Assembly: GCA_016201695.1 (NCBI GenBank)
Contig: JACQCK010000044.1
Span: 27 to 64,026, forward strand
Source: Candidatus Roizmanbacteria bacterium
GTDB taxonomy: Bacteria > Patescibacteriota > Microgenomatia > UBA1406 > GWC2-37-13
DNA length: 64,000 nt
Reading direction: 5' to 3'
Shown: in pieces, positions 1-64,000 of the stretch
Numbering within the stretch: position 1 is the stretch's first letter
Layout: each line of letters begins with the position of its first letter
Notes under the pieces: generated by a model
Database searches by the model: none
What the model saw: the letters and a program-made list of their open reading frames with translations, nothing else
Told to the model about the DNA's origin: nothing
Translations under genes and position numbers: made by a program

Positions 1-115
1 TTATACACCAAACTTCCTGACCGCCGTCTGGGTTGGCAATAATGATGGTACGCCGATGAATCCTTATCTTACCTCCGGCATTACCGGTGCTGCTCCTATT
101 TGGAATCGGGTGATG
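1..115 (+). repeat. Arm A of an exact 115-nt inverted repeat (partner 63392..63506)
   Basis: Base-by-base comparison: bases 1..115 equal the reverse complement of 63392..63506, with the first mismatch at base 116. The repeat may continue upstream of the window. Confidence 0.95.
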
Positions 116-424
116 ACGTATACGCTCAAAGATCAACCCGACCTCTGGCCGATTAAATCCGATGCCATCATCGGCCGTACTGTCTGTAACGACACCGGCT
201 CACCAGCGACTAAGGACGCTGACGGCAAGGATTCCTGCCCGAGTCATTTCGAGTACTTTATTAAGGGTACCGAAAACTTTCCCGGCCTGGCGGTAAAACG
301 CGAAGTCGTGCCGGTAACCGCCGACGACAAACTCGCCAAGCCAGGCGACCCGGGCGTTGAAATGAAAGAGAAAACTATTCTTCGCGACCGGTGGTCTATG
401 TACTGTGTCGACTGCGCGCATTAG
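1..424 (+). CDS. Class A penicillin-binding protein (PBP1A-like), C-terminal part; 5' end lies outside the window
   Basis: The frame is open from base 2. YTPNFLTAVWVGNNDGTPMNPYLTSGITGAAPIWNRVM... is the conserved end of a PBP transpeptidase domain. It is a paralog of 63224..64000(-). Confidence 0.7.
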   Translation, partial: YTPNFLTAVWVGNNDGTPMNPYLTSGITGAAPIWNRVMTYTLKDQPDLWPIKSDAIIGRTVCNDTGSPATKDADGKDSCPSHFEYFIKGTENFPGLAVKREVVPVTADDKLAKPGDPGVEMKEKTILRDRWSMYCVDCAH

Positions 425-1227
425 CAATCAAATATCAGACTTAAGCAGGTGATTCCGCCGTCGGCTTTTTCAAACTCGTCCATCGGCGTTTTAAGAACTT
501 TGTATCCATAACTTTTAAGCGTCCGTTCGGTTCCGAAAAAACCTTGGGGCATAAGAATAATTTTATTATAAGAGATCACGTTCACGGCATAATTTTCGTG
601 GTTCGGTACTTTTAACATTTCCAGATGATATTTTTTTTGAAATTGTTTTATCTTTTCGTCGGCAAGCGCTGAAACTAAAAATATTTTATCCCCCAAATAA
701 CTTATACCGGTAAGCAGATGAAGACATTTGCTCACCGGAACAGAATATACTTCGTAACCGTGCCGATTATAAAATGACTTAACAATTTCAAATCCAGGCG
801 TATTTGTTCTTTTTGAAATGCCGACCCACGCTTTTTTGATGTCGCCGGTAACCATGACATCGCCCCCGTCACAAAATCCTGCCGTCATTTTATATGACTT
901 TAAACCGAACTGGGTAAGTTTTTTAGCAATCTGTTTATATTCTCCCCGACGTGAAGGCGCGAATTGATTGGTTATCAAAAACTCGTTCTCACAAATGAGG
1001 ACCGGGTCCTGGACAAAACACCCATCCGGATACGACTCGTCCGCCGGTAACTCGACAACCCCGATCATCATTTTTTTTAAGCTGTTTACGTACTGTTTGT
1101 GCTGTTTGATCGCTTCATGATAATTAATTGTCCTGTTGGTATTATAGTTACCTTTAGCATACCAGTCATTAATCGCCGTGACATAAGATTTACTTGGCGG
1201 TCTGCCAATCGCGAATTTTTTTTTCAT
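421..1227 (-). CDS. Guanidino-group-modifying (GME) superfamily enzyme, DDAH/amidinotransferase-like
   Basis: 268 aa with a C-terminal ...KADGGITCLSLIF catalytic-Cys motif typical of DDAH/arginine-deiminase-fold enzymes. Its start overlaps the argG stop by 4 nt (ATGA). Confidence 0.6.
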   Translation of the reverse strand: MKKKFAIGRPPSKSYVTAINDWYAKGNYNTNRTINYHEAIKQHKQYVNSLKKMMIGVVELPADESYPDGCFVQDPVLICENEFLITNQFAPSRRGEYKQIAKKLTQFGLKSYKMTAGFCDGGDVMVTGDIKKAWVGISKRTNTPGFEIVKSFYNRHGYEVYSVPVSKCLHLLTGISYLGDKIFLVSALADEKIKQFQKKYHLEMLKVPNHENYAVNVISYNKIILMPQGFFGTERTLKSYGYKVLKTPMDEFEKADGGITCLSLIFDC

Positions 1228-2467
1228 ATCTTGATTTGGTTTGCCAGTTTCATCTGTAATGAATAAACTTCGATAAACCCGGCACTCGCGTTCACATTAT
1301 AATTGTAGCCTCCGGTCGTAAACGAGGTGTGATTCAGACCATAGGGCGATGTCACCGCCACGACATCAGCTTTTCCTTTAAATAATTTTACCGTGACTTT
1401 GCCGGTCACCTTTTCGTTTACTTTATCGTTAAAGGCATTGATCGCGGTCATCACCGGGTCATACCATAAAGCTCCGTAACAAAGATACGCCCACTTTACG
1501 TCAAGCGTTTGTTTCAACTCGTTAAGTTGGCGGGTGCTGACATAATTTTCAAGCGTTTTATGGGCCTGAATAATGACGTGCGCCGCCGGCAACTCGTATA
1601 CGCCACGGTTTTTCAGCCCAACCAGGCGGTCTTCCAAAAGATGGACAACGCCGACTCCATGTTTACCGGCCATATTATTTAACTTTAAAATCACGATGAA
1701 AGTTTCATCTTTTTGTCGTTTACGGCCACGGGAATTCCTTTCTCAAATTGCAAAGTGATAATTTCCTCCTTTGCCGGCGCCTTGGCTGGAAGAGTATAGG
1801 TCGTGAGGAACCGCTCAATAAGCGGCACCACGTGAAAGTCTTCGATCTCTCCTCCTTCCCACGTCATCCCCCACATATTGTCGTCGACGCTGTAAGGAAA
1901 ATCCAAAGAGACGGGGACCGGAATTTTGTTTTTTTCGGCATATTTTATCTCCTCATTTCTATCCATTCCCCATTCACGAACCGGAGCGATGATTTTAACC
2001 TCTGGATTTAAGGTCAAAATATATCCGTCGATGCGGACCTGGTCGTTACCCTTCCCGGTGCATCCGTGAGCAATTGCGTCTGCGCCTTCTTTTTTGGCAT
2101 ATTCAACCGCCGTTTTTGCTAAAATAGCACGCCCCATCGGCGTTGAAAGGTGATAGTCTCCTTGATAACACGCATTCGCTTTAATTCCTTTTACCAGGAA
2201 TTGTTTAGCGAATTCTTCTTTTACGTCTGCGGTTATCGCTTTCACCGCGCCGAACTTTAACGCTTTTTTCTTGACGGCTTTTAGGTCATCATGTTGCTGA
2301 CCGAGATCAAGAGTAAGGGCAATAACCGCGGCTTTATATTCATCTTGAATCCATTTAAGCATGACTGAGGTATCGAGGCCTCCTGAATAAAGCAGTAATA
2401 CTTTTTTAACTTCCCCTACTTTGGCTTCGTACGAGGATGATTTGATGTAATTTGTTTTGGTTTTCAT
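1224..2467 (-). pseudogene. argG: Argininosuccinate synthase, split by a frameshift near 1691..1697
   Basis: The 258-aa N-terminal ORF (LLLYSGGLDTSV, AHGCTGKGNDQVR) and the 156-aa C-terminal ORF (HLLEDRLVGLKNRGVYE) are collinear with the intact paralog at 57884..59503. At the junction, KKMKLSS* / ILKLNNMAGKHGVG aligns with the paralog's KQMALAETILFLNKLGAKHAVG, which fits a 1-nt deletion. Confidence 0.8.
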
Positions 2468-2520
2468 AAATAAAATAATAATTAATAAATCCTGATCGAT
2501 TTAATTGCGCCTGTATTTTT

Positions 2521-3873
2521 TCATAGACTTTGAGTTAACTTGGATAATGCCTTCTTAAAATTACTTTCTTCTTTCTGCCACCACTTTTTTTCACAATAAA
2601 CACTTCTTTCTACTCGTGAAAGTCCGAGGTTTCCCGGCGCGCCTTCATGATTTGTTTCGGCAAGTACTTCTTTCGCCTCGAACATTGGGTAATTAGGACT
2701 CATCGCGCCTATTTTCTTGTACGCATCACGAAACGGCAGTCCTTCTTTAACCAATTTATAGGCGGCGTAAGTTGAGAACATTTCTGGCGTCATCGCTTTT
2801 GCCAAAACTTTTTTGCTTGGAAGCAAAGATGCTATCATCAAGGAACAAACAGCCAACGAGCTCTTTGTAATCTGAATTGAGTTAATAAACAGTTTCTTTG
2901 TTTACTGAAAATCAGCATTATAGCCGGACGGGAGACCAGAAGAAATTACCGCTACTGCATTGGTGTTATTTAAAACTATCTGCGCACGCGCTCGTAAGAT
3001 TTCCATGACGTCGACGTTTTTTTTCTGCGGCATAATACTCGATCCCGTGCAAAGCTCGGCGGGTAGGGTAAAAAAATTAAACTCTGCAGTCGTAAAAAGA
3101 AGGACGTCTTCGGCGAATCGAGATAAAGTAAGCATTATCTGACAAAGTGCCTGCATTAAAGCAAGGTGAGACTTCGGGCGTGACACTTGTGCGTATAAAA
3201 CATTGTTCTGGACCTTGGCAAATCCAAGAAGCTTGCTTGTGAGAGCTCTATCTATTGGAAGCGGAACTCCATACGCCGCGCCTGACCCAAGCGGTGATTG
3301 ATCGTTGATATGATAGGCTGTTTTTAACAAAACCAAATCATCAAGGCCACTTTCGGCAAAACTACCGGCCCAGGTGCCAACCGAAGACGGCATGGCTTTT
3401 TGCATGTGTGTGTATCCCGGCATCGGCAGAAACTCATATTTTTTAGCAAACTTTAAGCATTTTTCGATAAATTTAAACATTCCTTCGGCAATAGAATAAA
3501 CTCCGTCTTTGGCAAAAAGACGCAAATCAACCTGTATCTGATCGTTTCGACTTCGGCCGGTATGTAATTTTTTACCGGCTTCACCCATTTTTGTTGTCAG
3601 AACGTATTCTATTTTTGTATGAACATCTTCGTCACCATAAGAAACTTCAAACTGTCCGAACTTTTGCAGATTGATTACTTCGTTGAGTCCCTTTTGCAGG
3701 ACTTTGAATTCTTTTTCCGTCAAAATGCCAATTTTCCAAAGCATGTAAGCATGCGCAATTGATCCCACCGCGTCATAAAAGACGAGTTCGTTGTCGAGTC
3801 CAACATTCTCACCGGAAGTATAGGTTTCAACAACTTCGTTTAATTTTATTCCTTTCTCCCAAAGTTTTTTCAT
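2521..3873 (-). pseudogene. argH: Argininosuccinate lyase interrupted by one in-frame TAA (2902..2904)
   Basis: A single frame runs from 3873 to 2521. It carries GRSRNDQ, GYTHMQKAMP and GSSIMPQKKN motifs. ...SGYNADFQ*TKKLF aligns with the conserved YNKDxQEDKE, and the stop replaces the Glu (GAA to TAA). Confidence 0.8.
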
Positions 3874-3896
3874 ATCTGTATTTCAATTTTTAACCC

Positions 3897-3924
3897 AAAA
3901 AAAAGCCCCGCCTGTCAGCGGGGT
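3897..3924 (-). terminator. Intrinsic terminator-like hairpin plus U8, 23 nt upstream of the argH ATG
   Basis: On the minus strand: ccccgc-tgacag-gcgggg followed by c and T8 (plus-strand A8 at 3897..3904). Confidence 0.65.
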
Positions 3925-4014
3925 TTGTAATACCAATAGACATTTAGTCCATAATACTACCTACCATGCTATTTTCCTCAAATTAGTGGTGGCCGATAGA
4001 ATAAACATAACTTG

Positions 4015-4042
4015 ATTATAGCATAAGTTATACTCTTTGCAA
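4015..4042 (-). promoter_or_regulatory. Sigma70-like promoter TTGCAA-N16-TATAAT driving a ~110-nt leader or sRNA toward argH
   Basis: Minus-strand -35 at 4042..4037 and -10 at 4020..4015. The terminator at 3897..3924 lies downstream. Confidence 0.5.
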
Positions 4043-4069
4043 CTAGAATTTTAGGCACAGTTCCTTTGA

Positions 4070-4098
4070 TTGACAAAAAACACCCGATCCTTTACAAT
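4070..4098 (+). promoter_or_regulatory. Consensus promoter TTGACA-N17-TACAAT, 9 nt upstream of the ATG at 4108
   Basis: -35 at 4070..4075, -10 at 4093..4098. Confidence 0.65.
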
Positions 4099-4107
4099 GT
4101 CAGCTAT

Positions 4108-4656
4108 ATGAAGGATCTGACCCAAGAGGACATTCTTGATTCGCTTAAGGGAAAAATCTATACCCAAAATTACGTCACTCAACCGGCCATTAAAGGAGTG
4201 AAGATCGTTGAACTCAAGAACCACGTTAGTGAAGACGGCGATTTTTATGAGATTATATCCTTTAAACACGGAAAAAACGAGTATTTTCCTGATTTTGAAG
4301 TAACACAAATCAATCGTAGCCGGATGCCTCCCCATTCGATAAAAGCCTGGCACCTTCATTTTTCGCAAGATGAGGTCTGGCATATTCCTCCGGAGATCCG
4401 CCTTTTGGTGGGCTTATGGGATATTAGAAAGGCCTCGGAAACTAAGGACGTAAAAATGAGATTTGTACTCGGCGGTGGTACACCTCATCTAATCTACATT
4501 CCCAAAGGTATTGCACACGGTTCTCATAATTTATCCGGCGAGACAGCCGGAATCATTTATTTCATGAACCAAAAATTTAATAAGGCAGAACCCGACGAAA
4601 AACGGATTAGCTGGGACATACTCGGTACCCACTTCTGGTTACCGCAGCGGGATTAA
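4108..4656 (+). CDS. RmlC-like cupin (dTDP-4-dehydrorhamnose 3,5-epimerase / sugar epimerase-isomerase family)
   Basis: Motifs GVKIVELKNHVSEDGDFYE, KAWHLH..QDEVW, YIPKGIAHG. The ORF track starts at a TTG at 4066, but that TTG lies inside the promoter, so the ATG at 4108 is preferred. Confidence 0.65.
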   Translation: MKDLTQEDILDSLKGKIYTQNYVTQPAIKGVKIVELKNHVSEDGDFYEIISFKHGKNEYFPDFEVTQINRSRMPPHSIKAWHLHFSQDEVWHIPPEIRLLVGLWDIRKASETKDVKMRFVLGGGTPHLIYIPKGIAHGSHNLSGETAGIIYFMNQKFNKAEPDEKRISWDILGTHFWLPQRD

Positions 4657-4659
4657 TAA

Positions 4660-5838
4660 ATGGTAAAAAAGCTCATCGTCTTCTTCATAAAGTGGCGTTT
4701 GATTCTGTTTCTTATAGTGTTTTTGGCAGCCAAACTTATACCGGCTTCGACGTTGCTGCGGACATTTAACGCCGAAAGCCGCTTTATTGAACGCTTCCCT
4801 TATCTGTTGTGGGTCTGGGGTAACTATGACGGCGCTTTTTATCTTGGGATCGCCGAGCGGGGATATTTTACCTATGAACACGCGTTTTTCCCGCTTTATC
4901 CGCTATGCATTCATATCCTTAGTACTTTGCTAAGTATTCCTCTTTTGCTATCGGCCCAACTGATTTCTAATCTATCCTTACTTATCGCTTTATTTTTTCT
5001 TTATAAAACACTGCGGGTTGACAATAAAGAATCGCTTTTTGAATTGATGCTGTTTATTATTTTTATTTTCCCGACTTCTTTTTATTATGCGGCCGTTTAT
5101 AACGACTCACTGTTTTTTCTACTCGCCACTGCCTGTATTTATTTTGGCCGAAGAAATAAGTGGCTGACGAGTTCGGTATTAGCCGCTCTGGCGACGCTCG
5201 CCCGCCTTAACGGGTTGGCCCTTTTTTTCTTTTTGCTTTTGGAATATGCTTACAAAGGTCAAACGGACCTGAGGACGTGGGACAGGCAAAAATTAAAAGC
5301 CGCTTATCAATCGCTCTTTAAAAAACTATTTTCCGGTAAATTAGCCCTGATGACGTTTTTTTTTATTCCCGCTGCTTTCATTGGCTATCTTGTCTATACG
5401 CATATTGCTTTTGGCAGTTGGAGTATGGTCTTTACTTCGATGAAAGTGTGGAACCAGGATCGAGTCATTTTCCCCCCCCAGGTCGTCTGGAGGTATTTGA
5501 AAATATTATTCCTCTTTCCGTCTTTTCATCTGAATTATTTCATCGCCGCCTTCGAATTTAGTAACGTACTCTACTATCTATTTTTTCTGTTTTACTCATT
5601 TAAAAAAATACGGCTTTCGTATTGGATTTTTTTTGCTTTATCAATTCTTATTCCTTCGCTTACGGGCACTTTTCAAGGCATGCCGCGTTACGGCTTACAC
5701 TTATATCCGTTATTTTTATCCGTTACTCTTTTTTTACGAAGTAGATCCAAGTTATTTTTAGCAATTTATTTTCTGATATCCGGACTTTTCTTATTGATGG
5801 CGCTTTCTTTATTCAGCCGCGGATATTTTGTTGCCTGA
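4660..5838 (+). CDS. Multi-pass membrane glycosyltransferase, GT-C type (PIG-V/mannosyltransferase-like)
   Basis: 392 aa, highly hydrophobic, with an ERGYFTYEHAFFPLYP motif near the first loop. Confidence 0.45.
   Translation: MVKKLIVFFIKWRLILFLIVFLAAKLIPASTLLRTFNAESRFIERFPYLLWVWGNYDGAFYLGIAERGYFTYEHAFFPLYPLCIHILSTLLSIPLLLSAQLISNLSLLIALFFLYKTLRVDNKESLFELMLFIIFIFPTSFYYAAVYNDSLFFLLATACIYFGRRNKWLTSSVLAALATLARLNGLALFFFLLLEYAYKGQTDLRTWDRQKLKAAYQSLFKKLFSGKLALMTFFFIPAAFIGYLVYTHIAFGSWSMVFTSMKVWNQDRVIFPPQVVWRYLKILFLFPSFHLNYFIAAFEFSNVLYYLFFLFYSFKKIRLSYWIFFALSILIPSLTGTFQGMPRYGLHLYPLFLSVTLFLRSRSKLFLAIYFLISGLFLLMALSLFSRGYFVA
5472..5479 (+). repeat. Poly-C tract (C8) inside the GT-C gene
   Basis: cattttCCCCCCCCagg, read directly from the sequence. 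Confidence 0.95.
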
Positions 5839-7009
5839 TATGCGAAAATTAGCCAGCCTCACTATTGTCTTGCCGTTTTTCAATGATGCCGAGACAGTGG
5901 CTTTACAAATAAACGACGCCTATTCTTATGGAAAACTGATCGCCCATAAACTCCGGGTTATCGCCCTACATGGCGGTCCTTCCCAAGACTCTACTTTGAC
6001 GGAAATTATCAGGCAAAAGAAGAGTCATCCCGATCTAAAAATTATTGATAAAAAAAACAATACGGAAGGATACGCCGTTATTAAATACGGGCTGGCGGCG
6101 GCAACAACCGATTGGGTATTTTATACCGACGGCGACCGGCAGTATCACTTGTCAGACTTGGCAAAGTTGGTAAAAAAACAGAACGAAACCGGAGCGGACG
6201 TAGTAAACGGGTATAAAGCTTACCGGCGTGACGGCTTCGTTCGCACCGTCCTAGGCGAAGGATATCGTCGCCTTACCTGCTTGCTCTACCAGCTGCCTAT
6301 TCATGACCTTGACTGTGACTTTCGCCTTATAAAAACACGCCTTCTTAAAAAAATAATACTGCAAAGCCATAACGGTGCTATTTTGCCGGAAATGATAAAA
6401 AAGCTGGAGTGGGCTGGTGCGAGCTTTGCCGAAATATCAGTAAAACACTATCCGCGTATTTATGGCCGTTCAAACTACTCGCCGGTCGCCCTTACAATTG
6501 AGCTTATCAAAGGCAACTTTGTGATGTTTTTTCGGTTGCGGGCGTATCGTTATTGTATATCACTCCTGATCAATTTTCTGACTGTAATCGCTTTTTTTGT
6601 TTTAGTCTTAAATGTTTTTAGCTTGCATCTCTATTTCTCCAATCAACAAATCCCCTCGCTTTCGCAAACGAACGTCCAATTTTCCTATCGTGTTTCTCGG
6701 ATAGTTGACGTTTGGCGCTCTTCCAAAAATCTGAAACCGTATACGATTGACCAATCACTGTGCGACATAGCACTACACCGACTTAATAATTTTCGCAAAA
6801 ATGACCTCTTTCAATTACTGTATCTTCGCGACGACGATTTAAAGGGTGACACATATGACGCGATATCACCCCGATTGACAACGCCGCAACAAGTATTAGA
6901 TTATTGGCTAGGCCAGAAGAATTTTTTTGAGCGATTGAAAACTAACTTTAAGTTCTCCTGCATAAAATGCACCGATCTCAACTGTGTTCAAGTTGTCGGC
7001 AACTTTTAA
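5828..7009 (+). CDS. Family 2 glycosyltransferase with a TM segment and an unknown C-terminal domain
   Basis: LTIVLPFFNDAETV and FYTDGDRQY (DxD-like) motifs. A TM helix lies at about aa 240-265. The last ~130 aa are unassigned. Confidence 0.6.
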   Translation: MLPDMRKLASLTIVLPFFNDAETVALQINDAYSYGKLIAHKLRVIALHGGPSQDSTLTEIIRQKKSHPDLKIIDKKNNTEGYAVIKYGLAAATTDWVFYTDGDRQYHLSDLAKLVKKQNETGADVVNGYKAYRRDGFVRTVLGEGYRRLTCLLYQLPIHDLDCDFRLIKTRLLKKIILQSHNGAILPEMIKKLEWAGASFAEISVKHYPRIYGRSNYSPVALTIELIKGNFVMFFRLRAYRYCISLLINFLTVIAFFVLVLNVFSLHLYFSNQQIPSLSQTNVQFSYRVSRIVDVWRSSKNLKPYTIDQSLCDIALHRLNNFRKNDLFQLLYLRDDDLKGDTYDAISPRLTTPQQVLDYWLGQKNFFERLKTNFKFSCIKCTDLNCVQVVGNF

Positions 7010-7036
7010 ATAGCCTATAATATGATATAATGTTGT

Positions 7037-7681
7037 ATGGTTCTGGAAGCTCGTTTTTTTCAAAAATTACTACGTGATCCGTCGCTGATATTAATTTTAA
7101 GCAGTTTTCCCAAAGATACCGGTGTACTGAATATGATCGCCGCAATGATGATGTATGGCGGTGAATATGTACAAAAACATGTCGAGCTATTAGCCTCTCT
7201 CCCTGATCCGCAATCACGAAGTTACGCCAATGTCCCCACCTGGAGCTATGCCGATTTTCGCTCCGGCCCAACCGATATTTTTACTAATGGGGCGACGCTT
7301 TGCACGATACAAGTATTGAATAATCAAACCGTAGTTCACGAGCCACATTTTTGGACAATCACTGATATACAAAACCGCGACAACACCCATTTAATAAAGA
7401 TGGGGAAGCTTTTATTAACCTACCTTATTGAGAAAAGCCTACCATTACCGGATATCAAAACGGTGGAAATATATCCGGGTGAGGGTTGGACCGATAAGTT
7501 GATGCCTAACCTCGCAAGTACGGCTTCTTCCCTTTATGGAGCACAAAAAATTACCGTGCACCCTCCTGGCGATTATATTGTTTGGTTGTCTCAACTCCCC
7601 AGCAATCCGGAAAAAGCGGCCTTGATTGCGGTTAAACCATCCCAAAACAGTTCCAGTTTTCGATTGGTCAACCGACTGTAA
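7037..7681 (+). CDS. Hypothetical protein
   Basis: 214-aa ORF on the same strand as the locus; no motif recognised. Confidence 0.45.
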   Translation: MVLEARFFQKLLRDPSLILILSSFPKDTGVLNMIAAMMMYGGEYVQKHVELLASLPDPQSRSYANVPTWSYADFRSGPTDIFTNGATLCTIQVLNNQTVVHEPHFWTITDIQNRDNTHLIKMGKLLLTYLIEKSLPLPDIKTVEIYPGEGWTDKLMPNLASTASSLYGAQKITVHPPGDYIVWLSQLPSNPEKAALIAVKPSQNSSSFRLVNRL

Positions 7682-7682
7682 G

Positions 7683-7754
7683 TGCCAGCGAGAGGAGTCG
7701 AACCTCTGACCGCGGACTTATGAAATCCTCGCTCTGCCACTGAGCTACGCTGGC
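7683..7754 (-). tRNA. tRNA with CAU anticodon (elongator Met, or Ile2 if lysidine-modified)
   Basis: Hand-folded cloverleaf: GCCAGCG/CGCTGGC acceptor, GCTC/GAGC D stem, anticodon loop TTCATAA, AGAGG-TTCGACT-CCTCT T arm. CCA is not encoded, and the three G:C pairs expected in an initiator anticodon stem are absent. Confidence 0.8.
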
Positions 7755-7791
7755 TTCTTGCTGATAGTATGTGATATTATAATATATACGC

Positions 7792-8691
7792 GTGACCAAA
7801 CCAACCCTTTCCATTGTTGTTGTTTCTTATAATACCGCCGAAACTACACGCACCTGCCTTGTCTCTATTCAAAAATCACTGGCGGCGACAACCATCGCCT
7901 ACGAAATCATTGTTGTTGACAATAATTCCCAGGACGAAACAAAAGCCGGACTTAAAAAAATATCGGCGAGCTTTCCGCAGCTCCAAATCATCGTCAATAC
8001 GGAAAATGTTGGTTTCGGTAAAGCCAACAACCAAGGCGCGTCCCGCGCCAAAGGCGAGTATCTTCTTTTTCTTAATTCCGATACCGAAGTTTTAAACGAC
8101 GCCATAACAAAAATCTTTACTTATTATCGTCAACACCAAACGGCTATCCATTTTTTAGGCGGAAGACTCCTCAACCCCGACCGTACCCCCCAACCGTCTT
8201 GCGGCCCGTTCTATACGCTGCCGGTTGTATTCGGCGCCCTGTTTCTCAAAGGTGATTACTGGGGCCTGACGCGTTCTTCGCCTAGTCGGGCCAGAACGGT
8301 CGACTGGGTATCCGGAGCCTGCCTTCTGACAAAAAAAGAATATTTCGAAACGTTGAGTGGATTTGACGAAGGAATTTTTATGTATATGGAAGAAATCGAT
8401 TTACTCTACCGGGCAAAAAAAATTAACCTTAAAACGGCCTTTTATCCCGATGCACGCTTTATTCATATCGGATTTGCCTCAAGTGGTCAAAAAACATATC
8501 CGGTGATTCAGGTCTATCGTGGTTTTTTGTATTTTTACCACAAACATTACGGTCGTTTTTCTCTCTTCGTTTTGAAGAGTATGCTACAATTAAAAGCAGT
8601 ATTAGCAATTATTGTCGGGAAGATCCGCCGTAATGCATATCTGACGAAAACCTATGAACAGTCTTATGAAATTGTGGCGCTGGATCGATAA
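7792..8691 (+). CDS. Family 2 glycosyltransferase (rhamnosyltransferase-like)
   Basis: LSIVVVSYNTAETT, VVDNNSQDET, FLNSDTEV motifs. GTG start. Confidence 0.7.
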   Translation: MTKPTLSIVVVSYNTAETTRTCLVSIQKSLAATTIAYEIIVVDNNSQDETKAGLKKISASFPQLQIIVNTENVGFGKANNQGASRAKGEYLLFLNSDTEVLNDAITKIFTYYRQHQTAIHFLGGRLLNPDRTPQPSCGPFYTLPVVFGALFLKGDYWGLTRSSPSRARTVDWVSGACLLTKKEYFETLSGFDEGIFMYMEEIDLLYRAKKINLKTAFYPDARFIHIGFASSGQKTYPVIQVYRGFLYFYHKHYGRFSLFVLKSMLQLKAVLAIIVGKIRRNAYLTKTYEQSYEIVALDR

Positions 8692-10150
8692 TAATCTTCT
8701 TACCCTTTTACTGGCCAGCTTCATCTTCATTATCCCGCTCTACCCCAAGTTCCCGCTGCGAGTCGTCAATTATACCTATGTCGCGATCCGGGTCGACGAT
8801 TTGTATGTCGGCCTACTGTATATTGTCTTTTTGTTGCAGCTTTTTCGGAAAAAAGTCCGTTTGAATACTCTTTTTTTAAAATTATTTATTCTCTTCTGGC
8901 TCGCTGTTTTTGCCTCATTTGTAGTCGGCGCGTATGTCTCCCACACGCTCGTGTACAAGCAGCTGGCCTTTTTTCATTCGCTTCGGCGAGTCGAGTATAT
9001 GGGTATTTTTTTTGTGGTACTTTCTTCAATCTTGTCGCCTAAACTTGCTAAAAAGCTTATCGATCTTCTTGTTGCCGTGCTTTTAATTGTTTGTATCTAC
9101 GGAATCGGCCAGAAGTTTTTTGGTTGGCCGGCGGTTCAGACGATGAATCCTGAATACGCCAAAGGATATTTATTGTTTTTGACGTCTGAAGCACGCATCT
9201 CCGCCACTTTTTCCGGCCACTACGATCTAGCCGCTTACCTCGTATTTTTAATTCCGCTCGTGTTGGGGCTGTACTTTGCTCACCAAAAAAAATGGTATTA
9301 TCTTACTTTTCTTTTGGCGTTTGGCACGCTCGTTCTGACGGCGGCCAGAAGCTCTTTTGTTGCTTATCTTATTACCATTATCGGCTTTCTCTTGGTTATT
9401 AAAAAACCAAAGCATCTCATCTTTATTCTCATTCTGACGGCGGTTCTGACACTTCTTAACAAAAATCTTAGTTCCCGGATCGCCCGAACATTTCAGGTTA
9501 AACAGATCTTTGTCAATGAGCAGACCGGCCAGGTAGTCGTTCCGCAGCGGATTTCGACCAAAGAGGTGCCGGCGGGCAGTTTTTACATCCCCATCAAACG
9601 CGATCACGGCTCGCCGACTGTCGACGATAGTTCGCTCGCTTTTGAACGGATACGCGCCGACCTCCGTGATGAATATGCCAAGAACCATAAGATTTTAACC
9701 AACAGTGAAGAAATACGTCTTGCGGCAACTATCGCCGCCGGCCTCAAACCCATCAACACCGTTGTCTCCGATATATCGTTCGCGACCCGCCTTCAGGTCG
9801 AGTGGCCGCGGGCAATCGGCGCCTTTTTGAAAAATCCGCTTTTTGGCACCGGTCCGTCTTCGATCACCGAGTCGACCGACAACGACTTTTTGCGCATGCT
9901 TGGCGAAGTTGGTCTCGCCGGCGGCCTTAGTTTTTTGGCGATTTTTATGGCCATTGTAAAATATCTGTCGGTGCATCTGCCGCCGAAGAGCGATCGCCGC
10001 CGCTCCATCTATCTCGGCTTTTTATTTGGCATCGGCGCCCTCGTTATTAACGCCGGATATATTGACGTATTTGAAGCGTCAAAAGTGGCCTACTATTTCT
10101 GGTTATCATCGGCCCTGATGATTGCCTCTCTGGCTAAAAATAACGTATGA
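8654..10150 (+). CDS. O-antigen ligase / Wzy-like polymerase family membrane protein
   Basis: 498 aa with about 10 TM helices and one large loop; the topology resembles a Wzy_C domain. Confidence 0.5.
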   Translation: MNSLMKLWRWIDNNLLTLLLASFIFIIPLYPKFPLRVVNYTYVAIRVDDLYVGLLYIVFLLQLFRKKVRLNTLFLKLFILFWLAVFASFVVGAYVSHTLVYKQLAFFHSLRRVEYMGIFFVVLSSILSPKLAKKLIDLLVAVLLIVCIYGIGQKFFGWPAVQTMNPEYAKGYLLFLTSEARISATFSGHYDLAAYLVFLIPLVLGLYFAHQKKWYYLTFLLAFGTLVLTAARSSFVAYLITIIGFLLVIKKPKHLIFILILTAVLTLLNKNLSSRIARTFQVKQIFVNEQTGQVVVPQRISTKEVPAGSFYIPIKRDHGSPTVDDSSLAFERIRADLRDEYAKNHKILTNSEEIRLAATIAAGLKPINTVVSDISFATRLQVEWPRAIGAFLKNPLFGTGPSSITESTDNDFLRMLGEVGLAGGLSFLAIFMAIVKYLSVHLPPKSDRRRSIYLGFLFGIGALVINAGYIDVFEASKVAYYFWLSSALMIASLAKNNV

Positions 10151-11589
10151 AAAGAGTTGATTTCTTTTTTTTAGCCGTAATTATTGTTGCTGCTTTTATT
10201 TTCAGGCTGTATAAAATTAATGCGCCACTCGCCGACTTTCATTCCTGGCGACAAGCCGATACCGCCGCCGTTGCCCGTAATTACGTAAGAAGCGGCATTG
10301 ACCTCTTGCACCCAACCTACGACGATCTTTCGAGTATCGAGACCGGCCGTGAAAATCCAAAGGGCTACCGCTTTGTTGAGTTTCCGCTTTATAACGCCAT
10401 TGTGGCGGTCTTTGAGAAATCATTACCTGTTTTCCCTGTCGAAGTGTGGGGACGGATCGTGACTGCGGTTTTTTCCCTCTTTATCATCGCCGTAATATAT
10501 TATCTGGCGTTAAAAGAGATCGGGCGCATCGCCGCCATATTTTCAGCCCTGACTTACGCGATCTTTCCTTTTTTCGTGTTTTTCTCAAGAGTCGTCCTGC
10601 CGGAGACAACCGCGCTGGCCTTTGCCTTTATCAGCCTTTTTTTTCTCTACCTGTCTCTCGAAACTGACAAAAAACGAGTCCGGCCGATAACTTATTTTTT
10701 AAGCATTCTTACCTTTGCCGCGGCTCTTTTGGTCAAACCAACGGTCATATTTTACGCTCTTGCCCTCTTTTATTTGTTTATCCGCCTCTACCGGCTGTCG
10801 GCCGTCAAAAAAACCGAGATGTATTGGCTCTTTTTTCTAAGCGCCTTACCTCTTCTTTGCTGGAGACTATATATCCGCAGTTACCCCGAAGGCATTCCGG
10901 CCAGCGACTGGCTAATTACAAGTGTTAATACATATGAAGGATTAAAAAATGTTTTTCTTAAGCCGGCTTTTTTTCGCTGGGTTTTTTTTGAACGGTTAAG
11001 CAAAGACATCTTGGGCGGATTTTTGGCATTCTTCCTTTTTCTTGGCGTTACGGCCAGGCGGAAAAAACAGCTGCTTCCGGCGATTCTTTTTTCGGCGCTG
11101 GCCTTTCTTTTTGTTTTTGAAGGCGGCAACGTGCAGCATGAATATTATCAAACACTAATCCTGCCGGCGGTTGCGCTTATGGTTGGCGCGGGCACGGCCT
11201 TCGTGATTGAAAACTCATCCTTGTTTATTCATCCTCTGGCGCTTTATCCCATCATTACGGTTATTTATGCTTCGTCGTTCTTTTTTTCTTTCTATCAGGT
11301 TAAGGATTTTTATAGTTACCCCAAAGAGCTCCCGCAGATCGGCCGACTTATTAATACACTCACCGTCCCCACCGATAGAATTGTCACCGATCGACTGGGC
11401 GATACCACCCTTCTCTATTTAGCCGATCGAAAAGGCGCGCCTGGCTTTTATAAAAACGTTCCCGAACTCCGGCAACTCGGCTATACTCATCTTGTCACCC
11501 TCCATCCGGAAACGGCCGACAGTCTGATAAAGCAGTACAAACTGCCGGTAGTATTTCAAAATAATGAGCTTAGTTTACTTCGCCTATGA
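10147..11589 (+). CDS. GT-C glycosyltransferase (ArnT / family 39-like)
   Basis: 480 aa, multi-pass, with an N-terminal FHSWRQADTAAVARNY motif. Start overlaps the upstream stop by 4 nt. Confidence 0.55.
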   Translation: MKRVDFFFLAVIIVAAFIFRLYKINAPLADFHSWRQADTAAVARNYVRSGIDLLHPTYDDLSSIETGRENPKGYRFVEFPLYNAIVAVFEKSLPVFPVEVWGRIVTAVFSLFIIAVIYYLALKEIGRIAAIFSALTYAIFPFFVFFSRVVLPETTALAFAFISLFFLYLSLETDKKRVRPITYFLSILTFAAALLVKPTVIFYALALFYLFIRLYRLSAVKKTEMYWLFFLSALPLLCWRLYIRSYPEGIPASDWLITSVNTYEGLKNVFLKPAFFRWVFFERLSKDILGGFLAFFLFLGVTARRKKQLLPAILFSALAFLFVFEGGNVQHEYYQTLILPAVALMVGAGTAFVIENSSLFIHPLALYPIITVIYASSFFFSFYQVKDFYSYPKELPQIGRLINTLTVPTDRIVTDRLGDTTLLYLADRKGAPGFYKNVPELRQLGYTHLVTLHPETADSLIKQYKLPVVFQNNELSLLRL

Positions 11590-12788
11590 AGATTTTGATG
11601 CTTACTCCTTATTTGCCCTATCCTCCTGCGTCCGGCGGGCAAATACGGACCCTCAACCTTCTTAAATATTTGAGTAAAAATAACGAAATTGTCCTTATTT
11701 GCCTGTACAAAAACGAAAAAGAAAAAAAATACGCTTCATATCTTGAGACCTTCTGCAAAAAAATTTACCTCTGTAAACGGCCGGAAAAACCCTGGCAACC
11801 GACGATTATCCTCCGGGCAATTTTTTCTCCCCTGCCGTTTCTTATTGTCAGAAACTACTCCGACGACGCCAGGAAAACCGTCGAAAAACTTTTGAAAAAC
11901 GAACGCTTTGACGTCATCCATGCGGAAACGTTTTACATTATGCCTCATATCCACGCGACCGCTGTCCCCATCCTCCTTGTCGAGCAGACAATTGAATACA
12001 AGGTCTATCAGCACTTCACCAACAGCTTTCCTTTTTTTATCCGTCCTTTCTTTTACCTTGACATTCTTAAACTTCGCTCTTGGGAACGGCACTACTGGAA
12101 AAAGGCAAGCCTGGTGGCTACGGTTTCCGAAGCCGATACGCGTATTATCAGCGCCATCGAACCAAGTATCCGTTCCGTCGTCATTCCCAACGGTGCCGGC
12201 GACGAAATGTTCATTAAAAAAATCAATAATAAAAAAATCAGCACCCCGAAAATTTTATTTATGGGTAATTTTTTCTGGTTGCAAAATATCGAGGCGGCCA
12301 AATACCTGATCCATCACATTTTTCCCCACCTTCTCCGGCTAATCCCGGATATTCAGGTCGTTATCGCCGGTCAGGAAGCCCGCAGAAAATTGGCCCTCCC
12401 TCTTGATCCGCATATCGAAATAATCGATATTGATCCTGACGATACGCCGATGGTCAAAAAAATTTACCACGATTCAACTCTGTTCATCGCCCCAATTTTT
12501 GGCCCGGGCGGCACACGCTTAAAAATTCTGGCGGCGATGGCCGCCGGCATTCCGGTCGTTGCCACTAAGGTCGGGATCGAGGGTTTGGGTGTAATTAACG
12601 GAGAGCACGTTGTTATTGCCAATTCACCCGCGGAGTTTGCCAACGCCGTCAAAACGATTCTCTCGGATCACTCCTTCTACAATACACTGCGAAGAAAAGC
12701 GCATGCACTCGTCAGGCAAAAATTCAGCTGGATGGCCATCGCCAGACAGCTTGAAGTCGTTTATAAAAACATTACCAAAAAGAGGTGA
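11586..12788 (+). CDS. Family 4 (GT-B) glycosyltransferase
   Basis: YPPASGGQIR N-terminus and GPGGTRLKILAAMAAGIPVVAT in the C-terminal domain. Confidence 0.75.
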   Translation: MKILMLTPYLPYPPASGGQIRTLNLLKYLSKNNEIVLICLYKNEKEKKYASYLETFCKKIYLCKRPEKPWQPTIILRAIFSPLPFLIVRNYSDDARKTVEKLLKNERFDVIHAETFYIMPHIHATAVPILLVEQTIEYKVYQHFTNSFPFFIRPFFYLDILKLRSWERHYWKKASLVATVSEADTRIISAIEPSIRSVVIPNGAGDEMFIKKINNKKISTPKILFMGNFFWLQNIEAAKYLIHHIFPHLLRLIPDIQVVIAGQEARRKLALPLDPHIEIIDIDPDDTPMVKKIYHDSTLFIAPIFGPGGTRLKILAAMAAGIPVVATKVGIEGLGVINGEHVVIANSPAEFANAVKTILSDHSFYNTLRRKAHALVRQKFSWMAIARQLEVVYKNITKKR

Positions 12789-13885
12789 AAATCGGACTCG
12801 ACATTTCCCAAATTGTCTACGCCGGAACCGGTGTCAGCCGTTTTACCGCCGGACTGACCAACGAGATTCTTAAGAGACAAACTTCTCCCCAGCAGTGGGT
12901 GTTCTTTTTTTCCGGTTTCAGAAAAAAATTAGATCCGGCTATAAAAACGGCGATTAATAATGCCGGACAAACGCTTAAGGAGTTTGCCTTTCCGCCGCAG
13001 TTTCTTAACCTGGCCTGGAATAAAGCACGCTTCGGTTATATTGATGACCTTATCGGCCAACTCGACTGGTTTATTTCATCAGACTGGTCTGAACCGCGTT
13101 CGCGCGCCAGGAAAGCAACCGTTGTTCACGACCTGGCCTTCAGACGTTTTCCGCAAACGGTGACCGATCAGGTCCGAACGGTGCAGGAGGCCCGTTTGGC
13201 CATTGCCACGCGCGAATGCCGGGTTATTTTTGCCGATTCGGAAACGACTAGAAATGACCTGCTTTCTTTTTTTCCGGGCATAACTTCAACGGTCGTTGTC
13301 AACTATCCGGGCGTTACCACTCAACCGCCGTCAAAGAAAATGATCGCCTTGATAAAACAAAAGTATCAACTAAACAAACCGTTTATTTTGACGGTCGGTA
13401 AAATTGAACCCCGAAAAAATCTTAACCGACTTATGACGGCCTTTCTCGCCACCAAACTTCCGACCGAGACTGATTTGGCGGTCGTTGGCCCGCCCGGCTG
13501 GGGAAAATTAGCGTTCCCCCCAAATCAGCGCATCCGTCTCTTAGGCTATATTCCTGATGAAGAACTGTATGCTCTGTATGCCGCGTGCGAGTACTTTATC
13601 TTTCCCTCATTGTGGGAAGGTTTTGGCTATCCGCTCGTTGAAGCCATGCAGTGCGGGGCCGCCGCCGCCGCCGCCAACACTTCCTCTCTTAGGGAAATCG
13701 GCCGGGAAGCGACCCTTTTTTTTGACCCGCAGGAGACCGACAGTATCGCCAAAGCAATTCTTCGTCTGTCAACCGACAGAAAACTGCGAAGCACCCTGAT
13801 TGACAGAGGCAGAACGGTTTTACACCGCTTTCAATGGAAAAACTACTATGATCTATTAATTAGTACTTTGGAGAAAAATACTTAA
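12785..13885 (+). CDS. Family 4 (GT-B) glycosyltransferase
   Basis: FPSLWEGFGYPLVEAM (EX7E region). Confidence 0.75.
   Translation: MKIGLDISQIVYAGTGVSRFTAGLTNEILKRQTSPQQWVFFFSGFRKKLDPAIKTAINNAGQTLKEFAFPPQFLNLAWNKARFGYIDDLIGQLDWFISSDWSEPRSRARKATVVHDLAFRRFPQTVTDQVRTVQEARLAIATRECRVIFADSETTRNDLLSFFPGITSTVVVNYPGVTTQPPSKKMIALIKQKYQLNKPFILTVGKIEPRKNLNRLMTAFLATKLPTETDLAVVGPPGWGKLAFPPNQRIRLLGYIPDEELYALYAACEYFIFPSLWEGFGYPLVEAMQCGAAAAAANTSSLREIGREATLFFDPQETDSIAKAILRLSTDRKLRSTLIDRGRTVLHRFQWKNYYDLLISTLEKNT
13658..13675 (+). repeat. (GCC)6 trinucleotide repeat encoding Ala6
   Basis: gcc x6, read directly. Encodes CGAAAAAAN where the neighbouring paralog has YGCPVISSF. Confidence 0.95.
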
Positions 13886-13889
13886 GCCT

Positions 13890-14990
13890 ATGCATATCGC
13901 CGTCGACGGAAACGAAGCCAATGTTGCCGAGCAAGTCGGCGTCTCCGTCTATGCCTACAATCTCCTTCGTTACTTTCAAAAACAGGCCACCGCCGAAATT
14001 CAATTTACTGTTTTTTTGCGAAAACCGCCGCTTGACTTTTTACCGGCGCCGATCCGGTATTTTCAGTACCGCGTTGTTTCCGGGCCGTTTTTGTGGTCGG
14101 CGGTTTTTCTGCCTCTGGAACTTTACCGTTTACGCCGCTTTGACTGTTTTTTTTCTCCGGCCCACTACTCGCCCAAATTTTGCCCGGCGCCTCTTATTGT
14201 TACGATCCATGATCTGTCTTATTTTTATTTCCCGGACGAATTCTTAAAAAAAGACCTCTATAAACTAAAAAACTGGACCGCCGCTTCCGTAAAAAAAGCC
14301 GCCAAAATTATCGCCGTCTCCAAAAATACGAAAAAGGACATCGTTAAGTTTTATGCGGTTCCCGATGAGACAATCGAAGTCGTTTATAACGGCTATGAAA
14401 AAACAGCGGTTACAACTGCAGCCGTGAAGATACAAACGACGCTTTTGCCAAGCCGAAAGTATATTTTGTATGTCGGCACGCTCCAACCGCGGAAGAATTT
14501 GGCGATTCTGCTCACGACATTTGCAAAATTTCAGCGATTACATTCTGACTACCAACTGGTCATCGCCGGAAAAAAAGGCTGGTTATACGATCAAATATTT
14601 CAGAAAGTGAACGATCTTGGTATTGCCAATTCCGTCGTTTTCCCCGGCTATGTCAGCGATGAGGAGCTCATTTATTTATACCGTCGGGCTTTTTGTTCGG
14701 TCATGCCGTCTCTTTACGAAGGCTTTGGCATCCCGATACTTGAGGCGATGAGCTACGGATGCCCGGTCATAAGTTCGTTTTCTTCCAGTCTGTCGGAAAT
14801 CGGCGGCGAGGCAAGCCTGTATTTTGATCCCCAAGACGAAGAGGATCTTCTTGAAAAACTCGCGGAACTAAAAAGCAACCCTGCCTTAGCCAAAGACCTC
14901 GTGACAAAAGGCAAAGCCCGGGTAAAATTATTTTCCTGGGAAAAATGCGCCCGCGAAACGCTGGAGATCATTAAAAGTATCGGAAAATAA
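13890..14990 (+). CDS. Family 4 (GT-B) glycosyltransferase
   Basis: MPSLYEGFGIPILEAMSYGCPVISS. Confidence 0.75.
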   Translation: MHIAVDGNEANVAEQVGVSVYAYNLLRYFQKQATAEIQFTVFLRKPPLDFLPAPIRYFQYRVVSGPFLWSAVFLPLELYRLRRFDCFFSPAHYSPKFCPAPLIVTIHDLSYFYFPDEFLKKDLYKLKNWTAASVKKAAKIIAVSKNTKKDIVKFYAVPDETIEVVYNGYEKTAVTTAAVKIQTTLLPSRKYILYVGTLQPRKNLAILLTTFAKFQRLHSDYQLVIAGKKGWLYDQIFQKVNDLGIANSVVFPGYVSDEELIYLYRRAFCSVMPSLYEGFGIPILEAMSYGCPVISSFSSSLSEIGGEASLYFDPQDEEDLLEKLAELKSNPALAKDLVTKGKARVKLFSWEKCARETLEIIKSIGK

Positions 14991-14991
14991 T

Positions 14992-15528
14992 ATGAACAGC
15001 CAAAAACCTACCAATCCGGAGGGAAAAAGATTTCTTAGCGTGTTTCTTGCTGATAGAAAAATAAATGAGGAAATTTATAAACTTATCCCCGAGCATAAAT
15101 TTGATTACCGGATGGTAAATACTGCCTCCAAACAATCTGATTCTCCTCGGGAAAGCCTGACTCACCAAATCTACGTCACCCGGAATTATGTTCGCGCTTT
15201 AAAAACCGGAACACTGCACTGGGGTGATGCGGTCTACCATAAACTTATGCAACCCGGAGACAAGAAACGATCAAAAGAAGAGCTGCTTAAAGCTTTCGAT
15301 AAAGGAACGGAAGAATTATGCCAAGCGCTTAGCGACCCAACGATTGGCGAAAAACAAGTCTACGTTACCTGGAGTAAACAACCGGTTTCGGCGCTACTCT
15401 CAATCTGGAGTCTTGACCGGCATGAAATTCTCCACCAGGGATGGAATTTAGCTTTGATGGACCATTTGCATATTCCCCGTTTTCGAAAGCTTAAAGAGAT
15501 GTGGGGCTCTGAAAACTTGGGAAATTAA
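14992..15528 (+). CDS. Hypothetical protein (weak DinB-like helical-bundle resemblance)
   Basis: 178-aa ORF starting 2 nt after the upstream stop. It has His-containing C-terminal helices only. Confidence 0.4.
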   Translation: MNSQKPTNPEGKRFLSVFLADRKINEEIYKLIPEHKFDYRMVNTASKQSDSPRESLTHQIYVTRNYVRALKTGTLHWGDAVYHKLMQPGDKKRSKEELLKAFDKGTEELCQALSDPTIGEKQVYVTWSKQPVSALLSIWSLDRHEILHQGWNLALMDHLHIPRFRKLKEMWGSENLGN

Positions 15529-15563
15529 GGAAGGTCTTAGACAAAATAGTATAATTACGCTCT

Positions 15564-16568
15564 ATGGAAATTAGACAAGTTGACAATAACTTCCCCAAAC
15601 AGGTATGGAACGGCAAAGCGACTCATCCTCTCCAAGCGTGGGAGTGGGGCGAAGCACGGCAAAAGATGGGCTCCGAAGTCGTCCGAATCGGCGAGTTTAA
15701 CGGACAGATCCTCCTTTCAACCTATCAAATGACACTCCACCCTCTTCCTTTTCTGCCGTTTAAAATTGGCTATTTGCCCCGCTCGGCCTTCCCAGACAAG
15801 GCAGTCGTTCATTTTCTCACCGAATTCGGAAAAAAACACTCAATTATTTTCATTCAATTAGAACCTTACCTTAAAAAAACCGGCGGCGGGCGACCGGCGG
15901 CGGGCGATGGACTAACTGCCTCACCCCATCCGCTCTTTCCCGCCTGGACCCAAACCCTTGACCTTAGCAAAAGCGAACCGGAACTCCTGGCTAACCTGAA
16001 ATCAAAAACGCGCTATAACATCAACTTAGCGCAAAAAAAAGGCGTTAAGGTAAATGAGGCGTCTGACGACAAGGGCTTCCGGGCTTTTTCCCGTCTCTAC
16101 TTCGCCACCTGCCGCCGTCAACGTTATTTCGGGCACGATGAAAACTACCACCACACTATTTGGCATGCCTTAAAGCCCTCGATCGCCCATATCCTCGTCG
16201 CCGACTACCGGAATATCCCGTTGGCCGCTTACGAGTTATTTTTTTTCCGAGATACGTTGTACTACCCTTACGGCGGCACCTCAAGCGAACACCGCAATCT
16301 GATGGCTTCTAATCTTTTGCTGTGGGAAAGCATCCGCTTAGGCAAACGATTGGGCGCGACTAAATTTGATCTGTGGGGATCGCTCCCGCCGAGCTACGAC
16401 TATCGTCATCCTTGGGCGGGTTTTACCCGGTTTAAGGAAGGATACGGAACCGAGTTTGTTGAAATGATCGGCAGCTTTGATCTGGTCATCAATCCGGTTT
16501 TTCATCAGATTTATCAGCCGATTTATACGCTTAGGGAGTGGTTTCTCCGTCTCAAAAGTCTAGTTTAA
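15564..16568 (+). CDS. FemAB-family peptidoglycan interpeptide-bridge aminoacyltransferase-like protein
   Basis: [18 protein letters not shown] plus the C-terminal acyltransferase-like half. Confidence 0.6.
15880..15907 (+). repeat. Perfect 14-nt tandem duplication (ccggcggcgggcga x2) inside the FemAB-like CDS
   Basis: Units at 15880..15893 and 15894..15907 are identical. The unit length is not a multiple of 3. Confidence 0.95.
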
Positions 16569-18980
16569 TTTTTCCTCTTTAAGGGTGGCAAATTTTTCCA
16601 GCGATACCGTCGGAAAGGTGGGTTTGTTATGAGGGAATACCAACGCTTCCCGCAACACCTCGTCCATGTGCTCAACGTAGACAAACCGCAGGTCTTTCAA
16701 AACGTACGACGGAATATCTTCCAGGTCTTTTTTATTTTCTTTTGGCAGAATTACCGTTTTGATGTGGGCACGGTGGGCGGCGATTACTTTTTCTTTAATG
16801 CCGCCGATTTCGAGTACCCGGCCGCGCAGAGTGATTTCGCCGGTCATGCCAACGTATCGCTTGACCGGAATTTTAGTGAGAGCCGAAATTATCGCCGAGG
16901 TAATCGCTATCCCGGCTGACGGACCGTCCTTAGGCACGGCGCCTTCCGGCACATGAACGTGAACATCAATTACCGTGAAGAAATCCTTTGACAGGCCGAA
17001 AAGATCCCAGCGCGAACGGATGTAGGAGAGAGCAGCCTGACAAGATTCTTTCATTACCTCACCCAAATGACCGGTAAGCGTCAGTCCGCCTTTACCCGGC
17101 ATAATCGCCACTTCGATAAACAAAATGTCGCCGCCGGCGTGCGTCCAGGCCAGCCCGGTTGAAATACCAACCGTGTCTTTTTCCTCGATCATTTGCGCTG
17201 AATATTTGTACGGTCCTAAATATTTGGCGATATCGGATAAACCAACCATCCTCGTCTTGTATTTTTTTTCAACCAACTCCCGAGCAACCTTACGGTAAAT
17301 AGCCGCGATCTGCCGTTCCAATTCACGGACGCCGGCTTCACGGGTATAACGCCTTATGAGCTCTTTGAGCGCGGCGTCAGTTATTCTGAGTTCGTTGTGA
17401 CTCAAACCGTGGGCGGCCAACTGTTTACTGATCAGATGCTCCTTAAGAATGTTGAATTTTTCGTCCTCGGTGTAACCGGGAAAATGAATCACCTCCAGGC
17501 GATCAAGAAGCGCATCCGGGATAGTATCGATGATGTTGGCCGTTGTCAGGAAAAACACTTCAGACAAATCATACGACACCTCGAGGTAATGATCGGAGAA
17601 AGCGTGGTTCTGTTCGGGATCAAGCGCCTCAAGAAGGGCGGCCGACGGATCTCCCCGATAATCTCTGCCGATCTTATCAATTTCGTCAAGCATAAAGACC
17701 GGGTCTTTGGCGTTGGCTTGTTTAATGCCTTGAATTATCCGCCCCGGTAACGCGCCGACATATGTCCGGCGGTGTCCCCGGATCTCGGCCTCGTCGCGGA
17801 TACCGCCAAGCGACACTTTGACAAACTTTCTCCCCAAAGATCTGGCGATCGATTTTCCCAGTGAAGTTTTGCCGACGCCGGGTGGGCCAACGAAACAGAG
17901 AATAGTCGGCTGTTTTTCTTTGCCGGCAGTCGCGGCTTTCTGTTTTTTCAACTCCATTACCGCCAAATACTCGAGAATCCGTTCTTTAATCTTTTTTAGG
18001 CCGTAATGGTCTTCGTTGAGGATTTTTTCCGCTTTTTTGATATCAACGTCCGGTTTGGCGGCAACGTTCCAGGGAATGTCAACGATCCAGTCAAGATAAG
18101 TGCGTATATATGACGCCTCCGGGTTAAACTGAGACATTTGCGAAAGCCGTTTAAGTTCTTTCATCGCCTTCTCCTCGACTTCTTTGGGCGTCTTGGCTCT
18201 TTTAATCTTAAGACGGTATTCGTCGATTTCTTTATCTTCGTTTTTCCCGCCAAGCTCTTCTTCGATCGTCTTCATCTTTTCGCGTAAAAATGCGTCTTTC
18301 ATCCCCTGTTCAAATTTCTTCTGTGTCTTTGAAGAGATGTTAAATTCTATCTCCAAAATACGGATCTCCCGATTGACATAATCAATTTCTTTTTTCAGTC
18401 TGATCTTAAGATCCGGCTCCTCAAGAAGCTCCTGGCGCTCACCGGTTTTTAAGTCCAGGACGGCGGCAATCTGATATGAAAAGTCTTGGGCGTTGGCGAT
18501 ATTGAGAATATTCATGAGAAAACTGAATTCGATGGTTTTTCCAAGATTAATGGCCCGCTTGATATGGGCGGAAATATGGCGTACCATTGCCTGTATTTCT
18601 TCGTCGTCAATCGGCTCTTCTTTGACTCCCTCTACCCTGGCTTCCAAAAACGGAGTTTCGCGGATAATTTCGCTTATTTTTACTTTCATAATTCCCTTGA
18701 CTAAGGCATTGATCTCGCCTTTTTCGCCGATGATTGTTTTTTCGACCGAAGCCACCACGCCGACCTCATACAGGTCCTTAATTGGCGGATCGTCAGAGGC
18801 GGGATTTTTTTGCATAACGAGGACAATTTTCTTATCTTTTTTTAGAGCCTCATTAATGGCCAAAACACTCTTCGGGCGACCGAAGATAAGCGCGTTCTCG
18901 GTATTAGGAAAAACTATCCCTTCACGGATGGCTACCAAGGGGTAAATAGATTGTTCTGACGGCCCAATTAGTATTGGCAT
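16560..18980 (-). CDS. lon: ATP-dependent Lon protease
   Basis: GPPGVGKTS Walker A and [10 protein letters not shown] catalytic Ser. The start is placed at ATG 18980 (MPILIGPSE...) because the TTG at 19019 is the -35 box of its promoter. Confidence 0.95.
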
Positions 18981-18990
18981 GTCTATTAGC

Positions 18991-19019
18991 AGTATAACAT
19001 AATGGGTGCTAAGTGTCAA
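18991..19019 (-). promoter_or_regulatory. Consensus promoter TTGACA-N17-TATACT, 10 nt from the lon ATG
   Basis: -35 at 19019..19014, -10 at 18996..18991. Confidence 0.65.
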
Positions 19020-19076
19020 GTGAAATTAACATTTTGTTGTTGTAATGTTCTAATTATTACTTATAGATCAAATAAA

Positions 19077-19928
19077 TTATATAAATTCAGCCGAAATGGC
19101 GGCGAGATCCTCAAATCTTTTTTTATTTAGCAGTGTCGTTCCTTTAAGTTGCGCGACTTGATCGACGTAGGTCGGGCGCTGTACCTGATAAATAACGCCG
19201 AGGGGGAATTTTTCTTCGTTCATCTGCAAGGCGGCCGGCATGGCGACATGAAGGCTATCGGCACGATAATCACCGTTCAGTTTATAGACCCGTTGGAGAT
19301 AGTACTGGTAAGTATTCACGTGGTTAAAAGTGACACACGGCTGAAGAATATTGACGAGCGAAAATCCCCGGTGCTCGATCGCCTTCTTGATGAGGGGAAT
19401 GGTGAAGTTTATGTCGCCGGCAAATCCCTGGGCAACAAAGGTGGCGCCCGAAGCCAGCGCCAAAGTCAACGGGTTAATCGGCTTTTCGATAATTCCCGAC
19501 GGCGTCGACTTGGATTTGAAGCCTTTTTGAGCGGTCGGAGAAACCTGTCCGGTCGTCAAACCATAGACGCCGTTGTCATGAACGATGACCGTCAGATCGT
19601 GGTTGCCGCGGCAGGCATGAAGCAAGTGATTACCTCCCTCACCGTAGCAGTCGCCATCACCGACAATGGCGATAACCGGTAGCGCGTGATTGGCCAGTTT
19701 GGCGCCGATGGCATTGGGAAGACCCCGGCCATGAAGCGCGTGAAGACCGTAGGCGTTAAGAAAATCATTCATATTACCGGAACAGCCGATACCAAAAATT
19801 GCCATCACCGATGACGGATCCAGCCCAAGCTGGACTAAGGCGGACTTTATCGCGACCCCGATCCCCCAATCGCCGCAGCCCGGACACCAGGTAGGCGCGT
19901 AGCCGGAGAAATCTTCAATCGTGGCCAT
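19077..19928 (-). CDS. korB: 2-oxoacid:ferredoxin oxidoreductase, beta (TPP-binding) subunit
   Basis: TWCPGCGDWGI and GDGDCYGEGGNH motifs. Confidence 0.85.
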   Translation of the reverse strand: MATIEDFSGYAPTWCPGCGDWGIGVAIKSALVQLGLDPSSVMAIFGIGCSGNMNDFLNAYGLHALHGRGLPNAIGAKLANHALPVIAIVGDGDCYGEGGNHLLHACRGNHDLTVIVHDNGVYGLTTGQVSPTAQKGFKSKSTPSGIIEKPINPLTLALASGATFVAQGFAGDINFTIPLIKKAIEHRGFSLVNILQPCVTFNHVNTYQYYLQRVYKLNGDYRADSLHVAMPAALQMNEEKFPLGVIYQVQRPTYVDQVAQLKGTTLLNKKRFEDLAAISAEFI

Positions 19929-19931
19929 AGT

Positions 19932-21650
19932 TCATTTTACATAATTTACAATCTCTTCCGGCCAAAACGGCCGGCCGTCGTATTTCAGCAATTTTTCTTT
20001 GATCTCTACCCCCGTTTCCATTAGTAGTAACTTCCCAAACTGTGCTTGGGAGTTGTTTTCAACCAGAACATAGCGCCTATTTTTTTTAAAAAGTACCCGG
20101 ACTTTTTCTTTGTTAAGAGGAAATAAAGACGTAAAGTGAATTAGCGCCGTTTCCCGGGAGTACCCGCTACGAAGAAGCTCTTGGGCGGTAAGAAGTACGC
20201 CCTTGGTGCTTCCCCAAGACACAAAAACTACTTTCGCCGAATTTAAGTCACCATAGATTTTTGGGTTGGCAAAATGATTCTTGAGATAGGTCGTCATTTT
20301 TTTATTTCTTTTATCAACCTGCTGTTTCCGTGCCACCGCGTCCTCGGTAGTGTGTCCGTCCTCGATATGTTCGTAAGAGTTTGCTTGATAATAGACACCT
20401 TTGGCCCCGGGAATGACTCTTTCGGAAATTCCGTCGTCGGTCAGCTTGTATCGTAAATACTGACCACCGTCCCAAGCGGAAATGGTTTTCCCCCGTTCAA
20501 TCTGAAAAGCGCGGAAGAAGTTATCCACCTGTTGTTTAGAGATCGTTTTATGAGATTCTGATAAGAACATGTCCGACATGACGATAACCGGAGTCTGATA
20601 GATATCGGCTAAGTTAAAGGCTTTGGCGGTAAGCCCGATCATTTCGCCAATGTCGCCCGGGGCCAGAACAATTTTGGGAAATTCACCGTGACCGGCGTGG
20701 ACGGCAAAAAGTAAATCGCTCTGCTCGGTCCAAGTCGGCATGCCGGTGGCCGGCCCGGGCCGAGACGAAAGAAAAACAACCACCGGCAGTTCGGCCACTC
20801 CGGCAAATGAAAGTGACTCCACCATAAGGGCAAAGCCTCCGCCTGATGTTGCGCAGGCGGCCCGAACTCCGGCAAAAGAGGCGCCAAGCACGGTATTGAT
20901 TACCGAAATCTCGTCCTCGGCGTGCCTCACTACCATACCCGTCTTTTCCTGCCAGGCGGCGAGCGATGTCAACACTGACGAAGACGGAGTCATCGGATAG
21001 GCGGCGAACAAACGGCAGTCGGCGCCGGCCGCCGCGTATGAAAAAGCGTCATTTCCGGTCATCACCATCTGCACTTCGCCTTTTCGATTGACCAGTTTTT
21101 TTTTAATTTTAGCCTGATAATTAGCCGTCACGTAATGATGACCCATCCGCGCGAACTTTTTGTTGAACTCGACGATTGCTTCTCCTTTTCTCCTGAACTG
21201 CTTCTCAATCAACTCGTTAAGAATGGCTAGATCGCTCCCCAAGAGCGCGAGCGACGCGCCAACGGCTATCGTATTTTTCATGACAAGTTGACCTTGCTGT
21301 TCGTGCAGTATTTTTTTAAAGGGAACAGCGACAGTATTGGCAAAATCAGTTATCTGAAAATCTTCCTGGTCGTAAATAACGATACTGTTTTTGTGAAGAC
21401 GCGAGCAGTGGAAGCGGTAAGTGTCGCTATTTAAACAAACAAGATAATCAACGCTGACCTGAAGAGCCGATACTTCTTCTTCGCCAACGACTACCTCGTA
21501 AGTATTATGGCCGCCACGGATAAGCGAGGGGTACTCGACATAATCGAAGATCTGATACCCGAGCCGGCTGGCGATTTTGGAGAATACCAGGCCGGTGGTC
21601 ATAATGCCGAAACCCGCCTCACCGCCGATTTTCCAGCTAAATTTAGTCAT
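19932..21650 (-). CDS. korA: 2-oxoacid:ferredoxin oxidoreductase, fused gamma-alpha subunit
   Basis: N-terminal gamma-like GGEAGFGIMTTG...PSLIRGGHN, then the alpha domain AYPMTPSS. Confidence 0.85.
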   Translation of the reverse strand: MTKFSWKIGGEAGFGIMTTGLVFSKIASRLGYQIFDYVEYPSLIRGGHNTYEVVVGEEEVSALQVSVDYLVCLNSDTYRFHCSRLHKNSIVIYDQEDFQITDFANTVAVPFKKILHEQQGQLVMKNTIAVGASLALLGSDLAILNELIEKQFRRKGEAIVEFNKKFARMGHHYVTANYQAKIKKKLVNRKGEVQMVMTGNDAFSYAAAGADCRLFAAYPMTPSSSVLTSLAAWQEKTGMVVRHAEDEISVINTVLGASFAGVRAACATSGGGFALMVESLSFAGVAELPVVVFLSSRPGPATGMPTWTEQSDLLFAVHAGHGEFPKIVLAPGDIGEMIGLTAKAFNLADIYQTPVIVMSDMFLSESHKTISKQQVDNFFRAFQIERGKTISAWDGGQYLRYKLTDDGISERVIPGAKGVYYQANSYEHIEDGHTTEDAVARKQQVDKRNKKMTTYLKNHFANPKIYGDLNSAKVVFVSWGSTKGVLLTAQELLRSGYSRETALIHFTSLFPLNKEKVRVLFKKNRRYVLVENNSQAQFGKLLLMETGVEIKEKLLKYDGRPFWPEEIVNYVK

Positions 21651-21671
21651 AGATTTTTCAGACTCGTTTTT

Positions 21672-21947
21672 TTAGATCGGGAATACCCGTTCGCCCTTTT
21701 CATCTTCTATAATAATAGCAGCTACCGGACAGGCACGGGCGGCATCGATGATTACTGAATCAGAATCGGTTTCGGCGCTCTTAAGAATAATTGCTTTAGC
21801 TTCCGAATCAATGAGAAAAGTGTGCGAGGCGATAGCGACACAAGTGGCCGCGCCAATACAAAGATCGCGGTCGACTACCACTTTTAGTTTTCTGATCTTA
21901 GCCGGGCCCGACGGATGCGCGCTGTCTTTGGGTTTAGTATTTTCCAT
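21672..21947 (-). CDS. Small ferredoxin
   Basis: CIGAATCVAIA ... ACPVAAI cluster ligands; 91 aa. Confidence 0.65.
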   Translation of the reverse strand: MENTKPKDSAHPSGPAKIRKLKVVVDRDLCIGAATCVAIASHTFLIDSEAKAIILKSAETDSDSVIIDAARACPVAAIIIEDEKGERVFPI

Positions 21948-22302
21948 TGCCTATTAATTTTAATAACGCTTCCCAAGGGAGAAGTGCGCACTTCAAGCGG
22001 TTCGGACTTAGCTCGATACCAAGCATTTTCAGCATATCGTTTTTGGTCAGGCCAAGTAACGGCTTAAGTCGACGGCGATGGGCCTTTTCCGTCAGCATCG
22101 ACGCCGCGGCGGTGGAAATAGCACAGCCTTCGCCGGAAAACCGTACTTCCCAAAGAATCCTTTTCTTAATCAGCGCTTCCAGACAAATGACGTCACCGCA
22201 TAACGGATTGGCAACGGTGACGCGATCGGTCGCCGCGGCCAAACGGCCGTAATTTCGCGGGTGACGGTAGTGTTCAAGGATATTTTCCTGATAAATCGAC
22301 AT
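21934..22302 (-). CDS. sufU: Fe-S cluster scaffold / sulfur acceptor, SufU/IscU family
   Basis: NPLCGDVI and GEGCAISTAAASM motifs. Confidence 0.8.
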   Translation of the reverse strand: MSIYQENILEHYRHPRNYGRLAAATDRVTVANPLCGDVICLEALIKKRILWEVRFSGEGCAISTAAASMLTEKAHRRRLKPLLGLTKNDMLKMLGIELSPNRLKCALLPWEALLKLIGNGKY

Positions 22303-22309
22303 ACTCTTT

Positions 22310-23530
22310 TTATTTTAATATGCGCTTTGCCTTTTGCAAACCTTTTATTAAGGCGTCGACGTCGCCAGAATGATTGTAGAGATAAAAACTGGCCCGGGCC
22401 GAGGCGGCCACACCCAGTCTGCGGTGAAGCGGCATCGCGCAGTGGTGGCCGGCGCGAATCGCGATGTTTACTTCATCGAGAATCTGGGCTAAGTCGTGCG
22501 GATGAGTTCTTTTCAATGAAAACGAAAGTATTCCGGTACGATTTTCCCTGGGCCCCAACAAAACAAAATCCTCACCGAACGCTCGCTCCAGCTGGTCAAC
22601 TGCGTATTTCACCAACTCCGTCTCGTGTTTTTCAATCGATTCGAGACCTATTTTTTGCAGATAGACAACGGCTTCCTGCAAGGCGATTACGCCGGCAATG
22701 TGCGGCGTTCCCGCTTCAAATTTGTGCGGCGGCTGTTTAAATGTCGTTTTTTCGATACCGACCTCTTCGATCATTTCCCCGCCGTACTGGAATGGCCGCA
22801 TCGAAGTCAGCAAAGCGCGCTTTCCCCACAACACCCCGACTCCGGTTGGCCCGAGCATTTTATGCGAGGAGAAGGCCAAAAAATCGGCGCCGATCGCCGA
22901 AACATTGACTAAGCGGTGCGGTACCGCCTGCGCCGCGTCAACAACGACCACTATCCGGGGATTGATCTTTTTCGCCCGGGCGATAATTTTTTTAAGGGGA
23001 TTAACTACTCCCAGTACGTTGGAAACGTAGGTCACGGCCAGAATTTTAGTTCGTTTGGTGATAACTTCGTCAAGCGTCACGGCACTTTGCAGCTTGCCTT
23101 CCTTATCAACGTCAAGCACTTTAAATACTCCCCCGTTTTCAATCGCAAGCTGCTGCCACGGCACGAAGTTTGAGTGGTGTTCCATGATAGTTGTCACAAT
23201 TTCATCGCCTTTGCCGATGAGCCGACGGCCCAGACCGGACGCCACCAGGTTCAACGACTCGGTGGTATTGCGGGTAAAAACGACTTCCGACGCCTCTGCC
23301 CCGATAAAAGCCGCGATCAGCTTACGAGTTTTTTCATACTCAACCGTTGCTCTCTCGGATATTTTGTAAATGCCGCGGAAAACGTTGGCGCTGTACTCTT
23401 TATAATATTCATTGAGTTTATCGATGACCGTCTGCGGTTTTAAGGCCGTCGCGGTAGAATCCAGGTAAATAAGACTGGGATTCTTAGCGAATAAAGGAAA
23501 GTCTTTTTTGATGGCGCTAACGTCGAGCAT
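22310..23530 (-). CDS. sufS: Cysteine desulfurase
   Basis: SSHKMLGPTGVG (PLP Lys) and RAGHHCA (catalytic Cys). Confidence 0.9.
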   Translation of the reverse strand: MLDVSAIKKDFPLFAKNPSLIYLDSTATALKPQTVIDKLNEYYKEYSANVFRGIYKISERATVEYEKTRKLIAAFIGAEASEVVFTRNTTESLNLVASGLGRRLIGKGDEIVTTIMEHHSNFVPWQQLAIENGGVFKVLDVDKEGKLQSAVTLDEVITKRTKILAVTYVSNVLGVVNPLKKIIARAKKINPRIVVVVDAAQAVPHRLVNVSAIGADFLAFSSHKMLGPTGVGVLWGKRALLTSMRPFQYGGEMIEEVGIEKTTFKQPPHKFEAGTPHIAGVIALQEAVVYLQKIGLESIEKHETELVKYAVDQLERAFGEDFVLLGPRENRTGILSFSLKRTHPHDLAQILDEVNIAIRAGHHCAMPLHRRLGVAASARASFYLYNHSGDVDALIKGLQKAKRILK

Positions 23531-23534
23531 AATT

Positions 23535-24128
23535 TTAAAAGTGAAGTATACTCTTTTTTAACTTATCTGTCTGTGACCCAAATCCTCGCCGTTCAATTTC
23601 GTCAAAAACATGGGTAATAAAGCCTGCGACTAGTAACCGCTTTGCCACCGGTTCTTGCAGGCCGCGCGACTTTAAATAAAACAGTTGCTCTTCGTTGAGA
23701 CGGCCGGTTGTTGATCCGTGAGTGCAAAAGACGTCGTTGGCTAAAATTTCAAGAAATGGCATCGACTCGACAAAGACTTGCGGTGAAAGAATCAGGTTTT
23801 GATTTTTCTGATAGGCGTGGCTTTTTTGGGCGGATTTTTCGATACGGATCAGGCCTTGGTAATGGAACTTGGCGCGGTCGTCAAAGACGCCCTTGATAAG
23901 AAGGTTTGAGGTCGTCTCCGGCGCCAGGTGGTGCTGGACGGTTTTGATCATAAAATTATCGTCTTTGGCACCGGTATAGACGCCGAAAATCATGACGTTT
24001 ACCTGACGGGCGACGAGTTCAACGGTAATTTGCCCGGATAAGTTATGCATAAAGACGACAAAATCTCCCGGCCGACTAAAGACCAGTTTTTCCCGTTTTT
24101 CCCGATTAAGATCGATAAAGTTTGTCAT
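23535..24128 (-). CDS. sufD: Short SufD-like Fe-S assembly protein (C-terminal beta-helix part only)
   Basis: AYQKNQNLILS...PFLEILANDVFCTHGSTTGRLNEEQLFYLKSRG; 197 aa. Confidence 0.65.
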   Translation of the reverse strand: MTNFIDLNREKREKLVFSRPGDFVVFMHNLSGQITVELVARQVNVMIFGVYTGAKDDNFMIKTVQHHLAPETTSNLLIKGVFDDRAKFHYQGLIRIEKSAQKSHAYQKNQNLILSPQVFVESMPFLEILANDVFCTHGSTTGRLNEEQLFYLKSRGLQEPVAKRLLVAGFITHVFDEIERRGFGSQTDKLKKSILHF

Positions 24129-24132
24129 ACGA

Positions 24133-25533
24133 CTAGCCGACGCTGCCGGACATTTCCAAATTAATGAGGCGGTTTAGCTCGATTGAGTACTCCATGGGAA
24201 TTTCTTTGGTAACCGGAGCAATAAACCCGTTTACCAAGAGTCCCTCCGCTTCACTTTTTTTAAGGCCGCGGGACAACAGGTAAAATAATTTTTCTTCGCC
24301 TAATTTTTCGACCGTCGCCTCGTGCTGGACGGCGACTTCGTTTTCCTTAATTTTCATATACGGATATGTGTCCGACCGTGACGCTTCATCAAGAATAAGA
24401 GCGTCACAAGAAACATAAACCGAAGAGTTCTTGGCGCCGGGCATAACCTGCACCAGGCCGCGATAGGAGGTACGACCACCGTCTTTGGCGATAGACTTGG
24501 AGACAATGCGGGAAGAGGTGTTTGGGGCAAAATGGAGCATTTTGGCGCCGGCGTCCTGGTGTTGGCCGCGGCCGGCAAAGGCAATAGAAAGCACCTCGCC
24601 CCGGGCTCCTCTACCCATCAGGTAGACGCTCGGATATTTCATCGTTACTTGACTGCCCAAATTACAGTCGACCCATTCCATGATCGCATTTTCTTCGGCA
24701 CGCGCGCGCTTAGTAACCAGATTGTAGACATTTTTACTCCAGTTTTGTACCGTCGTGTAACGTACTCTGGCTCCTTTTTTGACAATAATTTCGACAACCG
24801 CCGCGTGGAGTGAATCGGTGGTATAAATCGGCGCCGTACATCCTTCGACATAATGAATATGACTACCTTCTTCGGCGATAATTAACGTTCTTTCAAACTG
24901 CCCGAACTTTTCGTCGTTGATCCGAAAGTACGCCTGTAAAGGCAAGGTGACGGTTACTCCCTTTGGCACATAGACAAACGATCCGCCGGACCAGACGGCC
25001 GAGTTTAGCGCGGCGAACGCATTGTCGGGCGGCGGAATAAGTTTACCGAAGTACTCCCTGACGATATCGGGGAATTTACGAACGGCCGTATCCATATCAC
25101 AAAAAATAACCCCTTGTTTATCGAGCTCACGGTTGATGCTCTCGTAGACCACTTCGCTTTCATACTGGGCGCTGACACCTGCCAGAAATTTCTTTTCCGC
25201 TTCGGGCACACCGATACGGTCATATGTTTCTTTTATTTCCGCCGGCAGATCCGCCCACGAGTTAACCTGTTTGTCGGTGGGTTTGATATAGTAATAAATA
25301 TCGTTAAAGTCGATTTTTGAAAGATCGGCTCCCCAAACCGGTATGGTTTTTCTGGTAAAAATGTCATACGACTTAAGCCGAAACTCGGTCATCCAGGCCG
25401 GTTCGTTTTTAAGGGCGGAAATTTCGGCGACTATTCTCCGATTCAACCCCTTTTTTGCTTTAAAGGTATAGTTTTGCGGCATGGCAAAACCATAGCGGTA
25501 GTCGAAGTCAAGATTATTTTGAGGATTAGACAT
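24133..25533 (-). CDS. sufB: Fe-S cluster assembly protein SufB
   Basis: 466 aa with typical SufB conservation (EGCTAP, ...FYLLSRGL). Confidence 0.9.
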   Translation of the reverse strand: MSNPQNNLDFDYRYGFAMPQNYTFKAKKGLNRRIVAEISALKNEPAWMTEFRLKSYDIFTRKTIPVWGADLSKIDFNDIYYYIKPTDKQVNSWADLPAEIKETYDRIGVPEAEKKFLAGVSAQYESEVVYESINRELDKQGVIFCDMDTAVRKFPDIVREYFGKLIPPPDNAFAALNSAVWSGGSFVYVPKGVTVTLPLQAYFRINDEKFGQFERTLIIAEEGSHIHYVEGCTAPIYTTDSLHAAVVEIIVKKGARVRYTTVQNWSKNVYNLVTKRARAEENAIMEWVDCNLGSQVTMKYPSVYLMGRGARGEVLSIAFAGRGQHQDAGAKMLHFAPNTSSRIVSKSIAKDGGRTSYRGLVQVMPGAKNSSVYVSCDALILDEASRSDTYPYMKIKENEVAVQHEATVEKLGEEKLFYLLSRGLKKSEAEGLLVNGFIAPVTKEIPMEYSIELNRLINLEMSGSVG

Positions 25534-25541
25534 GGACGATT

Positions 25542-26258
25542 TTACGAGTTAATAACGTCTTCATAACCTTTTTTTTCAATGAGCTTTGCCAGTTTGCCGT
25601 CGCCGACTTTCCGCAGTTTGCCGTCAGCAAGCACCAGCACTTTATCGGGTTTTAGATATTTGAGAATCCGCTGGTAATGAGTAATAATAATATAGGTTTT
25701 TTGGCCTTTAGTTTTGTCCAGAAACTGGGCGATAGTTTTTAAAGCATCGATATCAACGCCGGTATCGACCTCGTCAAAAATAATTATTTCCTTGTCCAAA
25801 ACAGCCGCCTGCAGAACTTCCATTTTCTTTTTTTCTCCGCCTGACGCGCCGTCGTTTAACGAACGGGTAAGCAGTTCTTCTTTGATCTTAAGAGCCTTGG
25901 CGTATTTTTGGACTGTCCGGCGAAGGGTCAGCGGATCTTTTTTTCCGGCGAGCGCAAGTTGCAGCAGCTGATTAATGCGCACGCCTGACAGCGATAACGG
26001 CGTTTGAAAAGACAAAAAAATACCTTTTTCGGCCCGTTTTTCCGGTGGCAAAGAAAGAATGTCCTCATTTTTCAGCCGCAGACTACCGCTTGCAACCTCG
26101 TAGGCCGGGTGGCCCATGAGTGTGTAGGCGAGCGTTGACTTGCCAGAACCGTTCGGTCCCATAATGGCGTAGATCTTGCCTTTGGCAAACTCAAACGAAA
26201 TCTTCTTAAGAATTTCTTTGTTTCCGACCTTAACGGTTAAATTGTTTAGGCTTAGCAT
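25542..26258 (-). CDS. sufC: Fe-S cluster assembly ATPase SufC
   Basis: GPNGSGKST Walker A, LSGGEKKK-like signature, FDEVDTGVD Walker B. Confidence 0.9.
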   Translation of the reverse strand: MLSLNNLTVKVGNKEILKKISFEFAKGKIYAIMGPNGSGKSTLAYTLMGHPAYEVASGSLRLKNEDILSLPPEKRAEKGIFLSFQTPLSLSGVRINQLLQLALAGKKDPLTLRRTVQKYAKALKIKEELLTRSLNDGASGGEKKKMEVLQAAVLDKEIIIFDEVDTGVDIDALKTIAQFLDKTKGQKTYIIITHYQRILKYLKPDKVLVLADGKLRKVGDGKLAKLIEKKGYEDVINS

Positions 26259-26260
26259 TT

Positions 26261-26659
26261 TTATTTAAATAAATCGGCGAGTGTCCATCGTTTAAGTTCG
26301 GTGTTTAAGATCGCGTTTAATTTATTTCTAAAAAAGAACTTATGGACGCAACTACTTTCAAACCGGCAGACATATCCGTGCTCTTCGCACTTGACGAGAT
26401 TCAGACGGCGTTCAAACATTTTGATGAAGTCAAGAAGGGTTACTCGCTTTAGATCTACTGCCAACTTGTATCCGCCGATCTTGCCTTCCCGACTCGCGAG
26501 GACGCCATGTTTTACCAGGTCCGAGGCAATACGGGCGATAAACCGTTGCGGCAGTTGTGTTTCCTCAACCAGCTGCGACAAAGGAACGTAATCATTTTTT
26601 TTGGAAAGTTCGGCGACTAATAATAATCCGTAGTCGACTTTATTATTCAGCGTAAACAT
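26261..26659 (-). CDS. Rrf2-family transcriptional regulator (IscR/SufR-like)
   Basis: 132 aa with an N-terminal wHTH (DYGLLLVAELSK...IARIASDLVKHGVLASREGKIGGYKL) and C-terminal Cys residues. Confidence 0.7.
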   Translation of the reverse strand: MFTLNNKVDYGLLLVAELSKKNDYVPLSQLVEETQLPQRFIARIASDLVKHGVLASREGKIGGYKLAVDLKRVTLLDFIKMFERRLNLVKCEEHGYVCRFESSCVHKFFFRNKLNAILNTELKRWTLADLFK

Positions 26660-26700
26660 ATACTATTTAAGTAGCAGTTTAACGAAAGCCGGTTGATAAA

Positions 26701-27753
26701 TCAAGCGAAGCTCAAGCGAGGGATACGATCAAGCAAATTAAGATCGGCGAACACGTTGGCTTGGGCTTTGTAATAAGCGGCGACCCCGATCATTGCGGCG
26801 TTATCCCCGGTCAGAAAAGGGTACGGCGGAAAAAATATCCGGCCGTTTACTTTTTTCGCCAGTGCGCGAAGCTGCGAGCGAAGACGGTGATTGGCGGACA
26901 CACCGCCGCCGACCACGATATTTTTTACCCCGGTCTGCTCAACGGCAAGAACCATTTTGGCTAAAACGACGGCGAGCACCGCTTGCTGAAAAGAACTCGC
27001 GAGCTCCCTTACTTTTTTTGTTTTTTCTTCGTCCGGCAAGGATTTAAAAAAATAATAAAAAGCAGTTTTTAGCCCGGAAAACGAGAACTCAAGAGTGTTG
27101 GTACCGATCATCGGCCGCGGAAATTTATAGTCGTCCTTGTCCCCCGCCTCTTTGGCTAATTTTTCGATCGCCGGCCCACCCGGATAACCAAAGCCAAGTA
27201 GTCTGGCGGCTTTATCAATTGCTTCTCCGGCGGCGTCGTCGCGAGTCTCGCCTAATTTTTTATAACGCAGATGATCTTCGAAAAGGACGATTTCGCTGTG
27301 GCCGCCCGACAGAAGCAGAGCCAAGTAGGGAAACTGAAATTCGCCGGCCGGCTTCCCCCGGCTGTTTTGAACAAAACAAGAATAGATATGGCCTTCCATG
27401 TGATTGACGCTGATCAATTTTTTTTCGTATTTTATTGCCAGCTCTTTCGCTTTTTTTATCCCCACCTCAAGGGCAATTGCCAAGCCGGGGCCATGAGTAA
27501 CGGCAATATAATCTATTTTCTTAAGCAACTCGCCGCCCTGCGGCTTAATATAACGCGCCGCTTTGCGGCAGACTTCGGCGACGACAAAATCAATCCGTTC
27601 TTCGTGTGCCCGTTTGGCAATCGAGGGAACGATCCCTCCCCATTCGCGATGCTGCAAAATCTGGGTGTAGCTTATATACGACAGGATTTTTCGCCCGCTG
27701 GTAATTGCGGCCGCCGTTTCATCGGCCGAAGTATCGATAGCAAGGATATACAT
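26701..27753 (-). CDS. tsaD: tRNA N6-adenosine threonylcarbamoyltransferase
   Basis: ILAIDTSADETAAAI and VNHMEGHI motifs. Confidence 0.85.
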   Translation of the reverse strand: MYILAIDTSADETAAAITSGRKILSYISYTQILQHREWGGIVPSIAKRAHEERIDFVVAEVCRKAARYIKPQGGELLKKIDYIAVTHGPGLAIALEVGIKKAKELAIKYEKKLISVNHMEGHIYSCFVQNSRGKPAGEFQFPYLALLLSGGHSEIVLFEDHLRYKKLGETRDDAAGEAIDKAARLLGFGYPGGPAIEKLAKEAGDKDDYKFPRPMIGTNTLEFSFSGLKTAFYYFFKSLPDEEKTKKVRELASSFQQAVLAVVLAKMVLAVEQTGVKNIVVGGGVSANHRLRSQLRALAKKVNGRIFFPPYPFLTGDNAAMIGVAAYYKAQANVFADLNLLDRIPRLSFA

Positions 27754-27768
27754 TTTAAAATAAACTGA

Positions 27769-28830
27769 TTAATATCCAATCGTTATCTCTCTCTCATTTT
27801 CACGGCAATACTTCATTTCAACCATAATTATTTTGGCACTTTTCTTCAACCCGGCGGCAATCGCCCGGGCTCGTTCTCCCCACTCAAACAGGAGAATATT
27901 GCCCGGCACAAGATATCTCTCAAACTGTAGCTGTCGGAATTCGGACGGATCTTCCAGGTTATACAAATCGGCGTGGACAAACTTTTTTTTGCCCGGCAGA
28001 TCATATTCATAGTACATAACGTATGTCGGCGAGATAATCTTTCTGATCGCGAATAACTCACCGATCCCTTTTGCGAATACCGTTTTGCCAACGCCCATTT
28101 CGCCTTTAAGAATAAAAACCAACGGCGTCTGCTGATCGTGACTAATCTTCCGGAAGATGTACCGGGCGATTTTCTTTGTCTCGGCCGGGCTAGCCGACCG
28201 AAATACTTTGCTTGCCGACACCAAAATGTCGCCTTTTCGCAGCAGCTTAATTTCAGGGGCGGTCAGATCAATGACCGTCGACGGTTTGTGGCGCGGTAAT
28301 TTTCCGGCGTCAATCACAAGATCAATCAGGTCTTTCTTTACCTGCGGGAGCGTCCCAAGTAACGATGCAACGCTATAATGTGGCGGCTGGCCGGCAAGAT
28401 TGGCTGACGTCGCCGTTACCGGAACCCCGTGCTGTTTAACCAATGCCACAATAAAAGCATCGTCAGGAATCCTTAGACCAAGCGTTTGTTTTTCCGACTC
28501 AAGAAGAACCGAAACTTTATGTTTGCTTTTCAAAATGACGGTAAAAGGCCCGGGCAGCAGTTCAGTTATAATTTTCCGTTGACGGTCGGAAAGAACGGCA
28601 TACTCTTCCATCATTTTAAAGTCAGCAACAAACACGGAAATCGCTTTCCCCGGGGGGCGATTTTTAAAGCGGATCAATTTTTCGACTCCTTTTTGTTGCG
28701 CCGCCGTAACCAACAGCCCATACACCGTATCCGATGGCGCCACGACCAACCCGTTGCCCTTAAGAGCTTTGACGATGTCGCTTATTTGTATTTTGTCAAT
28801 GGGAATGATTTGCATGCTATTTTTAGTCAC
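27769..28830 (-). CDS. Fusion of threonylcarbamoyl-AMP synthase (TsaC/YrdC) with the t6A ATPase TsaE
   Basis: N-terminal half VVAPSDTVYGL...TATSANLAGQPP (YrdC fold). C-terminal half LKGEMGVGKTVFAKGI...HADLYNLEDP...FEWGER (TsaE). The true start may be ATG 28815. Confidence 0.7.
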   Translation of the reverse strand: MTKNSMQIIPIDKIQISDIVKALKGNGLVVAPSDTVYGLLVTAAQQKGVEKLIRFKNRPPGKAISVFVADFKMMEEYAVLSDRQRKIITELLPGPFTVILKSKHKVSVLLESEKQTLGLRIPDDAFIVALVKQHGVPVTATSANLAGQPPHYSVASLLGTLPQVKKDLIDLVIDAGKLPRHKPSTVIDLTAPEIKLLRKGDILVSASKVFRSASPAETKKIARYIFRKISHDQQTPLVFILKGEMGVGKTVFAKGIGELFAIRKIISPTYVMYYEYDLPGKKKFVHADLYNLEDPSEFRQLQFERYLVPGNILLFEWGERARAIAAGLKKSAKIIMVEMKYCRENEREITIGY

Positions 28831-28846
28831 ATTTTATCAAAAAATT

Positions 28847-28855
28847 TGCTAAAAT
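28847..28855 (+). promoter_or_regulatory. Extended -10 promoter TGcTAAAAT, 5 nt from the ftsH ATG
   Basis: Read directly; ATG at 28861. Confidence 0.5.
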
Positions 28856-28860
28856 GAGGT

Positions 28861-30744
28861 ATGGTAGCGGCGAAAAACGGGAAAAAGAACGGTTCCAGAA
28901 ACATCAAAAAACTGGCTGCCTTTAATTTCAGTTTTAACGTCAAAACACTTTTCATCCTTTTGTTCGCCGGTCTCTTTCTCCTTTATGCCTTCGGCTCGCT
29001 GAATCACGAATTCGGCAAAGCCTTTCCGGAAAAACCGCTGACAACCATTGTCAAAGACATAAAAGAAGGTAAAGTCGGCAAAGTCGAAGTCGTCGACAAC
29101 AAAATTCTTACTTTTTATAAAAACGACCAGCTGGCCGTATCATACAAAGAACCAAGCGACAGCTTTATGAAAACGCTTCGCGATAACGGCATTGATCCTT
29201 CATCAATAAACGTGGTTATCCGCGACACCCAGGGCTCGTCCGGGTTTTTAAATCTGATTGCCAACATTATTCCGACACTGCTCATGGTCGCGTTTTTTAT
29301 ATTTTTGTTCCGTCAGGCCCGCGGCGCTCAAGACTCGGTTTTTTCCTTCGGTCAGGCCAAGGTCAAACGATTCAACAAAGATCTTCCCCATACCACTTTT
29401 GCCGACGTGGCCGGAGTCGAAGAGGCAAAAAAAGAACTCGAAGAAGTGGTTGATTTTTTAAAAAACGCGGAAAAATATAAGAAACTGGGCGCGCGTATTC
29501 CCAAAGGAGTAATTCTCATCGGCCCTTCCGGATCGGGCAAAACGCTTTTGGCTAAAGCCGTCGCCGGTGAAGCAAACGTGCCGTTTTTTTCAATCGCCGG
29601 CTCCGAGTTTATGGAGATGCTCGTTGGCATCGGCGCGGCCAGAGTGCGCGATCTTTTTAACACCGCCAAAAAAAGTTCACCGGCCATTATTTTTATCGAT
29701 GAAATTGACGCGATCGGGAGAGCCCGGGCAACCGGCATCATGCCTTCGCACGACGAACGCGAACAGACCCTGAATCAGATTCTCGTTGAGATGGACGGAT
29801 TTACTCCCTCCGAACAGGTGATTGTTATTGCCGCCACCAACCGCGGCGACCTGTTGGACACCGCCCTGCTTCGCCCCGGCCGTTTTGACCGGCGGGTGAT
29901 TGTCGACTACCCGGATATTGAAGGCCGAAAATCGATTATTAAAATCCATGCCCGCGGCAAACCTTTTGCCGACGATGTCGATTGGGAGAAAGTAGCCAAA
30001 CGAACCGTCGGCTTTTCCGGCGCCGACCTCGAAAATATGCTTAACGAAGCAGCCATTTATGCCGCCCGTCACGATCGCGATAAGATCACCATGTCCGATC
30101 TTGAAGAAGCGGCTACCAAAGTAAAACTTGGGCCAGAAAAAAAACGTCTGCAAAGTGATCTTGACAAAAAACTTACCGCCTATCATGAAGCCGGACACGC
30201 CATTGTTTCTCACTTTCTACCCCACACCGACCCGGTCCACCGCATCTCCATCGTCTCGCGCGGCATGGCGCTTGGCTTTACTCTCATTCCGCCGGCCAAA
30301 GATAAGCTACACGAAACTAAAACGCATCTCTTGGAACAGATCGCGGTCATGATGGGCGGACGCGCCGCCGAAGAACTGGTTTTTAACGAAACCACAACCG
30401 GCGCGGCCAATGATTTTGATCAGGCAACCAGGATTGCCAAGGCGATGGTCGTTGAGTATGGCATGAGTCCGCTTGGCCCGATTAATTTTGGCCCGACCAT
30501 GGACATTACGGAATGGGGCAAATCATACTGGGAGCAAAACACCGTTTCCCAGGAAATGCTTTCCAAGATCGACGAAGAAGTGAAAAAAATCATAAACAAC
30601 AGCTTTGAACTGGCCATAAAAACCTTAAAATCAAACCGAAAGTATCTTGATAAAATCGCCGACGAGCTCGTCAAAAAAGAAGGACTCGATCAGGAAGAGT
30701 TCGAAAAGATTGCGGGACAAAAAAAGAATTCGGCCAAAGCCTAG
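28861..30744 (+). CDS. ftsH: ATP-dependent zinc metalloprotease FtsH
   Basis: GPSGSGKT, the AAA second region of homology, and the HEAGHA zinc site. Confidence 0.95.
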
Positions 30745-30750
30745 ACTTTC

Positions 30751-31674
30751 ATGAAAACGATGCTTTTAATTGACGCCTACGCCATTATTCATCGTGCTTT
30801 TTACGCCATGCCTTCTTTTTCGACAAAAGACGGGACTCCAACCAACGCCGTCTACGGATTCTTGACCATGCTTGTAAAGTCCATTCAGGACTATCAACCC
30901 GACTATATTATCGTCTGCTTCGATACCCCAAAACCAACCTTTCGAAAAAAACTCTTTCCGCAGTACCAGACGCAACGGCCGAAAACCGACGATCAATTGA
31001 AAATTCAGGTGCCCCTCATCCGTACGCTCCTTGACAAAGGCGGAATTGCCCGGGCGGAAAAGGAAGGATATGAGGCCGACGACGTCATTGGCACGCTTGC
31101 CGCCAAATATAAGAATCAGATGCGTATCCTCATTCTGACCGGTGATAAAGATATGTTTCAACTCGTCGACCAAAATGTATATATTATTACTCCCAAAGTC
31201 GGCCTAAGTACGGTCGTCATGTATGACCGAAGCGGGGTCATCGAGAAACTGGGCGTTCCTCCGGAGCAAATCCCCGACTATAAAGCGCTCGTTGGTGACC
31301 AGTCCGACAACTACAAGGGCGCCAAAGGCATCGGACCCAAAACCGCCATTAAGCTTCTTAACGACTATCAAACCAGCGAAAAGATTGTACAAAACGCCGC
31401 CGCTATCAAAAATGAGAAGGTACGGCATCTAATTGAGTCGAACCGCGCCGAAATTGAGCTTTCAAAAAAATTGGCGACGATTATTACCGATATCCCGTTC
31501 GATATGAGTCTGGCCGATTGTTCGTTTTCCGCCTTCAAACCCGGCCTTAAGGACTTTTTGATCGATCTTCAGTTTAACTCTCTTACCAAGCGTATTTTTC
31601 CGCCAAAAGCCACCGGTCCGGTAAGCAAATCGGACGGTAAAAAAGAGAAACATCAGCTGGATTTATTTTCCTGA
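30751..31674 (+). CDS. Stand-alone 5'-3' exonuclease / flap endonuclease (Pol I N-terminal-domain homolog)
   Basis: GTPTNAVYGF, EADDVIGTLA, LTGDKDMFQLV, GIGPKTAIKLL motifs. Confidence 0.85.
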   Translation: MKTMLLIDAYAIIHRAFYAMPSFSTKDGTPTNAVYGFLTMLVKSIQDYQPDYIIVCFDTPKPTFRKKLFPQYQTQRPKTDDQLKIQVPLIRTLLDKGGIARAEKEGYEADDVIGTLAAKYKNQMRILILTGDKDMFQLVDQNVYIITPKVGLSTVVMYDRSGVIEKLGVPPEQIPDYKALVGDQSDNYKGAKGIGPKTAIKLLNDYQTSEKIVQNAAAIKNEKVRHLIESNRAEIELSKKLATIITDIPFDMSLADCSFSAFKPGLKDFLIDLQFNSLTKRIFPPKATGPVSKSDGKKEKHQLDLFS

Positions 31675-31699
31675 TTTTGCTATCATTTGCGAGTAGTAT

Positions 31700-33472
31700 A
31701 TGTGCGGAATTTTTGGCATTGTTAACGACGGCACTTCACAAGCCGCGCAAACCGTTCTTGACGGATTAAAAAAACTCGAGTACCGCGGATACGACTCGTG
31801 GGGTATCGCCATCATTCCCAAGTCCGGCGGGAGAATCCGGATAGAAAAGCATGTTGGTAAAATCGGCTCGGCCAAAACAACTCTTCCCGATAGCACGATT
31901 GCCATCGGCCATACGCGTTGGGCGACTCACGGCGGAGTCACCGACATCAATGCCCACCCGCACCTCGACTGCTCCGGCCAGATCGCCGTCATCCACAACG
32001 GCATCGTCGAAAATTACCAGGATCTCAAAGAAGAGTTAAAAAGAGAAAAACACACCTTTCACTCGGAAACCGACACCGAAGTCATCGCCCACGCCATTGA
32101 AGAAGAATTAAAAACAGGCCGATCAATAAATCACGCCGTCTTTAGCGTTTTTAACACCCTCGTTGGCTCAAATGCCATCGGCGTCCTCGATCTTCATGCC
32201 GGTTCAATCGTTATTTGTCGCAATGGTTCACCGCTTGCAATCGGTATCGGCAGCAACTCGTACTATCTCGGTTCCGACGTAACCGCCTTTTTAAAATTTA
32301 CCCGCCGGGTTTATTTTCTTGCTGACGGCGAAGCCGCCGTACTTACCGTAAACGGGGTCAAGCTTTATGACATTTCGTCGCAGGCCGAAAAAAAACTCGT
32401 CACCCATACCGTTGACTGGAAAGTCGAGGATGTCCAAAAAGGCGGCTACCCCCACTTTCTCTTGAAAGAGATTATCGAGCAGACGGCCACCATTAAAAAA
32501 ACCGCCCGTCTAAACGAGACCGAACTAAAACAAATCGCCAAAAAAATAGCCGACGGCGGGCGGGTAGTACTCTGCGGTTGCGGAACCGCTTTTTACTGCG
32601 CGCTTGCGGCCAAATATTATTTTTCCTTAGCCGGAATCGAGGCGCAGGCATACGGCGCCTATGAATTTTTACCTTTTGCCAAATTCGCCGACAAAAAAAC
32701 GTTGTTTATTGCTATTTCCCAAAGCGGCGAAACCGCCGATACCCTCATTGCTGCCAAAGCGGCGAAAAAAAACGGCGCCCATCTGATTGCGGTTGTCAAC
32801 GCGCGCGCCTCAACGCTCGAACGTCTGTCTGACACAATTATTGCCGTTGGCGCCGGGCCGGAAATCGCGGTCGTCTCGACCAAAGCCTTTACCGCCCAAC
32901 TGGCCACCCTTTATCTTCTTAGCCGGGCGGTCGGCGGAAAATATAAGGAAGCGCAAAAAGCCATGACCAATCTCGGCGCGGTTCTCGAAAAATGGCTTAC
33001 CCCAAAAAACAGAACGGCCATTCTTAATTTGGCCAAAAAACTGATTGATTATGAAGATATGTACCTCATCGGCAAACACCTCAACTTTCCGGCGGCCATG
33101 GAGTTTGCTCTTAAGATTAAGGAAACCAGCTATATCCACGCCGAGGCGTTTGCTTCTGGCGAACTAAAACACGGTGTCATCACTCTCATCCAAAAAGGCA
33201 CACCCTGCTTTGCTTTGTTTGCCAATGACGAAACCAGGCAGGAAGTGCTCTCAAGCGCGACCGAACTCAAGGCGCGTGGAGCAACTATTATCGGTATTTC
33301 GCCTTTTGCAGCGCCGGAATTTAATTACCATATACAGACACCGGAATTGGGAGATTTGACGATCTTCGGCAATATTATTGTCGGGCAACTGCTGGGGTAC
33401 TATTTGGGGATCGGCCGGGGCACCGATCCGGACAAGCCCCGTAATCTGGCCAAAAGCGTAACGGTAAAGTAG
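31700..33472 (+). CDS. glmS: Glutamine--fructose-6-phosphate aminotransferase
   Basis: MCGIFGIV N-terminal nucleophile, two SIS domains, ...AKSVTVK terminus. Confidence 0.95.
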   Translation: MCGIFGIVNDGTSQAAQTVLDGLKKLEYRGYDSWGIAIIPKSGGRIRIEKHVGKIGSAKTTLPDSTIAIGHTRWATHGGVTDINAHPHLDCSGQIAVIHNGIVENYQDLKEELKREKHTFHSETDTEVIAHAIEEELKTGRSINHAVFSVFNTLVGSNAIGVLDLHAGSIVICRNGSPLAIGIGSNSYYLGSDVTAFLKFTRRVYFLADGEAAVLTVNGVKLYDISSQAEKKLVTHTVDWKVEDVQKGGYPHFLLKEIIEQTATIKKTARLNETELKQIAKKIADGGRVVLCGCGTAFYCALAAKYYFSLAGIEAQAYGAYEFLPFAKFADKKTLFIAISQSGETADTLIAAKAAKKNGAHLIAVVNARASTLERLSDTIIAVGAGPEIAVVSTKAFTAQLATLYLLSRAVGGKYKEAQKAMTNLGAVLEKWLTPKNRTAILNLAKKLIDYEDMYLIGKHLNFPAAMEFALKIKETSYIHAEAFASGELKHGVITLIQKGTPCFALFANDETRQEVLSSATELKARGATIIGISPFAAPEFNYHIQTPELGDLTIFGNIIVGQLLGYYLGIGRGTDPDKPRNLAKSVTVK

Positions 33473-33499
33473 TATTAACAGCGAAAACTAACTGGCGGG

Positions 33500-34378
33500 T
33501 TATTTTCTAAACGGTTCGACCAGTTTTTCGCCGACAAAGTTCGCCGAACACCACGCCTCGACGGGAAGTTTACCTGCCCGGGAGAAATTAGGCACAGAGA
33601 TCGGTTGCTTTCGTCCTGACACTTTTTGAAGAAACCTGCCTATCCGTCCGATAACCGGCGCGCTAGGCACAACATACAGTTCGTGTTCCCGAATGTTATA
33701 ATAATATCGACATTCTCTTCCCGGCTCCACTGACCGTGAATTGACATCTGCTATCCACTCGGGAAAATAAAAATCACCCAACTCTTCTATCACTGCGTTT
33801 CTAAGATTGGCTAAACGCGACTTTATCCGCGGCCCCGACCGCCCTTTTAAATCTACTTTAAAGCGGGCATATTCGCTTGCTAATGATTCAAACTCAGCCC
33901 GTAGCTGGTCAAACTCACCCGGCTTTGTTTTAGACAGTAAGTTAAAAGCGGCAACTATTTTTTCTAAATCGCTGGTCACCCACACAGTGTTAGAACTGCC
34001 GTCCAATTTTCTGATTTCAATAACGGGTCTTGCGCCGGTCTTTTTCCGGGCGCCATTTATACCGTCCTGGCGCAAAGCGGAGGCAGAACTTTCACCGGAA
34101 ACAGCTGCCTTCGCCGGCTCTTCTTTAACGACTCTGGCTTCCTGAATGGTCATTTCCCGCGGCCGGAAAACCGACTCCGGCGACAGTGTTATCACTTCAG
34201 GCAACACCGATCCTTTTACTTGGCAGAAGTACATTAGTAATCTGACTTTCGCCTGTGTATAGTCATGTTCGGTTTGTTGATGTACGTTGTGATAATCTGA
34301 TTGTGCATCTCTCCAAGCCACATAAGTATTATGGATCGCCAGTATGTTGGGATACCTTAACTCTCTGTCTTTAAACAT
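33500..34378 (-). CDS. Hypothetical protein
   Basis: 292-aa ORF; no motif recognised. Confidence 0.45.
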   Translation of the reverse strand: MFKDRELRYPNILAIHNTYVAWRDAQSDYHNVHQQTEHDYTQAKVRLLMYFCQVKGSVLPEVITLSPESVFRPREMTIQEARVVKEEPAKAAVSGESSASALRQDGINGARKKTGARPVIEIRKLDGSSNTVWVTSDLEKIVAAFNLLSKTKPGEFDQLRAEFESLASEYARFKVDLKGRSGPRIKSRLANLRNAVIEELGDFYFPEWIADVNSRSVEPGRECRYYYNIREHELYVVPSAPVIGRIGRFLQKVSGRKQPISVPNFSRAGKLPVEAWCSANFVGEKLVEPFRK

Positions 34379-34435
34379 ACTCGTTATTACAGCATTTTTT
34401 TTATATTTTATGGACTATGGGATTGTCAAAATAAC

Positions 34436-35341
34436 CTAAACTCTGCTATTTATGATATACGAAGAAACGGTGCGGGCGAGCTTCGTATCTTTACCGGTAA
34501 ATCCGTGGTCGGCGCCGGGAACAATCGCGTACTCAAATCCCGGCTGATATCTTTTGAGAATGGCAACGGCCCGCGGTACGTCTCCCCAGGCGTACTCATC
34601 AAGCGCGCCATATACAACAAGCGTCGGTTTTTTTATCGCTTTAAAGTAACGGAACAACGGTTTTCTCGACAGTTTTACTTTATTGATCACCTCATAAAAA
34701 GGAAAGACATTGTAGTCGCCGTTCGGATCGGCCGTATCATAAAACGCCCGATAGGAAAAAAAGTCGGCCGGCATAAGCTCGCCAATGAGCTCTTCGCCCA
34801 GGCCTTTTTCTACTTTTTCTTCAGCTTTGCGCAGTAGGGTATTAAATTTTTCTTTGCCAAAAAGTTGATAATATATCCCGGTATCGTCGCCGCCGCAAAC
34901 CGACACGTATTTTTTGACGGCATTTTTCGGCCGGTAATGATCGTAAACGCAGATTTTGTTGGCGCCGGTTGAGACGCCGATCAGATAAAATTCGCCGTAT
35001 CCCCGCGCTTTAAGAAAAGCGACGGCGGCTTCGATGTCGATAACACAGTCTTTTATTTTTTCGTAGGCCATGCCAAAAAATTTTCTTTCGGTCCGGCCGT
35101 TTTTCCAAACATCCAATTTTTTGATAAGATGCGCCCCGCGGTTGTTGAAAAAAAGGACGGCAACTCCGCCTTCGTTCAATTTATGAGCTAACTCATAGTT
35201 CTCTTTATAGAAGACCGAACTGCTGCCGTTGCCGTGAAGATAAATTGCGACCTTGGTACCGCCGGCCGGGGCAAACAAAAGACCCGGAAGCGTTAATCCG
35301 TCCGCCGTCCTAAACTGTACAAACTCCGCCGCTTTCATCAA
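34436..35341 (-). CDS. Alpha/beta-hydrolase fold protein
   Basis: HGNGSS...GVSTGAN nucleophile-elbow-like motif. The likely start is ATG 35338, preceded by TGcTACAAT-N6. Confidence 0.6.
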   Translation of the reverse strand: MMKAAEFVQFRTADGLTLPGLLFAPAGGTKVAIYLHGNGSSSVFYKENYELAHKLNEGGVAVLFFNNRGAHLIKKLDVWKNGRTERKFFGMAYEKIKDCVIDIEAAVAFLKARGYGEFYLIGVSTGANKICVYDHYRPKNAVKKYVSVCGGDDTGIYYQLFGKEKFNTLLRKAEEKVEKGLGEELIGELMPADFFSYRAFYDTADPNGDYNVFPFYEVINKVKLSRKPLFRYFKAIKKPTLVVYGALDEYAWGDVPRAVAILKRYQPGFEYAIVPGADHGFTGKDTKLARTVSSYIINSRV

Positions 35342-35378
35342 GGTATTGTAGCATAATCTCTTCAGAAAATTGAGCTTG

Positions 35379-36260
35379 TTACAACAACCCGCCTTTAAGA
35401 ATCCGGTACTTTCTGTTTACTTCCCAAATTTGGGCTAACCGATCAAAATTCTTTTCCGGATCGAGCATAATTTTGGCCAATTTGTCAAGCTCAAGCCGAT
35501 CGTCTTCGGTAAGACTGTCCCATTTGGAATAAAGATACGCCGGACTATGCAGATAGACAATCTCATTATTCATTAAACAATGAAAATCGTAAAATAAAGC
35601 CCACCCGACCACTTTTAAACCTGCGGCCGGTTTTGCATTCCAAAAATGATCGGCGTCAACTTTTCCTTCTCTTATTGCGAGCCACGCTTTCGCCGGATAA
35701 TCAAACGCGTCGGGCGGCAAATCATACATGTCAAATCCCGTATTGTGCAGACTGCCATCAACATCTATTATGATCCACCTGCTTTCTTTGTCACTCCAGT
35801 ATTCGTTTATCCAGTGGTCCGAACTTAGGCCTTTCTCCTCGGGAAAATACGAAGCGTTTCCGGAACGAACTCGGCCGGGAATTCCTTTTGCTTTAAGAAT
35901 GCTTGCCATAAGCAAAGTAGTATGCCGGCATGTCAGTACGACCTTATTCTGTGGTTTTCTTTTCAGAGTAAATCCGCGGCTATCTCTTCGAAAAAGCTCG
36001 GCGATTATGGATACGGCGGTGTTAAAGTAATCATCCTCGGCCTGCCGCGACCAAGGAACTTTTGTCATGTCGCCATACTTTAGATCTTCGTTTGAACCGG
36101 TATTACCGGCGGCCAGAGTGGTACGATGTATCAGCTGTTTTCTTACCAGAAGACCCAATTCACGAATATTATTGGTAAGTGATTTTAAATAATTTTCATA
36201 TAATCCGGGATAGGTAAACTGACTGTATTGAAGATAGTGATCTAGTACTTTCTTATTCAT
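35379..36260 (-). CDS. Transglutaminase-like (Cys-His-Asp) domain protein
   Basis: LTCRHTTLLMASILKAKGIPGRV ... SDHWINEYW ... WIIIDVD. Confidence 0.55.
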   Translation of the reverse strand: MNKKVLDHYLQYSQFTYPGLYENYLKSLTNNIRELGLLVRKQLIHRTTLAAGNTGSNEDLKYGDMTKVPWSRQAEDDYFNTAVSIIAELFRRDSRGFTLKRKPQNKVVLTCRHTTLLMASILKAKGIPGRVRSGNASYFPEEKGLSSDHWINEYWSDKESRWIIIDVDGSLHNTGFDMYDLPPDAFDYPAKAWLAIREGKVDADHFWNAKPAAGLKVVGWALFYDFHCLMNNEIVYLHSPAYLYSKWDSLTEDDRLELDKLAKIMLDPEKNFDRLAQIWEVNRKYRILKGGLL

Positions 36261-36333
36261 GCTGCTTTTGCCTCGATCGAAAAACCCGGTAAAACTTTAG
36301 CTCTATTATAGCAGAGCAAAAGACGGATAATTT

Positions 36334-37038
36334 TTACCCCTTAGGCGTATTGGATTGCTCGAAAATGACAGGTTGATTTTTGCTTATCGTTTCTGCGCGA
36401 CGGACCAGTGTTTCGCTCATACCCCACCTTGCCGCGATCCAATCATGTCTTACCATCCATCCGACCAATTCCTTAAGATGTGCGTCTCCCTTTTCCGCCG
36501 CAATAACCGCCGCTTCGCATAAAGCGTTGGCGATAACGTTGGCGCGATCGCGCTCTTCTTGACGTTTTTCCGGTTGTCCGTCAGTGACCAGAACGGCGTT
36601 CCACCGGCAGTATCCATCAAGGAGAAAAAAACGGAAAACATCAGCCGGATTTCCATTATCGATACTACCCGGGTTTTGATAATATCCACCCCGAATATCC
36701 TCGTTGAGAATAGGAAGTGTAGCAAGAAGGGTTTGTGTCCATTTTTTTCTTTGGGACCGATCCGCCCAGGAAAATAACTCGGGCAGATTCGTAACCGGGT
36801 ATTTTTTACTCTCTTCAGTAGTCCCGCAAATATTCACAAGACTCGCGTCTCTTTTTTCCGGAGAACGCAATAAAAAATTAACTTCTCTGATCGCGCGGTT
36901 TAGCAAACCCACTTGGTATTTATAGAAAGGCGGTTCGCCTTGGGTAGCTGCCTCTATCGCCGTTTGCAACACGGGCTGCGCTGAAAAAAAAGGTGCCGCT
37001 TGCCTTACAGCGTCGCGTTGCCCGAGTTCTGTCAACAT
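36334..37038 (-). CDS. Hypothetical protein
   Basis: 234-aa ORF preceded by a perfect TTGACA-N17-TATAAT-N6-ATG. Confidence 0.55.
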   Translation of the reverse strand: MLTELGQRDAVRQAAPFFSAQPVLQTAIEAATQGEPPFYKYQVGLLNRAIREVNFLLRSPEKRDASLVNICGTTEESKKYPVTNLPELFSWADRSQRKKWTQTLLATLPILNEDIRGGYYQNPGSIDNGNPADVFRFFLLDGYCRWNAVLVTDGQPEKRQEERDRANVIANALCEAAVIAAEKGDAHLKELVGWMVRHDWIAARWGMSETLVRRAETISKNQPVIFEQSNTPKG

Positions 37039-37044
37039 AGTCTT

Positions 37045-37073
37045 ATTATAGGCTTATTTTTATAATTTGTCAA
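37045..37073 (-). promoter_or_regulatory. Perfect consensus promoter TTGACA-N17-TATAAT, 6 nt from the ATG at 37038
   Basis: -35 at 37073..37068, -10 at 37050..37045. Confidence 0.7.
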
Positions 37074-37126
37074 TGCCTGGGTCGAAGGTTGTTGTCGGAA
37101 TGAAGTTAGCGTCAGTCCGATATTTT

Positions 37127-37930
37127 TCATCCCTGGGATGCATAAGTAATATTAGGAGCTTGCTCTCTCTGGAATACATAATAATAATCTAATCTTGATT
37201 CTCGTAGACTCATTACCCTTAGATTATTGATTCCTATTTCAAAAGAGGCAGCAATAGCCGGCCGCAAATTATCAGGAACGCTCAAGTATGGGTAGGGGTC
37301 GGTTGAATCTAGTATTAGACTCCCCCAGGGACTCAACGATCTTCCTAAAATAGAATAATCTCTGTCAGGCGTAGTTGAATGAGTCAAAGCGTTGTATTCA
37401 TGTACAACGTCTAGATTTCCAGACAACTTGATGCGTTTATTTTTAACATTTATTGTTCTATTAGGTATATGACCTATATCGGTTTTTATATATTGAACCA
37501 AATGCATATTGTTCTCTAAAAATACTCGCATATTATCATCTCTTAACAGTTTACTGACGTTGGTTCGATCCGGTAAAAATTCTAGATTACTTACGATCAA
37601 CACAACTTTACCCTGCGAAACCAAATCTGAAAGAAAAATAGCGATGGCGATGCTCGATACGCCAAAGCCGCCTCCGATATCCAAATAAACAACCGGTCTT
37701 TTTATCGAAGCGTTACCCGCGAGTTCTCGAATATGCTTTACAATAGTTAATTGTATTTTTCCAAGTTCTTCAAAGCGCGGCGAACCAACGTCAAAATGAA
37801 ATCCATCTATATAAGGATACGGGGAGACTCCTGAACGTAGTTTTTCTTCACGATCTTTAAGAAGTGCTCTTGCCGCGATGACTCGTTCTCGAAAGGCCGG
37901 CCCTATCCCTTGAGGATATTCTTTTGCCAT
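37127..37930 (-). CDS. SAM-dependent methyltransferase-like protein (low-GC gene)
   Basis: VVYLDIGGGFGVSS motif-I-like. Hand counts on 60-nt lines give about 23-28% GC, against >50% in flanking genes. TGaTATAAT-N7-ATG lies upstream. Confidence 0.45.
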   Translation of the reverse strand: MAKEYPQGIGPAFRERVIAARALLKDREEKLRSGVSPYPYIDGFHFDVGSPRFEELGKIQLTIVKHIRELAGNASIKRPVVYLDIGGGFGVSSIAIAIFLSDLVSQGKVVLIVSNLEFLPDRTNVSKLLRDDNMRVFLENNMHLVQYIKTDIGHIPNRTINVKNKRIKLSGNLDVVHEYNALTHSTTPDRDYSILGRSLSPWGSLILDSTDPYPYLSVPDNLRPAIAASFEIGINNLRVMSLRESRLDYYYVFQREQAPNITYASQG

Positions 37931-38010
37931 GACCGGTATTATATCAACTATACTTGTGACTTTGTTCGGCCGGTATTAATCGCTTTCCAACAAGATGCAT
38001 TAAATATTCT

Positions 38011-40824
38011 TTAATCCGGCCAGTGACATTTTTTATACTTTTTTCCGGAACCGCACCAACAGGGCTCGTTACGCCCCGGTCTTTTCTGGGACGCTCCGGG
38101 AGGGGTGACTCTGAACTGTCCAGGCGGCGGAACGGACGAAACCGGTTGCCCGACAGGCGAGGGGGACTTGGTCTGCCCAACCGGCGGCGATCCCTCAACC
38201 CGCTGTTTCTCTTTTTTTTCTTTTTCGGCAAAAGGATCCACTCGACTGGCTGATTTTAAGAGAAGGGCTTTTTTGGGCTCTATTTTTGACTTTGGTGGCG
38301 GCTCGCTTTTTTGAATTTCGATTTTAAACAGGCGGCGGGTAACGTCGTAGTTGATCGACGATACCAGTTTTTCAAACATACTGTACGCTTCATTTTTATA
38401 CTCAACCAGCGGATCAAGTTGGGCATACCCGCGCAAATTAATCCCTTCTCGTAATTCTTCGATCGCGGTCAAGTGCTCCATCCAGTAACGATCAATCGTC
38501 GTCAGAAAAACGCTTGAAACAATGCTGCTCCAGAGTTCTTTTCCGATATTTTTTTCAAACAGCTTATATATTTTTTGAAATTCGGCAAAGACAAACTGCA
38601 GCAGTTTTTCGTTATTTTGCGGATGAGCCAGATCTTCAATTTTCTTAGGCTGAAGCGGGAGAATAAAGAGTAATTCACTCGTAAGTTGGGCCCGATCGGC
38701 GTCGGTCACGACTTCGCCAAGAAGCAGGCTATTGACTATCGAGGTAAATTCTTCCCGGAAAATGCCGCTTATTGTCTGGTAAAATTCGGCTGGATTTTCC
38801 CGCGGCTGCATCAGAATTTTTTTTCGAAGCGAGTAAATAATTTCCCGTTGTTTATTCAAAACGTCGTCAAAGTCAACCAGGTGTTTTCGTATATCAAAGT
38901 TAAATCCCTCCACTTTAACCTGCGCCTGCTCAATCGCTTTAGAAACCATGGCGTGGGTAAGCGGCTGATCTTCGGGAAAATTAAAAAAAGTCATCAACCG
39001 CGAAATCTGCTCGCCGCCGAAAATTCGCATCAGATCGTCCTGTAAAGCAACGAAGAAACGCGTCTCGCCCGGATCGCCCTGGCGGCCACCGCGTCCGCGA
39101 AGCTGATTGTCTATCCGCCGCGACTCATGCCGCTCGGTGCCGATAACATACAGCCCGCCGAGTCTGACCACTTCGTCGTGATTTTTGGCCCATTTTTCAT
39201 ATTCTTTTTTATACTCGTTTTCTTCCCGCTGACTTTTTCTTTTTACCGTCTGATATTGGCTCGGCGGCGTCCCACCCAAAATAATATCGACGCCCCGGCC
39301 GGCCATGTTGGTGGCCACGGTGACCACCCCCTTTTGTCCGGCGCCGGCAATAATCGTCGCCTCTTCCTGATGATTTTTGGCGTTCAATATCTGGTGGGGG
39401 ATTCCTTTTTCGTTGAGCATTCGGGACAACAGTTCGTTCTTTTCAATCGAAGTCGTACCAACAAGTACCGGCCGGCCGACTTTGTAATTGGCAGCAATGT
39501 CGTTAACAACCGCTCTAAATTTCGCGCCCTCCGTTTTGTAAATCATATCCGGTTCATCGCGCCGTACCATCGGCCGGTGCGTCGGAATAGTCAAAACATT
39601 AACGTCATAAATTTTATGAAACTCTTCCGCTTCCGTCGCGGCCGTACCGGTCATACCGGCAAGTTTTTTATACATCCGGAAATAATTTTGCAGAGAAACA
39701 GTGGCCAAAGTTTTTGATTCCTTCTGGATGGCAACATTTTCCTTAGCTTCGATTGCCTGGTGAAGGCCTTCGGAAAATCGCCGCCCGTTCAGCAACCGCC
39801 CGGTAAACTCATCAACGATGATAACCTCTTGATCCTTGACAATATAGTCTTTATCCAATTTAAATAAAGTCGCCGCTTTTAGGGCCGCCTCCAGATGAAA
39901 GAGGGTATCAAAATCGCGCTCATAAATATTTTTGACGCCCAAGATCCGCTCGACTTCCTGGATACCTTTATCGGTGAGGTTCGCCGTCCGCAGTTTTTCG
40001 TCGATGACGTAGTCGGTGAGCGGCCTTAAATTTTTGACAATGCGCGCGTAGCCGTAATATTTACCTGTATCTTCTTCGTAGGGAGCCGAAATTATATGGG
40101 GCGTCCTGGCCTCATCAATGAGCACGGAATCGGCTTCGTCAATAATGGCGAAATGAAAACCGCGCTGCACCAGCTCGCGCGGATCTTGGGCCATGTTATC
40201 GCGCAGATAGTCAAAACCAAACTCTGAATTAATGCCATAGGTGACGTCGGCCAGATATGCTTCCTTTCGGGAAATGGGTCTTAGATGAATAAGGCGCCAA
40301 TCTTGAGATTTTTCGTCGGTAAAGTCGGGGTCAAAAATGAACGACTCGTCAGAAATTATGGCCGCTGTTTTTAAACCGAGAAAATGAAATACAGCGCCCA
40401 TCCAGCCGGCATCCCGGCGCGCCAGATAGTCGTTGACGGTCACCAAATGGACGCCTTTTCCTTCGAGCGCATTCAAATACAACGCGGTTGTCGCCGATAA
40501 AGTTTTTCCCTCGCCGGTTTTCTGCTCGGCGATCTTGCCTTCATGGAGCGAAACTCCAGCAATTAACTGAACATCAAAATGCTTTTCGCCGATAACCCGG
40601 CGGGCGGCTTCGCGGACTAAGGCGTAGGAAAAGGGAAGAACTTCATCTAAATTGCTTTTGCCCGATTGGACGTCTTCCTGAAGTTTTCTTGTTTCTTTCG
40701 TAAAGGCATCATCCTTAAGGCGGCGGACTTTTTCTTCGCAGGTGTTTATTTCGGTGACCCGTTTTTCAATCCGGTCAATCTCCCTGGCATTATAATCAAA
40801 GAATTTTTTGAATATATTCAGCAT
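38011..40824 (-). CDS. secA: Preprotein translocase ATPase SecA
   Basis: 937 aa with DEAD-like motor motifs and the C-terminal zinc finger CWCGSGKKYKKCH. Confidence 0.95.
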   Translation of the reverse strand: MLNIFKKFFDYNAREIDRIEKRVTEINTCEEKVRRLKDDAFTKETRKLQEDVQSGKSNLDEVLPFSYALVREAARRVIGEKHFDVQLIAGVSLHEGKIAEQKTGEGKTLSATTALYLNALEGKGVHLVTVNDYLARRDAGWMGAVFHFLGLKTAAIISDESFIFDPDFTDEKSQDWRLIHLRPISRKEAYLADVTYGINSEFGFDYLRDNMAQDPRELVQRGFHFAIIDEADSVLIDEARTPHIISAPYEEDTGKYYGYARIVKNLRPLTDYVIDEKLRTANLTDKGIQEVERILGVKNIYERDFDTLFHLEAALKAATLFKLDKDYIVKDQEVIIVDEFTGRLLNGRRFSEGLHQAIEAKENVAIQKESKTLATVSLQNYFRMYKKLAGMTGTAATEAEEFHKIYDVNVLTIPTHRPMVRRDEPDMIYKTEGAKFRAVVNDIAANYKVGRPVLVGTTSIEKNELLSRMLNEKGIPHQILNAKNHQEEATIIAGAGQKGVVTVATNMAGRGVDIILGGTPPSQYQTVKRKSQREENEYKKEYEKWAKNHDEVVRLGGLYVIGTERHESRRIDNQLRGRGGRQGDPGETRFFVALQDDLMRIFGGEQISRLMTFFNFPEDQPLTHAMVSKAIEQAQVKVEGFNFDIRKHLVDFDDVLNKQREIIYSLRKKILMQPRENPAEFYQTISGIFREEFTSIVNSLLLGEVVTDADRAQLTSELLFILPLQPKKIEDLAHPQNNEKLLQFVFAEFQKIYKLFEKNIGKELWSSIVSSVFLTTIDRYWMEHLTAIEELREGINLRGYAQLDPLVEYKNEAYSMFEKLVSSINYDVTRRLFKIEIQKSEPPPKSKIEPKKALLLKSASRVDPFAEKEKKEKQRVEGSPPVGQTKSPSPVGQPVSSVPPPGQFRVTPPGASQKRPGRNEPCWCGSGKKYKKCHWPD

Positions 40825-40838
40825 AGAATATCCTCATA

Positions 40839-41531
40839 TCATTTAATAAAATATTCTTGGGGGATAACAATGAATTTCGCCACCGTATACCGATTGTTGT
40901 CTTTTTGATCGGGGTTATGTCGGGCAACAAAATGGATGGTATCGCCTTCTTTCACTTTGGAAAAACCGACTCGTTCGATTTCCAGTGATTTAATGTTAAT
41001 AATTTGTTGGCGCGTGCTGCTTTCTATGTCTAGCGTCACCGTATCTTTATCGTTCGTGATCACTTTTACGGTAAAGTCGTCTTTGTTAACCTCGGTAATC
41101 TTGCCGGAATTGACGTATATAAATTCATCAACAAAAACCGCGTTGGCGGTAATGGCTCGGTCGTTTATGACTCCGTTAACGATGATATAGGCGCCGGTCT
41201 TGATTTCATCCAATTTTATTTCTTTTTTTTGAGTACCGGCAATTTGAAAATACTTAGTGAGACTGTCGTCGGTCTTGATTTCGTACTCACTAGTGTCTGG
41301 GGTTTTGATTTTGAACACTCCCGTTTTTGCAGAAACGACCGTACCGGCAACCGCCCGGTTATTTTTTTGTCTAAGTTCGGCCACTTTAGTCGCCACCTTG
41401 TCCTTAAATTTCGCAATTTCCTTATCTTCAGCGCTTGATGAAGACTGGTTAGGACTTGGTGAAATATTCACGGCCGATACCGGAACGGTTATCAGAATAA
41501 TAAGCAGTAAGCCGCCAAATATTTTTTTCAT
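40839..41531 (-). CDS. Hypothetical exported protein
   Basis: N-terminal signal-like MKKIFGGLLLIILITVPVSA. Confidence 0.5.
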   Translation of the reverse strand: MKKIFGGLLLIILITVPVSAVNISPSPNQSSSSAEDKEIAKFKDKVATKVAELRQKNNRAVAGTVVSAKTGVFKIKTPDTSEYEIKTDDSLTKYFQIAGTQKKEIKLDEIKTGAYIIVNGVINDRAITANAVFVDEFIYVNSGKITEVNKDDFTVKVITNDKDTVTLDIESSTRQQIINIKSLEIERVGFSKVKEGDTIHFVARHNPDQKDNNRYTVAKFIVIPQEYFIK

Positions 41532-41959
41532 AGTTCGTCAAGGTAATAAATTTTCAGCTGCTTTTCCTGACTTCGCAGTTGTGGTTCTTTTGCGTAAACG
41601 GCAATGGTAATAATGTTTTCTCCCAGGGCGAGTGGAAAGTCAATGGTAAAATCAGCTTTATCATTTCTGACAACAACATCCTTGAGCGGCGACTGAATGA
41701 TGAGAAGCGAGTTCGGATCCGTTTTACCGCGAATCGTAACCGTATTCTTCGCCGTGATCATTCCGTCGTCCGGGCTGACGATTTCCAGTAACCGCGCGTT
41801 TATGGCATTGGGAGTGATTTTAAAGGCTGTTTTTATTTCCGGCACGATTGTCTTTGCCTTCTGCAGTTGCGCCTGTCTGTTTTTGATAATCAGCGAGACG
41901 GCAATTACGGCACCAAGTAAAATACCGAAAAAAATTGCCACGGTGGTTTCTTTTTTCAT
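41528..41959 (-). CDS. Hypothetical membrane-anchored protein
   Basis: One N-terminal TM helix. Overlaps the downstream start by 4 nt. Confidence 0.5.
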   Translation of the reverse strand: MKKETTVAIFFGILLGAVIAVSLIIKNRQAQLQKAKTIVPEIKTAFKITPNAINARLLEIVSPDDGMITAKNTVTIRGKTDPNSLLIIQSPLKDVVVRNDKADFTIDFPLALGENIITIAVYAKEPQLRSQEKQLKIYYLDEL

Positions 41960-41970
41960 AGCGACTAATC

Positions 41971-42831
41971 TTACAGTGCGAGCTCTTTTAACTCCGTAGG
42001 TAAGACAGTAATTAAATCTTCTATATTATACCAGTATCCTTTCCTGGAAAAAAGCTTATCGGCGGAACGCTTCAAAAGATACGAAGCCAGAACGGCAGAC
42101 AGGAGTGGTTGGTTAGTCGCGTATAATGAAACCGTCAGCGCCGCCAGTAAATCGCCGGTTCCGCCCTTTGTCATCCCCGCGTTGCCGCCTTCAATGACGT
42201 AAGTTTCTTGCCCGTCAGAAACTATGTCCACGATCGCTTTTAAAAGGGTTACCGCCCGATAGTCTTTTGCATAGATTTTGACCTGATTAATTTTGTCGGC
42301 GGCACTTCTTTCAAAAATATCCTCGCCGAAGAGCTTTTCGAATTCTTTCTGATGAGGGGTAATAATCGGTGTCGTCTTTAATTCACGGAGCCATTCGGCG
42401 TCCATCATCTGTAAAGCGCCCGCGTCGATGACGAATTTTTTCTCCGGAAATTCCGACAGCAGTTTATAGGTAATCGTACGGGTATACTCGGCTTCCTTAC
42501 CGTCGCCCCGCATCATCCCCGGACCAATCAGGATAGCGTCGTCCTCCGCGACATACTCAAAAAGATGTTCCTGCGGCACTACCATACCGTTGTGAAATTT
42601 TTTTTTAAGCGATAAAAAAATTTCCTCATTTTCGGCCGTTGAGGCGTAATGTACCATATCGACAAAATGCGAGGCGACTTCTGCCGCCCACAAAGAGGCG
42701 GAGTGAAACAGAGATGAACCGCCGATGATTAATACTTTTCCGTTCTGTCCTTTGTGAGAGGCCGCCGCCGGCAGATTAAGGCCGGAAACAATTTCTCGGA
42801 TCGACTGCGGACGTGATGTCAGGATACGCAT
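41971..42831 (-). CDS. nnrD: ADP-dependent NAD(P)H-hydrate dehydratase (YjeF C-terminal family)
   Basis: KGQNGKVLIIGGS ... GNAGMTKGGTGDLLAA. Confidence 0.75.
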   Translation of the reverse strand: MRILTSRPQSIREIVSGLNLPAAASHKGQNGKVLIIGGSSLFHSASLWAAEVASHFVDMVHYASTAENEEIFLSLKKKFHNGMVVPQEHLFEYVAEDDAILIGPGMMRGDGKEAEYTRTITYKLLSEFPEKKFVIDAGALQMMDAEWLRELKTTPIITPHQKEFEKLFGEDIFERSAADKINQVKIYAKDYRAVTLLKAIVDIVSDGQETYVIEGGNAGMTKGGTGDLLAALTVSLYATNQPLLSAVLASYLLKRSADKLFSRKGYWYNIEDLITVLPTELKELAL

Positions 42832-42843
42832 GCTATAATTTTA
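42831..42843. promoter_or_regulatory. Overlapping divergent -10 boxes in the 16-bp nnrD/alaS spacer
   Basis: Plus strand: TGcTATAAT at 42831..42839, 8 nt from the alaS ATG at 42848. Minus strand: TAAAAT at 42843..42838, 6 nt from the nnrD ATG at 42831. Confidence 0.55.
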
Positions 42844-42847
42844 CTAT

Positions 42848-44704
42848 ATGGGCATTTCTCAACAACAGGTTCGTGACCGATTTCGGCGTTTTTGGGAAAA
42901 AAAAGCTCATAAAGAGGTCCCGCCCATCCCGCTTATCCCCAAAGATGATCCGACTACCTTGTTTACCGGAAGCGGCATGCAGCAGTTGGTCCCTTATCTT
43001 TTAGGAGAGCCGCACCCTCTCGGCACAAAATTATACAATATCCAACCTTGTTTCAGGGCTCAGGATATTGAAGAAATCGGCGATAACAGACACACCACCT
43101 TTTTTGAGATGATGGGCAATTGGTCTTTAGGAGATTATTTTAAAGAAGAGCAGTTGGCCTGGGTCTGGCAATTTTTCACCGAAGAGCTGGATCTTCCTAA
43201 AGAAAAACTCCATGTAAGCGTTTTTGAAGGAACGAAGCAAATCCGAAGCGACGAAGAGTCGGCCTTTATTTGGCGAAAATTAGGGCTGCCAAAAGACAAA
43301 ATTCATTTCTACGGCGCTGATAAAAATTGGTGGTCACGGGCCGGCGTCCCGGACAATATGCCGGCCGGCGAGCCGGGCGGTCCGGACAGTGAAGTGTTCT
43401 ACGATTTCGGCGAAGAGTTAAAAACTCACGAAAAATCTGCTTTCCAAAATCAGCCATGTCACCCCAACTGTGATTGCGGAAGATTTCTGGAAATCGGTAA
43501 TTCCGTATTTATGCAGTACAAAAAAGAAGAAGACGGCTCTTTCACCGATCTACCAAAAAAAAACGTTGATTTTGGTGGCGGGTTAGAAAGAATTTTAGCA
43601 GCTATTAACAATAATCAAGATGTTTTTGCTACAGATTTGTTCCGCCCTCTATTAAAAACAATTAAAGAAATAACATCGTCCCGATATTATTATGGACAAC
43701 ATATATGGATAAATAAATATTTTCGAATTATGGCTGATCATATAAAAGGATCAATAATGCTCATTAATGAAGGTGCTAATCCTTCGAATAAAGAGAGAGG
43801 ATATATTACACGAAGACTAATTAGGAGAGTCATTGGTTACGGGAGAAACTATTTACAAGTCAATAGAGCTTTTGTTGGAGAATTGGTTGAACCAGTTGTT
43901 CAAATATATGGAGACGTATACCCAGAATTGATTGAAAATAAACAACAAATAGAAAAGGTCCTAGTTGAAGAAGAAAACAATTTTATTAAAACATTACAAA
44001 AAGGAATAAATCAAATAAAAAAAGATTTTCAAAAATCGTCAAATTCAAAAAATAGAATAATAAAAGGTGAGAAAGCTTTTTATTACTATGAAACATTTGG
44101 GATTACTCCAGATTTAACTAAAGATATTGTTGAAGGATTGGGTGGTCAAAGGAATCAATCGTATGAAGTAGATTTCATAGACGCTAAAAGGAAACACCAA
44201 GAACAATCCCGTACTTCGTCTGCTGGAATGTTTAAAGGCGGATTAGCCAATCAGAGTGAACAAGCTCTAAAGTACCATACGGCCACTCATCTCCTCCACC
44301 AGGCGCTTTTTGATGTCTTGGGAAATGATGTCAGGCAGGAGGGATCAAACATTACCGGCGAAAGATTACGATTTGATTTTTCATCAGCAAAAAAACCGAC
44401 ACCTAATGAGATAAAAAAAATAGAAGACATTATAAATGCCAAAATAAAAGACAGTTTACTCATCGATTTTAAAATAATGACTCGAGACGAGGCTTACAAA
44501 ATCGGCGCCAAGTCTTTTTTTCGGGAAAAATATCCGGACATGGTCAAGGTTTATTTTATCGGCGCCGACGCCAGCTTGGAACACGCATACTCAAAAGAAT
44601 TTTGCGGCGGGCCTCACGTCAAAAACACAAGTGAAATAGAAACACTTGCCATTTTTAAACTGGAGAAAATCGGCAGCAACATCTATCGCCTTTATGCCCG
44701 ATAG
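42848..44704 (+). CDS. alaS: Alanine--tRNA ligase, short form lacking the C-Ala domain
   Basis: DDPTTLFTGSGMQQ, the editing-domain HTATHLLHQAL, and CGGPHV. 618 aa, compared with about 870 aa for typical bacterial AlaRS. Confidence 0.85.
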   Translation: MGISQQQVRDRFRRFWEKKAHKEVPPIPLIPKDDPTTLFTGSGMQQLVPYLLGEPHPLGTKLYNIQPCFRAQDIEEIGDNRHTTFFEMMGNWSLGDYFKEEQLAWVWQFFTEELDLPKEKLHVSVFEGTKQIRSDEESAFIWRKLGLPKDKIHFYGADKNWWSRAGVPDNMPAGEPGGPDSEVFYDFGEELKTHEKSAFQNQPCHPNCDCGRFLEIGNSVFMQYKKEEDGSFTDLPKKNVDFGGGLERILAAINNNQDVFATDLFRPLLKTIKEITSSRYYYGQHIWINKYFRIMADHIKGSIMLINEGANPSNKERGYITRRLIRRVIGYGRNYLQVNRAFVGELVEPVVQIYGDVYPELIENKQQIEKVLVEEENNFIKTLQKGINQIKKDFQKSSNSKNRIIKGEKAFYYYETFGITPDLTKDIVEGLGGQRNQSYEVDFIDAKRKHQEQSRTSSAGMFKGGLANQSEQALKYHTATHLLHQALFDVLGNDVRQEGSNITGERLRFDFSSAKKPTPNEIKKIEDIINAKIKDSLLIDFKIMTRDEAYKIGAKSFFREKYPDMVKVYFIGADASLEHAYSKEFCGGPHVKNTSEIETLAIFKLEKIGSNIYRLYAR

Positions 44705-44713
44705 GAAATCTGA

Positions 44714-44742
44714 TTGACAATCGGATTTCCATATATTATAGT
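44714..44742 (+). promoter_or_regulatory. Promoter TTGACA-N17-TATAGT, 8 nt from the ATG at 44751
   Basis: -35 at 44714..44719, -10 at 44737..44742. Confidence 0.6.
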
Positions 44743-44750
44743 GGTTAGGT

Positions 44751-45590
44751 ATGCCACCAAGAAAAAAAACTCCACGAAATAAATCGACTCCTCTTCAGCC
44801 GGCAACACCGGAATATGTCCGCCCTCCTTCCGGTCCGTCCAACCTCTTAATCATTCTTCTTATTGCGGTGTCTTTTTTTGCCGGTTATCTTTTCTTCCGA
44901 CTGCAAAGCCTTGAACAAGGTAAGAAAGATACGGTAACTCAAAACCTTCCGCAAAAGGCCCAACCGGTTGCGCTCGGTCAGATTAAAAAATTATTCAGTA
45001 ACGATTATATTCATTTCGGTAACGCCGATAAAAAAGTACTATTCGCCGAGATCTTAGATCCAAGCTGCCCTTACTGCCATGTCGCCGGTGGAAGGGACTC
45101 CGAACTCAGCAAGCAAACAGGCCGATTCCAGTACATAACGAACGGCGGCACTTACACCCCACCGGTTCCGGAAATGCGAAAACTGGTCGATGAAGGCAAG
45201 GCTTCGTATGCGGTGATTTACAGCCCGGGACACGGAAACGGTGAAGTCGCGATGGAAACTTTGTACTGCGCTTTTGACAGCGGTAAGTTCTGGGAAGTCC
45301 ACGATAAATTGATGAGTTACGAGGGATATACACTCATCAACGACAAAGTACAAAATAATAAAGCCAACGTATCGCTGGTCGTCAATTTTTTAGGAGACAT
45401 TGTTGATCCGCAAACCCTAAAAACCTGTATCGAAAGCGGCAAGTATGACCAAAGGCTACAAAAAGAACAACAGCTTAGTCAGGCACTTGGCTTTCAGGGT
45501 ACGCCGCACTTTTTTGTGAACACGACTTCGTTTGGCGGTGCCTACGACTACAAACAAATACAACCGGTCGTCGACTCAGCACTAAAATAA
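44751..45590 (+). CDS. DsbA-like thioredoxin-fold oxidoreductase, membrane-anchored
   Basis: One N-terminal TM helix and a CPYC active site (LDPSCPYCHVAG). Confidence 0.6.
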   Translation: MPPRKKTPRNKSTPLQPATPEYVRPPSGPSNLLIILLIAVSFFAGYLFFRLQSLEQGKKDTVTQNLPQKAQPVALGQIKKLFSNDYIHFGNADKKVLFAEILDPSCPYCHVAGGRDSELSKQTGRFQYITNGGTYTPPVPEMRKLVDEGKASYAVIYSPGHGNGEVAMETLYCAFDSGKFWEVHDKLMSYEGYTLINDKVQNNKANVSLVVNFLGDIVDPQTLKTCIESGKYDQRLQKEQQLSQALGFQGTPHFFVNTTSFGGAYDYKQIQPVVDSALK

Positions 45591-45617
45591 TTTTCTACTC
45601 TGTTGTATAATGCCGGC

Positions 45618-46499
45618 ATGACCGCGTATGAAAGGCGGATTACGAAAATATCTGCATTTATAAAGAAAAAATTACCCCTGGGCTTTCAACCTCAATTTGC
45701 GCTTACTCTCGGTTCGGGCGGACTCGGAGATATCGCCAACAGTTTTAAGCTTGTTACCGACCCTATTCCTTATTCGCAAATCCCCCGGTTCATCACTACT
45801 TCTGTCGAAGGACATAAGGGCAATTTTCTGGCCGGATATATTGCCGAAGTACCGGTAATCGGATTTCAAGGAAGAAAACACTTTTACGAACTCGGCGGTC
45901 AGCCAGACCTGGTCAACTCACTGCAAGAGATTACTTTACCGGTACAAGTCGCGCACCAGCTTGGAGCCAGAATTTATTTTGCCACCAATGCTGCCGGCGC
46001 ACTCAACTTACGATACAAACCCGGAGATATTATGATCATTTCTTCACATTTTGGCTTGTTTTTTCCAAATCCCCTACAGGGTCCGGTCGTCTTCAACGCC
46101 AAGCGCTTTATTCCTCAAAATAACGCGTACGGTCAGAGGCTGCGGCTGCTTCTTCACAAAGCCTCTAGTAAAATTAAGATGCACCAACATGTACATGAGG
46201 GCGTGTACGCGGCGGTACCGGGGCCGACTTACGAGGCACGTGCTGAATCGCAGGCGTTGAGGAAACTGGGAATCGATGCGGTCGGGATGTCAACGGTACC
46301 GGAAATAATCGTTGCAACAAGCCTAGGAATGGAAACTATCGGTCTATCTCTTATAACCAACGTCATTGCCAGCGACGGAACAAACGCCACCTCCCACGAG
46401 GAAGTTATGCGGACTTTAAGCAATCCCAAAACTCGTAAGCGAATCAACCGACTATTGGAGACCTTTTTTCACCTTTACTCACCGCCACTTCCGAAGTGA
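45618..46499 (+). CDS. Purine nucleoside phosphorylase (trimeric PNP/MTAP family)
   Basis: GMSTVPEIIVA and HxGN-type motifs. ATG 45618 is preferred over the TTG at 45603 because TATAAT (45606..45611) lies 6 nt upstream of it. Confidence 0.75.
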   Translation: MTAYERRITKISAFIKKKLPLGFQPQFALTLGSGGLGDIANSFKLVTDPIPYSQIPRFITTSVEGHKGNFLAGYIAEVPVIGFQGRKHFYELGGQPDLVNSLQEITLPVQVAHQLGARIYFATNAAGALNLRYKPGDIMIISSHFGLFFPNPLQGPVVFNAKRFIPQNNAYGQRLRLLLHKASSKIKMHQHVHEGVYAAVPGPTYEARAESQALRKLGIDAVGMSTVPEIIVATSLGMETIGLSLITNVIASDGTNATSHEEVMRTLSNPKTRKRINRLLETFFHLYSPPLPK

Positions 46500-46614
46500 C
46501 GAATTATTTTTAGACTACCACAACAGTAGAATCAAAATTTACGGTGTATATTCAAAAACGCCCGTAAACAGTTGAAGCCGTAAATATCAACTAAACAACA
46601 CTTCGGAAGTGGCG
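46483..46614. repeat. Nested inverted repeats: 16-nt outer arms plus alternative inner arms
   Basis: cgccacttccgaagtg (46483..46498) is the reverse complement of cacttcggaagtggcg (46599..46614). The inner atttacgg (46537..46544) can pair with ccgtaaa at 46562..46568 or with ccgtaaat at 46578..46585. Confidence 0.85.
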
Positions 46615-46640
46615 AAATCAAATCGAGATCGAGACTAACT

Positions 46641-46717
46641 TGGTGACGCGTATGGGATTCGAACCCATGATTTACAGGTTGAGAACCTGTCGTCCTGGGC
46701 CACTAGACGAACGCGCC
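46641..46717 (-). tRNA. tRNA-Glu (anticodon CUC), CCA encoded
   Basis: Hand fold: GGCGCGT/ACGCGTC acceptor, anticodon loop TTCTCAA, ATGGG-TTCGAAT-CCCAT T arm, discriminator A plus CCA. Confidence 0.85.
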
Positions 46718-46727
46718 GGGGCCGTAT

Positions 46728-46756
46728 TTGACATTTATTTTTAAATGTAGTATATT
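46728..46756 (+). promoter_or_regulatory. greA promoter TTGACA-N17-TATATT
   Basis: -35 at 46728..46733, -10 at 46751..46756. Confidence 0.65.
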
Positions 46757-46768
46757 GTAACAACATAA

Positions 46769-46803
46769 CCCCCGAAGAACAAGTTCAGAGGGGGCATTTT
46801 TTT
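46769..46803 (+). terminator. Terminator-like hairpin plus T7 in the greA leader, abutting the ATG
   Basis: ccccc(46769..73)-N16-ggggg(46790..94), then ca, then T7 (46797..46803), then the ATG at 46804. The 3' arm gaggggg is the only SD-like tract. Confidence 0.55.
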
Positions 46804-47268
46804 ATGAAGTCTTTCCAATTTACCAAGGACGGTTTTGAGAAGCTGAAAAAAGAGCTCGAGGATTTAACAGGCAAAAAACGCCCGTACGCCGTTGACCGAC
46901 TGCAGCGAGCCCGCGCCATGGGCGATCTTTCCGAAAACAGCGAGTATGTTGCCGCCAAAGAGGACCTGGCCTTTATCGAGGGCAGGATTCAGGAACTGGA
47001 AGAAGTCGTTAAAAACGCCATCGTTGTTGAAACCCATGTTGATGCCCAAACAATAGAAATCGGTTCTCATATTGTTGTGACTAAAGCCGGCCGCGAAGAG
47101 GAGTTCACCATCGTTGGCGAGTTTGAAGCCGATCCTTTACATAAAAAAGTTTCTTATACTTCGCCGCTCGGCAAGGCGCTCCTTGACAAAAAAATCGGCG
47201 AGGAGGTAGAAATTACCGCTCCGGCCGGTAAGCACCGCTATAAAATACTCGCGATAAAAAAAATCTGA
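46804..47268 (+). CDS. greA: Transcription elongation factor GreA
   Basis: GDLSENSEYVAAKE motif; 154 aa. Confidence 0.9.
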   Translation: MKSFQFTKDGFEKLKKELEDLTGKKRPYAVDRLQRARAMGDLSENSEYVAAKEDLAFIEGRIQELEEVVKNAIVVETHVDAQTIEIGSHIVVTKAGREEEFTIVGEFEADPLHKKVSYTSPLGKALLDKKIGEEVEITAPAGKHRYKILAIKKI

Positions 47269-47297
47269 TTGCGTCAGACTCGTGATATACTATCTTT

Positions 47298-48740
47298 ATG
47301 ATCTGGGTTGACCGCGAAGTGCAAAAACTGAAAAACCGCCAAAATGCTATTGAGTGGGTAGACGATATGAAGACTCCGTCAGGGCGCGTTCATGTCGGTG
47401 CCCTACGCGGCGTCGTCATCCATGACCTCGTTTACAAAGCGCTGCTTGAAAATAACATCAAAGCCAAGTTTACTTATGTTTTCAATGATCTTGACCCGAT
47501 GGACGCCATTCCGTCATATATTAAGTTTTCACAGTGGCAAAAATACGAAGGGGTTCCACTGTATAAAATTCCCTCGCCAGAAAAAGGCTACGCCAGTTTT
47601 GCCGAATTTTACGCTAAGGAATTTCAACATGTTTTTGAGTCAATCAACTGTCACCCGGAAATAATCTGGTCTTCCAAACTGTATCTGTCCGGTCAGATGA
47701 ATGCTGTCATCCGCGAAGTTCTCGACAACGCCAAAACCGTCCGCACAATCTATAGTCGCATCGCCAAAGCCCATAAAGCGGACGATTGGTATCCTTTTCA
47801 GGTCGTTTGCGAAAACTGCGGCAAAGTCGGGACTACGGTCGTCTACGACTGGGACGGCAAACATGTTTTTTATCATTGCCAACCACAGCTGGTTGTCTGG
47901 GCTAAGGGATGCGGTCACAAAGGAAAAATTACGCCGTTTGACGGACACGGAAAATTACCCTGGAAAATTGATTGGCCCGCCCATTGGAAAGTAATGGGTG
48001 TCACCATTGAAGGATCCGGCAAGGATCACATGTCTTCCGGCGGCTCGTATGATTTTGCGTCGGCAATTTGCCGGGAAGTTTTGCACATTGAACCGCCGTA
48101 TGCCATACCGTATGAATGGTTTACAATCGGCGGCCGGAAAATGTCTTCCTCAAAAGGCATCGGCAGTTCTGCCAAAGAAGTGGCGCAAATCCTGCCGGCT
48201 GATGTTTTGAGATTTTTAATTGTCCGGACTCCGATCGCGACCGCGCTCGACTTTAATCCGTACGGCGAAACAATTCTAAATTTATTTGATGATTATGACC
48301 GGTGTCTCGAGGCTCATTTTACTGTCATTGAGAAAAAAATTCCTTCGGGAAAACCGGGCGAGGTGATCCTGGAGTTTGCCCGAATTATCGAACTCTCTGA
48401 AGTGAGGCCGCTTCCGCAAAAGAGAATCTTTTTGCCCCGCTTCCGAACCGTGGTCAATCTCTTGAAATCAAAAGCCGCTCTTTTAGAATTCTTTGAAAAA
48501 CAAAAGGGAAATAAATTGAACGCTGAAGAAAAAAGTCTGCTTGAAGAGCGGGAAATTTTCGCGCAGGTATATCTAAAATCGTATGCCGCCGCCGGAGAAA
48601 AGCTGACGTTCCTCGCCCGTCTTCCGGCAAATTTATCCCTGACTGCCAACCAAAAGAAGTTTCTTAACGGCTTAAGAACTAATCTTAAGCCAATAATTAA
48701 TCCGCCGACCCGCGACGAACTGCAAAATATAGTGTTCTAG
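47298..48740 (+). CDS. lysK: Class I lysine--tRNA ligase, ending at a TAG that looks premature (see findings)
   Basis: PSGRVHVGALRG (HIGH-like) and KMSSSKG (KMSKS). TGaTATACT-N6-ATG lies upstream. Confidence 0.75.
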   Translation: MIWVDREVQKLKNRQNAIEWVDDMKTPSGRVHVGALRGVVIHDLVYKALLENNIKAKFTYVFNDLDPMDAIPSYIKFSQWQKYEGVPLYKIPSPEKGYASFAEFYAKEFQHVFESINCHPEIIWSSKLYLSGQMNAVIREVLDNAKTVRTIYSRIAKAHKADDWYPFQVVCENCGKVGTTVVYDWDGKHVFYHCQPQLVVWAKGCGHKGKITPFDGHGKLPWKIDWPAHWKVMGVTIEGSGKDHMSSGGSYDFASAICREVLHIEPPYAIPYEWFTIGGRKMSSSKGIGSSAKEVAQILPADVLRFLIVRTPIATALDFNPYGETILNLFDDYDRCLEAHFTVIEKKIPSGKPGEVILEFARIIELSEVRPLPQKRIFLPRFRTVVNLLKSKAALLEFFEKQKGNKLNAEEKSLLEEREIFAQVYLKSYAAAGEKLTFLARLPANLSLTANQKKFLNGLRTNLKPIINPPTRDELQNIVF

Positions 48741-48885
48741 ATTCTAAAAAACGGTGATTATCAGGTAAAAGAAGTATTTCCGGCCTTTTATCAAATTCTA
48801 TCGGGACATAAATTCGGCCCCAAAGCCGCCGATTTAATCCTCGAATTCGGGCTCGACAAAGTCATTCGCCGCTTAGATGAGGTAG

Positions 48886-48914
48886 TTGACAAGCAAAAAT
48901 AACCAAGGTATACT
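48886..48914 (+). promoter_or_regulatory. Consensus promoter TTGACA-N17-TATACT, 5 nt from the ATG at 48920
   Basis: -35 at 48886..48891, -10 at 48909..48914. Confidence 0.65.
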
Positions 48915-48919
48915 GCTTC

Positions 48920-49483
48920 ATGAAATATACGGCTCCTTCTTGGGAATCGTTTCATACTTCAGTTTTTCGCCTCGCCAAAAAAATTTATGCCAGCGACTAT
49001 CGCTTTGATCTTATTGTTGCCATAGCCCGAGGAGGTCTGACCGTGGCCCACATTTTCTCCGATTTCTTCAACCGCCCCATCACAACCTTTACGATCTCAA
49101 CTTACACTGACCTCAAGCAGCATCGCGTGCCGGAAATTATTCTAAAGATCGGGGATAAATTAGACCATAAGCAGATACTCCTCGTTGACGACGTATCGGA
49201 TACCGGCAAAACTTTTGTCCGGGGGATAAATTATCTTAAAGAGTTAGGCGCTTCCGAAATCAGAACCGCCGCGGTTTATATTAAGCCGTGGACAAAATTT
49301 GTTCCGGACTACTTTGTTAAAAAAACCGCTGCTTGGATTGTTTTTCCTTATGAAGTTAAGGAAACAATCGGTGCTTTATCCAAAAACCTAAAGCAGGAAA
49401 AAATCTCCGATAGGAAAATAAGGAAAGTCTTTGCTAAGATTGGGATACCGAAGCGATATTTGGATTTCTTTTATTCATCTTAA
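48920..49483 (+). CDS. Purine phosphoribosyltransferase (Gpt/Hpt-like)
   Basis: ILLVDDVSDTGKTF PRPP loop and WIVFPYE. Confidence 0.7.
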   Translation: MKYTAPSWESFHTSVFRLAKKIYASDYRFDLIVAIARGGLTVAHIFSDFFNRPITTFTISTYTDLKQHRVPEIILKIGDKLDHKQILLVDDVSDTGKTFVRGINYLKELGASEIRTAAVYIKPWTKFVPDYFVKKTAAWIVFPYEVKETIGALSKNLKQEKISDRKIRKVFAKIGIPKRYLDFFYSS

Positions 49484-49489
49484 GTTGTT

Positions 49490-51008
49490 ATGATACGCAT
49501 CATTGACTTTGGTTCACAGACGACTCACCTGATTTCAAGAAGAATCCGCGAACTTGGTTCTCCGGTTGAAATAACCACTCCGCAACTGGCTCTCGAATTC
49601 AAAGGCGTGCTACCGGACGGAATTATTTTTTCCGGCGGCCCGGCTTCGGTTTACGAAAAAAGCGCCCCGACAATTGATAAAAAACTAATGAGTCTTAACA
49701 TTCCTATTCTGGGTATCTGTTATGGCGAACAGCTCATTTCTTATTTGGCAAACGGCCGGGTCCGGCCCGCAAAAAGAAGGAATACGGCCCGGCGACACTA
49801 AACATAAATGGCGCCTGCCGGCTGCTCTTGAATATTCCGGCCCGCTCGCCGGTATGGATGTCGCACGGTGACGAAGTCGTCAAAATTCCGGCCGGTTTCA
49901 AAACGCTCGCCGCCACCGAAACTATCCGTCATGCCGTCATCGCCGATGAACAGAAAAATATTTACGGCATTCAGTTTCACCCCGAAGTTATCCATACGAA
50001 ATAAGGCCGGGAGATTCTCACCAACTTTCTCAAAATCTGTCAGGTCAGATTAAATAAACAGTTTCTTGATAAAACTTTTGTCAAGCAGCTTGTTTCAGAT
50101 ATTAAAATAAAAGTCCATCAGGAAAAAGCCATCTGCGCCCTGTCAGGCGGCGTTGATTCCACGGTGGCCGCACTACTCGTTCACCGGGCGGTCGGCAGTC
50201 GCCTTACTTCAGTATATATCGACTCGGGGCTCATGCGGGAGAATGAAACCAGCGAACTAAAAAAAGTATTCGCCAAGTATTATCTTTTGAAAATAAAAGT
50301 CGTCAACGCCAAAGAAATTTTTTTAGAAAATCTGAAGGGGGTAATCAACCCCGAAAAAAAGCGACAGATCATCGGCCGGACTTTTATCAAAGTACTGGAA
50401 AAAGAAGCAAAAAAAACCGGCGCCCGCTTTTTAGTACAAGGAACAATCTATCCAGACGTCATCGAAAGCGCCGGCACCAAACACAGTCAAAAAATAAAGA
50501 CGCACCATAACGTTGCCGGACTCCCCAAGCATATGAATCTGGCTCTTATCGAGCCACTGCGGACTTTCTATAAGGACGAAGTCAGAAAAATCGGCGCGCT
50601 TCTTGATCTTCCCGCCCACATTATTCAGCGCCAGCCGTTTCCCGGCCCGGGTCTGGCGATCCGTATTATCGGCAAAGTCACCCGGAAAAAATTGCAGATT
50701 TTGCGAAAATCAGACCGGATTATCCAGGAAGAAATCGCAAGGACAAAATTAAACAAAAACTGTGGCAGGTATTTGCCGTCTATACCGGCATAAAAACGAC
50801 CGGCGTCCGCGGCGACAACCGCGCCTACGGCGACACCATCGGGATCAGAGCGCTCCTGGCCAAAGACGCCATGAGCGCCAGTTGGGCCCGCCTGCCTTAT
50901 GATTTGTTGGATAAAATGAGTGTTCGCATCGTCAACGAGATTCCATCGGTCAATCGTGTTGTCTATGACATTACCAACAAGCCCCCGGCCACGATGGAGT
51001 GGGAATAA
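49490..51008 (+). pseudogene. guaA: GMP synthase (glutamine-hydrolysing) with two frameshifts and one in-frame TAA
   Basis: Collinear GuaA segments lie in three frames: GICYGEQL..., then KKEYGPATL...VWMSHGD...FHPEVIHTK*GREILTNF...SGGVDS...FPGPGLAIR, then LWQVFAV...KPPATMEWE*. The shifts occur at A5 runs (49771..49775 and 50755..50759). The TAA is at 50002..50004. Confidence 0.85.
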
Positions 51009-51010
51009 AG

Positions 51011-51718
51011 TCAGATCACCCTTAATGCTTCGCGTTCGGCCATGAGACAAAACTGCCCGGCGGCATTGTCTATTTCCGCAACCCTCACGACCGAAAAAGC
51101 CGGCACATCTGGGTGTCCGGTTCCATGTTGCTCCACCCATCCCTGATAATCTTTATCCATCCCGACGCCCCAGGCAACCCGAACACCACTTTGCCCTGAC
51201 ACCGCGCCCAAAACCGGGCCACCCGCGCCGTACCTGGCGGCAACGTCGTCAATCACCAAAACGGCGCTACCCTCGGCAAAATTAGGTACCCCAAACCAGC
51301 ACCGCCCTTGTGTTTTATACGACCGGCCCTCGACTACTATTCCGTCATGTTCTACCGGTGGATTAACATATTTTATTGCATAAGTTATTTCGGGCGCCGG
51401 AAGATGACGGCTGACCGCTTGAGCCAGACCGGCGCCGGCGTCAAGAATCCCCAAGATGTGAGTCGGCTGAAAAGCGGAAAAGACATAAGCCAGAATCTCC
51501 CCCATTTTGTCCTCGATAGCCGGATTTCTGCCTGGATCTTTATTAAACTCACCCCAACTAATATAATCGGGTATCGTTGGATGAAGAGTCGCGTTGGCTA
51601 AGATGCGACTACGCAGTCCCCGCCAACTGACTAATAGATTTGGCGGCAAATTAACCTCCGTCCTCCTTCTTAAGCTTATAGCACTATCAATTAACTGATT
51701 TGGCAAACGTAAACCCAT
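51011..51718 (-). CDS. Type I PRTase-fold protein with a degenerate PRPP loop
   Basis: ILGILDAGAGLAQAV... then AVLVIDDVAARYGAGG, where canonical enzymes have VDDVxxTGxT. Confidence 0.5.
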   Translation of the reverse strand: MGLRLPNQLIDSAISLRRRTEVNLPPNLLVSWRGLRSRILANATLHPTIPDYISWGEFNKDPGRNPAIEDKMGEILAYVFSAFQPTHILGILDAGAGLAQAVSRHLPAPEITYAIKYVNPPVEHDGIVVEGRSYKTQGRCWFGVPNFAEGSAVLVIDDVAARYGAGGPVLGAVSGQSGVRVAWGVGMDKDYQGWVEQHGTGHPDVPAFSVVRVAEIDNAAGQFCLMAEREALRVI

Positions 51719-51720
51719 AT

Positions 51721-51744
51721 AAAAAAATCGGCCGCTCGGGCCGA
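51721..51744 (-). terminator. Intrinsic terminator (6-bp GC stem plus U7), 2 nt upstream of the ATG at 51718
   Basis: On the minus strand: tcggcc-cgagc-ggccga-ttttttt-at-ATG. Confidence 0.65.
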
Positions 51745-51809
51745 CAAATTACACCTTTAAATTTTATTAATTTGGGTCAAGAACTTCTTTCTTGATCCTT
51801 CCATGTATA

Positions 51810-51838
51810 TTTTTAGCAAACGACCTTACGAATGTCAA
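51810..51838 (-). promoter_or_regulatory. Promoter-like TTGACA-N17-TAAAAA just downstream of the 292-aa gene stop
   Basis: -35 at 51838..51833, -10 at 51815..51810. Confidence 0.45.
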
Positions 51839-51854
51839 GAGACTATCAGGAAGT

Positions 51855-52733
51855 TCAAAGCATCAGCCTATGAGGCAAACCAAGACAGGCGCACTGCAAA
51901 AACTCCATGAGCGGCGACTCCTCGTCCATTGGTGCACCCCTCATATCCAAACTTCTTCGTAATATGCAATCATCTAAGCTGCCGGTTACCCTGTTGGGAC
52001 TACTTGCGGACCAATTGCTTAATCTAACCTGCATCCTGCGAAAGGGTAGTATTACACCGTCTAGTAATGCCGGTTTGGTGCTTAGCCCGCCCGCATACAT
52101 CATGTTTTGTAACATGTACTCCCGAATCTGCTCGAGGGAGAGCGGGTTATTTTTCCGGTGCCGGGGAGTATCAACGTTCAAAAGTCCGACATCAACAGAC
52201 ATATGTAACAATCGGGGAAACTGATCTCCTTTTTCTACAATCGCAACACCGGTATCGGAGCGCATAATAATATCACCCTCTAATCTCTCGCGGTTATAAA
52301 ATTCTATTATCATTTGAACGTCCTCCGGTCCTTTCGGTTTCTGCAATACCATCGTCTCACCATAAGGACCGCAAACGGCCCAGTTGCTATCGGTGACAAA
52401 ATATGTGTTTTTTGGTTCCAAATGGTCCGGAAAAGCCACGAGCATACCCGCTTTCATAACCGCACCGGCAACAGTGTAAGGGTAGTCCCCCATACTGGTG
52501 TATTCCGTCACCATCTTATCGGCGTTGGGAACTAAAGCTTTGTGCCTTTTTTCTCCTGAATCCACTAAGTGAACTAACCACGGGTCATCGGTCGTATTCA
52601 GCCCGAGTCTTGCACAATAATCTCTTTTTATTGGACTATTAGTAACGAATTCATGCCGCACGCTTTTTTGCGGATTCAAAAGTGAAAGGTAAAATTTAAT
52701 CGGATCGTCTGTTGGTTTGATTCTCTCTGACAT
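51855..52733 (-). CDS. Hypothetical protein (orphan member of the cluster)
   Basis: 292-aa ORF, 17 nt downstream of the UPRT-like gene; no motif recognised. Confidence 0.5.
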   Translation of the reverse strand: MSERIKPTDDPIKFYLSLLNPQKSVRHEFVTNSPIKRDYCARLGLNTTDDPWLVHLVDSGEKRHKALVPNADKMVTEYTSMGDYPYTVAGAVMKAGMLVAFPDHLEPKNTYFVTDSNWAVCGPYGETMVLQKPKGPEDVQMIIEFYNRERLEGDIIMRSDTGVAIVEKGDQFPRLLHMSVDVGLLNVDTPRHRKNNPLSLEQIREYMLQNMMYAGGLSTKPALLDGVILPFRRMQVRLSNWSASSPNRVTGSLDDCILRRSLDMRGAPMDEESPLMEFLQCACLGLPHRLML

Positions 52734-52750
52734 TTCTGTACTAAATTTAT

Positions 52751-53698
52751 TTAATCCAGTGAGCGGACAAATTGGGGAAGAAATCGGTCTAAAGCATCTC
52801 CGGCATCACCGACTACGCGCGGTTCTTCGTGTTCATTATCACCAACAAGATAATACTGGGGATTCATTTCTCGCGATCTGGCTAAGGTATAAAAAAAAGT
52901 CCTGATATCCATTTTTTTCATTGCTTCACTTAAAAGCTTCATGCCTTGCTGTGTCGCCAGAACGGTCTTAAATATAATCATTGCCGGCTTTATTCCCTGC
53001 TCGACACAAGCCAGTACAAACGCCGCTGCCGAAGCGCCGCTCGCCAGTACCGTATCGCTTATGACAATCGGCTGGTCGTTCACCAATTCCGCCAAACGGT
53101 CGGGATTGTACCACTTGACCGTTACCGCCAGGTGGGTATCCGGGCTTCCTTGGGGGTGAACCCGTTTGGTATTGACCAAGACTTCTTCTGCTATTTCTTC
53201 GTCTTGTCCCCTGCCCATCTCTAATCTGGTACACACGGCGCCGGCGCGGACAAAACTTACCCGGGCGGCGTCGGGAAAATCGGCGCCAAATCGCCCGGCA
53301 TGACTGTTTAAAAGACTGTATGCATCTTGAACATACTGACGATAAACTTCCGCCCACTGTTGATTGGCATAAAAACGACTGTCACGAATCGCTTGCAGTG
53401 CATGATTACCAAGACCGGTCGCCAACTCTCTTGCCTTTGGATAATAATCCTCGAGCGCGATCATTCCGTTACTTTTCGCGCCTTCAATTTCCCACGGAGT
53501 GGTATCGCGCCCGACTAGGCCTTCAAAAATACCCCCGAAGTCGACCATGGCGTGAACCAGCGTATTTTTCGCACGGAATTCCTCCGGATTTTTTATGAGG
53601 TTATTCACGTCAAACAGGCTTCCCGGTGGTCCCGAAATTAGCCGTACCGGCTGATCGACAAAAGTTAATTGCTTAGTGTATGGCGATTCGGCGTTCAT
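52751..53698 (-). CDS. Uracil-PRTase-like protein with an extended N-terminus
   Basis: FVRAGAV (RAG motif), IVISDTVLASGASAAAFV (compare DPMLATGGS), VVGDAGDAL (compare GLGDAGDR). Confidence 0.5.
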   Translation of the reverse strand: MNAESPYTKQLTFVDQPVRLISGPPGSLFDVNNLIKNPEEFRAKNTLVHAMVDFGGIFEGLVGRDTTPWEIEGAKSNGMIALEDYYPKARELATGLGNHALQAIRDSRFYANQQWAEVYRQYVQDAYSLLNSHAGRFGADFPDAARVSFVRAGAVCTRLEMGRGQDEEIAEEVLVNTKRVHPQGSPDTHLAVTVKWYNPDRLAELVNDQPIVISDTVLASGASAAAFVLACVEQGIKPAMIIFKTVLATQQGMKLLSEAMKKMDIRTFFYTLARSREMNPQYYLVGDNEHEEPRVVGDAGDALDRFLPQFVRSLD

Positions 53699-53719
53699 TG
53701 CTTTATATTTTATAAATAA

Positions 53720-54355
53720 TTAACGCGCAAATAAAGGCATATGCCAACGGTCAAACCGACGGTAGTCCGCTATCAGTCGTTTCAGTTGAATTTTATTAAT
53801 CGCCTTGCGCTTTTTCATATATCCGATGAGCTGCTCCATGGTAATCAACGAATGCAGTTTGACTTGGTGTTTATCTTCAAGGCGCGGTCCGTCTTTTTTT
53901 CTTTGCAGTTGGCGGTCGATTATGACAACAATATCCGTTACCGTTAATTTATGATCTTTTATGATTTCGATCGCTTCTGTTTTGCTCTCTCCGGCAAAAA
54001 CAAGGTCGTCTACCAAAATCAACTTTGCCTTGTCGGGAATTATGCCTTCAATAAATTTGCTGCTCAACTGCCTTTCCAGTTTTTTTCGGATGTACAAAAA
54101 CGGCAAGCCGGAGTACAGACTGCAAATCGCGCCCCAAGCAATACCCGATGTCGCAAGACCGATAATCGTATTACCGCTGCACTCATTTTTCACCACCTCG
54201 GTAAGCCGTTTCCCTATGTACTCAAGAATTTCCGGATGAGATAACAATTTTCTCGGATCAAAAAGACACGAGCGCGAATCACCCTTGTTTTTTAAACTTT
54301 CGCCGAAGAAAAGGACTTTCAAATCAATAATTATTTTCGCCAGTTTTGTGTCCAT
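53720..54355 (-). CDS. Orotate-PRTase-like protein with a partly degenerate PRPP loop
   Basis: IIGLATSGIAWGA...FLYIRKKLE...LILVDDLVFAGESKTEAI, compared with the canonical VDDVITTGGS. Confidence 0.55.
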   Translation of the reverse strand: MDTKLAKIIIDLKVLFFGESLKNKGDSRSCLFDPRKLLSHPEILEYIGKRLTEVVKNECSGNTIIGLATSGIAWGAICSLYSGLPFLYIRKKLERQLSSKFIEGIIPDKAKLILVDDLVFAGESKTEAIEIIKDHKLTVTDIVVIIDRQLQRKKDGPRLEDKHQVKLHSLITMEQLIGYMKKRKAINKIQLKRLIADYRRFDRWHMPLFAR

Positions 54356-54365
54356 GTTTATATTA

Positions 54366-55730
54366 TTAAGTCGTCACTAGATTAGGCCTGTCCGTAAGGC
54401 CAGGCGGTACGAATTGGGAATATAGACTGTTTTTATAAGGACGATCTGAATATCCATAGATTGATCCCCAAGCGCCTTGCGTTATTTCTTCCGGCCCAGG
54501 TACCATGGGATCACACCATAAGTTACCAAGCGGGTCAATGTTGGCTACGACCACCCGACCAAAAGGTAAGTGTTGACGAAGCAGAACTTCGCGATGTAAA
54601 GCAGAGTCAGCCGCCAAAGCGAATAAGGAAAGATACCCGGTTGAATTATATAATAATCGTTTTCCTTCCTTATCTCGCCGCATATCGTCTTCAAGTATGG
54701 CCGACATATCGGCGCTTAATTGAGGTAAGTCGCTTTCCTGAATGGCATCACTAAAGGAATGTTCTTTTGGAGAATTACCCCTTATATGATACGGGTCAAC
54801 CATTAAAGGTGATACGGTCCAGCCGACTTGAGTTGGACTGTTGGCTTCTTGTGCATACCTGGCTAATTGAGTCATTTGCTCATATAGTTTAAGTAAATAT
54901 CTGGCGTTACGAGTTGAGATAACGGTATTCATAACAACCCTTCTTACGCGGTTATCGATGAAACGCTTTGCCGCACTTTGACCTGACTCGGCTTTTCTTT
55001 TACGCGAATAGTCATTTTGTTTGCGTTCTTGATCGGTTATATTTCTCGTGACTGGAAAAGGAGTTTTATCGTCCAATAAATTTCTTTCTCCCAGCGTCGG
55101 AAAAAACATTCCGTAGGGATAGTCGAACGAAAAATGAGTGGCAACTTTATAAAGCCAACCTGCGTACAAATGTGCTCTCATTAAGTCACTCATTTCGCCT
55201 GACCCATCGTTTGTTAAGTAGGACACACCATCATCAAATAGGCTATGTTTCAAGTCAGGAACCTCCAGAACCTGATTCATTATGTTCGATAACGGGGGAA
55301 AACCGACAATTGTTCCTCCGATCCACATACCATGCTGGCCGCCTTTTGCGGGAAATTCATTATGAAGAAACCATACCCGCTCCACTAATTCTTCCGGACG
55401 CTTTGCCCGCAGTTCAAGGCGCGGCATTAATCCGTTCTTAATTTTGGCCTTAACGGAATCCGTTGAGTCTTCACAACCAAGGCAGTTTAGGCCACACCGC
55501 AATGTCGGTGATGCCTCGAAACATGAAATTCCCCCTTCGCCTATAAGACCTACCTCTTTTGCCTTGTGGATTGGCGCGACACCGGTGGTTTCTAGCGGAT
55601 CTCTGTGCGCCGTTATATTAAACATTTTGGCGGTACGCTCCGGCTTAATAAATTCCTGCGAACGAAAATATTCAGTCACTATTGTTGGATCGGCGTTAAG
55701 TAAAGAACGTGGGGTGCCCTCAAAAGCCAT
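54366..55730 (-). CDS. Divergent radical-SAM-like protein
   Basis: ASPTLRCGLNCLGCE contains CX3CX2C in the usual context. A downstream WIGGTIVGFPPL resembles the GGE SAM motif. The remaining 454 aa are unassigned. Confidence 0.45.
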   Translation of the reverse strand: MAFEGTPRSLLNADPTIVTEYFRSQEFIKPERTAKMFNITAHRDPLETTGVAPIHKAKEVGLIGEGGISCFEASPTLRCGLNCLGCEDSTDSVKAKIKNGLMPRLELRAKRPEELVERVWFLHNEFPAKGGQHGMWIGGTIVGFPPLSNIMNQVLEVPDLKHSLFDDGVSYLTNDGSGEMSDLMRAHLYAGWLYKVATHFSFDYPYGMFFPTLGERNLLDDKTPFPVTRNITDQERKQNDYSRKRKAESGQSAAKRFIDNRVRRVVMNTVISTRNARYLLKLYEQMTQLARYAQEANSPTQVGWTVSPLMVDPYHIRGNSPKEHSFSDAIQESDLPQLSADMSAILEDDMRRDKEGKRLLYNSTGYLSLFALAADSALHREVLLRQHLPFGRVVVANIDPLGNLWCDPMVPGPEEITQGAWGSIYGYSDRPYKNSLYSQFVPPGLTDRPNLVTT

Positions 55731-55732
55731 AT

Positions 55733-57076
55733 TCAGGTTTTAATCTTTAACATATTGTTAATTTCCCGCTCATCAAAACCAACTAACTTCTTATCTTTTA
55801 CTACTATTTTTCCATTCACAATCACTGTATCCGCCCGGGTGGCCTGACAACTCAAAAGAGCTGTCAGCGGGTCATTGGCTCCGGTATATTCTACCGTATT
55901 TAAATTAAATATTGCAATATCGGCGGCTTTACCTACCTCCAACGAACCGATTCCGTTTTCCCAATTCAATAATTTGGCGCCATTAACCGTCCCCATTGCC
56001 AATACAACAGCGGGGTCAAGATAGGTTGATTCCTTGCGCGCTCCCTGCATTATTCTTGTCCAGCGTAATTCCTCAAGCATATTTGAAGAATCGTTTCCGG
56101 CGCTTCCGTCGACCCCGACGGCGACGGTTACCCGGTTTTTAATCATCGCCCAAACCGGCGCGATTCCCGTTTCTCCGACCGGCGCGCGCGCATTGGAAAC
56201 AGGGCAGTGAACTATTGGTGTTTTGGTCGCTGCCAACCGCTCAATTTCCTCCCGATTTAAGTTTATACCGTGGGCAAAACTGGCTCTTTCTCCGACCCAA
56301 CCCAAATCATTTAGAAAACGAAGCGGTCTTTTTTTGTTTTTTTTTAAAGAATATTCGTTTTCAAATTCCGACTCGCTCAAATGAGTCTGCATATTAACGT
56401 TATATTTTCGGGATAAATAAGCGGCCAGTTTGAAATCTTCCGCGGAACTGGTAAAAATGGTACACGGCGCGATACCGATCCGCAACAGAGAAAAAGGCGA
56501 GGCGTCGTGATATTTTCGGATGAGCGACTCGGTTTCGCTGCCGATCTCTTCACTCGTTTCGACGATCTCGTCCGGGAATAGGGAACCGTTCCTTTTACCA
56601 ACGCTTATGCTGCCGCGATAAAGGTGGAGCCGGATGCCGATATCCGCGGCCGCTTTTATGAGCGCCGGCAAAAAAAGGGTATTCTTGGGAAATAAATAAG
56701 GCATATCAGCAGTAGTGGTACAACCGTACAGTAGGAGCTCCGCCATATTCGCCAAGGCGGAATAATAGATTTCGCGGTCGGACATTTTTGCCGCCTTACG
56801 ACAGACGACATTGATCCAACGGTCGATCATCTGATTTTGAAGTTGACGATCGCCCCGCAGTTGACACTGAAACATATGATGATGACAGTTGATTAGCCCC
56901 GGAATTACCATCATTCCCCGGGCGTTTACAGTCGTATCCGCCCTTTTTTCCTTTTTTCCGATGTAAACAATTTTATTTCCTTTAAGGTAAAGGGAGTGAT
57001 TTTTGAGAATTTGACTTTTGGCATTCATGGTAACCACAAAGCCGGCATTTTTTATCAGAATCGACTTGTCTTTCAT
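55733..57076 (-). CDS. Amidohydrolase-superfamily nucleobase/nucleoside deaminase-like enzyme (COG0402 type)
   Basis: PGLINCHHHMFQ metal-binding motif, THLSES, and a C-terminal beta-sandwich. Confidence 0.7.
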   Translation of the reverse strand: MKDKSILIKNAGFVVTMNAKSQILKNHSLYLKGNKIVYIGKKEKRADTTVNARGMMVIPGLINCHHHMFQCQLRGDRQLQNQMIDRWINVVCRKAAKMSDREIYYSALANMAELLLYGCTTTADMPYLFPKNTLFLPALIKAAADIGIRLHLYRGSISVGKRNGSLFPDEIVETSEEIGSETESLIRKYHDASPFSLLRIGIAPCTIFTSSAEDFKLAAYLSRKYNVNMQTHLSESEFENEYSLKKNKKRPLRFLNDLGWVGERASFAHGINLNREEIERLAATKTPIVHCPVSNARAPVGETGIAPVWAMIKNRVTVAVGVDGSAGNDSSNMLEELRWTRIMQGARKESTYLDPAVVLAMGTVNGAKLLNWENGIGSLEVGKAADIAIFNLNTVEYTGANDPLTALLSCQATRADTVIVNGKIVVKDKKLVGFDEREINNMLKIKT

Positions 57077-57882
57077 TGATGTTTGGTTTTCAGTATCTGT
57101 AACAGACAGTGGATGCCGCCGCCGGCTTTTATAAACTCACTGACGTCAAGTTCGATTGGCCGATAGTCTAACTTTCTTAATCTGTCCGCAAAAATCTGAT
57201 TCCCTTTCGGGATTAAAACATGGTGGTCGGTGACGACGCTATTGGCGGCGAAACCGTATGCTTCCGGTTTTGTCAGGATATATAAATGCGGAATCAATTT
57301 CCGTAAAACCTGAATTGATTCTTTTGCCAGTGCTTCAGGATAATAGAAAGCGGTCTCGTCGTTTAACGCAAACAAACAGGTGTCGAGGTGAAAAAAATTC
57401 TTATCAATCAGCCTTAATTCGTATATCCTTTTGAGCTTTTTTGATAGGAATCCGACCGCATGTCTATCGCTTCGCAAGCCGGTCCCGACGAACACGTTAC
57501 CTGCGCACTCAACGACGTCTCCCCCTTCAAAAAAGCAATTTTCCGGCAAACGAACGAGCGTGTAGTTATTTTTTTCAAACCACCCGGCGTATGACCTTTG
57601 CTCGTCGCTTCGCTCGACAAAACGGAAGTTGCCAAGATAAACAGACTCTCCATTGACCCAACCGGCATCGGCGGCAAAAACCATATCCGGCAGGTCGCGC
57701 CGCTGGTGAATGCTTACCACCTCAACCTGAAGCTGCCGCAAAGCATTAATTAGATTCCGCCACTGCTTTCCGGCGAGCGCCTGATCCACTGTCCCGGGCT
57801 GCATCCAAGGGTTGATTTGATAACTCACCTGGAAGTGTCTCGGTTCGCAGGCGAGAACTTTTTTGAGAATCCGTGCCTTCAT
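57073..57882 (-). CDS. GME-superfamily amidinotransferase/hydrolase-like enzyme
   Basis: FQVSYQINPWM N-terminus and a C-terminal KAGGGIHCLLQIL catalytic Cys. 4-nt ATGA overlap with the amidohydrolase gene. Confidence 0.6.
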   Translation of the reverse strand: MKARILKKVLACEPRHFQVSYQINPWMQPGTVDQALAGKQWRNLINALRQLQVEVVSIHQRRDLPDMVFAADAGWVNGESVYLGNFRFVERSDEQRSYAGWFEKNNYTLVRLPENCFFEGGDVVECAGNVFVGTGLRSDRHAVGFLSKKLKRIYELRLIDKNFFHLDTCLFALNDETAFYYPEALAKESIQVLRKLIPHLYILTKPEAYGFAANSVVTDHHVLIPKGNQIFADRLRKLDYRPIELDVSEFIKAGGGIHCLLQILKTKHQ

Positions 57883-57883
57883 T

Positions 57884-59503
57884 TTAAACTTTGGCAGTAG
57901 TCAGTTTATTAACGGTGTCTTCGGCGACGCTGACGGTCGTGATTAACGGAACATTAAAGTGAACCGCCATCTTACGGATGATCTGTCCGTCCGTACTTTC
58001 TTTTTGGTTGATCTGCCGGCCGGTCGGAATGTTGATGATCAGATCAAAGCGGTTTTGTCCTAAAAGATGAGCTAAATTCGGTTTTTTATGCGGCTGCGAA
58101 ATTTTGTGGACCAAGATATTCTCAATACCGACTGACCTTAAAAATTTGTGAGTTTTGTACGTGGCGTACAGCTTGTATTTCAGAGCATGAAGTTTTTTAA
58201 TTTCGGCAAGCAGTTTCATTTTATTCTTTCTTTTCCCAATCGAAAGCAGTATTGTTTTTTCCGAACGTTGGGCAAGTCGCATCTGCAAAGTATAAAGTTC
58301 GATAAACCCCGGTGAGGCGTTTTGGTTAAAAGCGGTTGAGGTCATAAAAGTGGCTAATTTTTCCTCAAAAATAGTATTTGGTGTTTCGACGGCCACCGGC
58401 TCAACCCACCCCTTATACAAACGGAGGCTGACTCTACCCGTTGCTTTCTGATTGACCCGGTCGATATAGGCATTGAGGTCGTCCATCAGAGGCTCATACC
58501 ACAAACCGCTGTAACAGACATAGGCCCACTTCGTGTCAACAAACGATTTGAATTCGTTTTCCAGTCTCGTTGAAACATATTTTTCTAAATCGCGGTGGGC
58601 GCGGATAATAATTTCCGCCGCCGGCGCCTCATACACTCCTCGTACTTTGAGACCGACCACGCGATCCTCCAAGTGATGAGTGATGCCAACGGCGTGTTTT
58701 GCCCCCAATTTATTAAGAAAAAGAATCGTCTCCGCCAAAGCCATCTGTTTACCGTTGACCGAAACCGGCAGCCCTTTGACAAACTCCATTTCAATTATCT
58801 CTGCCCTGTCCGGCGCACTCTGCGGCAGGTTACAAATTTGCAGGATTTTCTCAAGCGGCGGAATGAGCGCCGGATTTTCAATCTCACCGCTTTCGCTGGT
58901 CACGCCCCACATATTGTCGTCATAGGAATAAGGTTTGTCGATTGTTTGCTTGACCGGAATGTTATGTTTTTTGGCGTAAGCTATTTCTTCATCCCGTCCC
59001 ATTGACCACTCCCGAACCGGGGCAATGATTTTGATGTCGGGATTAAGCGCCAAAGCCACGCCTTCAATCCGCAGTTGATCGTTGCCTTTTCCGGTGCATC
59101 CGTGAGCGATACAGTCGGCGTCTTCCTGTTGGGCGACTTTTACCGCCCATTTGGCGAGAAGCGGCCGCCCCAACGGCGTCGACAGATGGTAATTACCCTG
59201 ATATGAAGCATTGGCCCGAATTCCCTTGGCGATATATTCATCGGCAAACTCGTCTTTGGCATCGATCACGAGCGCTTTAATTGCGCCAAGCTTGAGTGCT
59301 TTTTTCCTCACCTCTTCAAGATCGTCCGCCTGTTGACCGATATCAATCGTTAGCGCAATTACTTCGGCCTTATACTCATCCTGTATCCATTTAATCATTA
59401 CTGAAGTATCCAAACCGCCCGAATACAGGAGCACTATTTTTTTTACCTCGCCTTTTTTGCCTTCGTAAGAACCTATTTTGAAATATTCATGATTTTTTTG
59501 CAT
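57884..59503 (-). CDS. argG: Argininosuccinate synthase fused to a C-terminal MGS-like (CarB allosteric-type) domain
   Basis: The first ~410 aa carry full ArgG motifs (LLYSGGLDTSV, AHGCTGKGNDQLR). The last 126 aa (57887..58264), TILLSIG..KLYATYKTHKFL..GI...V.K....PN.....DLIINIPTG......DG.IIRKMAV.FNVPLITT, follow the CarB C-terminal domain pattern. Confidence 0.8.
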   Translation of the reverse strand: MQKNHEYFKIGSYEGKKGEVKKIVLLYSGGLDTSVMIKWIQDEYKAEVIALTIDIGQQADDLEEVRKKALKLGAIKALVIDAKDEFADEYIAKGIRANASYQGNYHLSTPLGRPLLAKWAVKVAQQEDADCIAHGCTGKGNDQLRIEGVALALNPDIKIIAPVREWSMGRDEEIAYAKKHNIPVKQTIDKPYSYDDNMWGVTSESGEIENPALIPPLEKILQICNLPQSAPDRAEIIEMEFVKGLPVSVNGKQMALAETILFLNKLGAKHAVGITHHLEDRVVGLKVRGVYEAPAAEIIIRAHRDLEKYVSTRLENEFKSFVDTKWAYVCYSGLWYEPLMDDLNAYIDRVNQKATGRVSLRLYKGWVEPVAVETPNTIFEEKLATFMTSTAFNQNASPGFIELYTLQMRLAQRSEKTILLSIGKRKNKMKLLAEIKKLHALKYKLYATYKTHKFLRSVGIENILVHKISQPHKKPNLAHLLGQNRFDLIINIPTGRQINQKESTDGQIIRKMAVHFNVPLITTVSVAEDTVNKLTTAKV

Positions 59504-59607
59504 TTTTTTTCAAGAAAGCGCTAATTTGGCGAAGAAAACCATCAATTTTTCCAAAAAACCGACAATTTTCAAGAAAATACTACTAACTGCCCAACCGTTT
59601 GTCAAGC

Positions 59608-59621
59608 GCATTTGCAAATGC
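59608..59621. promoter_or_regulatory. Perfect 14-bp palindrome GCATTTGCAAATGC overlapping a -35-like TTGCAA of a pyrG promoter
   Basis: Palindrome read directly. TTGCAA (59612..59617)-N17-TAAAAT (59635..59640). Confidence 0.5.
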
Positions 59622-59659
59622 ACCTCACTATCGGTAAAATACTTAGATAAAATAGCAGA

Positions 59660-61309
59660 ATGGCGAACTTAAAGTATATTTTTATTTCGGGTGGCGTAAT
59701 TTCCGGTATCGGAAAAGGGATTACCTCCGCTTCGATTAGTCTTCTTTTGAAGTCCGGCGGCTACACCGTTGCCCCGATCAAGTTTGAAGGATATCTCAAC
59801 ATCGACGCCGGAACCATCAATCCCATTGAGCACGGCGATCCGTTTTTGTGTGAAGACGGCACCGAGGCCGATATGGACATCGGCAGTTATGAAAAATTCC
59901 TAAACGAGGATATGGGCCGCGATAATTTTGTTACCATGGGCCAAATCTATCAGCGCATTATTGAACGCGAGCGCCGGTTCGAATACAACGGTGAAGACGT
60001 CGAAGCCATCCATATCACCGATGAAATCATCGACCGTATCAATAAGCTGGCGCGCAAAAGCCAGGCTAATATTGTTGTCGTTGAACTCGGCGGCACCGCC
60101 GGCGAGTACTGGAATGTATTTTATTATGAGGCGGCGCGGATGCTCGCCCTGAAAAACCCCGGCGACGTCATCCATGTCCACGTGAGTTATGTGCCTAATC
60201 CCCCACATCTTGGCGAACCAAAAACCAAACCGACGCAACTGTCGGTACGGACGCTCAACTCGATGGGTATCCAACCCGACTTCATCGTCGCCCGTTCGGA
60301 GCTCGTACTTGACCAGCGAAGAAAAGACCGCTTTGCTCTTTTTTGCAATATGCACCCCGAAGATATTATCTCCAATCCCGACCTGCCGTCTATCTACGAA
60401 ATACCACTGGTGCTTCATAAACAGGGATTAGACGGCCGAATTTTAAAAAAACTTCGTCTGCCTCCGTCTAAGAAAATCGACCTGACCGGTTGGGAAAAAT
60501 TAGTAGCAAAAATTAAAGCCAAAAAAAGCCGGACGGTTGAGATTGCCATCGTTGGCAAGTACTTCGGGACCGGTGAATATCAACTTCGCGACTCATACGC
60601 CGCCTTATTCGACGCCATCGATCACGCCGCAACCTATCATAACATTGCTGTAAAGACCCGCTGGATTGACGCCGAAAAAGTCGAAAGATACGGCCCCAAC
60701 ATTATCGCCAAACCCGACGGTATAATCGTGCCGATCGGTTGGGGCGAACGGGGCGCCGAGGGAATGATTAATACCGCCAACTATGCCCGCATTGCTAAGA
60801 TTCCCTATTTAGGATTATGTTACGGCATGCAACTGGCCGTCGTTGCTTTTGCCAGAAATGCACTCGGTTGGCCAGACGCCAATACCGAAGAAAATGACAA
60901 AAAAACCAAACACAACGTCATCCACCTTATGCCGGCGCAGAGCGCGATTATGAAGCGAAGAGCCTATGGCGGGACCATGCGGCTAGGTCACTGGGACGCT
61001 ATCGTCAAAAAGGGAACTCTGGCCGGCTCGCTTTACGATACTTACAACGGTTATTTGAATAAAAAAAGCGGACTCACTTCCGAACGACACCGCCATCGGT
61101 ACGAATTTAACGATGAGTTTGTCCGCGAATTTGAAAAAAACGGCTTGATAATAAGCGCTCGATCCTCCATCGAACGTCTCGCTGAAATCATCGAACTGTC
61201 GCCTTCACTTCATCCGTTCTATCTTGGCACACAAGGTCATCCCGAGTACAAAAGCCGGCCGTTACGACCGCACCCGATATTTTTAGGTTTCTTAAAAGCC
61301 TGTACATGA
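59660..61309 (+). CDS. pyrG: CTP synthase
   Basis: KYIFISGGVISGIGKGI N-terminus and the GATase GLCYGMQ. Confidence 0.95.
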   Translation: MANLKYIFISGGVISGIGKGITSASISLLLKSGGYTVAPIKFEGYLNIDAGTINPIEHGDPFLCEDGTEADMDIGSYEKFLNEDMGRDNFVTMGQIYQRIIERERRFEYNGEDVEAIHITDEIIDRINKLARKSQANIVVVELGGTAGEYWNVFYYEAARMLALKNPGDVIHVHVSYVPNPPHLGEPKTKPTQLSVRTLNSMGIQPDFIVARSELVLDQRRKDRFALFCNMHPEDIISNPDLPSIYEIPLVLHKQGLDGRILKKLRLPPSKKIDLTGWEKLVAKIKAKKSRTVEIAIVGKYFGTGEYQLRDSYAALFDAIDHAATYHNIAVKTRWIDAEKVERYGPNIIAKPDGIIVPIGWGERGAEGMINTANYARIAKIPYLGLCYGMQLAVVAFARNALGWPDANTEENDKKTKHNVIHLMPAQSAIMKRRAYGGTMRLGHWDAIVKKGTLAGSLYDTYNGYLNKKSGLTSERHRHRYEFNDEFVREFEKNGLIISARSSIERLAEIIELSPSLHPFYLGTQGHPEYKSRPLRPHPIFLGFLKACT

Positions 61310-61923
61310 AAACGCTTGTCATCGCCACCAAAAACTCCGCGAAGTTCACCGAAATCTCGCGGGCGATAAACCGGCTCGAAAGGGACAAAGTCCGTCTTCT
61401 TTCTCTCAACGACTTCCCAAGGGTGGAAGAACCGGTCGAAACCGGCAAAACGTTTAAGGACAATGCTTTTCTTAAGGCCAAACATTACGCCGAACTGACC
61501 GGTGCCCCCTGTCTCTCCGACGACGCCGGTTTAAGTATCGACATTCTTAACGGTGAACCCGGAGTCAGGTCGCGACGCTGGCCAGGGCACGAGGCAAGCG
61601 ATCAAGAGCTTATCGACTTTACCCTACAAAAATTAAAAGGCGTACCGCGGAAAAAACGCTCGGCCAAACTCCAACTTTGCCTCTGTTTCTACGACCCGCA
61701 AACGAAAATTGCTTTGTTTGAAGAGGCGGCAACCGGCGGTTATATTGCCGAAAAGCCGCTGTCTAACTTTACCCCCGGCTACCCATTCCGCGCCGTTTTC
61801 ATCGTTGACCGGTTTCACAAGTACTATCAACGCCTAACTCCAGAAGAGCATGAACTCGTCAACCACCGTTTCCTGGCGGCGACAAAATTGGCCAAAAAAA
61901 TCATTCCGCTTTTGCTAGAATAA
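61306..61923 (+). CDS. rdgB: Non-canonical purine NTP pyrophosphatase (RdgB/HAM1 family)
   Basis: IATKNSAKF...ETGKTFKDNA...DDAGL; 4-nt overlap with pyrG. Confidence 0.8.
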   Translation: MKTLVIATKNSAKFTEISRAINRLERDKVRLLSLNDFPRVEEPVETGKTFKDNAFLKAKHYAELTGAPCLSDDAGLSIDILNGEPGVRSRRWPGHEASDQELIDFTLQKLKGVPRKKRSAKLQLCLCFYDPQTKIALFEEAATGGYIAEKPLSNFTPGYPFRAVFIVDRFHKYYQRLTPEEHELVNHRFLAATKLAKKIIPLLLE

Positions 61924-61972
61924 GATATTATTTCCTGGCACCTGATTTTGCCAGCGACATAATTAATTTCTT

Positions 61973-63223
61973 ATGCTTTCAGTTGATTACATCAGAAAAA
62001 ATCCGCAAAAAGTCAAGGACGCCGCCCGTAACAAAAATCGACAGGTCGACATTGACCTTATTCTCAAACTCGATGAGCAGCGAAGAAACGTAATCCAGGA
62101 AATACAGACTCTTCGCGAACAAAGAAACGCGAGCTCGCACCAAAAACCGGACCAGGAAACTATACAAAAAAATAAAAAGCTTAAAGAAACTCTTAAACAA
62201 GCTGAACAAAAATTACGGGCCATTGAATCAGAGCTCAACACCCTCCTCCTTTTCGTTCCGAATATTCCCCTGGCAGAAGTCCCGATCGGAAAAGACGCAA
62301 GCCAAAACAAGGTCGTCAGAACAGTCGGCACAATTCCACAGTTCAACTTTACTCCCCGCTCCCATCTTGAAATCGGAGAGGCGCTTGATCTTTTGGATCT
62401 TGAACGAGGGACGAAGGTGGCCGGTTTTCGGGGTTATTTTCTTAAAAATCAACTCGCGGTCCTGCACCTCGCGCTGCTTTTTTATTCCTTTCAAAAGCTG
62501 GTCAAAAAAGGCTATACCCCTTTGGTGGCGCCGGCCATAGTCAAGAACTTCGCCCTGGTTGGCTCGGCACATTTTCCCTGGGGTAAGGAACAGGACGTCT
62601 ATAAACTAAACGAAGAAGATGCTTATCTGGCGGCGACGGCCGAGGTGGCGACGACCGCTTATTATGCTGGCGAAACGCTCGCCCAAAAACAACTGCCAAA
62701 AAAATTTGTCGCTATCTCCCCATGTTTCCGTCGTGAAGCCGGCGCCTACGGAAAAGATACCAAAGGTCTCTACCGCGTCCATGAGTTTTTGAAAACCGAG
62801 CAGGTTATTTTAAGCGAAAACAATATTGATAAAGCGCGGGAGATCCACGAAGAACTGCAAACAAACGCAGAAGAAATCCTCAAGGACCTGCGGCTTCCTT
62901 ACCGGGTACTTCTCATGTGTACGGGTGACATGGGCGAACCGCAACTGAAGAAATACGATACCGAAACCTGGATGCCTTCGCGAAAAAACTACGGCGAAAC
63001 TATGTCGAACTCTATTATGGGAGATTTCCAAACCCGAAGACTGAATATAAAATACAAAACACCCGAAGGAAAAAGCGAATACTGCTTTTCTTATAATAAT
63101 ACCGCTCTGGCCTCACCCCGTATCCTGATCGCCATTCTTGAAAATTACCAACAGGAAAACGGCAGTGTCAAGGTTCCGACTGTTTTGCAGTCTCTGGCCG
63201 GATTCTCGGAAATAAAAAAATGA
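61973..63223 (+). CDS. serS: Serine--tRNA ligase
   Basis: N-terminal coiled coil and class II motifs (FRRE, GTALA-type ending). Confidence 0.95.
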   Translation: MLSVDYIRKNPQKVKDAARNKNRQVDIDLILKLDEQRRNVIQEIQTLREQRNASSHQKPDQETIQKNKKLKETLKQAEQKLRAIESELNTLLLFVPNIPLAEVPIGKDASQNKVVRTVGTIPQFNFTPRSHLEIGEALDLLDLERGTKVAGFRGYFLKNQLAVLHLALLFYSFQKLVKKGYTPLVAPAIVKNFALVGSAHFPWGKEQDVYKLNEEDAYLAATAEVATTAYYAGETLAQKQLPKKFVAISPCFRREAGAYGKDTKGLYRVHEFLKTEQVILSENNIDKAREIHEELQTNAEEILKDLRLPYRVLLMCTGDMGEPQLKKYDTETWMPSRKNYGETMSNSIMGDFQTRRLNIKYKTPEGKSEYCFSYNNTALASPRILIAILENYQQENGSVKVPTVLQSLAGFSEIKK

Positions 63224-64000
63224 TTAATAGCCGGGCGGCGCTGGGGTCTCGGTTGGCGCCTGACAGGAAACCGAGTTCTCGGTTCCTTTGATAAAATATT
63301 CGGTCCGGCCAAAATAGCATTTTTTCTCAACCACGTTTTCCGGTTTTTCAAACCGCGCCTTTCCCCCGCTATAATTTTTAAGTACATACGCCATCACCCG
63401 ATTCCAAATAGGAGCAGCACCGGTAATGCCGGAGGTAAGATAAGGATTCATCGGCGTACCATCATTATTGCCAACCCAGACGGCGGTCAGGAAGTTTGGT
63501 GTATAACCGATGGTCCAGTTGTCTTTTTTATTATAGCCCGGGATCTCAAGCGATGAATTTGTACCAAAAGCCCATCCGCGAGCGACGTTATCGGCTAAAA
63601 TATCGGAAATAATATAAGCGATCCCGTCATTTAGTACTTTGGTACGCGACGGTCGGGCGGTGAAAATCGAGTCACCGACTTGATTTTCAATTTTTATGCT
63701 ACCGGTCAATTCCTGACGGAAACCCTGATTGACAAATACCGAAAAAGCAGTTGCCATATCGACCATAGTCACCTCGCCCCCGCCCAAAGTCAGCGATAGT
63801 CCAAAACGCGACGAATCGTTCCAGGTGCTGATACCCATTTTTTGCGCATGGACGACAAAGTTGCCAACGCCAACCGTACTTAATACTTTTACCGCGGGAA
63901 TGTTATATGAATTGGCCAGCGCATACCGAAGAGGAATTTTCCCGTGAAACCGGCCGTCATAGTTAACCGGTCTATACGACTCGCCGCCAGCCGAGGCAAA
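63224..64000 (-). CDS. Class A penicillin-binding protein, C-terminal part; 5' end lies outside the window
   Basis: The frame is open to the window edge. ...NWTIGYTPNFLTAVWVGNNDGTPMNPYLTSGITGAAPIWNRVMAY... Confidence 0.75.
   Translation of the reverse strand, partial: FASAGGESYRPVNYDGRFHGKIPLRYALANSYNIPAVKVLSTVGVGNFVVHAQKMGISTWNDSSRFGLSLTLGGGEVTMVDMATAFSVFVNQGFRQELTGSIKIENQVGDSIFTARPSRTKVLNDGIAYIISDILADNVARGWAFGTNSSLEIPGYNKKDNWTIGYTPNFLTAVWVGNNDGTPMNPYLTSGITGAAPIWNRVMAYVLKNYSGGKARFEKPENVVEKKCYFGRTEYFIKGTENSVSCQAPTETPAPPGY
63392..63506 (-). repeat. Arm B of the exact 115-nt inverted repeat (partner 1..115)
   Basis: See arm A. Confidence 0.95.

Follow-up and report, generated by a model that had tools for sequence, protein, structure and literature searches.

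The first six genes of a minus-strand cluster in a metagenome-assembled (MAG) contig of Candidatus Roizmanbacteria may form an operon for carbamoyl-phosphate-independent synthesis of pyrimidine nucleotides via argininosuccinate, a reading that we put forward tentatively, as plausible rather than probable. If it is true, arginine or citrulline serves as starting material for pyrimidine nucleotides, and the first steps of the textbook pathway are bypassed. A literature search found no description of such an argininosuccinate-based pyrimidine route and no matching known pathway. The cluster (g1 to g8 in order of transcription; Table 1) lies in the window, i.e. the whole stretch of 64,000 nucleotides that was analysed. 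Its conserved core, ArgG (with or without an MGS domain), g3 and g4, is adjacent in at least seven divergent lineages, and several uncultured lineages share the cluster of this ultra-small bacterium.

Table 1 Features of the cluster and its control regions (positions in the window).
Feature	Position	Strand	Description
Palindrome	59608-59621		14 bp, GCATTTGCAAATGC; overlaps pyrG -35 element
g1/pyrG control region	59577..59621	.	Divergent; promoter-like site and palindrome
g1 promoter-like site	59605-59577	-	
g1	57884-59503	-	ArgG with C-terminal MGS domain
g1, catalytic part	58259..59449	-	Canonical argininosuccinate synthase (NF001770, 1j1z)
g1, MGS domain	57938..58210	-	Homologous to allosteric (UMP/IMP/ornithine) domain of CarB
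g2	57073..57882	-	GME-superfamily guanidino-group-modifying hydrolase; nearest ArgZ (arginine dihydrolase) and DDAH
g3	55733..57076	-	COG0402 metallo-amidohydrolase, 8-oxoguanine/isocytosine deaminase clade (Amidohydro_1)
g4	54366..55730	-	Radical-SAM protein founding a rare, divergent family; CX3CX2C motif, 55473-55496
g5	53720..54355	-	OPRT-like type-I phosphoribosyltransferase (PDB matches, TIGR00336)
g6	52751..53698	-	UPRT-family protein, N-terminal extension of about 190 aa (Pfam UPRTase)
g7	51855..52733	-	Lineage-specific ORFan, 292 aa; last gene before terminator
Promoter-like site	51809..51838	-	TTGACA-18-AAAAAT, upstream of g8 leader
Intrinsic terminator	51719..51745	-	7-bp GC-rich stem, then seven-T run; in the 136-nt g7-g8 gap
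g8	51011..51649	-	Divergent PRTase, 212 aa from TTG; alternative ATG at 51718

All eight minus-strand ORFs of the original prediction were recovered at the same coordinates, with gaps from g1 to g8 of 1, -4, 2, 10, 21, 17 and 136 nt, and each of the eight showed positive in-frame and negative off-frame codon log-odds. Profile searches against Pfam and NCBIfam reproduced the domains assigned there (ArgG-MGS, GME, COG0402, OPRT-like, UPRT-like and PRTase). The nucleotide-related neighbourhood stood in part: pyrG (divergent from g1 across a 156-nt gap), rdgB, a Gpt/Xpt-like PRTase and PNP are encoded in the window, but the guaA beside the cluster is split into at least four reading frames. The argH of the window, separate from the cluster, contains a nonsense codon, and a second, MGS-less argG (argG2) is frameshifted, while g1 is intact. 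These disruptions in argH, argG2 and guaA could be due to assembly errors. ArgG is paired with a guanidino-group hydrolase at two places in the window: g1 with g2, and argG2 with a DDAH-like gene at 421-1227. The window also encodes a SUF Fe-S assembly system. The palindrome between g1 and pyrG has a single occurrence in the window; 34 of 100 shuffled controls contained at least one match with two or fewer mismatches, and the palindrome is not statistically compelling by itself.

The order ArgG-g3-g4 was found in the window, L033, L034-36, L039/40, L041, L053 and L054/55, with g4 identities of only 28-36% across these contexts, one of which is MGS-less and archaeal-looking. The core is repeatedly joined by a UPRT-type enzyme, either g6 or a true Upp, and by pyrG, which adjoins the cluster in the window, L034/35 and L039. 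The recurrence of g1-g3-g4-g5(-g6) adjacency in many divergent contigs bears out the proposal that the cluster reflects a genuine functional link for which no description is known. The eight genes, in contrast, are not a conserved unit as a whole, for g2 is optional, g7 is an ORFan, and g8 is probably transcribed separately and is linked to PyrF elsewhere. A sister cluster was found in Saccharibacteria and other Patescibacteria (L002, L003, L007, L009, L012 and L014). It begins with ArgG-MGS (69-73% identity) and g2, and continues with a PRK06886 amidohydrolase, a DHODH-like protein or PyrD, PyrF and PyrE; L006 has this module together with g2, yet there is no ArgG within 10 kb of it. The g3-g4-g5 and DHODH/PyrF/PyrE modules never occur together in one locus. 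PyrB, PyrC, CarA, full-length CarB and OTC were absent from the approximately 650 kb of loci, and window-type (variant-B) clusters contain no OMP decarboxylase; PyrB, PyrC, CarAB, PyrD and PyrF may be located elsewhere in these genomes.

Orthologs of g1 (54-73% identity) are the first gene in both cluster variants. In the window, g1 reached 501 bits with the equivalog model NF001770 (cutoff, 334), matched the ArgG of T. thermophilus (1j1z; E = 1.5e-105) and carries the SGGLDTS and GCTGKGNDQ motifs. Its C-terminal part scored 54.7 bits on the Pfam MGS model (cutoff, 24) and was aligned by NCBIfam to positions 932-1048 of CarB. Equivalents of CarB K954, T974, K993, N1015 and T1042 are present in all nine ArgG-MGS orthologs and that of T977 in eight of the nine; the roles of T977, K993 and T1042 in CarB have been confirmed (PMC6245113). 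In this alignment, the ArgG-fused MGS domain retains the UMP/IMP-site and ornithine-contact residues of CarB.

The best PDB matches of g2 were ArgZ structures (6jv0 and 6juy; E = 6e-42), with which its HLD histidine and the cysteine of its C-terminal GGGIHC motif align. It stayed under every NCBIfam cutoff, including that of the Arg_dihydro model (174 bits; cutoff, 450). The gene adjoins ArgG-MGS in all six sister-cluster loci and g3 in L001, was not found in L033, L034, L039, L041 or L053, and is carried on its own by many loci, being an optional cluster member.

Along its full length, g3 matched VCZ best in the PDB (7ww2; E = 7e-88), an isocytosine-to-uracil deaminase in which attack at C2 of a 2-aminopyrimidinone gives uracil (PMC10481359). 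The two proteins align at each of the HxH, HxxE, H and D motifs, and the zinc ligands and catalytic Glu, His and Asp are conserved. On NF006055, g3 reached 425 bits (equivalog cutoff, 532). In the window, as in nine of 11 other g4-family contexts, it immediately precedes g4; of the exceptions, L037 is without g3 and L038 is too short to tell. Resemblance to 5'-deoxyadenosine and MTA/SAH deaminases (242 bits on NF005557; E = 7e-37 with 4f0r) speaks for a different role, in which g3, the accessory PRTases and PNP would clean up 5'-deoxyadenosine, the by-product of g4, through deamination, phosphorolysis and base salvage, leaving the real substrate to ArgG, g4 and g5 alone. In L031, g3 is preceded by a PNP_UDP_1 gene, and an APRT-like PRK07322 gene occurs in L001, L033, L034 and L041, which also agrees with this role. 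We consider it very improbable, given that g3 is far nearer to 8-oxoguanine/isocytosine deaminases, that PNP and the APRT-like gene turn up sporadically, in contrast to g3, which nearly all clusters have and which always stands between ArgG and g4, and that the sister cluster has the cytosine-deaminase-like PRK06886 yet no radical-SAM enzyme. On account of the same likeness of g3 and the APRT-like gene or PNP in some clusters, a part of the module could nevertheless recycle radical-SAM by-products.

The family of g4 is rare: a search of 1.84 billion proteins yielded just 18 further representatives. Although g4 itself matched no Pfam or NCBIfam family, eight of 14 family members matched PF04055, and the CX3CX2C motif (C79, C83 and C86) is kept in every homolog covering the region. 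An AF2 model built from the family alignment (pLDDT 86) gave DesII, NosL, HydG, NifB and viperin-like enzymes as top Foldseek matches (best E = 7.6e-7). The model and motif indicate that g4 is a radical-SAM enzyme with a radical-SAM fold, in line with the initial description of g4 as radical-SAM-like. The gene following g4 is g5 (38-74% identity) in all contexts but L054/55, and the two are fused in P0006; save in L054/55, g5 is almost always an obligatory partner of g4. All 15 PDB matches of g5 were OPRTs (best, 2wns; E = 1.8e-17), but it scored 79 bits on TIGR00336 (cutoff, 106.8) and its catalytic-loop lysine was not aligned. In L037, g4 and g5 lie between MFS and ABC transporters as their only companions, beside NRPS-like genes, with a PP-binding reductase and giant proteins in the vicinity.

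These features are also compatible with ArgG, g3, g4 and g5 making a modified nucleobase or nucleotide, a nucleotide-like antimetabolite or a cofactor from a guanidino precursor that derives from arginine or aspartate, with g4 carrying out an unusual radical step (C-C or C-N) and g5 ribosylating the new heterocycle. The novelty and rarity of the g4 family, its nearest folds in specialised biosynthesis (DesII, NosL and HydG), the atypical g5, the surroundings of L037 and the lack of a matching known pathway fit such a role. It is nonetheless unlikely, because most carriers are Patescibacteria of roughly 1 Mb, in which specialised metabolism is not expected, and the recurrent partners are the primary pyrimidine genes pyrG and Upp, with DHODH/PyrF/PyrE as the sister equivalent. 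The UMP-site residues of the MGS domain are typical of primary-pathway feedback, and a PADLOC search of the cluster gave no matches.

The last gene of the proposed operon, g6, scored 33.5 bits on Pfam UPRTase (cutoff, 27) over residues 201-267 in its C-terminal half, and reading of its sequence revealed a PRPP motif, ISDTVLASGAS, and GDAGD. Homologs of g6 are inside the cluster in L039/40 and L041, and a bona fide Upp occupies the same slot after g5 in L033, L034 and L041. Like g2, g3 and g5, g6 does not reach the curated cutoff for the housekeeping enzyme that it resembles, and the view that these are not plain housekeeping enzymes was upheld.

A more ordinary explanation is a mosaic of functions co-located for regulation: arginine synthesis from scavenged citrulline (with ArgH elsewhere), base salvage (with g3 as a guanine, 8-oxoguanine, isocytosine or cytosine deaminase) and an unrelated job for g4, the MGS domain only balancing arginine supply against nucleotide supply. 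The canonical ArgG of g1, the argH homolog in the window and the salvage genes nearby (PNP, Xpt-like PRTase, guaA and rdgB) suit this explanation, as do Upp and the APRT-like PRTase in related clusters and PNP beside g3 in L031. Patescibacteria, moreover, are usually portrayed as relying on salvage (preprint 10.64898/2026.09.16.751625). We regard it as rather unlikely, since co-regulation does not explain the strict ArgG-g3-g4 adjacency at such low g4 identity, even in the MGS-less context, the g4-g5 fusion, or the same ArgG-MGS heading a DHODH/PyrF/PyrE cluster without PyrB and PyrC. The sole argH seen carries a stop codon, and the sub-cutoff scores of g2, g3, g5 and g6 also argue against it.

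DHODH/PyrF/PyrE in the sister cluster, the linkage to pyrG, the UMP-site residues kept in MGS and the resemblance between g3 and VCZ together point to primary pyrimidine nucleotide formation starting at ArgG, rather than to the plain salvage or secondary metabolite offered by the original prediction, among whose roles this one does not precisely figure. An intact g1 in a window whose argH and argG2 are disrupted, and the SUF system encoded there, also count in its favour. In the proposed argininosuccinate route, ring atoms would enter through argininosuccinate, bypassing carbamoyl phosphate and aspartate transcarbamoylase. First, g2, where present, would convert arginine to citrulline, as its ArgZ/DDAH-like active site suggests. 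Second, ArgG-MGS would condense citrulline and aspartate to argininosuccinate, and the fused CarB-type allosteric domain would place this enzyme under UMP/ornithine control; the identity of ArgG makes this the best-supported step. We infer all later steps from gene context and superfamily chemistry. The N-C(=N)-N-CH(COOH)-CH2-COOH skeleton of argininosuccinate can be regarded as an N-substituted aza-analogue of carbamoyl-aspartate. Third, it would be cyclised and then oxidised by g4, either by dehydrogenation or by HemN-type oxidative decarboxylation. Fourth, hydrolytic attack by g3 at C2 would release ornithine and leave orotate or uracil. Finally, g5 and/or g6/Upp would attach ribose phosphate, yielding OMP or UMP, and the neighbouring pyrG would lead to CTP. 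In the sister variant, PRK06886, DHODH, PyrF and PyrE would take the place of g3, g4 and g5. As variant-B clusters have no OMP decarboxylase, the model needs either oxidative decarboxylation by g4, which is unproven, or a pyrF at some distance. With uracil as product, g5 would have no clear role alongside Upp/g6, and one SAM per pyrimidine would be costly for the g4 oxidation. The setting of g4 and g5 in L037 and the many loci with a solitary g2 also weigh against the route.

The remaining genes would be peripheral. A coding signal is present in g7 (codon log-odds), which had no homologs but itself among 5.8 billion protein clusters and no match in Pfam, NCBIfam, PADLOC, the PDB or any related locus examined; it may be a lineage-specific addition. 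The hairpin at 51745-51727 with its T run was the top-ranked terminator-like site in a 14-kb scan (48-62 kb), and a 15-codon ORF lies between it and the promoter-like site of the g8 leader. The terminator probably ends the g1-g7 unit or attenuates g8. The domain search match of g8 to PRTases was weak, but a homolog with 46% identity (P0022) carries PF00156, and in L042-46 a g8 homolog is directly downstream of PyrF, the usual position of PyrE. The prediction of a third PRTase-fold protein thus held, but its 235-aa start gives way to the TTG at 51649, most likely the true start, which is preceded by an AGGAGG Shine-Dalgarno sequence and agrees with the 212-aa NCBI model. Together with the terminator in the gap, this start suggests that g1-g7 belong to one unit, while g8, a PRTase like those found with PyrF in a related lineage, is under separate control or attenuated.

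The proposed route shares with the canonical de novo pathway (CarAB, PyrB-PyrF) the inferred end product UMP/CTP, aspartate as the source of N1 and C4-C6, an OPRT-type PRTase and pyrG in the cluster, the allosteric domain of CarB on the first enzyme, and genuine DHODH, PyrF and PyrE in the sister cluster. Unlike that pathway, its loci are without CarA, the catalytic part of CarB, PyrB and PyrC, its entry enzyme is argininosuccinate synthase, its amidohydrolase is deaminase-type (COG0402 or PRK06886) rather than dihydroorotase-type, and in the window a radical-SAM enzyme stands in the place of DHODH, perhaps also of PyrF. In Thermococcus, arginine feeds pyrimidine synthesis via carbamoyl phosphate (PMC13260591). 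The arginine synthetase pathway of T. kodakarensis and the arginine deiminase pathway resemble our model in taking the ureido carbon from arginine or citrulline instead of bicarbonate and ammonia, in ornithine as a (here predicted) co-product and in suiting organisms without carbamoyl-phosphate synthetase. However, OTC there phosphorolyses citrulline to carbamoyl phosphate for the PyrB step, whereas OTC, carbamate kinase and PyrB are absent near the cluster and the proposed carrier is argininosuccinate. The cyanobacterial ornithine-ammonia cycle (ArgZ, ArgG and ArgH) likewise pairs ArgG with a guanidino-group hydrolase, as seen twice in the window, and ArgZ is the nearest solved relative of g2; g2, however, is without the C-terminal domains of ArgZ and has Asp for Asn in the FTANAG motif, the cluster runs on into nucleotide enzymes, and the argH of the window is disrupted. 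VCZ and 8-oxoguanine deaminase (7ww2 and 3hpa) exemplify the step needed by the model, hydroxide attack at C2 of a 2-aminopyrimidin-4-one to give uracil, but the proposed leaving group of g3 is an N-alkylamine (ornithine), not NH3. AtzB and related family members displace alkylamines. UMP synthase fusions of eukaryotes and kinetoplastids parallel the g4-g5 fusion in joining an OPRT-type PRTase to the enzyme of a neighbouring step, although g5 is partnered by a radical-SAM protein instead of a TIM-barrel OMP decarboxylase. Compared with DesII, NosL, HydG/ThiH and HemN, g4 has only 8-13% identity and TM-scores of about 0.4, Gly in place of an aromatic residue ahead of the third Cys, and no detected auxiliary-cluster or SPASM domain, but it shares their CX3CX2C cluster motif and partial TIM-barrel fold, and HemN and DesII are precedents for oxidative decarboxylation and dehydrogenation by radical-SAM enzymes.

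The ORF check recovered eight minus-strand ORFs at exactly the coordinates claimed in the original prediction, with intergenic gaps of 1, -4, 2, 10, 21, 17 and 136 nt from g1 to g8 in transcription order. With the housekeeping genes of the window as reference, the codon-usage score was positive in frame and negative off frame for every one of them. Profile searches also reproduced the predicted domain calls, namely argininosuccinate synthase fused to an MGS domain (ArgG-MGS; g1), a guanidino-group-modifying enzyme (GME; g2), an amidohydrolase (g3), an OPRT-like protein (g5), a UPRT-like protein (g6) and a PRTase (g8), and gave no family match for the radical-SAM-like g4 and the 292-aa ORFan g7. 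The neighbours of the cluster are pyrG (divergent), rdgB, serS, greA, lysS, an Xpt-like PRTase and PNP. Every part of the cluster was assignable to a known superfamily, and in overall kind we class it as a nucleotide-biosynthetic operon. An anti-phage defence system was rejected, because PADLOC gave only trivial matches (QueC-like on the ATP-pyrophosphatase fold, and PRTase_III-A with E 6e-5).

The N-terminal 415 aa of g1 exceeded the argininosuccinate synthase cutoffs (NF001770, 501.5 bits against 334; TIGR00032, 443.6 against 268). The SGGLDTS motif of N-type ATP-pyrophosphatases is present, and 1j1z was matched with an E value of 1.5e-105. The C-terminus matched Pfam MGS (54.7 bits, cutoff 24.1) and aligns to the allosteric end of CarB. 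Equivalents of CarB K954, T974, K993, N1015 and T1042 are kept in all nine ArgG-MGS orthologs examined and that of T977 in eight of the nine, and the T1017 equivalent is mostly Pro. For K954, T974, N1015 and T1017, we take the roles in CarB to be those of the structures of Thoden et al. In CarB, both the binding of UMP and inhibition by it depend critically on T977 and K993, and T1042 contacts ornithine (CPSase review, PMC6245113). The MGS domain of g1 is predicted to be a CarB-type allosteric domain that retains the UMP/IMP-phosphate and ornithine residues.

g2 scored below every curated cutoff (Mtb-type DDAH, 218.7 bits against 300; Arg_dihydro, 174 against 450; arcA, 17.6 against 489). Its nearest solved relative is the arginine dihydrolase ArgZ (E 6e-42), and it retains the catalytic His and Cys (FFHLDTC and GGGIHC align with HLDTC and GGAAKC of ArgZ). 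ArgZ has Asn at a position where g2 carries Asp. These alignments assign g2 to the GME superfamily. g3 belongs to the COG0402 amidohydrolases, with 8-oxoguanine deaminase as its nearest family (NF006055, 425.5 bits, below the equivalog cutoff of 532). Its best solved relative is 7ww2 (E 7e-88), which is VCZ, an isocytosine-specific deaminase that attacks C2 of 2-aminopyrimidin-4-one to yield uracil and whose catalytic and metal residues include Glu237, His271 and Asp322 (PMC10481359). The CHHH, THLSE, AHG and GVDGSAGND motifs of g3 align with VCZ motifs, with the zinc ligands (HxH, H, D) and both catalytic residues (Glu and His) included. Alternatively, g3 might act with PNP and the APRT-like gene of related loci to recycle 5'-deoxyadenosine, a role that is quite improbable because g3 is much nearer to VCZ and 8-oxoguanine deaminase.

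HMMER, run exhaustively over 1.84 billion representatives, found only 18 relatives of g4 (HY214_04550 in the annotation of the Candidatus Roizmanbacteria MAG). The original prediction had singled out a CX3CX2C motif in this 454-aa protein; its cysteines C79, C83 and C86 occur in every family sequence covering that region, so the motif is indeed conserved among homologs. The family consensus reads SPTxRCPEDCxGCPD, and an IGGT motif comes next. The Radical_SAM profile PF04055 gave no match for the window g4; eight of the 14 family members match it singly (best E 1.6e-6), and the precomputed matches of the family proteins P0012 and P0013 are weak or faint. An AlphaFold model computed from the 14-sequence family alignment reached pLDDT 86 and pTM 0.88 (AF2 from the single sequence gave pLDDT 32, and that model was discarded). 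In a Foldseek search of this model against the PDB, all of the top 15 matches were radical-SAM enzymes. The best was DesII (E 7.6e-7, probability 1.0), with TM-scores only about 0.4, followed by NosL, HydG, NifB, a viperin-like enzyme, LipA and HemN. Motif and predicted fold argue that g4 represents a new radical-SAM family with predicted SAM chemistry. A SUF operon in the window is consistent with a functional radical-SAM enzyme in a genome this small.

g5 fell below the OPRT (PyrE) equivalog cutoff (TIGR00336, 79 bits against 106.8) and its solved-structure matches were OPRTs only. Its catalytic flexible loop is altered, with the R-K pair kept and the third loop Lys aligning to Glu. g6, of which the C-terminal half alone matches, scored below the Upp equivalog cutoff (TIGR01091, 29.7 bits against 208) and above that of Pfam UPRTase (33.5 against 27), and has the PRPP and GDAGD motifs. 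In the related loci L039 and L040 an in-frame stop interrupts the g6 homolog, and in L039 a Upp remnant lies just upstream of it, which suggests gene turnover at the UPRT position. A protein-cluster search found no homolog of g7 anywhere. This ORFan sits at the PyrF position of locus L042, yet it has no similarity to PyrF or anything else, and a decayed PyrF was rejected. g8 is a weak PRTase match for which one homolog family was found. In L042 to L046 the g8 homolog lies directly downstream of PyrF, a slot that is normally PyrE's, next to lysS and greA, and g8 likewise lies by lysS and greA in the window.

The promoter-like site and terminator in the 136-nt gap between g7 and g8 coincide with differing start signals, since the upstream regions of g1 to g7 are A/U-rich without a Shine-Dalgarno sequence and AGGAGG precedes g8. 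Therefore, our reading is that g1 to g7 are transcribed together and that g8 is attenuated or has control of its own. The start of g8 is most probably the TTG at 51649, just after AGGAGG, in agreement with the 212-aa NCBI model. Rfam gave no match in the 136-nt gap, and a riboswitch there was dropped. At the other end of the cluster, a perfect 14-bp palindrome (GCATTTGCAAATGC) was a possible shared operator of g1 and pyrG; it occurs only once in the window, yet without statistical significance, and this reading was dropped as well.

An attenuator-like leader is conserved ahead of ArgG-MGS in four related loci, and in L041 it stands before g6 instead. These leaders comprise, in order, a sigma-70-type promoter, a 5' hairpin (CCAGG...CCUGG) containing the Shine-Dalgarno sequence and AUG of a leader ORF of 13-19 codons, a U-rich tract, and a strong terminator abutting the start codon. 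In layout they are reminiscent of the UTP-sensitive pyrBI/pyrE attenuation of E. coli. No Rfam family matched these leaders at gathering or permissive thresholds, and a PyrR-controlled attenuator at the "UUCCAGGG" hairpin upstream of ArgG-MGS was rejected for this reason; the "UUCCAGGG" motif is more plausibly the leader ORF's Shine-Dalgarno sequence. Nor is the accessory 188/211-aa PRTase PyrR, since it matches PRK07322 and is APRT-like. The window's own g1 leader lacks the layout of the related clusters. The g8 leader follows their logic on a smaller scale.

Features of the window and of related loci, with gene orders around relatives of g4
Sequence	Feature	Position	Strand	Details
Window	Cluster g1-g8	51011-59503	-
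Window	Promoter-like site	51838-51809	-	Within g7-g8 gap
Window	Intrinsic terminator	51745-51727	-	Then seven-T run; top candidate of whole 14-kb scan
Window	g8 leader	51649-51838	-	Promoter-like site, 15-codon ORF (MEGSRKKFLTQINKI), terminator, then Shine-Dalgarno and TTG of g8
Window	Perfect 14-bp palindrome	59608-59621		Between divergent g1 and pyrG promoter-like sites; overlaps pyrG -35 element
Window	SUF Fe-S cluster assembly operon	22310-26258	-	SufS, SufD-like, SufB, SufC ATPase
Window	Second arginine-type operon	421-3873	-	argH, argG2, DDAH-like
Window	argH, in-frame TAA	2902-2904	-	At conserved Glu codon
Window	Second argG, without MGS, frameshift	near 1694	-	63% identical to g1 over N-terminal 257 aa, 53% over remainder
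Window	DDAH-like gene	421-1227	-	Intact, 268 aa
Window	guaA, at least four reading frames	49490-51008	+	49490-49801, 49828-50004, 50164-50793, 50871-51008
L033	Gene order			ArgG-MGS, g3, g4, g5, Upp, APRT-like PRTase, then purine operon
L034-L036	Gene order			ArgG-MGS, g3, g4, g5, Upp, PaaX-like, APRT-like, then pyrG
L039, L040	Gene order			ArgG-MGS, g3, g4, g5, g6, pyrG
L041	Gene order			g6, ArgG-MGS, g3, g4, g5, Upp
L053	Gene order			ArgG-MGS, g3, g4, g5
L054, L055	Gene order			ArgG without MGS, g3, g4, DUF6282; archaeal-looking context
L001 (Woesebacteria)	Gene order			g2, g3, g4, g5, APRT-like
L031, L032	Gene order			PNP, g3, natural g4~g5 fusion protein (P0006)
L052	Gene order			g3, g4, g5 (cut by contig end)
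L037	Gene order			g4, g5 between transporters
L033	Attenuator-like leader	~6790-6998
L034	Attenuator-like leader	~70-195
L039	Attenuator-like leader	~5470-5600
L053	Attenuator-like leader	~3170-3316
L041	Attenuator-like leader	~1310-1430
L039	Split g6 homolog	10673-11569
L040	Split g6 homolog	2563-3459
L039	Upp remnant, 33 aa	10512-10610

Between the loci with g4 relatives, several of which are short metagenomic contigs (Logan, ENA and JGI are among the sources), g4 identity is only 28-39%, indicating that they represent independent lineages. Their conserved core is ArgG, g3 and g4. g4 almost always comes with g5, while pyrG and either g6 or Upp recur, and g2 is optional. The eight genes originally grouped as one cluster are therefore upheld in part: the order ArgG-g3-g4(-g5) recurs, while g2 is an optional member, g7 has no homolog and g8 stands apart. 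These data also bear on the view that the cluster brings together ordinary arginine and salvage functions as a regulatory mosaic. The salvage-rich neighbourhood fits such a mosaic, but it would leave the deep ArgG-g3-g4 conservation, the g4~g5 fusion and the sister cluster described below unexplained, and we regard it as unlikely.

On the 262-kb contig L037, g4 and g5 are not accompanied by ArgG or g3 and have an MFS transporter on one side and an ABC transporter on the other; a PP-binding reductase lies alongside, as do two proteins that are 1,543 and 2,411 aa long. The context there is a different one and possibly not from Patescibacteria. A modified-base or antimetabolite pathway would accord with these transporters and with the rarity of g4. 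It is a poor fit, however, with 1-Mb symbiont genomes and with the links to pyrG, Upp and PyrF/PyrE, which makes it decidedly unlikely. L054 and L055 hold the most divergent g4 relative; HFX_2341_N/WHD_DUF6293 genes adjoin it, and the upstream region is A/T-rich and TATA-like. These two loci possibly carry an archaeal version with DUF6282 in place of the PRTase.

A search with g2 uncovered loci from Daviesbacteria, Saccharibacteria and other Patescibacteria, six of which encode an ArgG-MGS 69-73% identical to g1, followed by g2. Downstream lie a PRK06886 amidohydrolase, a divergent DHODH-like protein and a type-2 PyrF, to which L012 adds a bona fide PyrE. L006 has g2 and a canonical PyrD in the DHODH place, with no ArgG within 10 kb. 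The cluster of L003 has as extras an AsnA/AsnRS-like and an aspartase-like gene. PRK06886 is a cytosine-deaminase-like NCBIfam equivalog model named "hypothetical protein", and the sister proteins exceed its cutoff. Its placement between ArgG-MGS/g2 and DHODH/PyrF/PyrE is steady (L002, L003, L006, L007, L009, L012 and L014), which provides a functional lead for this uncharacterised family. In the locus matrix, no locus combined the PRK06886/DHODH/PyrF/PyrE module with the g3/g4/g5 module. One first enzyme followed either by late pyrimidine enzymes or by g3-g4-g5(-Upp) is the pattern expected of analogous modules of one pathway. Using E. coli queries, tblastn found no PyrB, PyrC or CarAB in the window and 51 loci, the CarB matches being to the MGS domain only. 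CarA, full-length CarB, OTC, PyrB and PyrC were absent from all the loci, a local result that covers about 650 kb in total.

We infer a pathway from these enzyme family identities. Argininosuccinate presents exactly the atoms of carbamoyl-aspartate, with =N-ornithine replacing =O. ArgG-MGS, regulated by UMP and ornithine, would be the committed step, with citrulline made from arginine by g2 where present. The argininosuccinate skeleton would be cyclised and oxidised, by g4 in the window variant and by DHODH in the sister variant, and g3 or PRK06886 would hydrolyse the exocyclic C2-N bond, releasing ornithine and leaving orotate or uracil. g5, g6 or Upp would then form OMP or UMP, with pyrG next. 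Clusters of the window variant contain Upp and neither DHODH nor PyrF. A HemN-type oxidative decarboxylation by g4, from a dihydroorotate-like acid to a uracil-like base, would explain this gene content and is the most speculative element of the proposal; this one reaction may replace both DHODH and OMP decarboxylase. As a general statement, a pyrimidine-nucleotide route entering through argininosuccinate is plausible, at somewhat less than even confidence and less on any single step. We propose, more tentatively, that pyrimidine ring assembly in some Patescibacteria, and in at least one archaeal-looking lineage, bypasses carbamoyl phosphate, aspartate transcarbamoylase and dihydroorotase. A UMP-regulated ArgG would transfer to aspartate the ureido carbon that citrulline or arginine supplies, and an amidohydrolase of the deaminase type and an oxidoreductase would go on to yield orotate or uracil and release ornithine.

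Three genes are disrupted in the 64 kb (argH, the second argG and guaA), and g1 to g8 are all intact. The ordinary arginine genes argH and the second argG look defunct, if the lesions are real. A real lesion in argH would mean that g1 does not serve arginine synthesis via that argH. The pairing of ArgG with a guanidino hydrolase occurs twice in the window. guaA, whose last stop is 2 nt from that of the convergent g8, is either a pseudogene or affected by assembly indels.

Textbook accounts of de novo pyrimidine synthesis give a single six-step route, conserved universally. In the literature, we found nothing on an ArgG-dependent pyrimidine route, a role of the ArgG-MGS fusion or the g4 family, and there is a substantial chance that the cluster encodes a new pathway. 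If the pyrimidine reading is true, entry through argininosuccinate would be a second solution to the first three pyrimidine steps, would explain some gaps in Patescibacteria genomes scored "incomplete" for nucleotide biosynthesis, and would link the growth of episymbionts to arginine or citrulline from the host. It would also give functions to the ArgG-MGS fusion, the PRK06886 amidohydrolase and a new radical-SAM family with fewer than 20 known representatives. If it is wrong, the strictly conserved ArgG-amidohydrolase-radical-SAM-PRTase core would still mark an undescribed pathway that puts argininosuccinate to a use other than making arginine. In Thermococcus, arginine feeds pyrimidine synthesis via carbamoyl phosphate (PMC13260591). 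The route proposed here would likewise be fed by arginine but, unlike that of Thermococcus, would not pass through carbamoyl phosphate.
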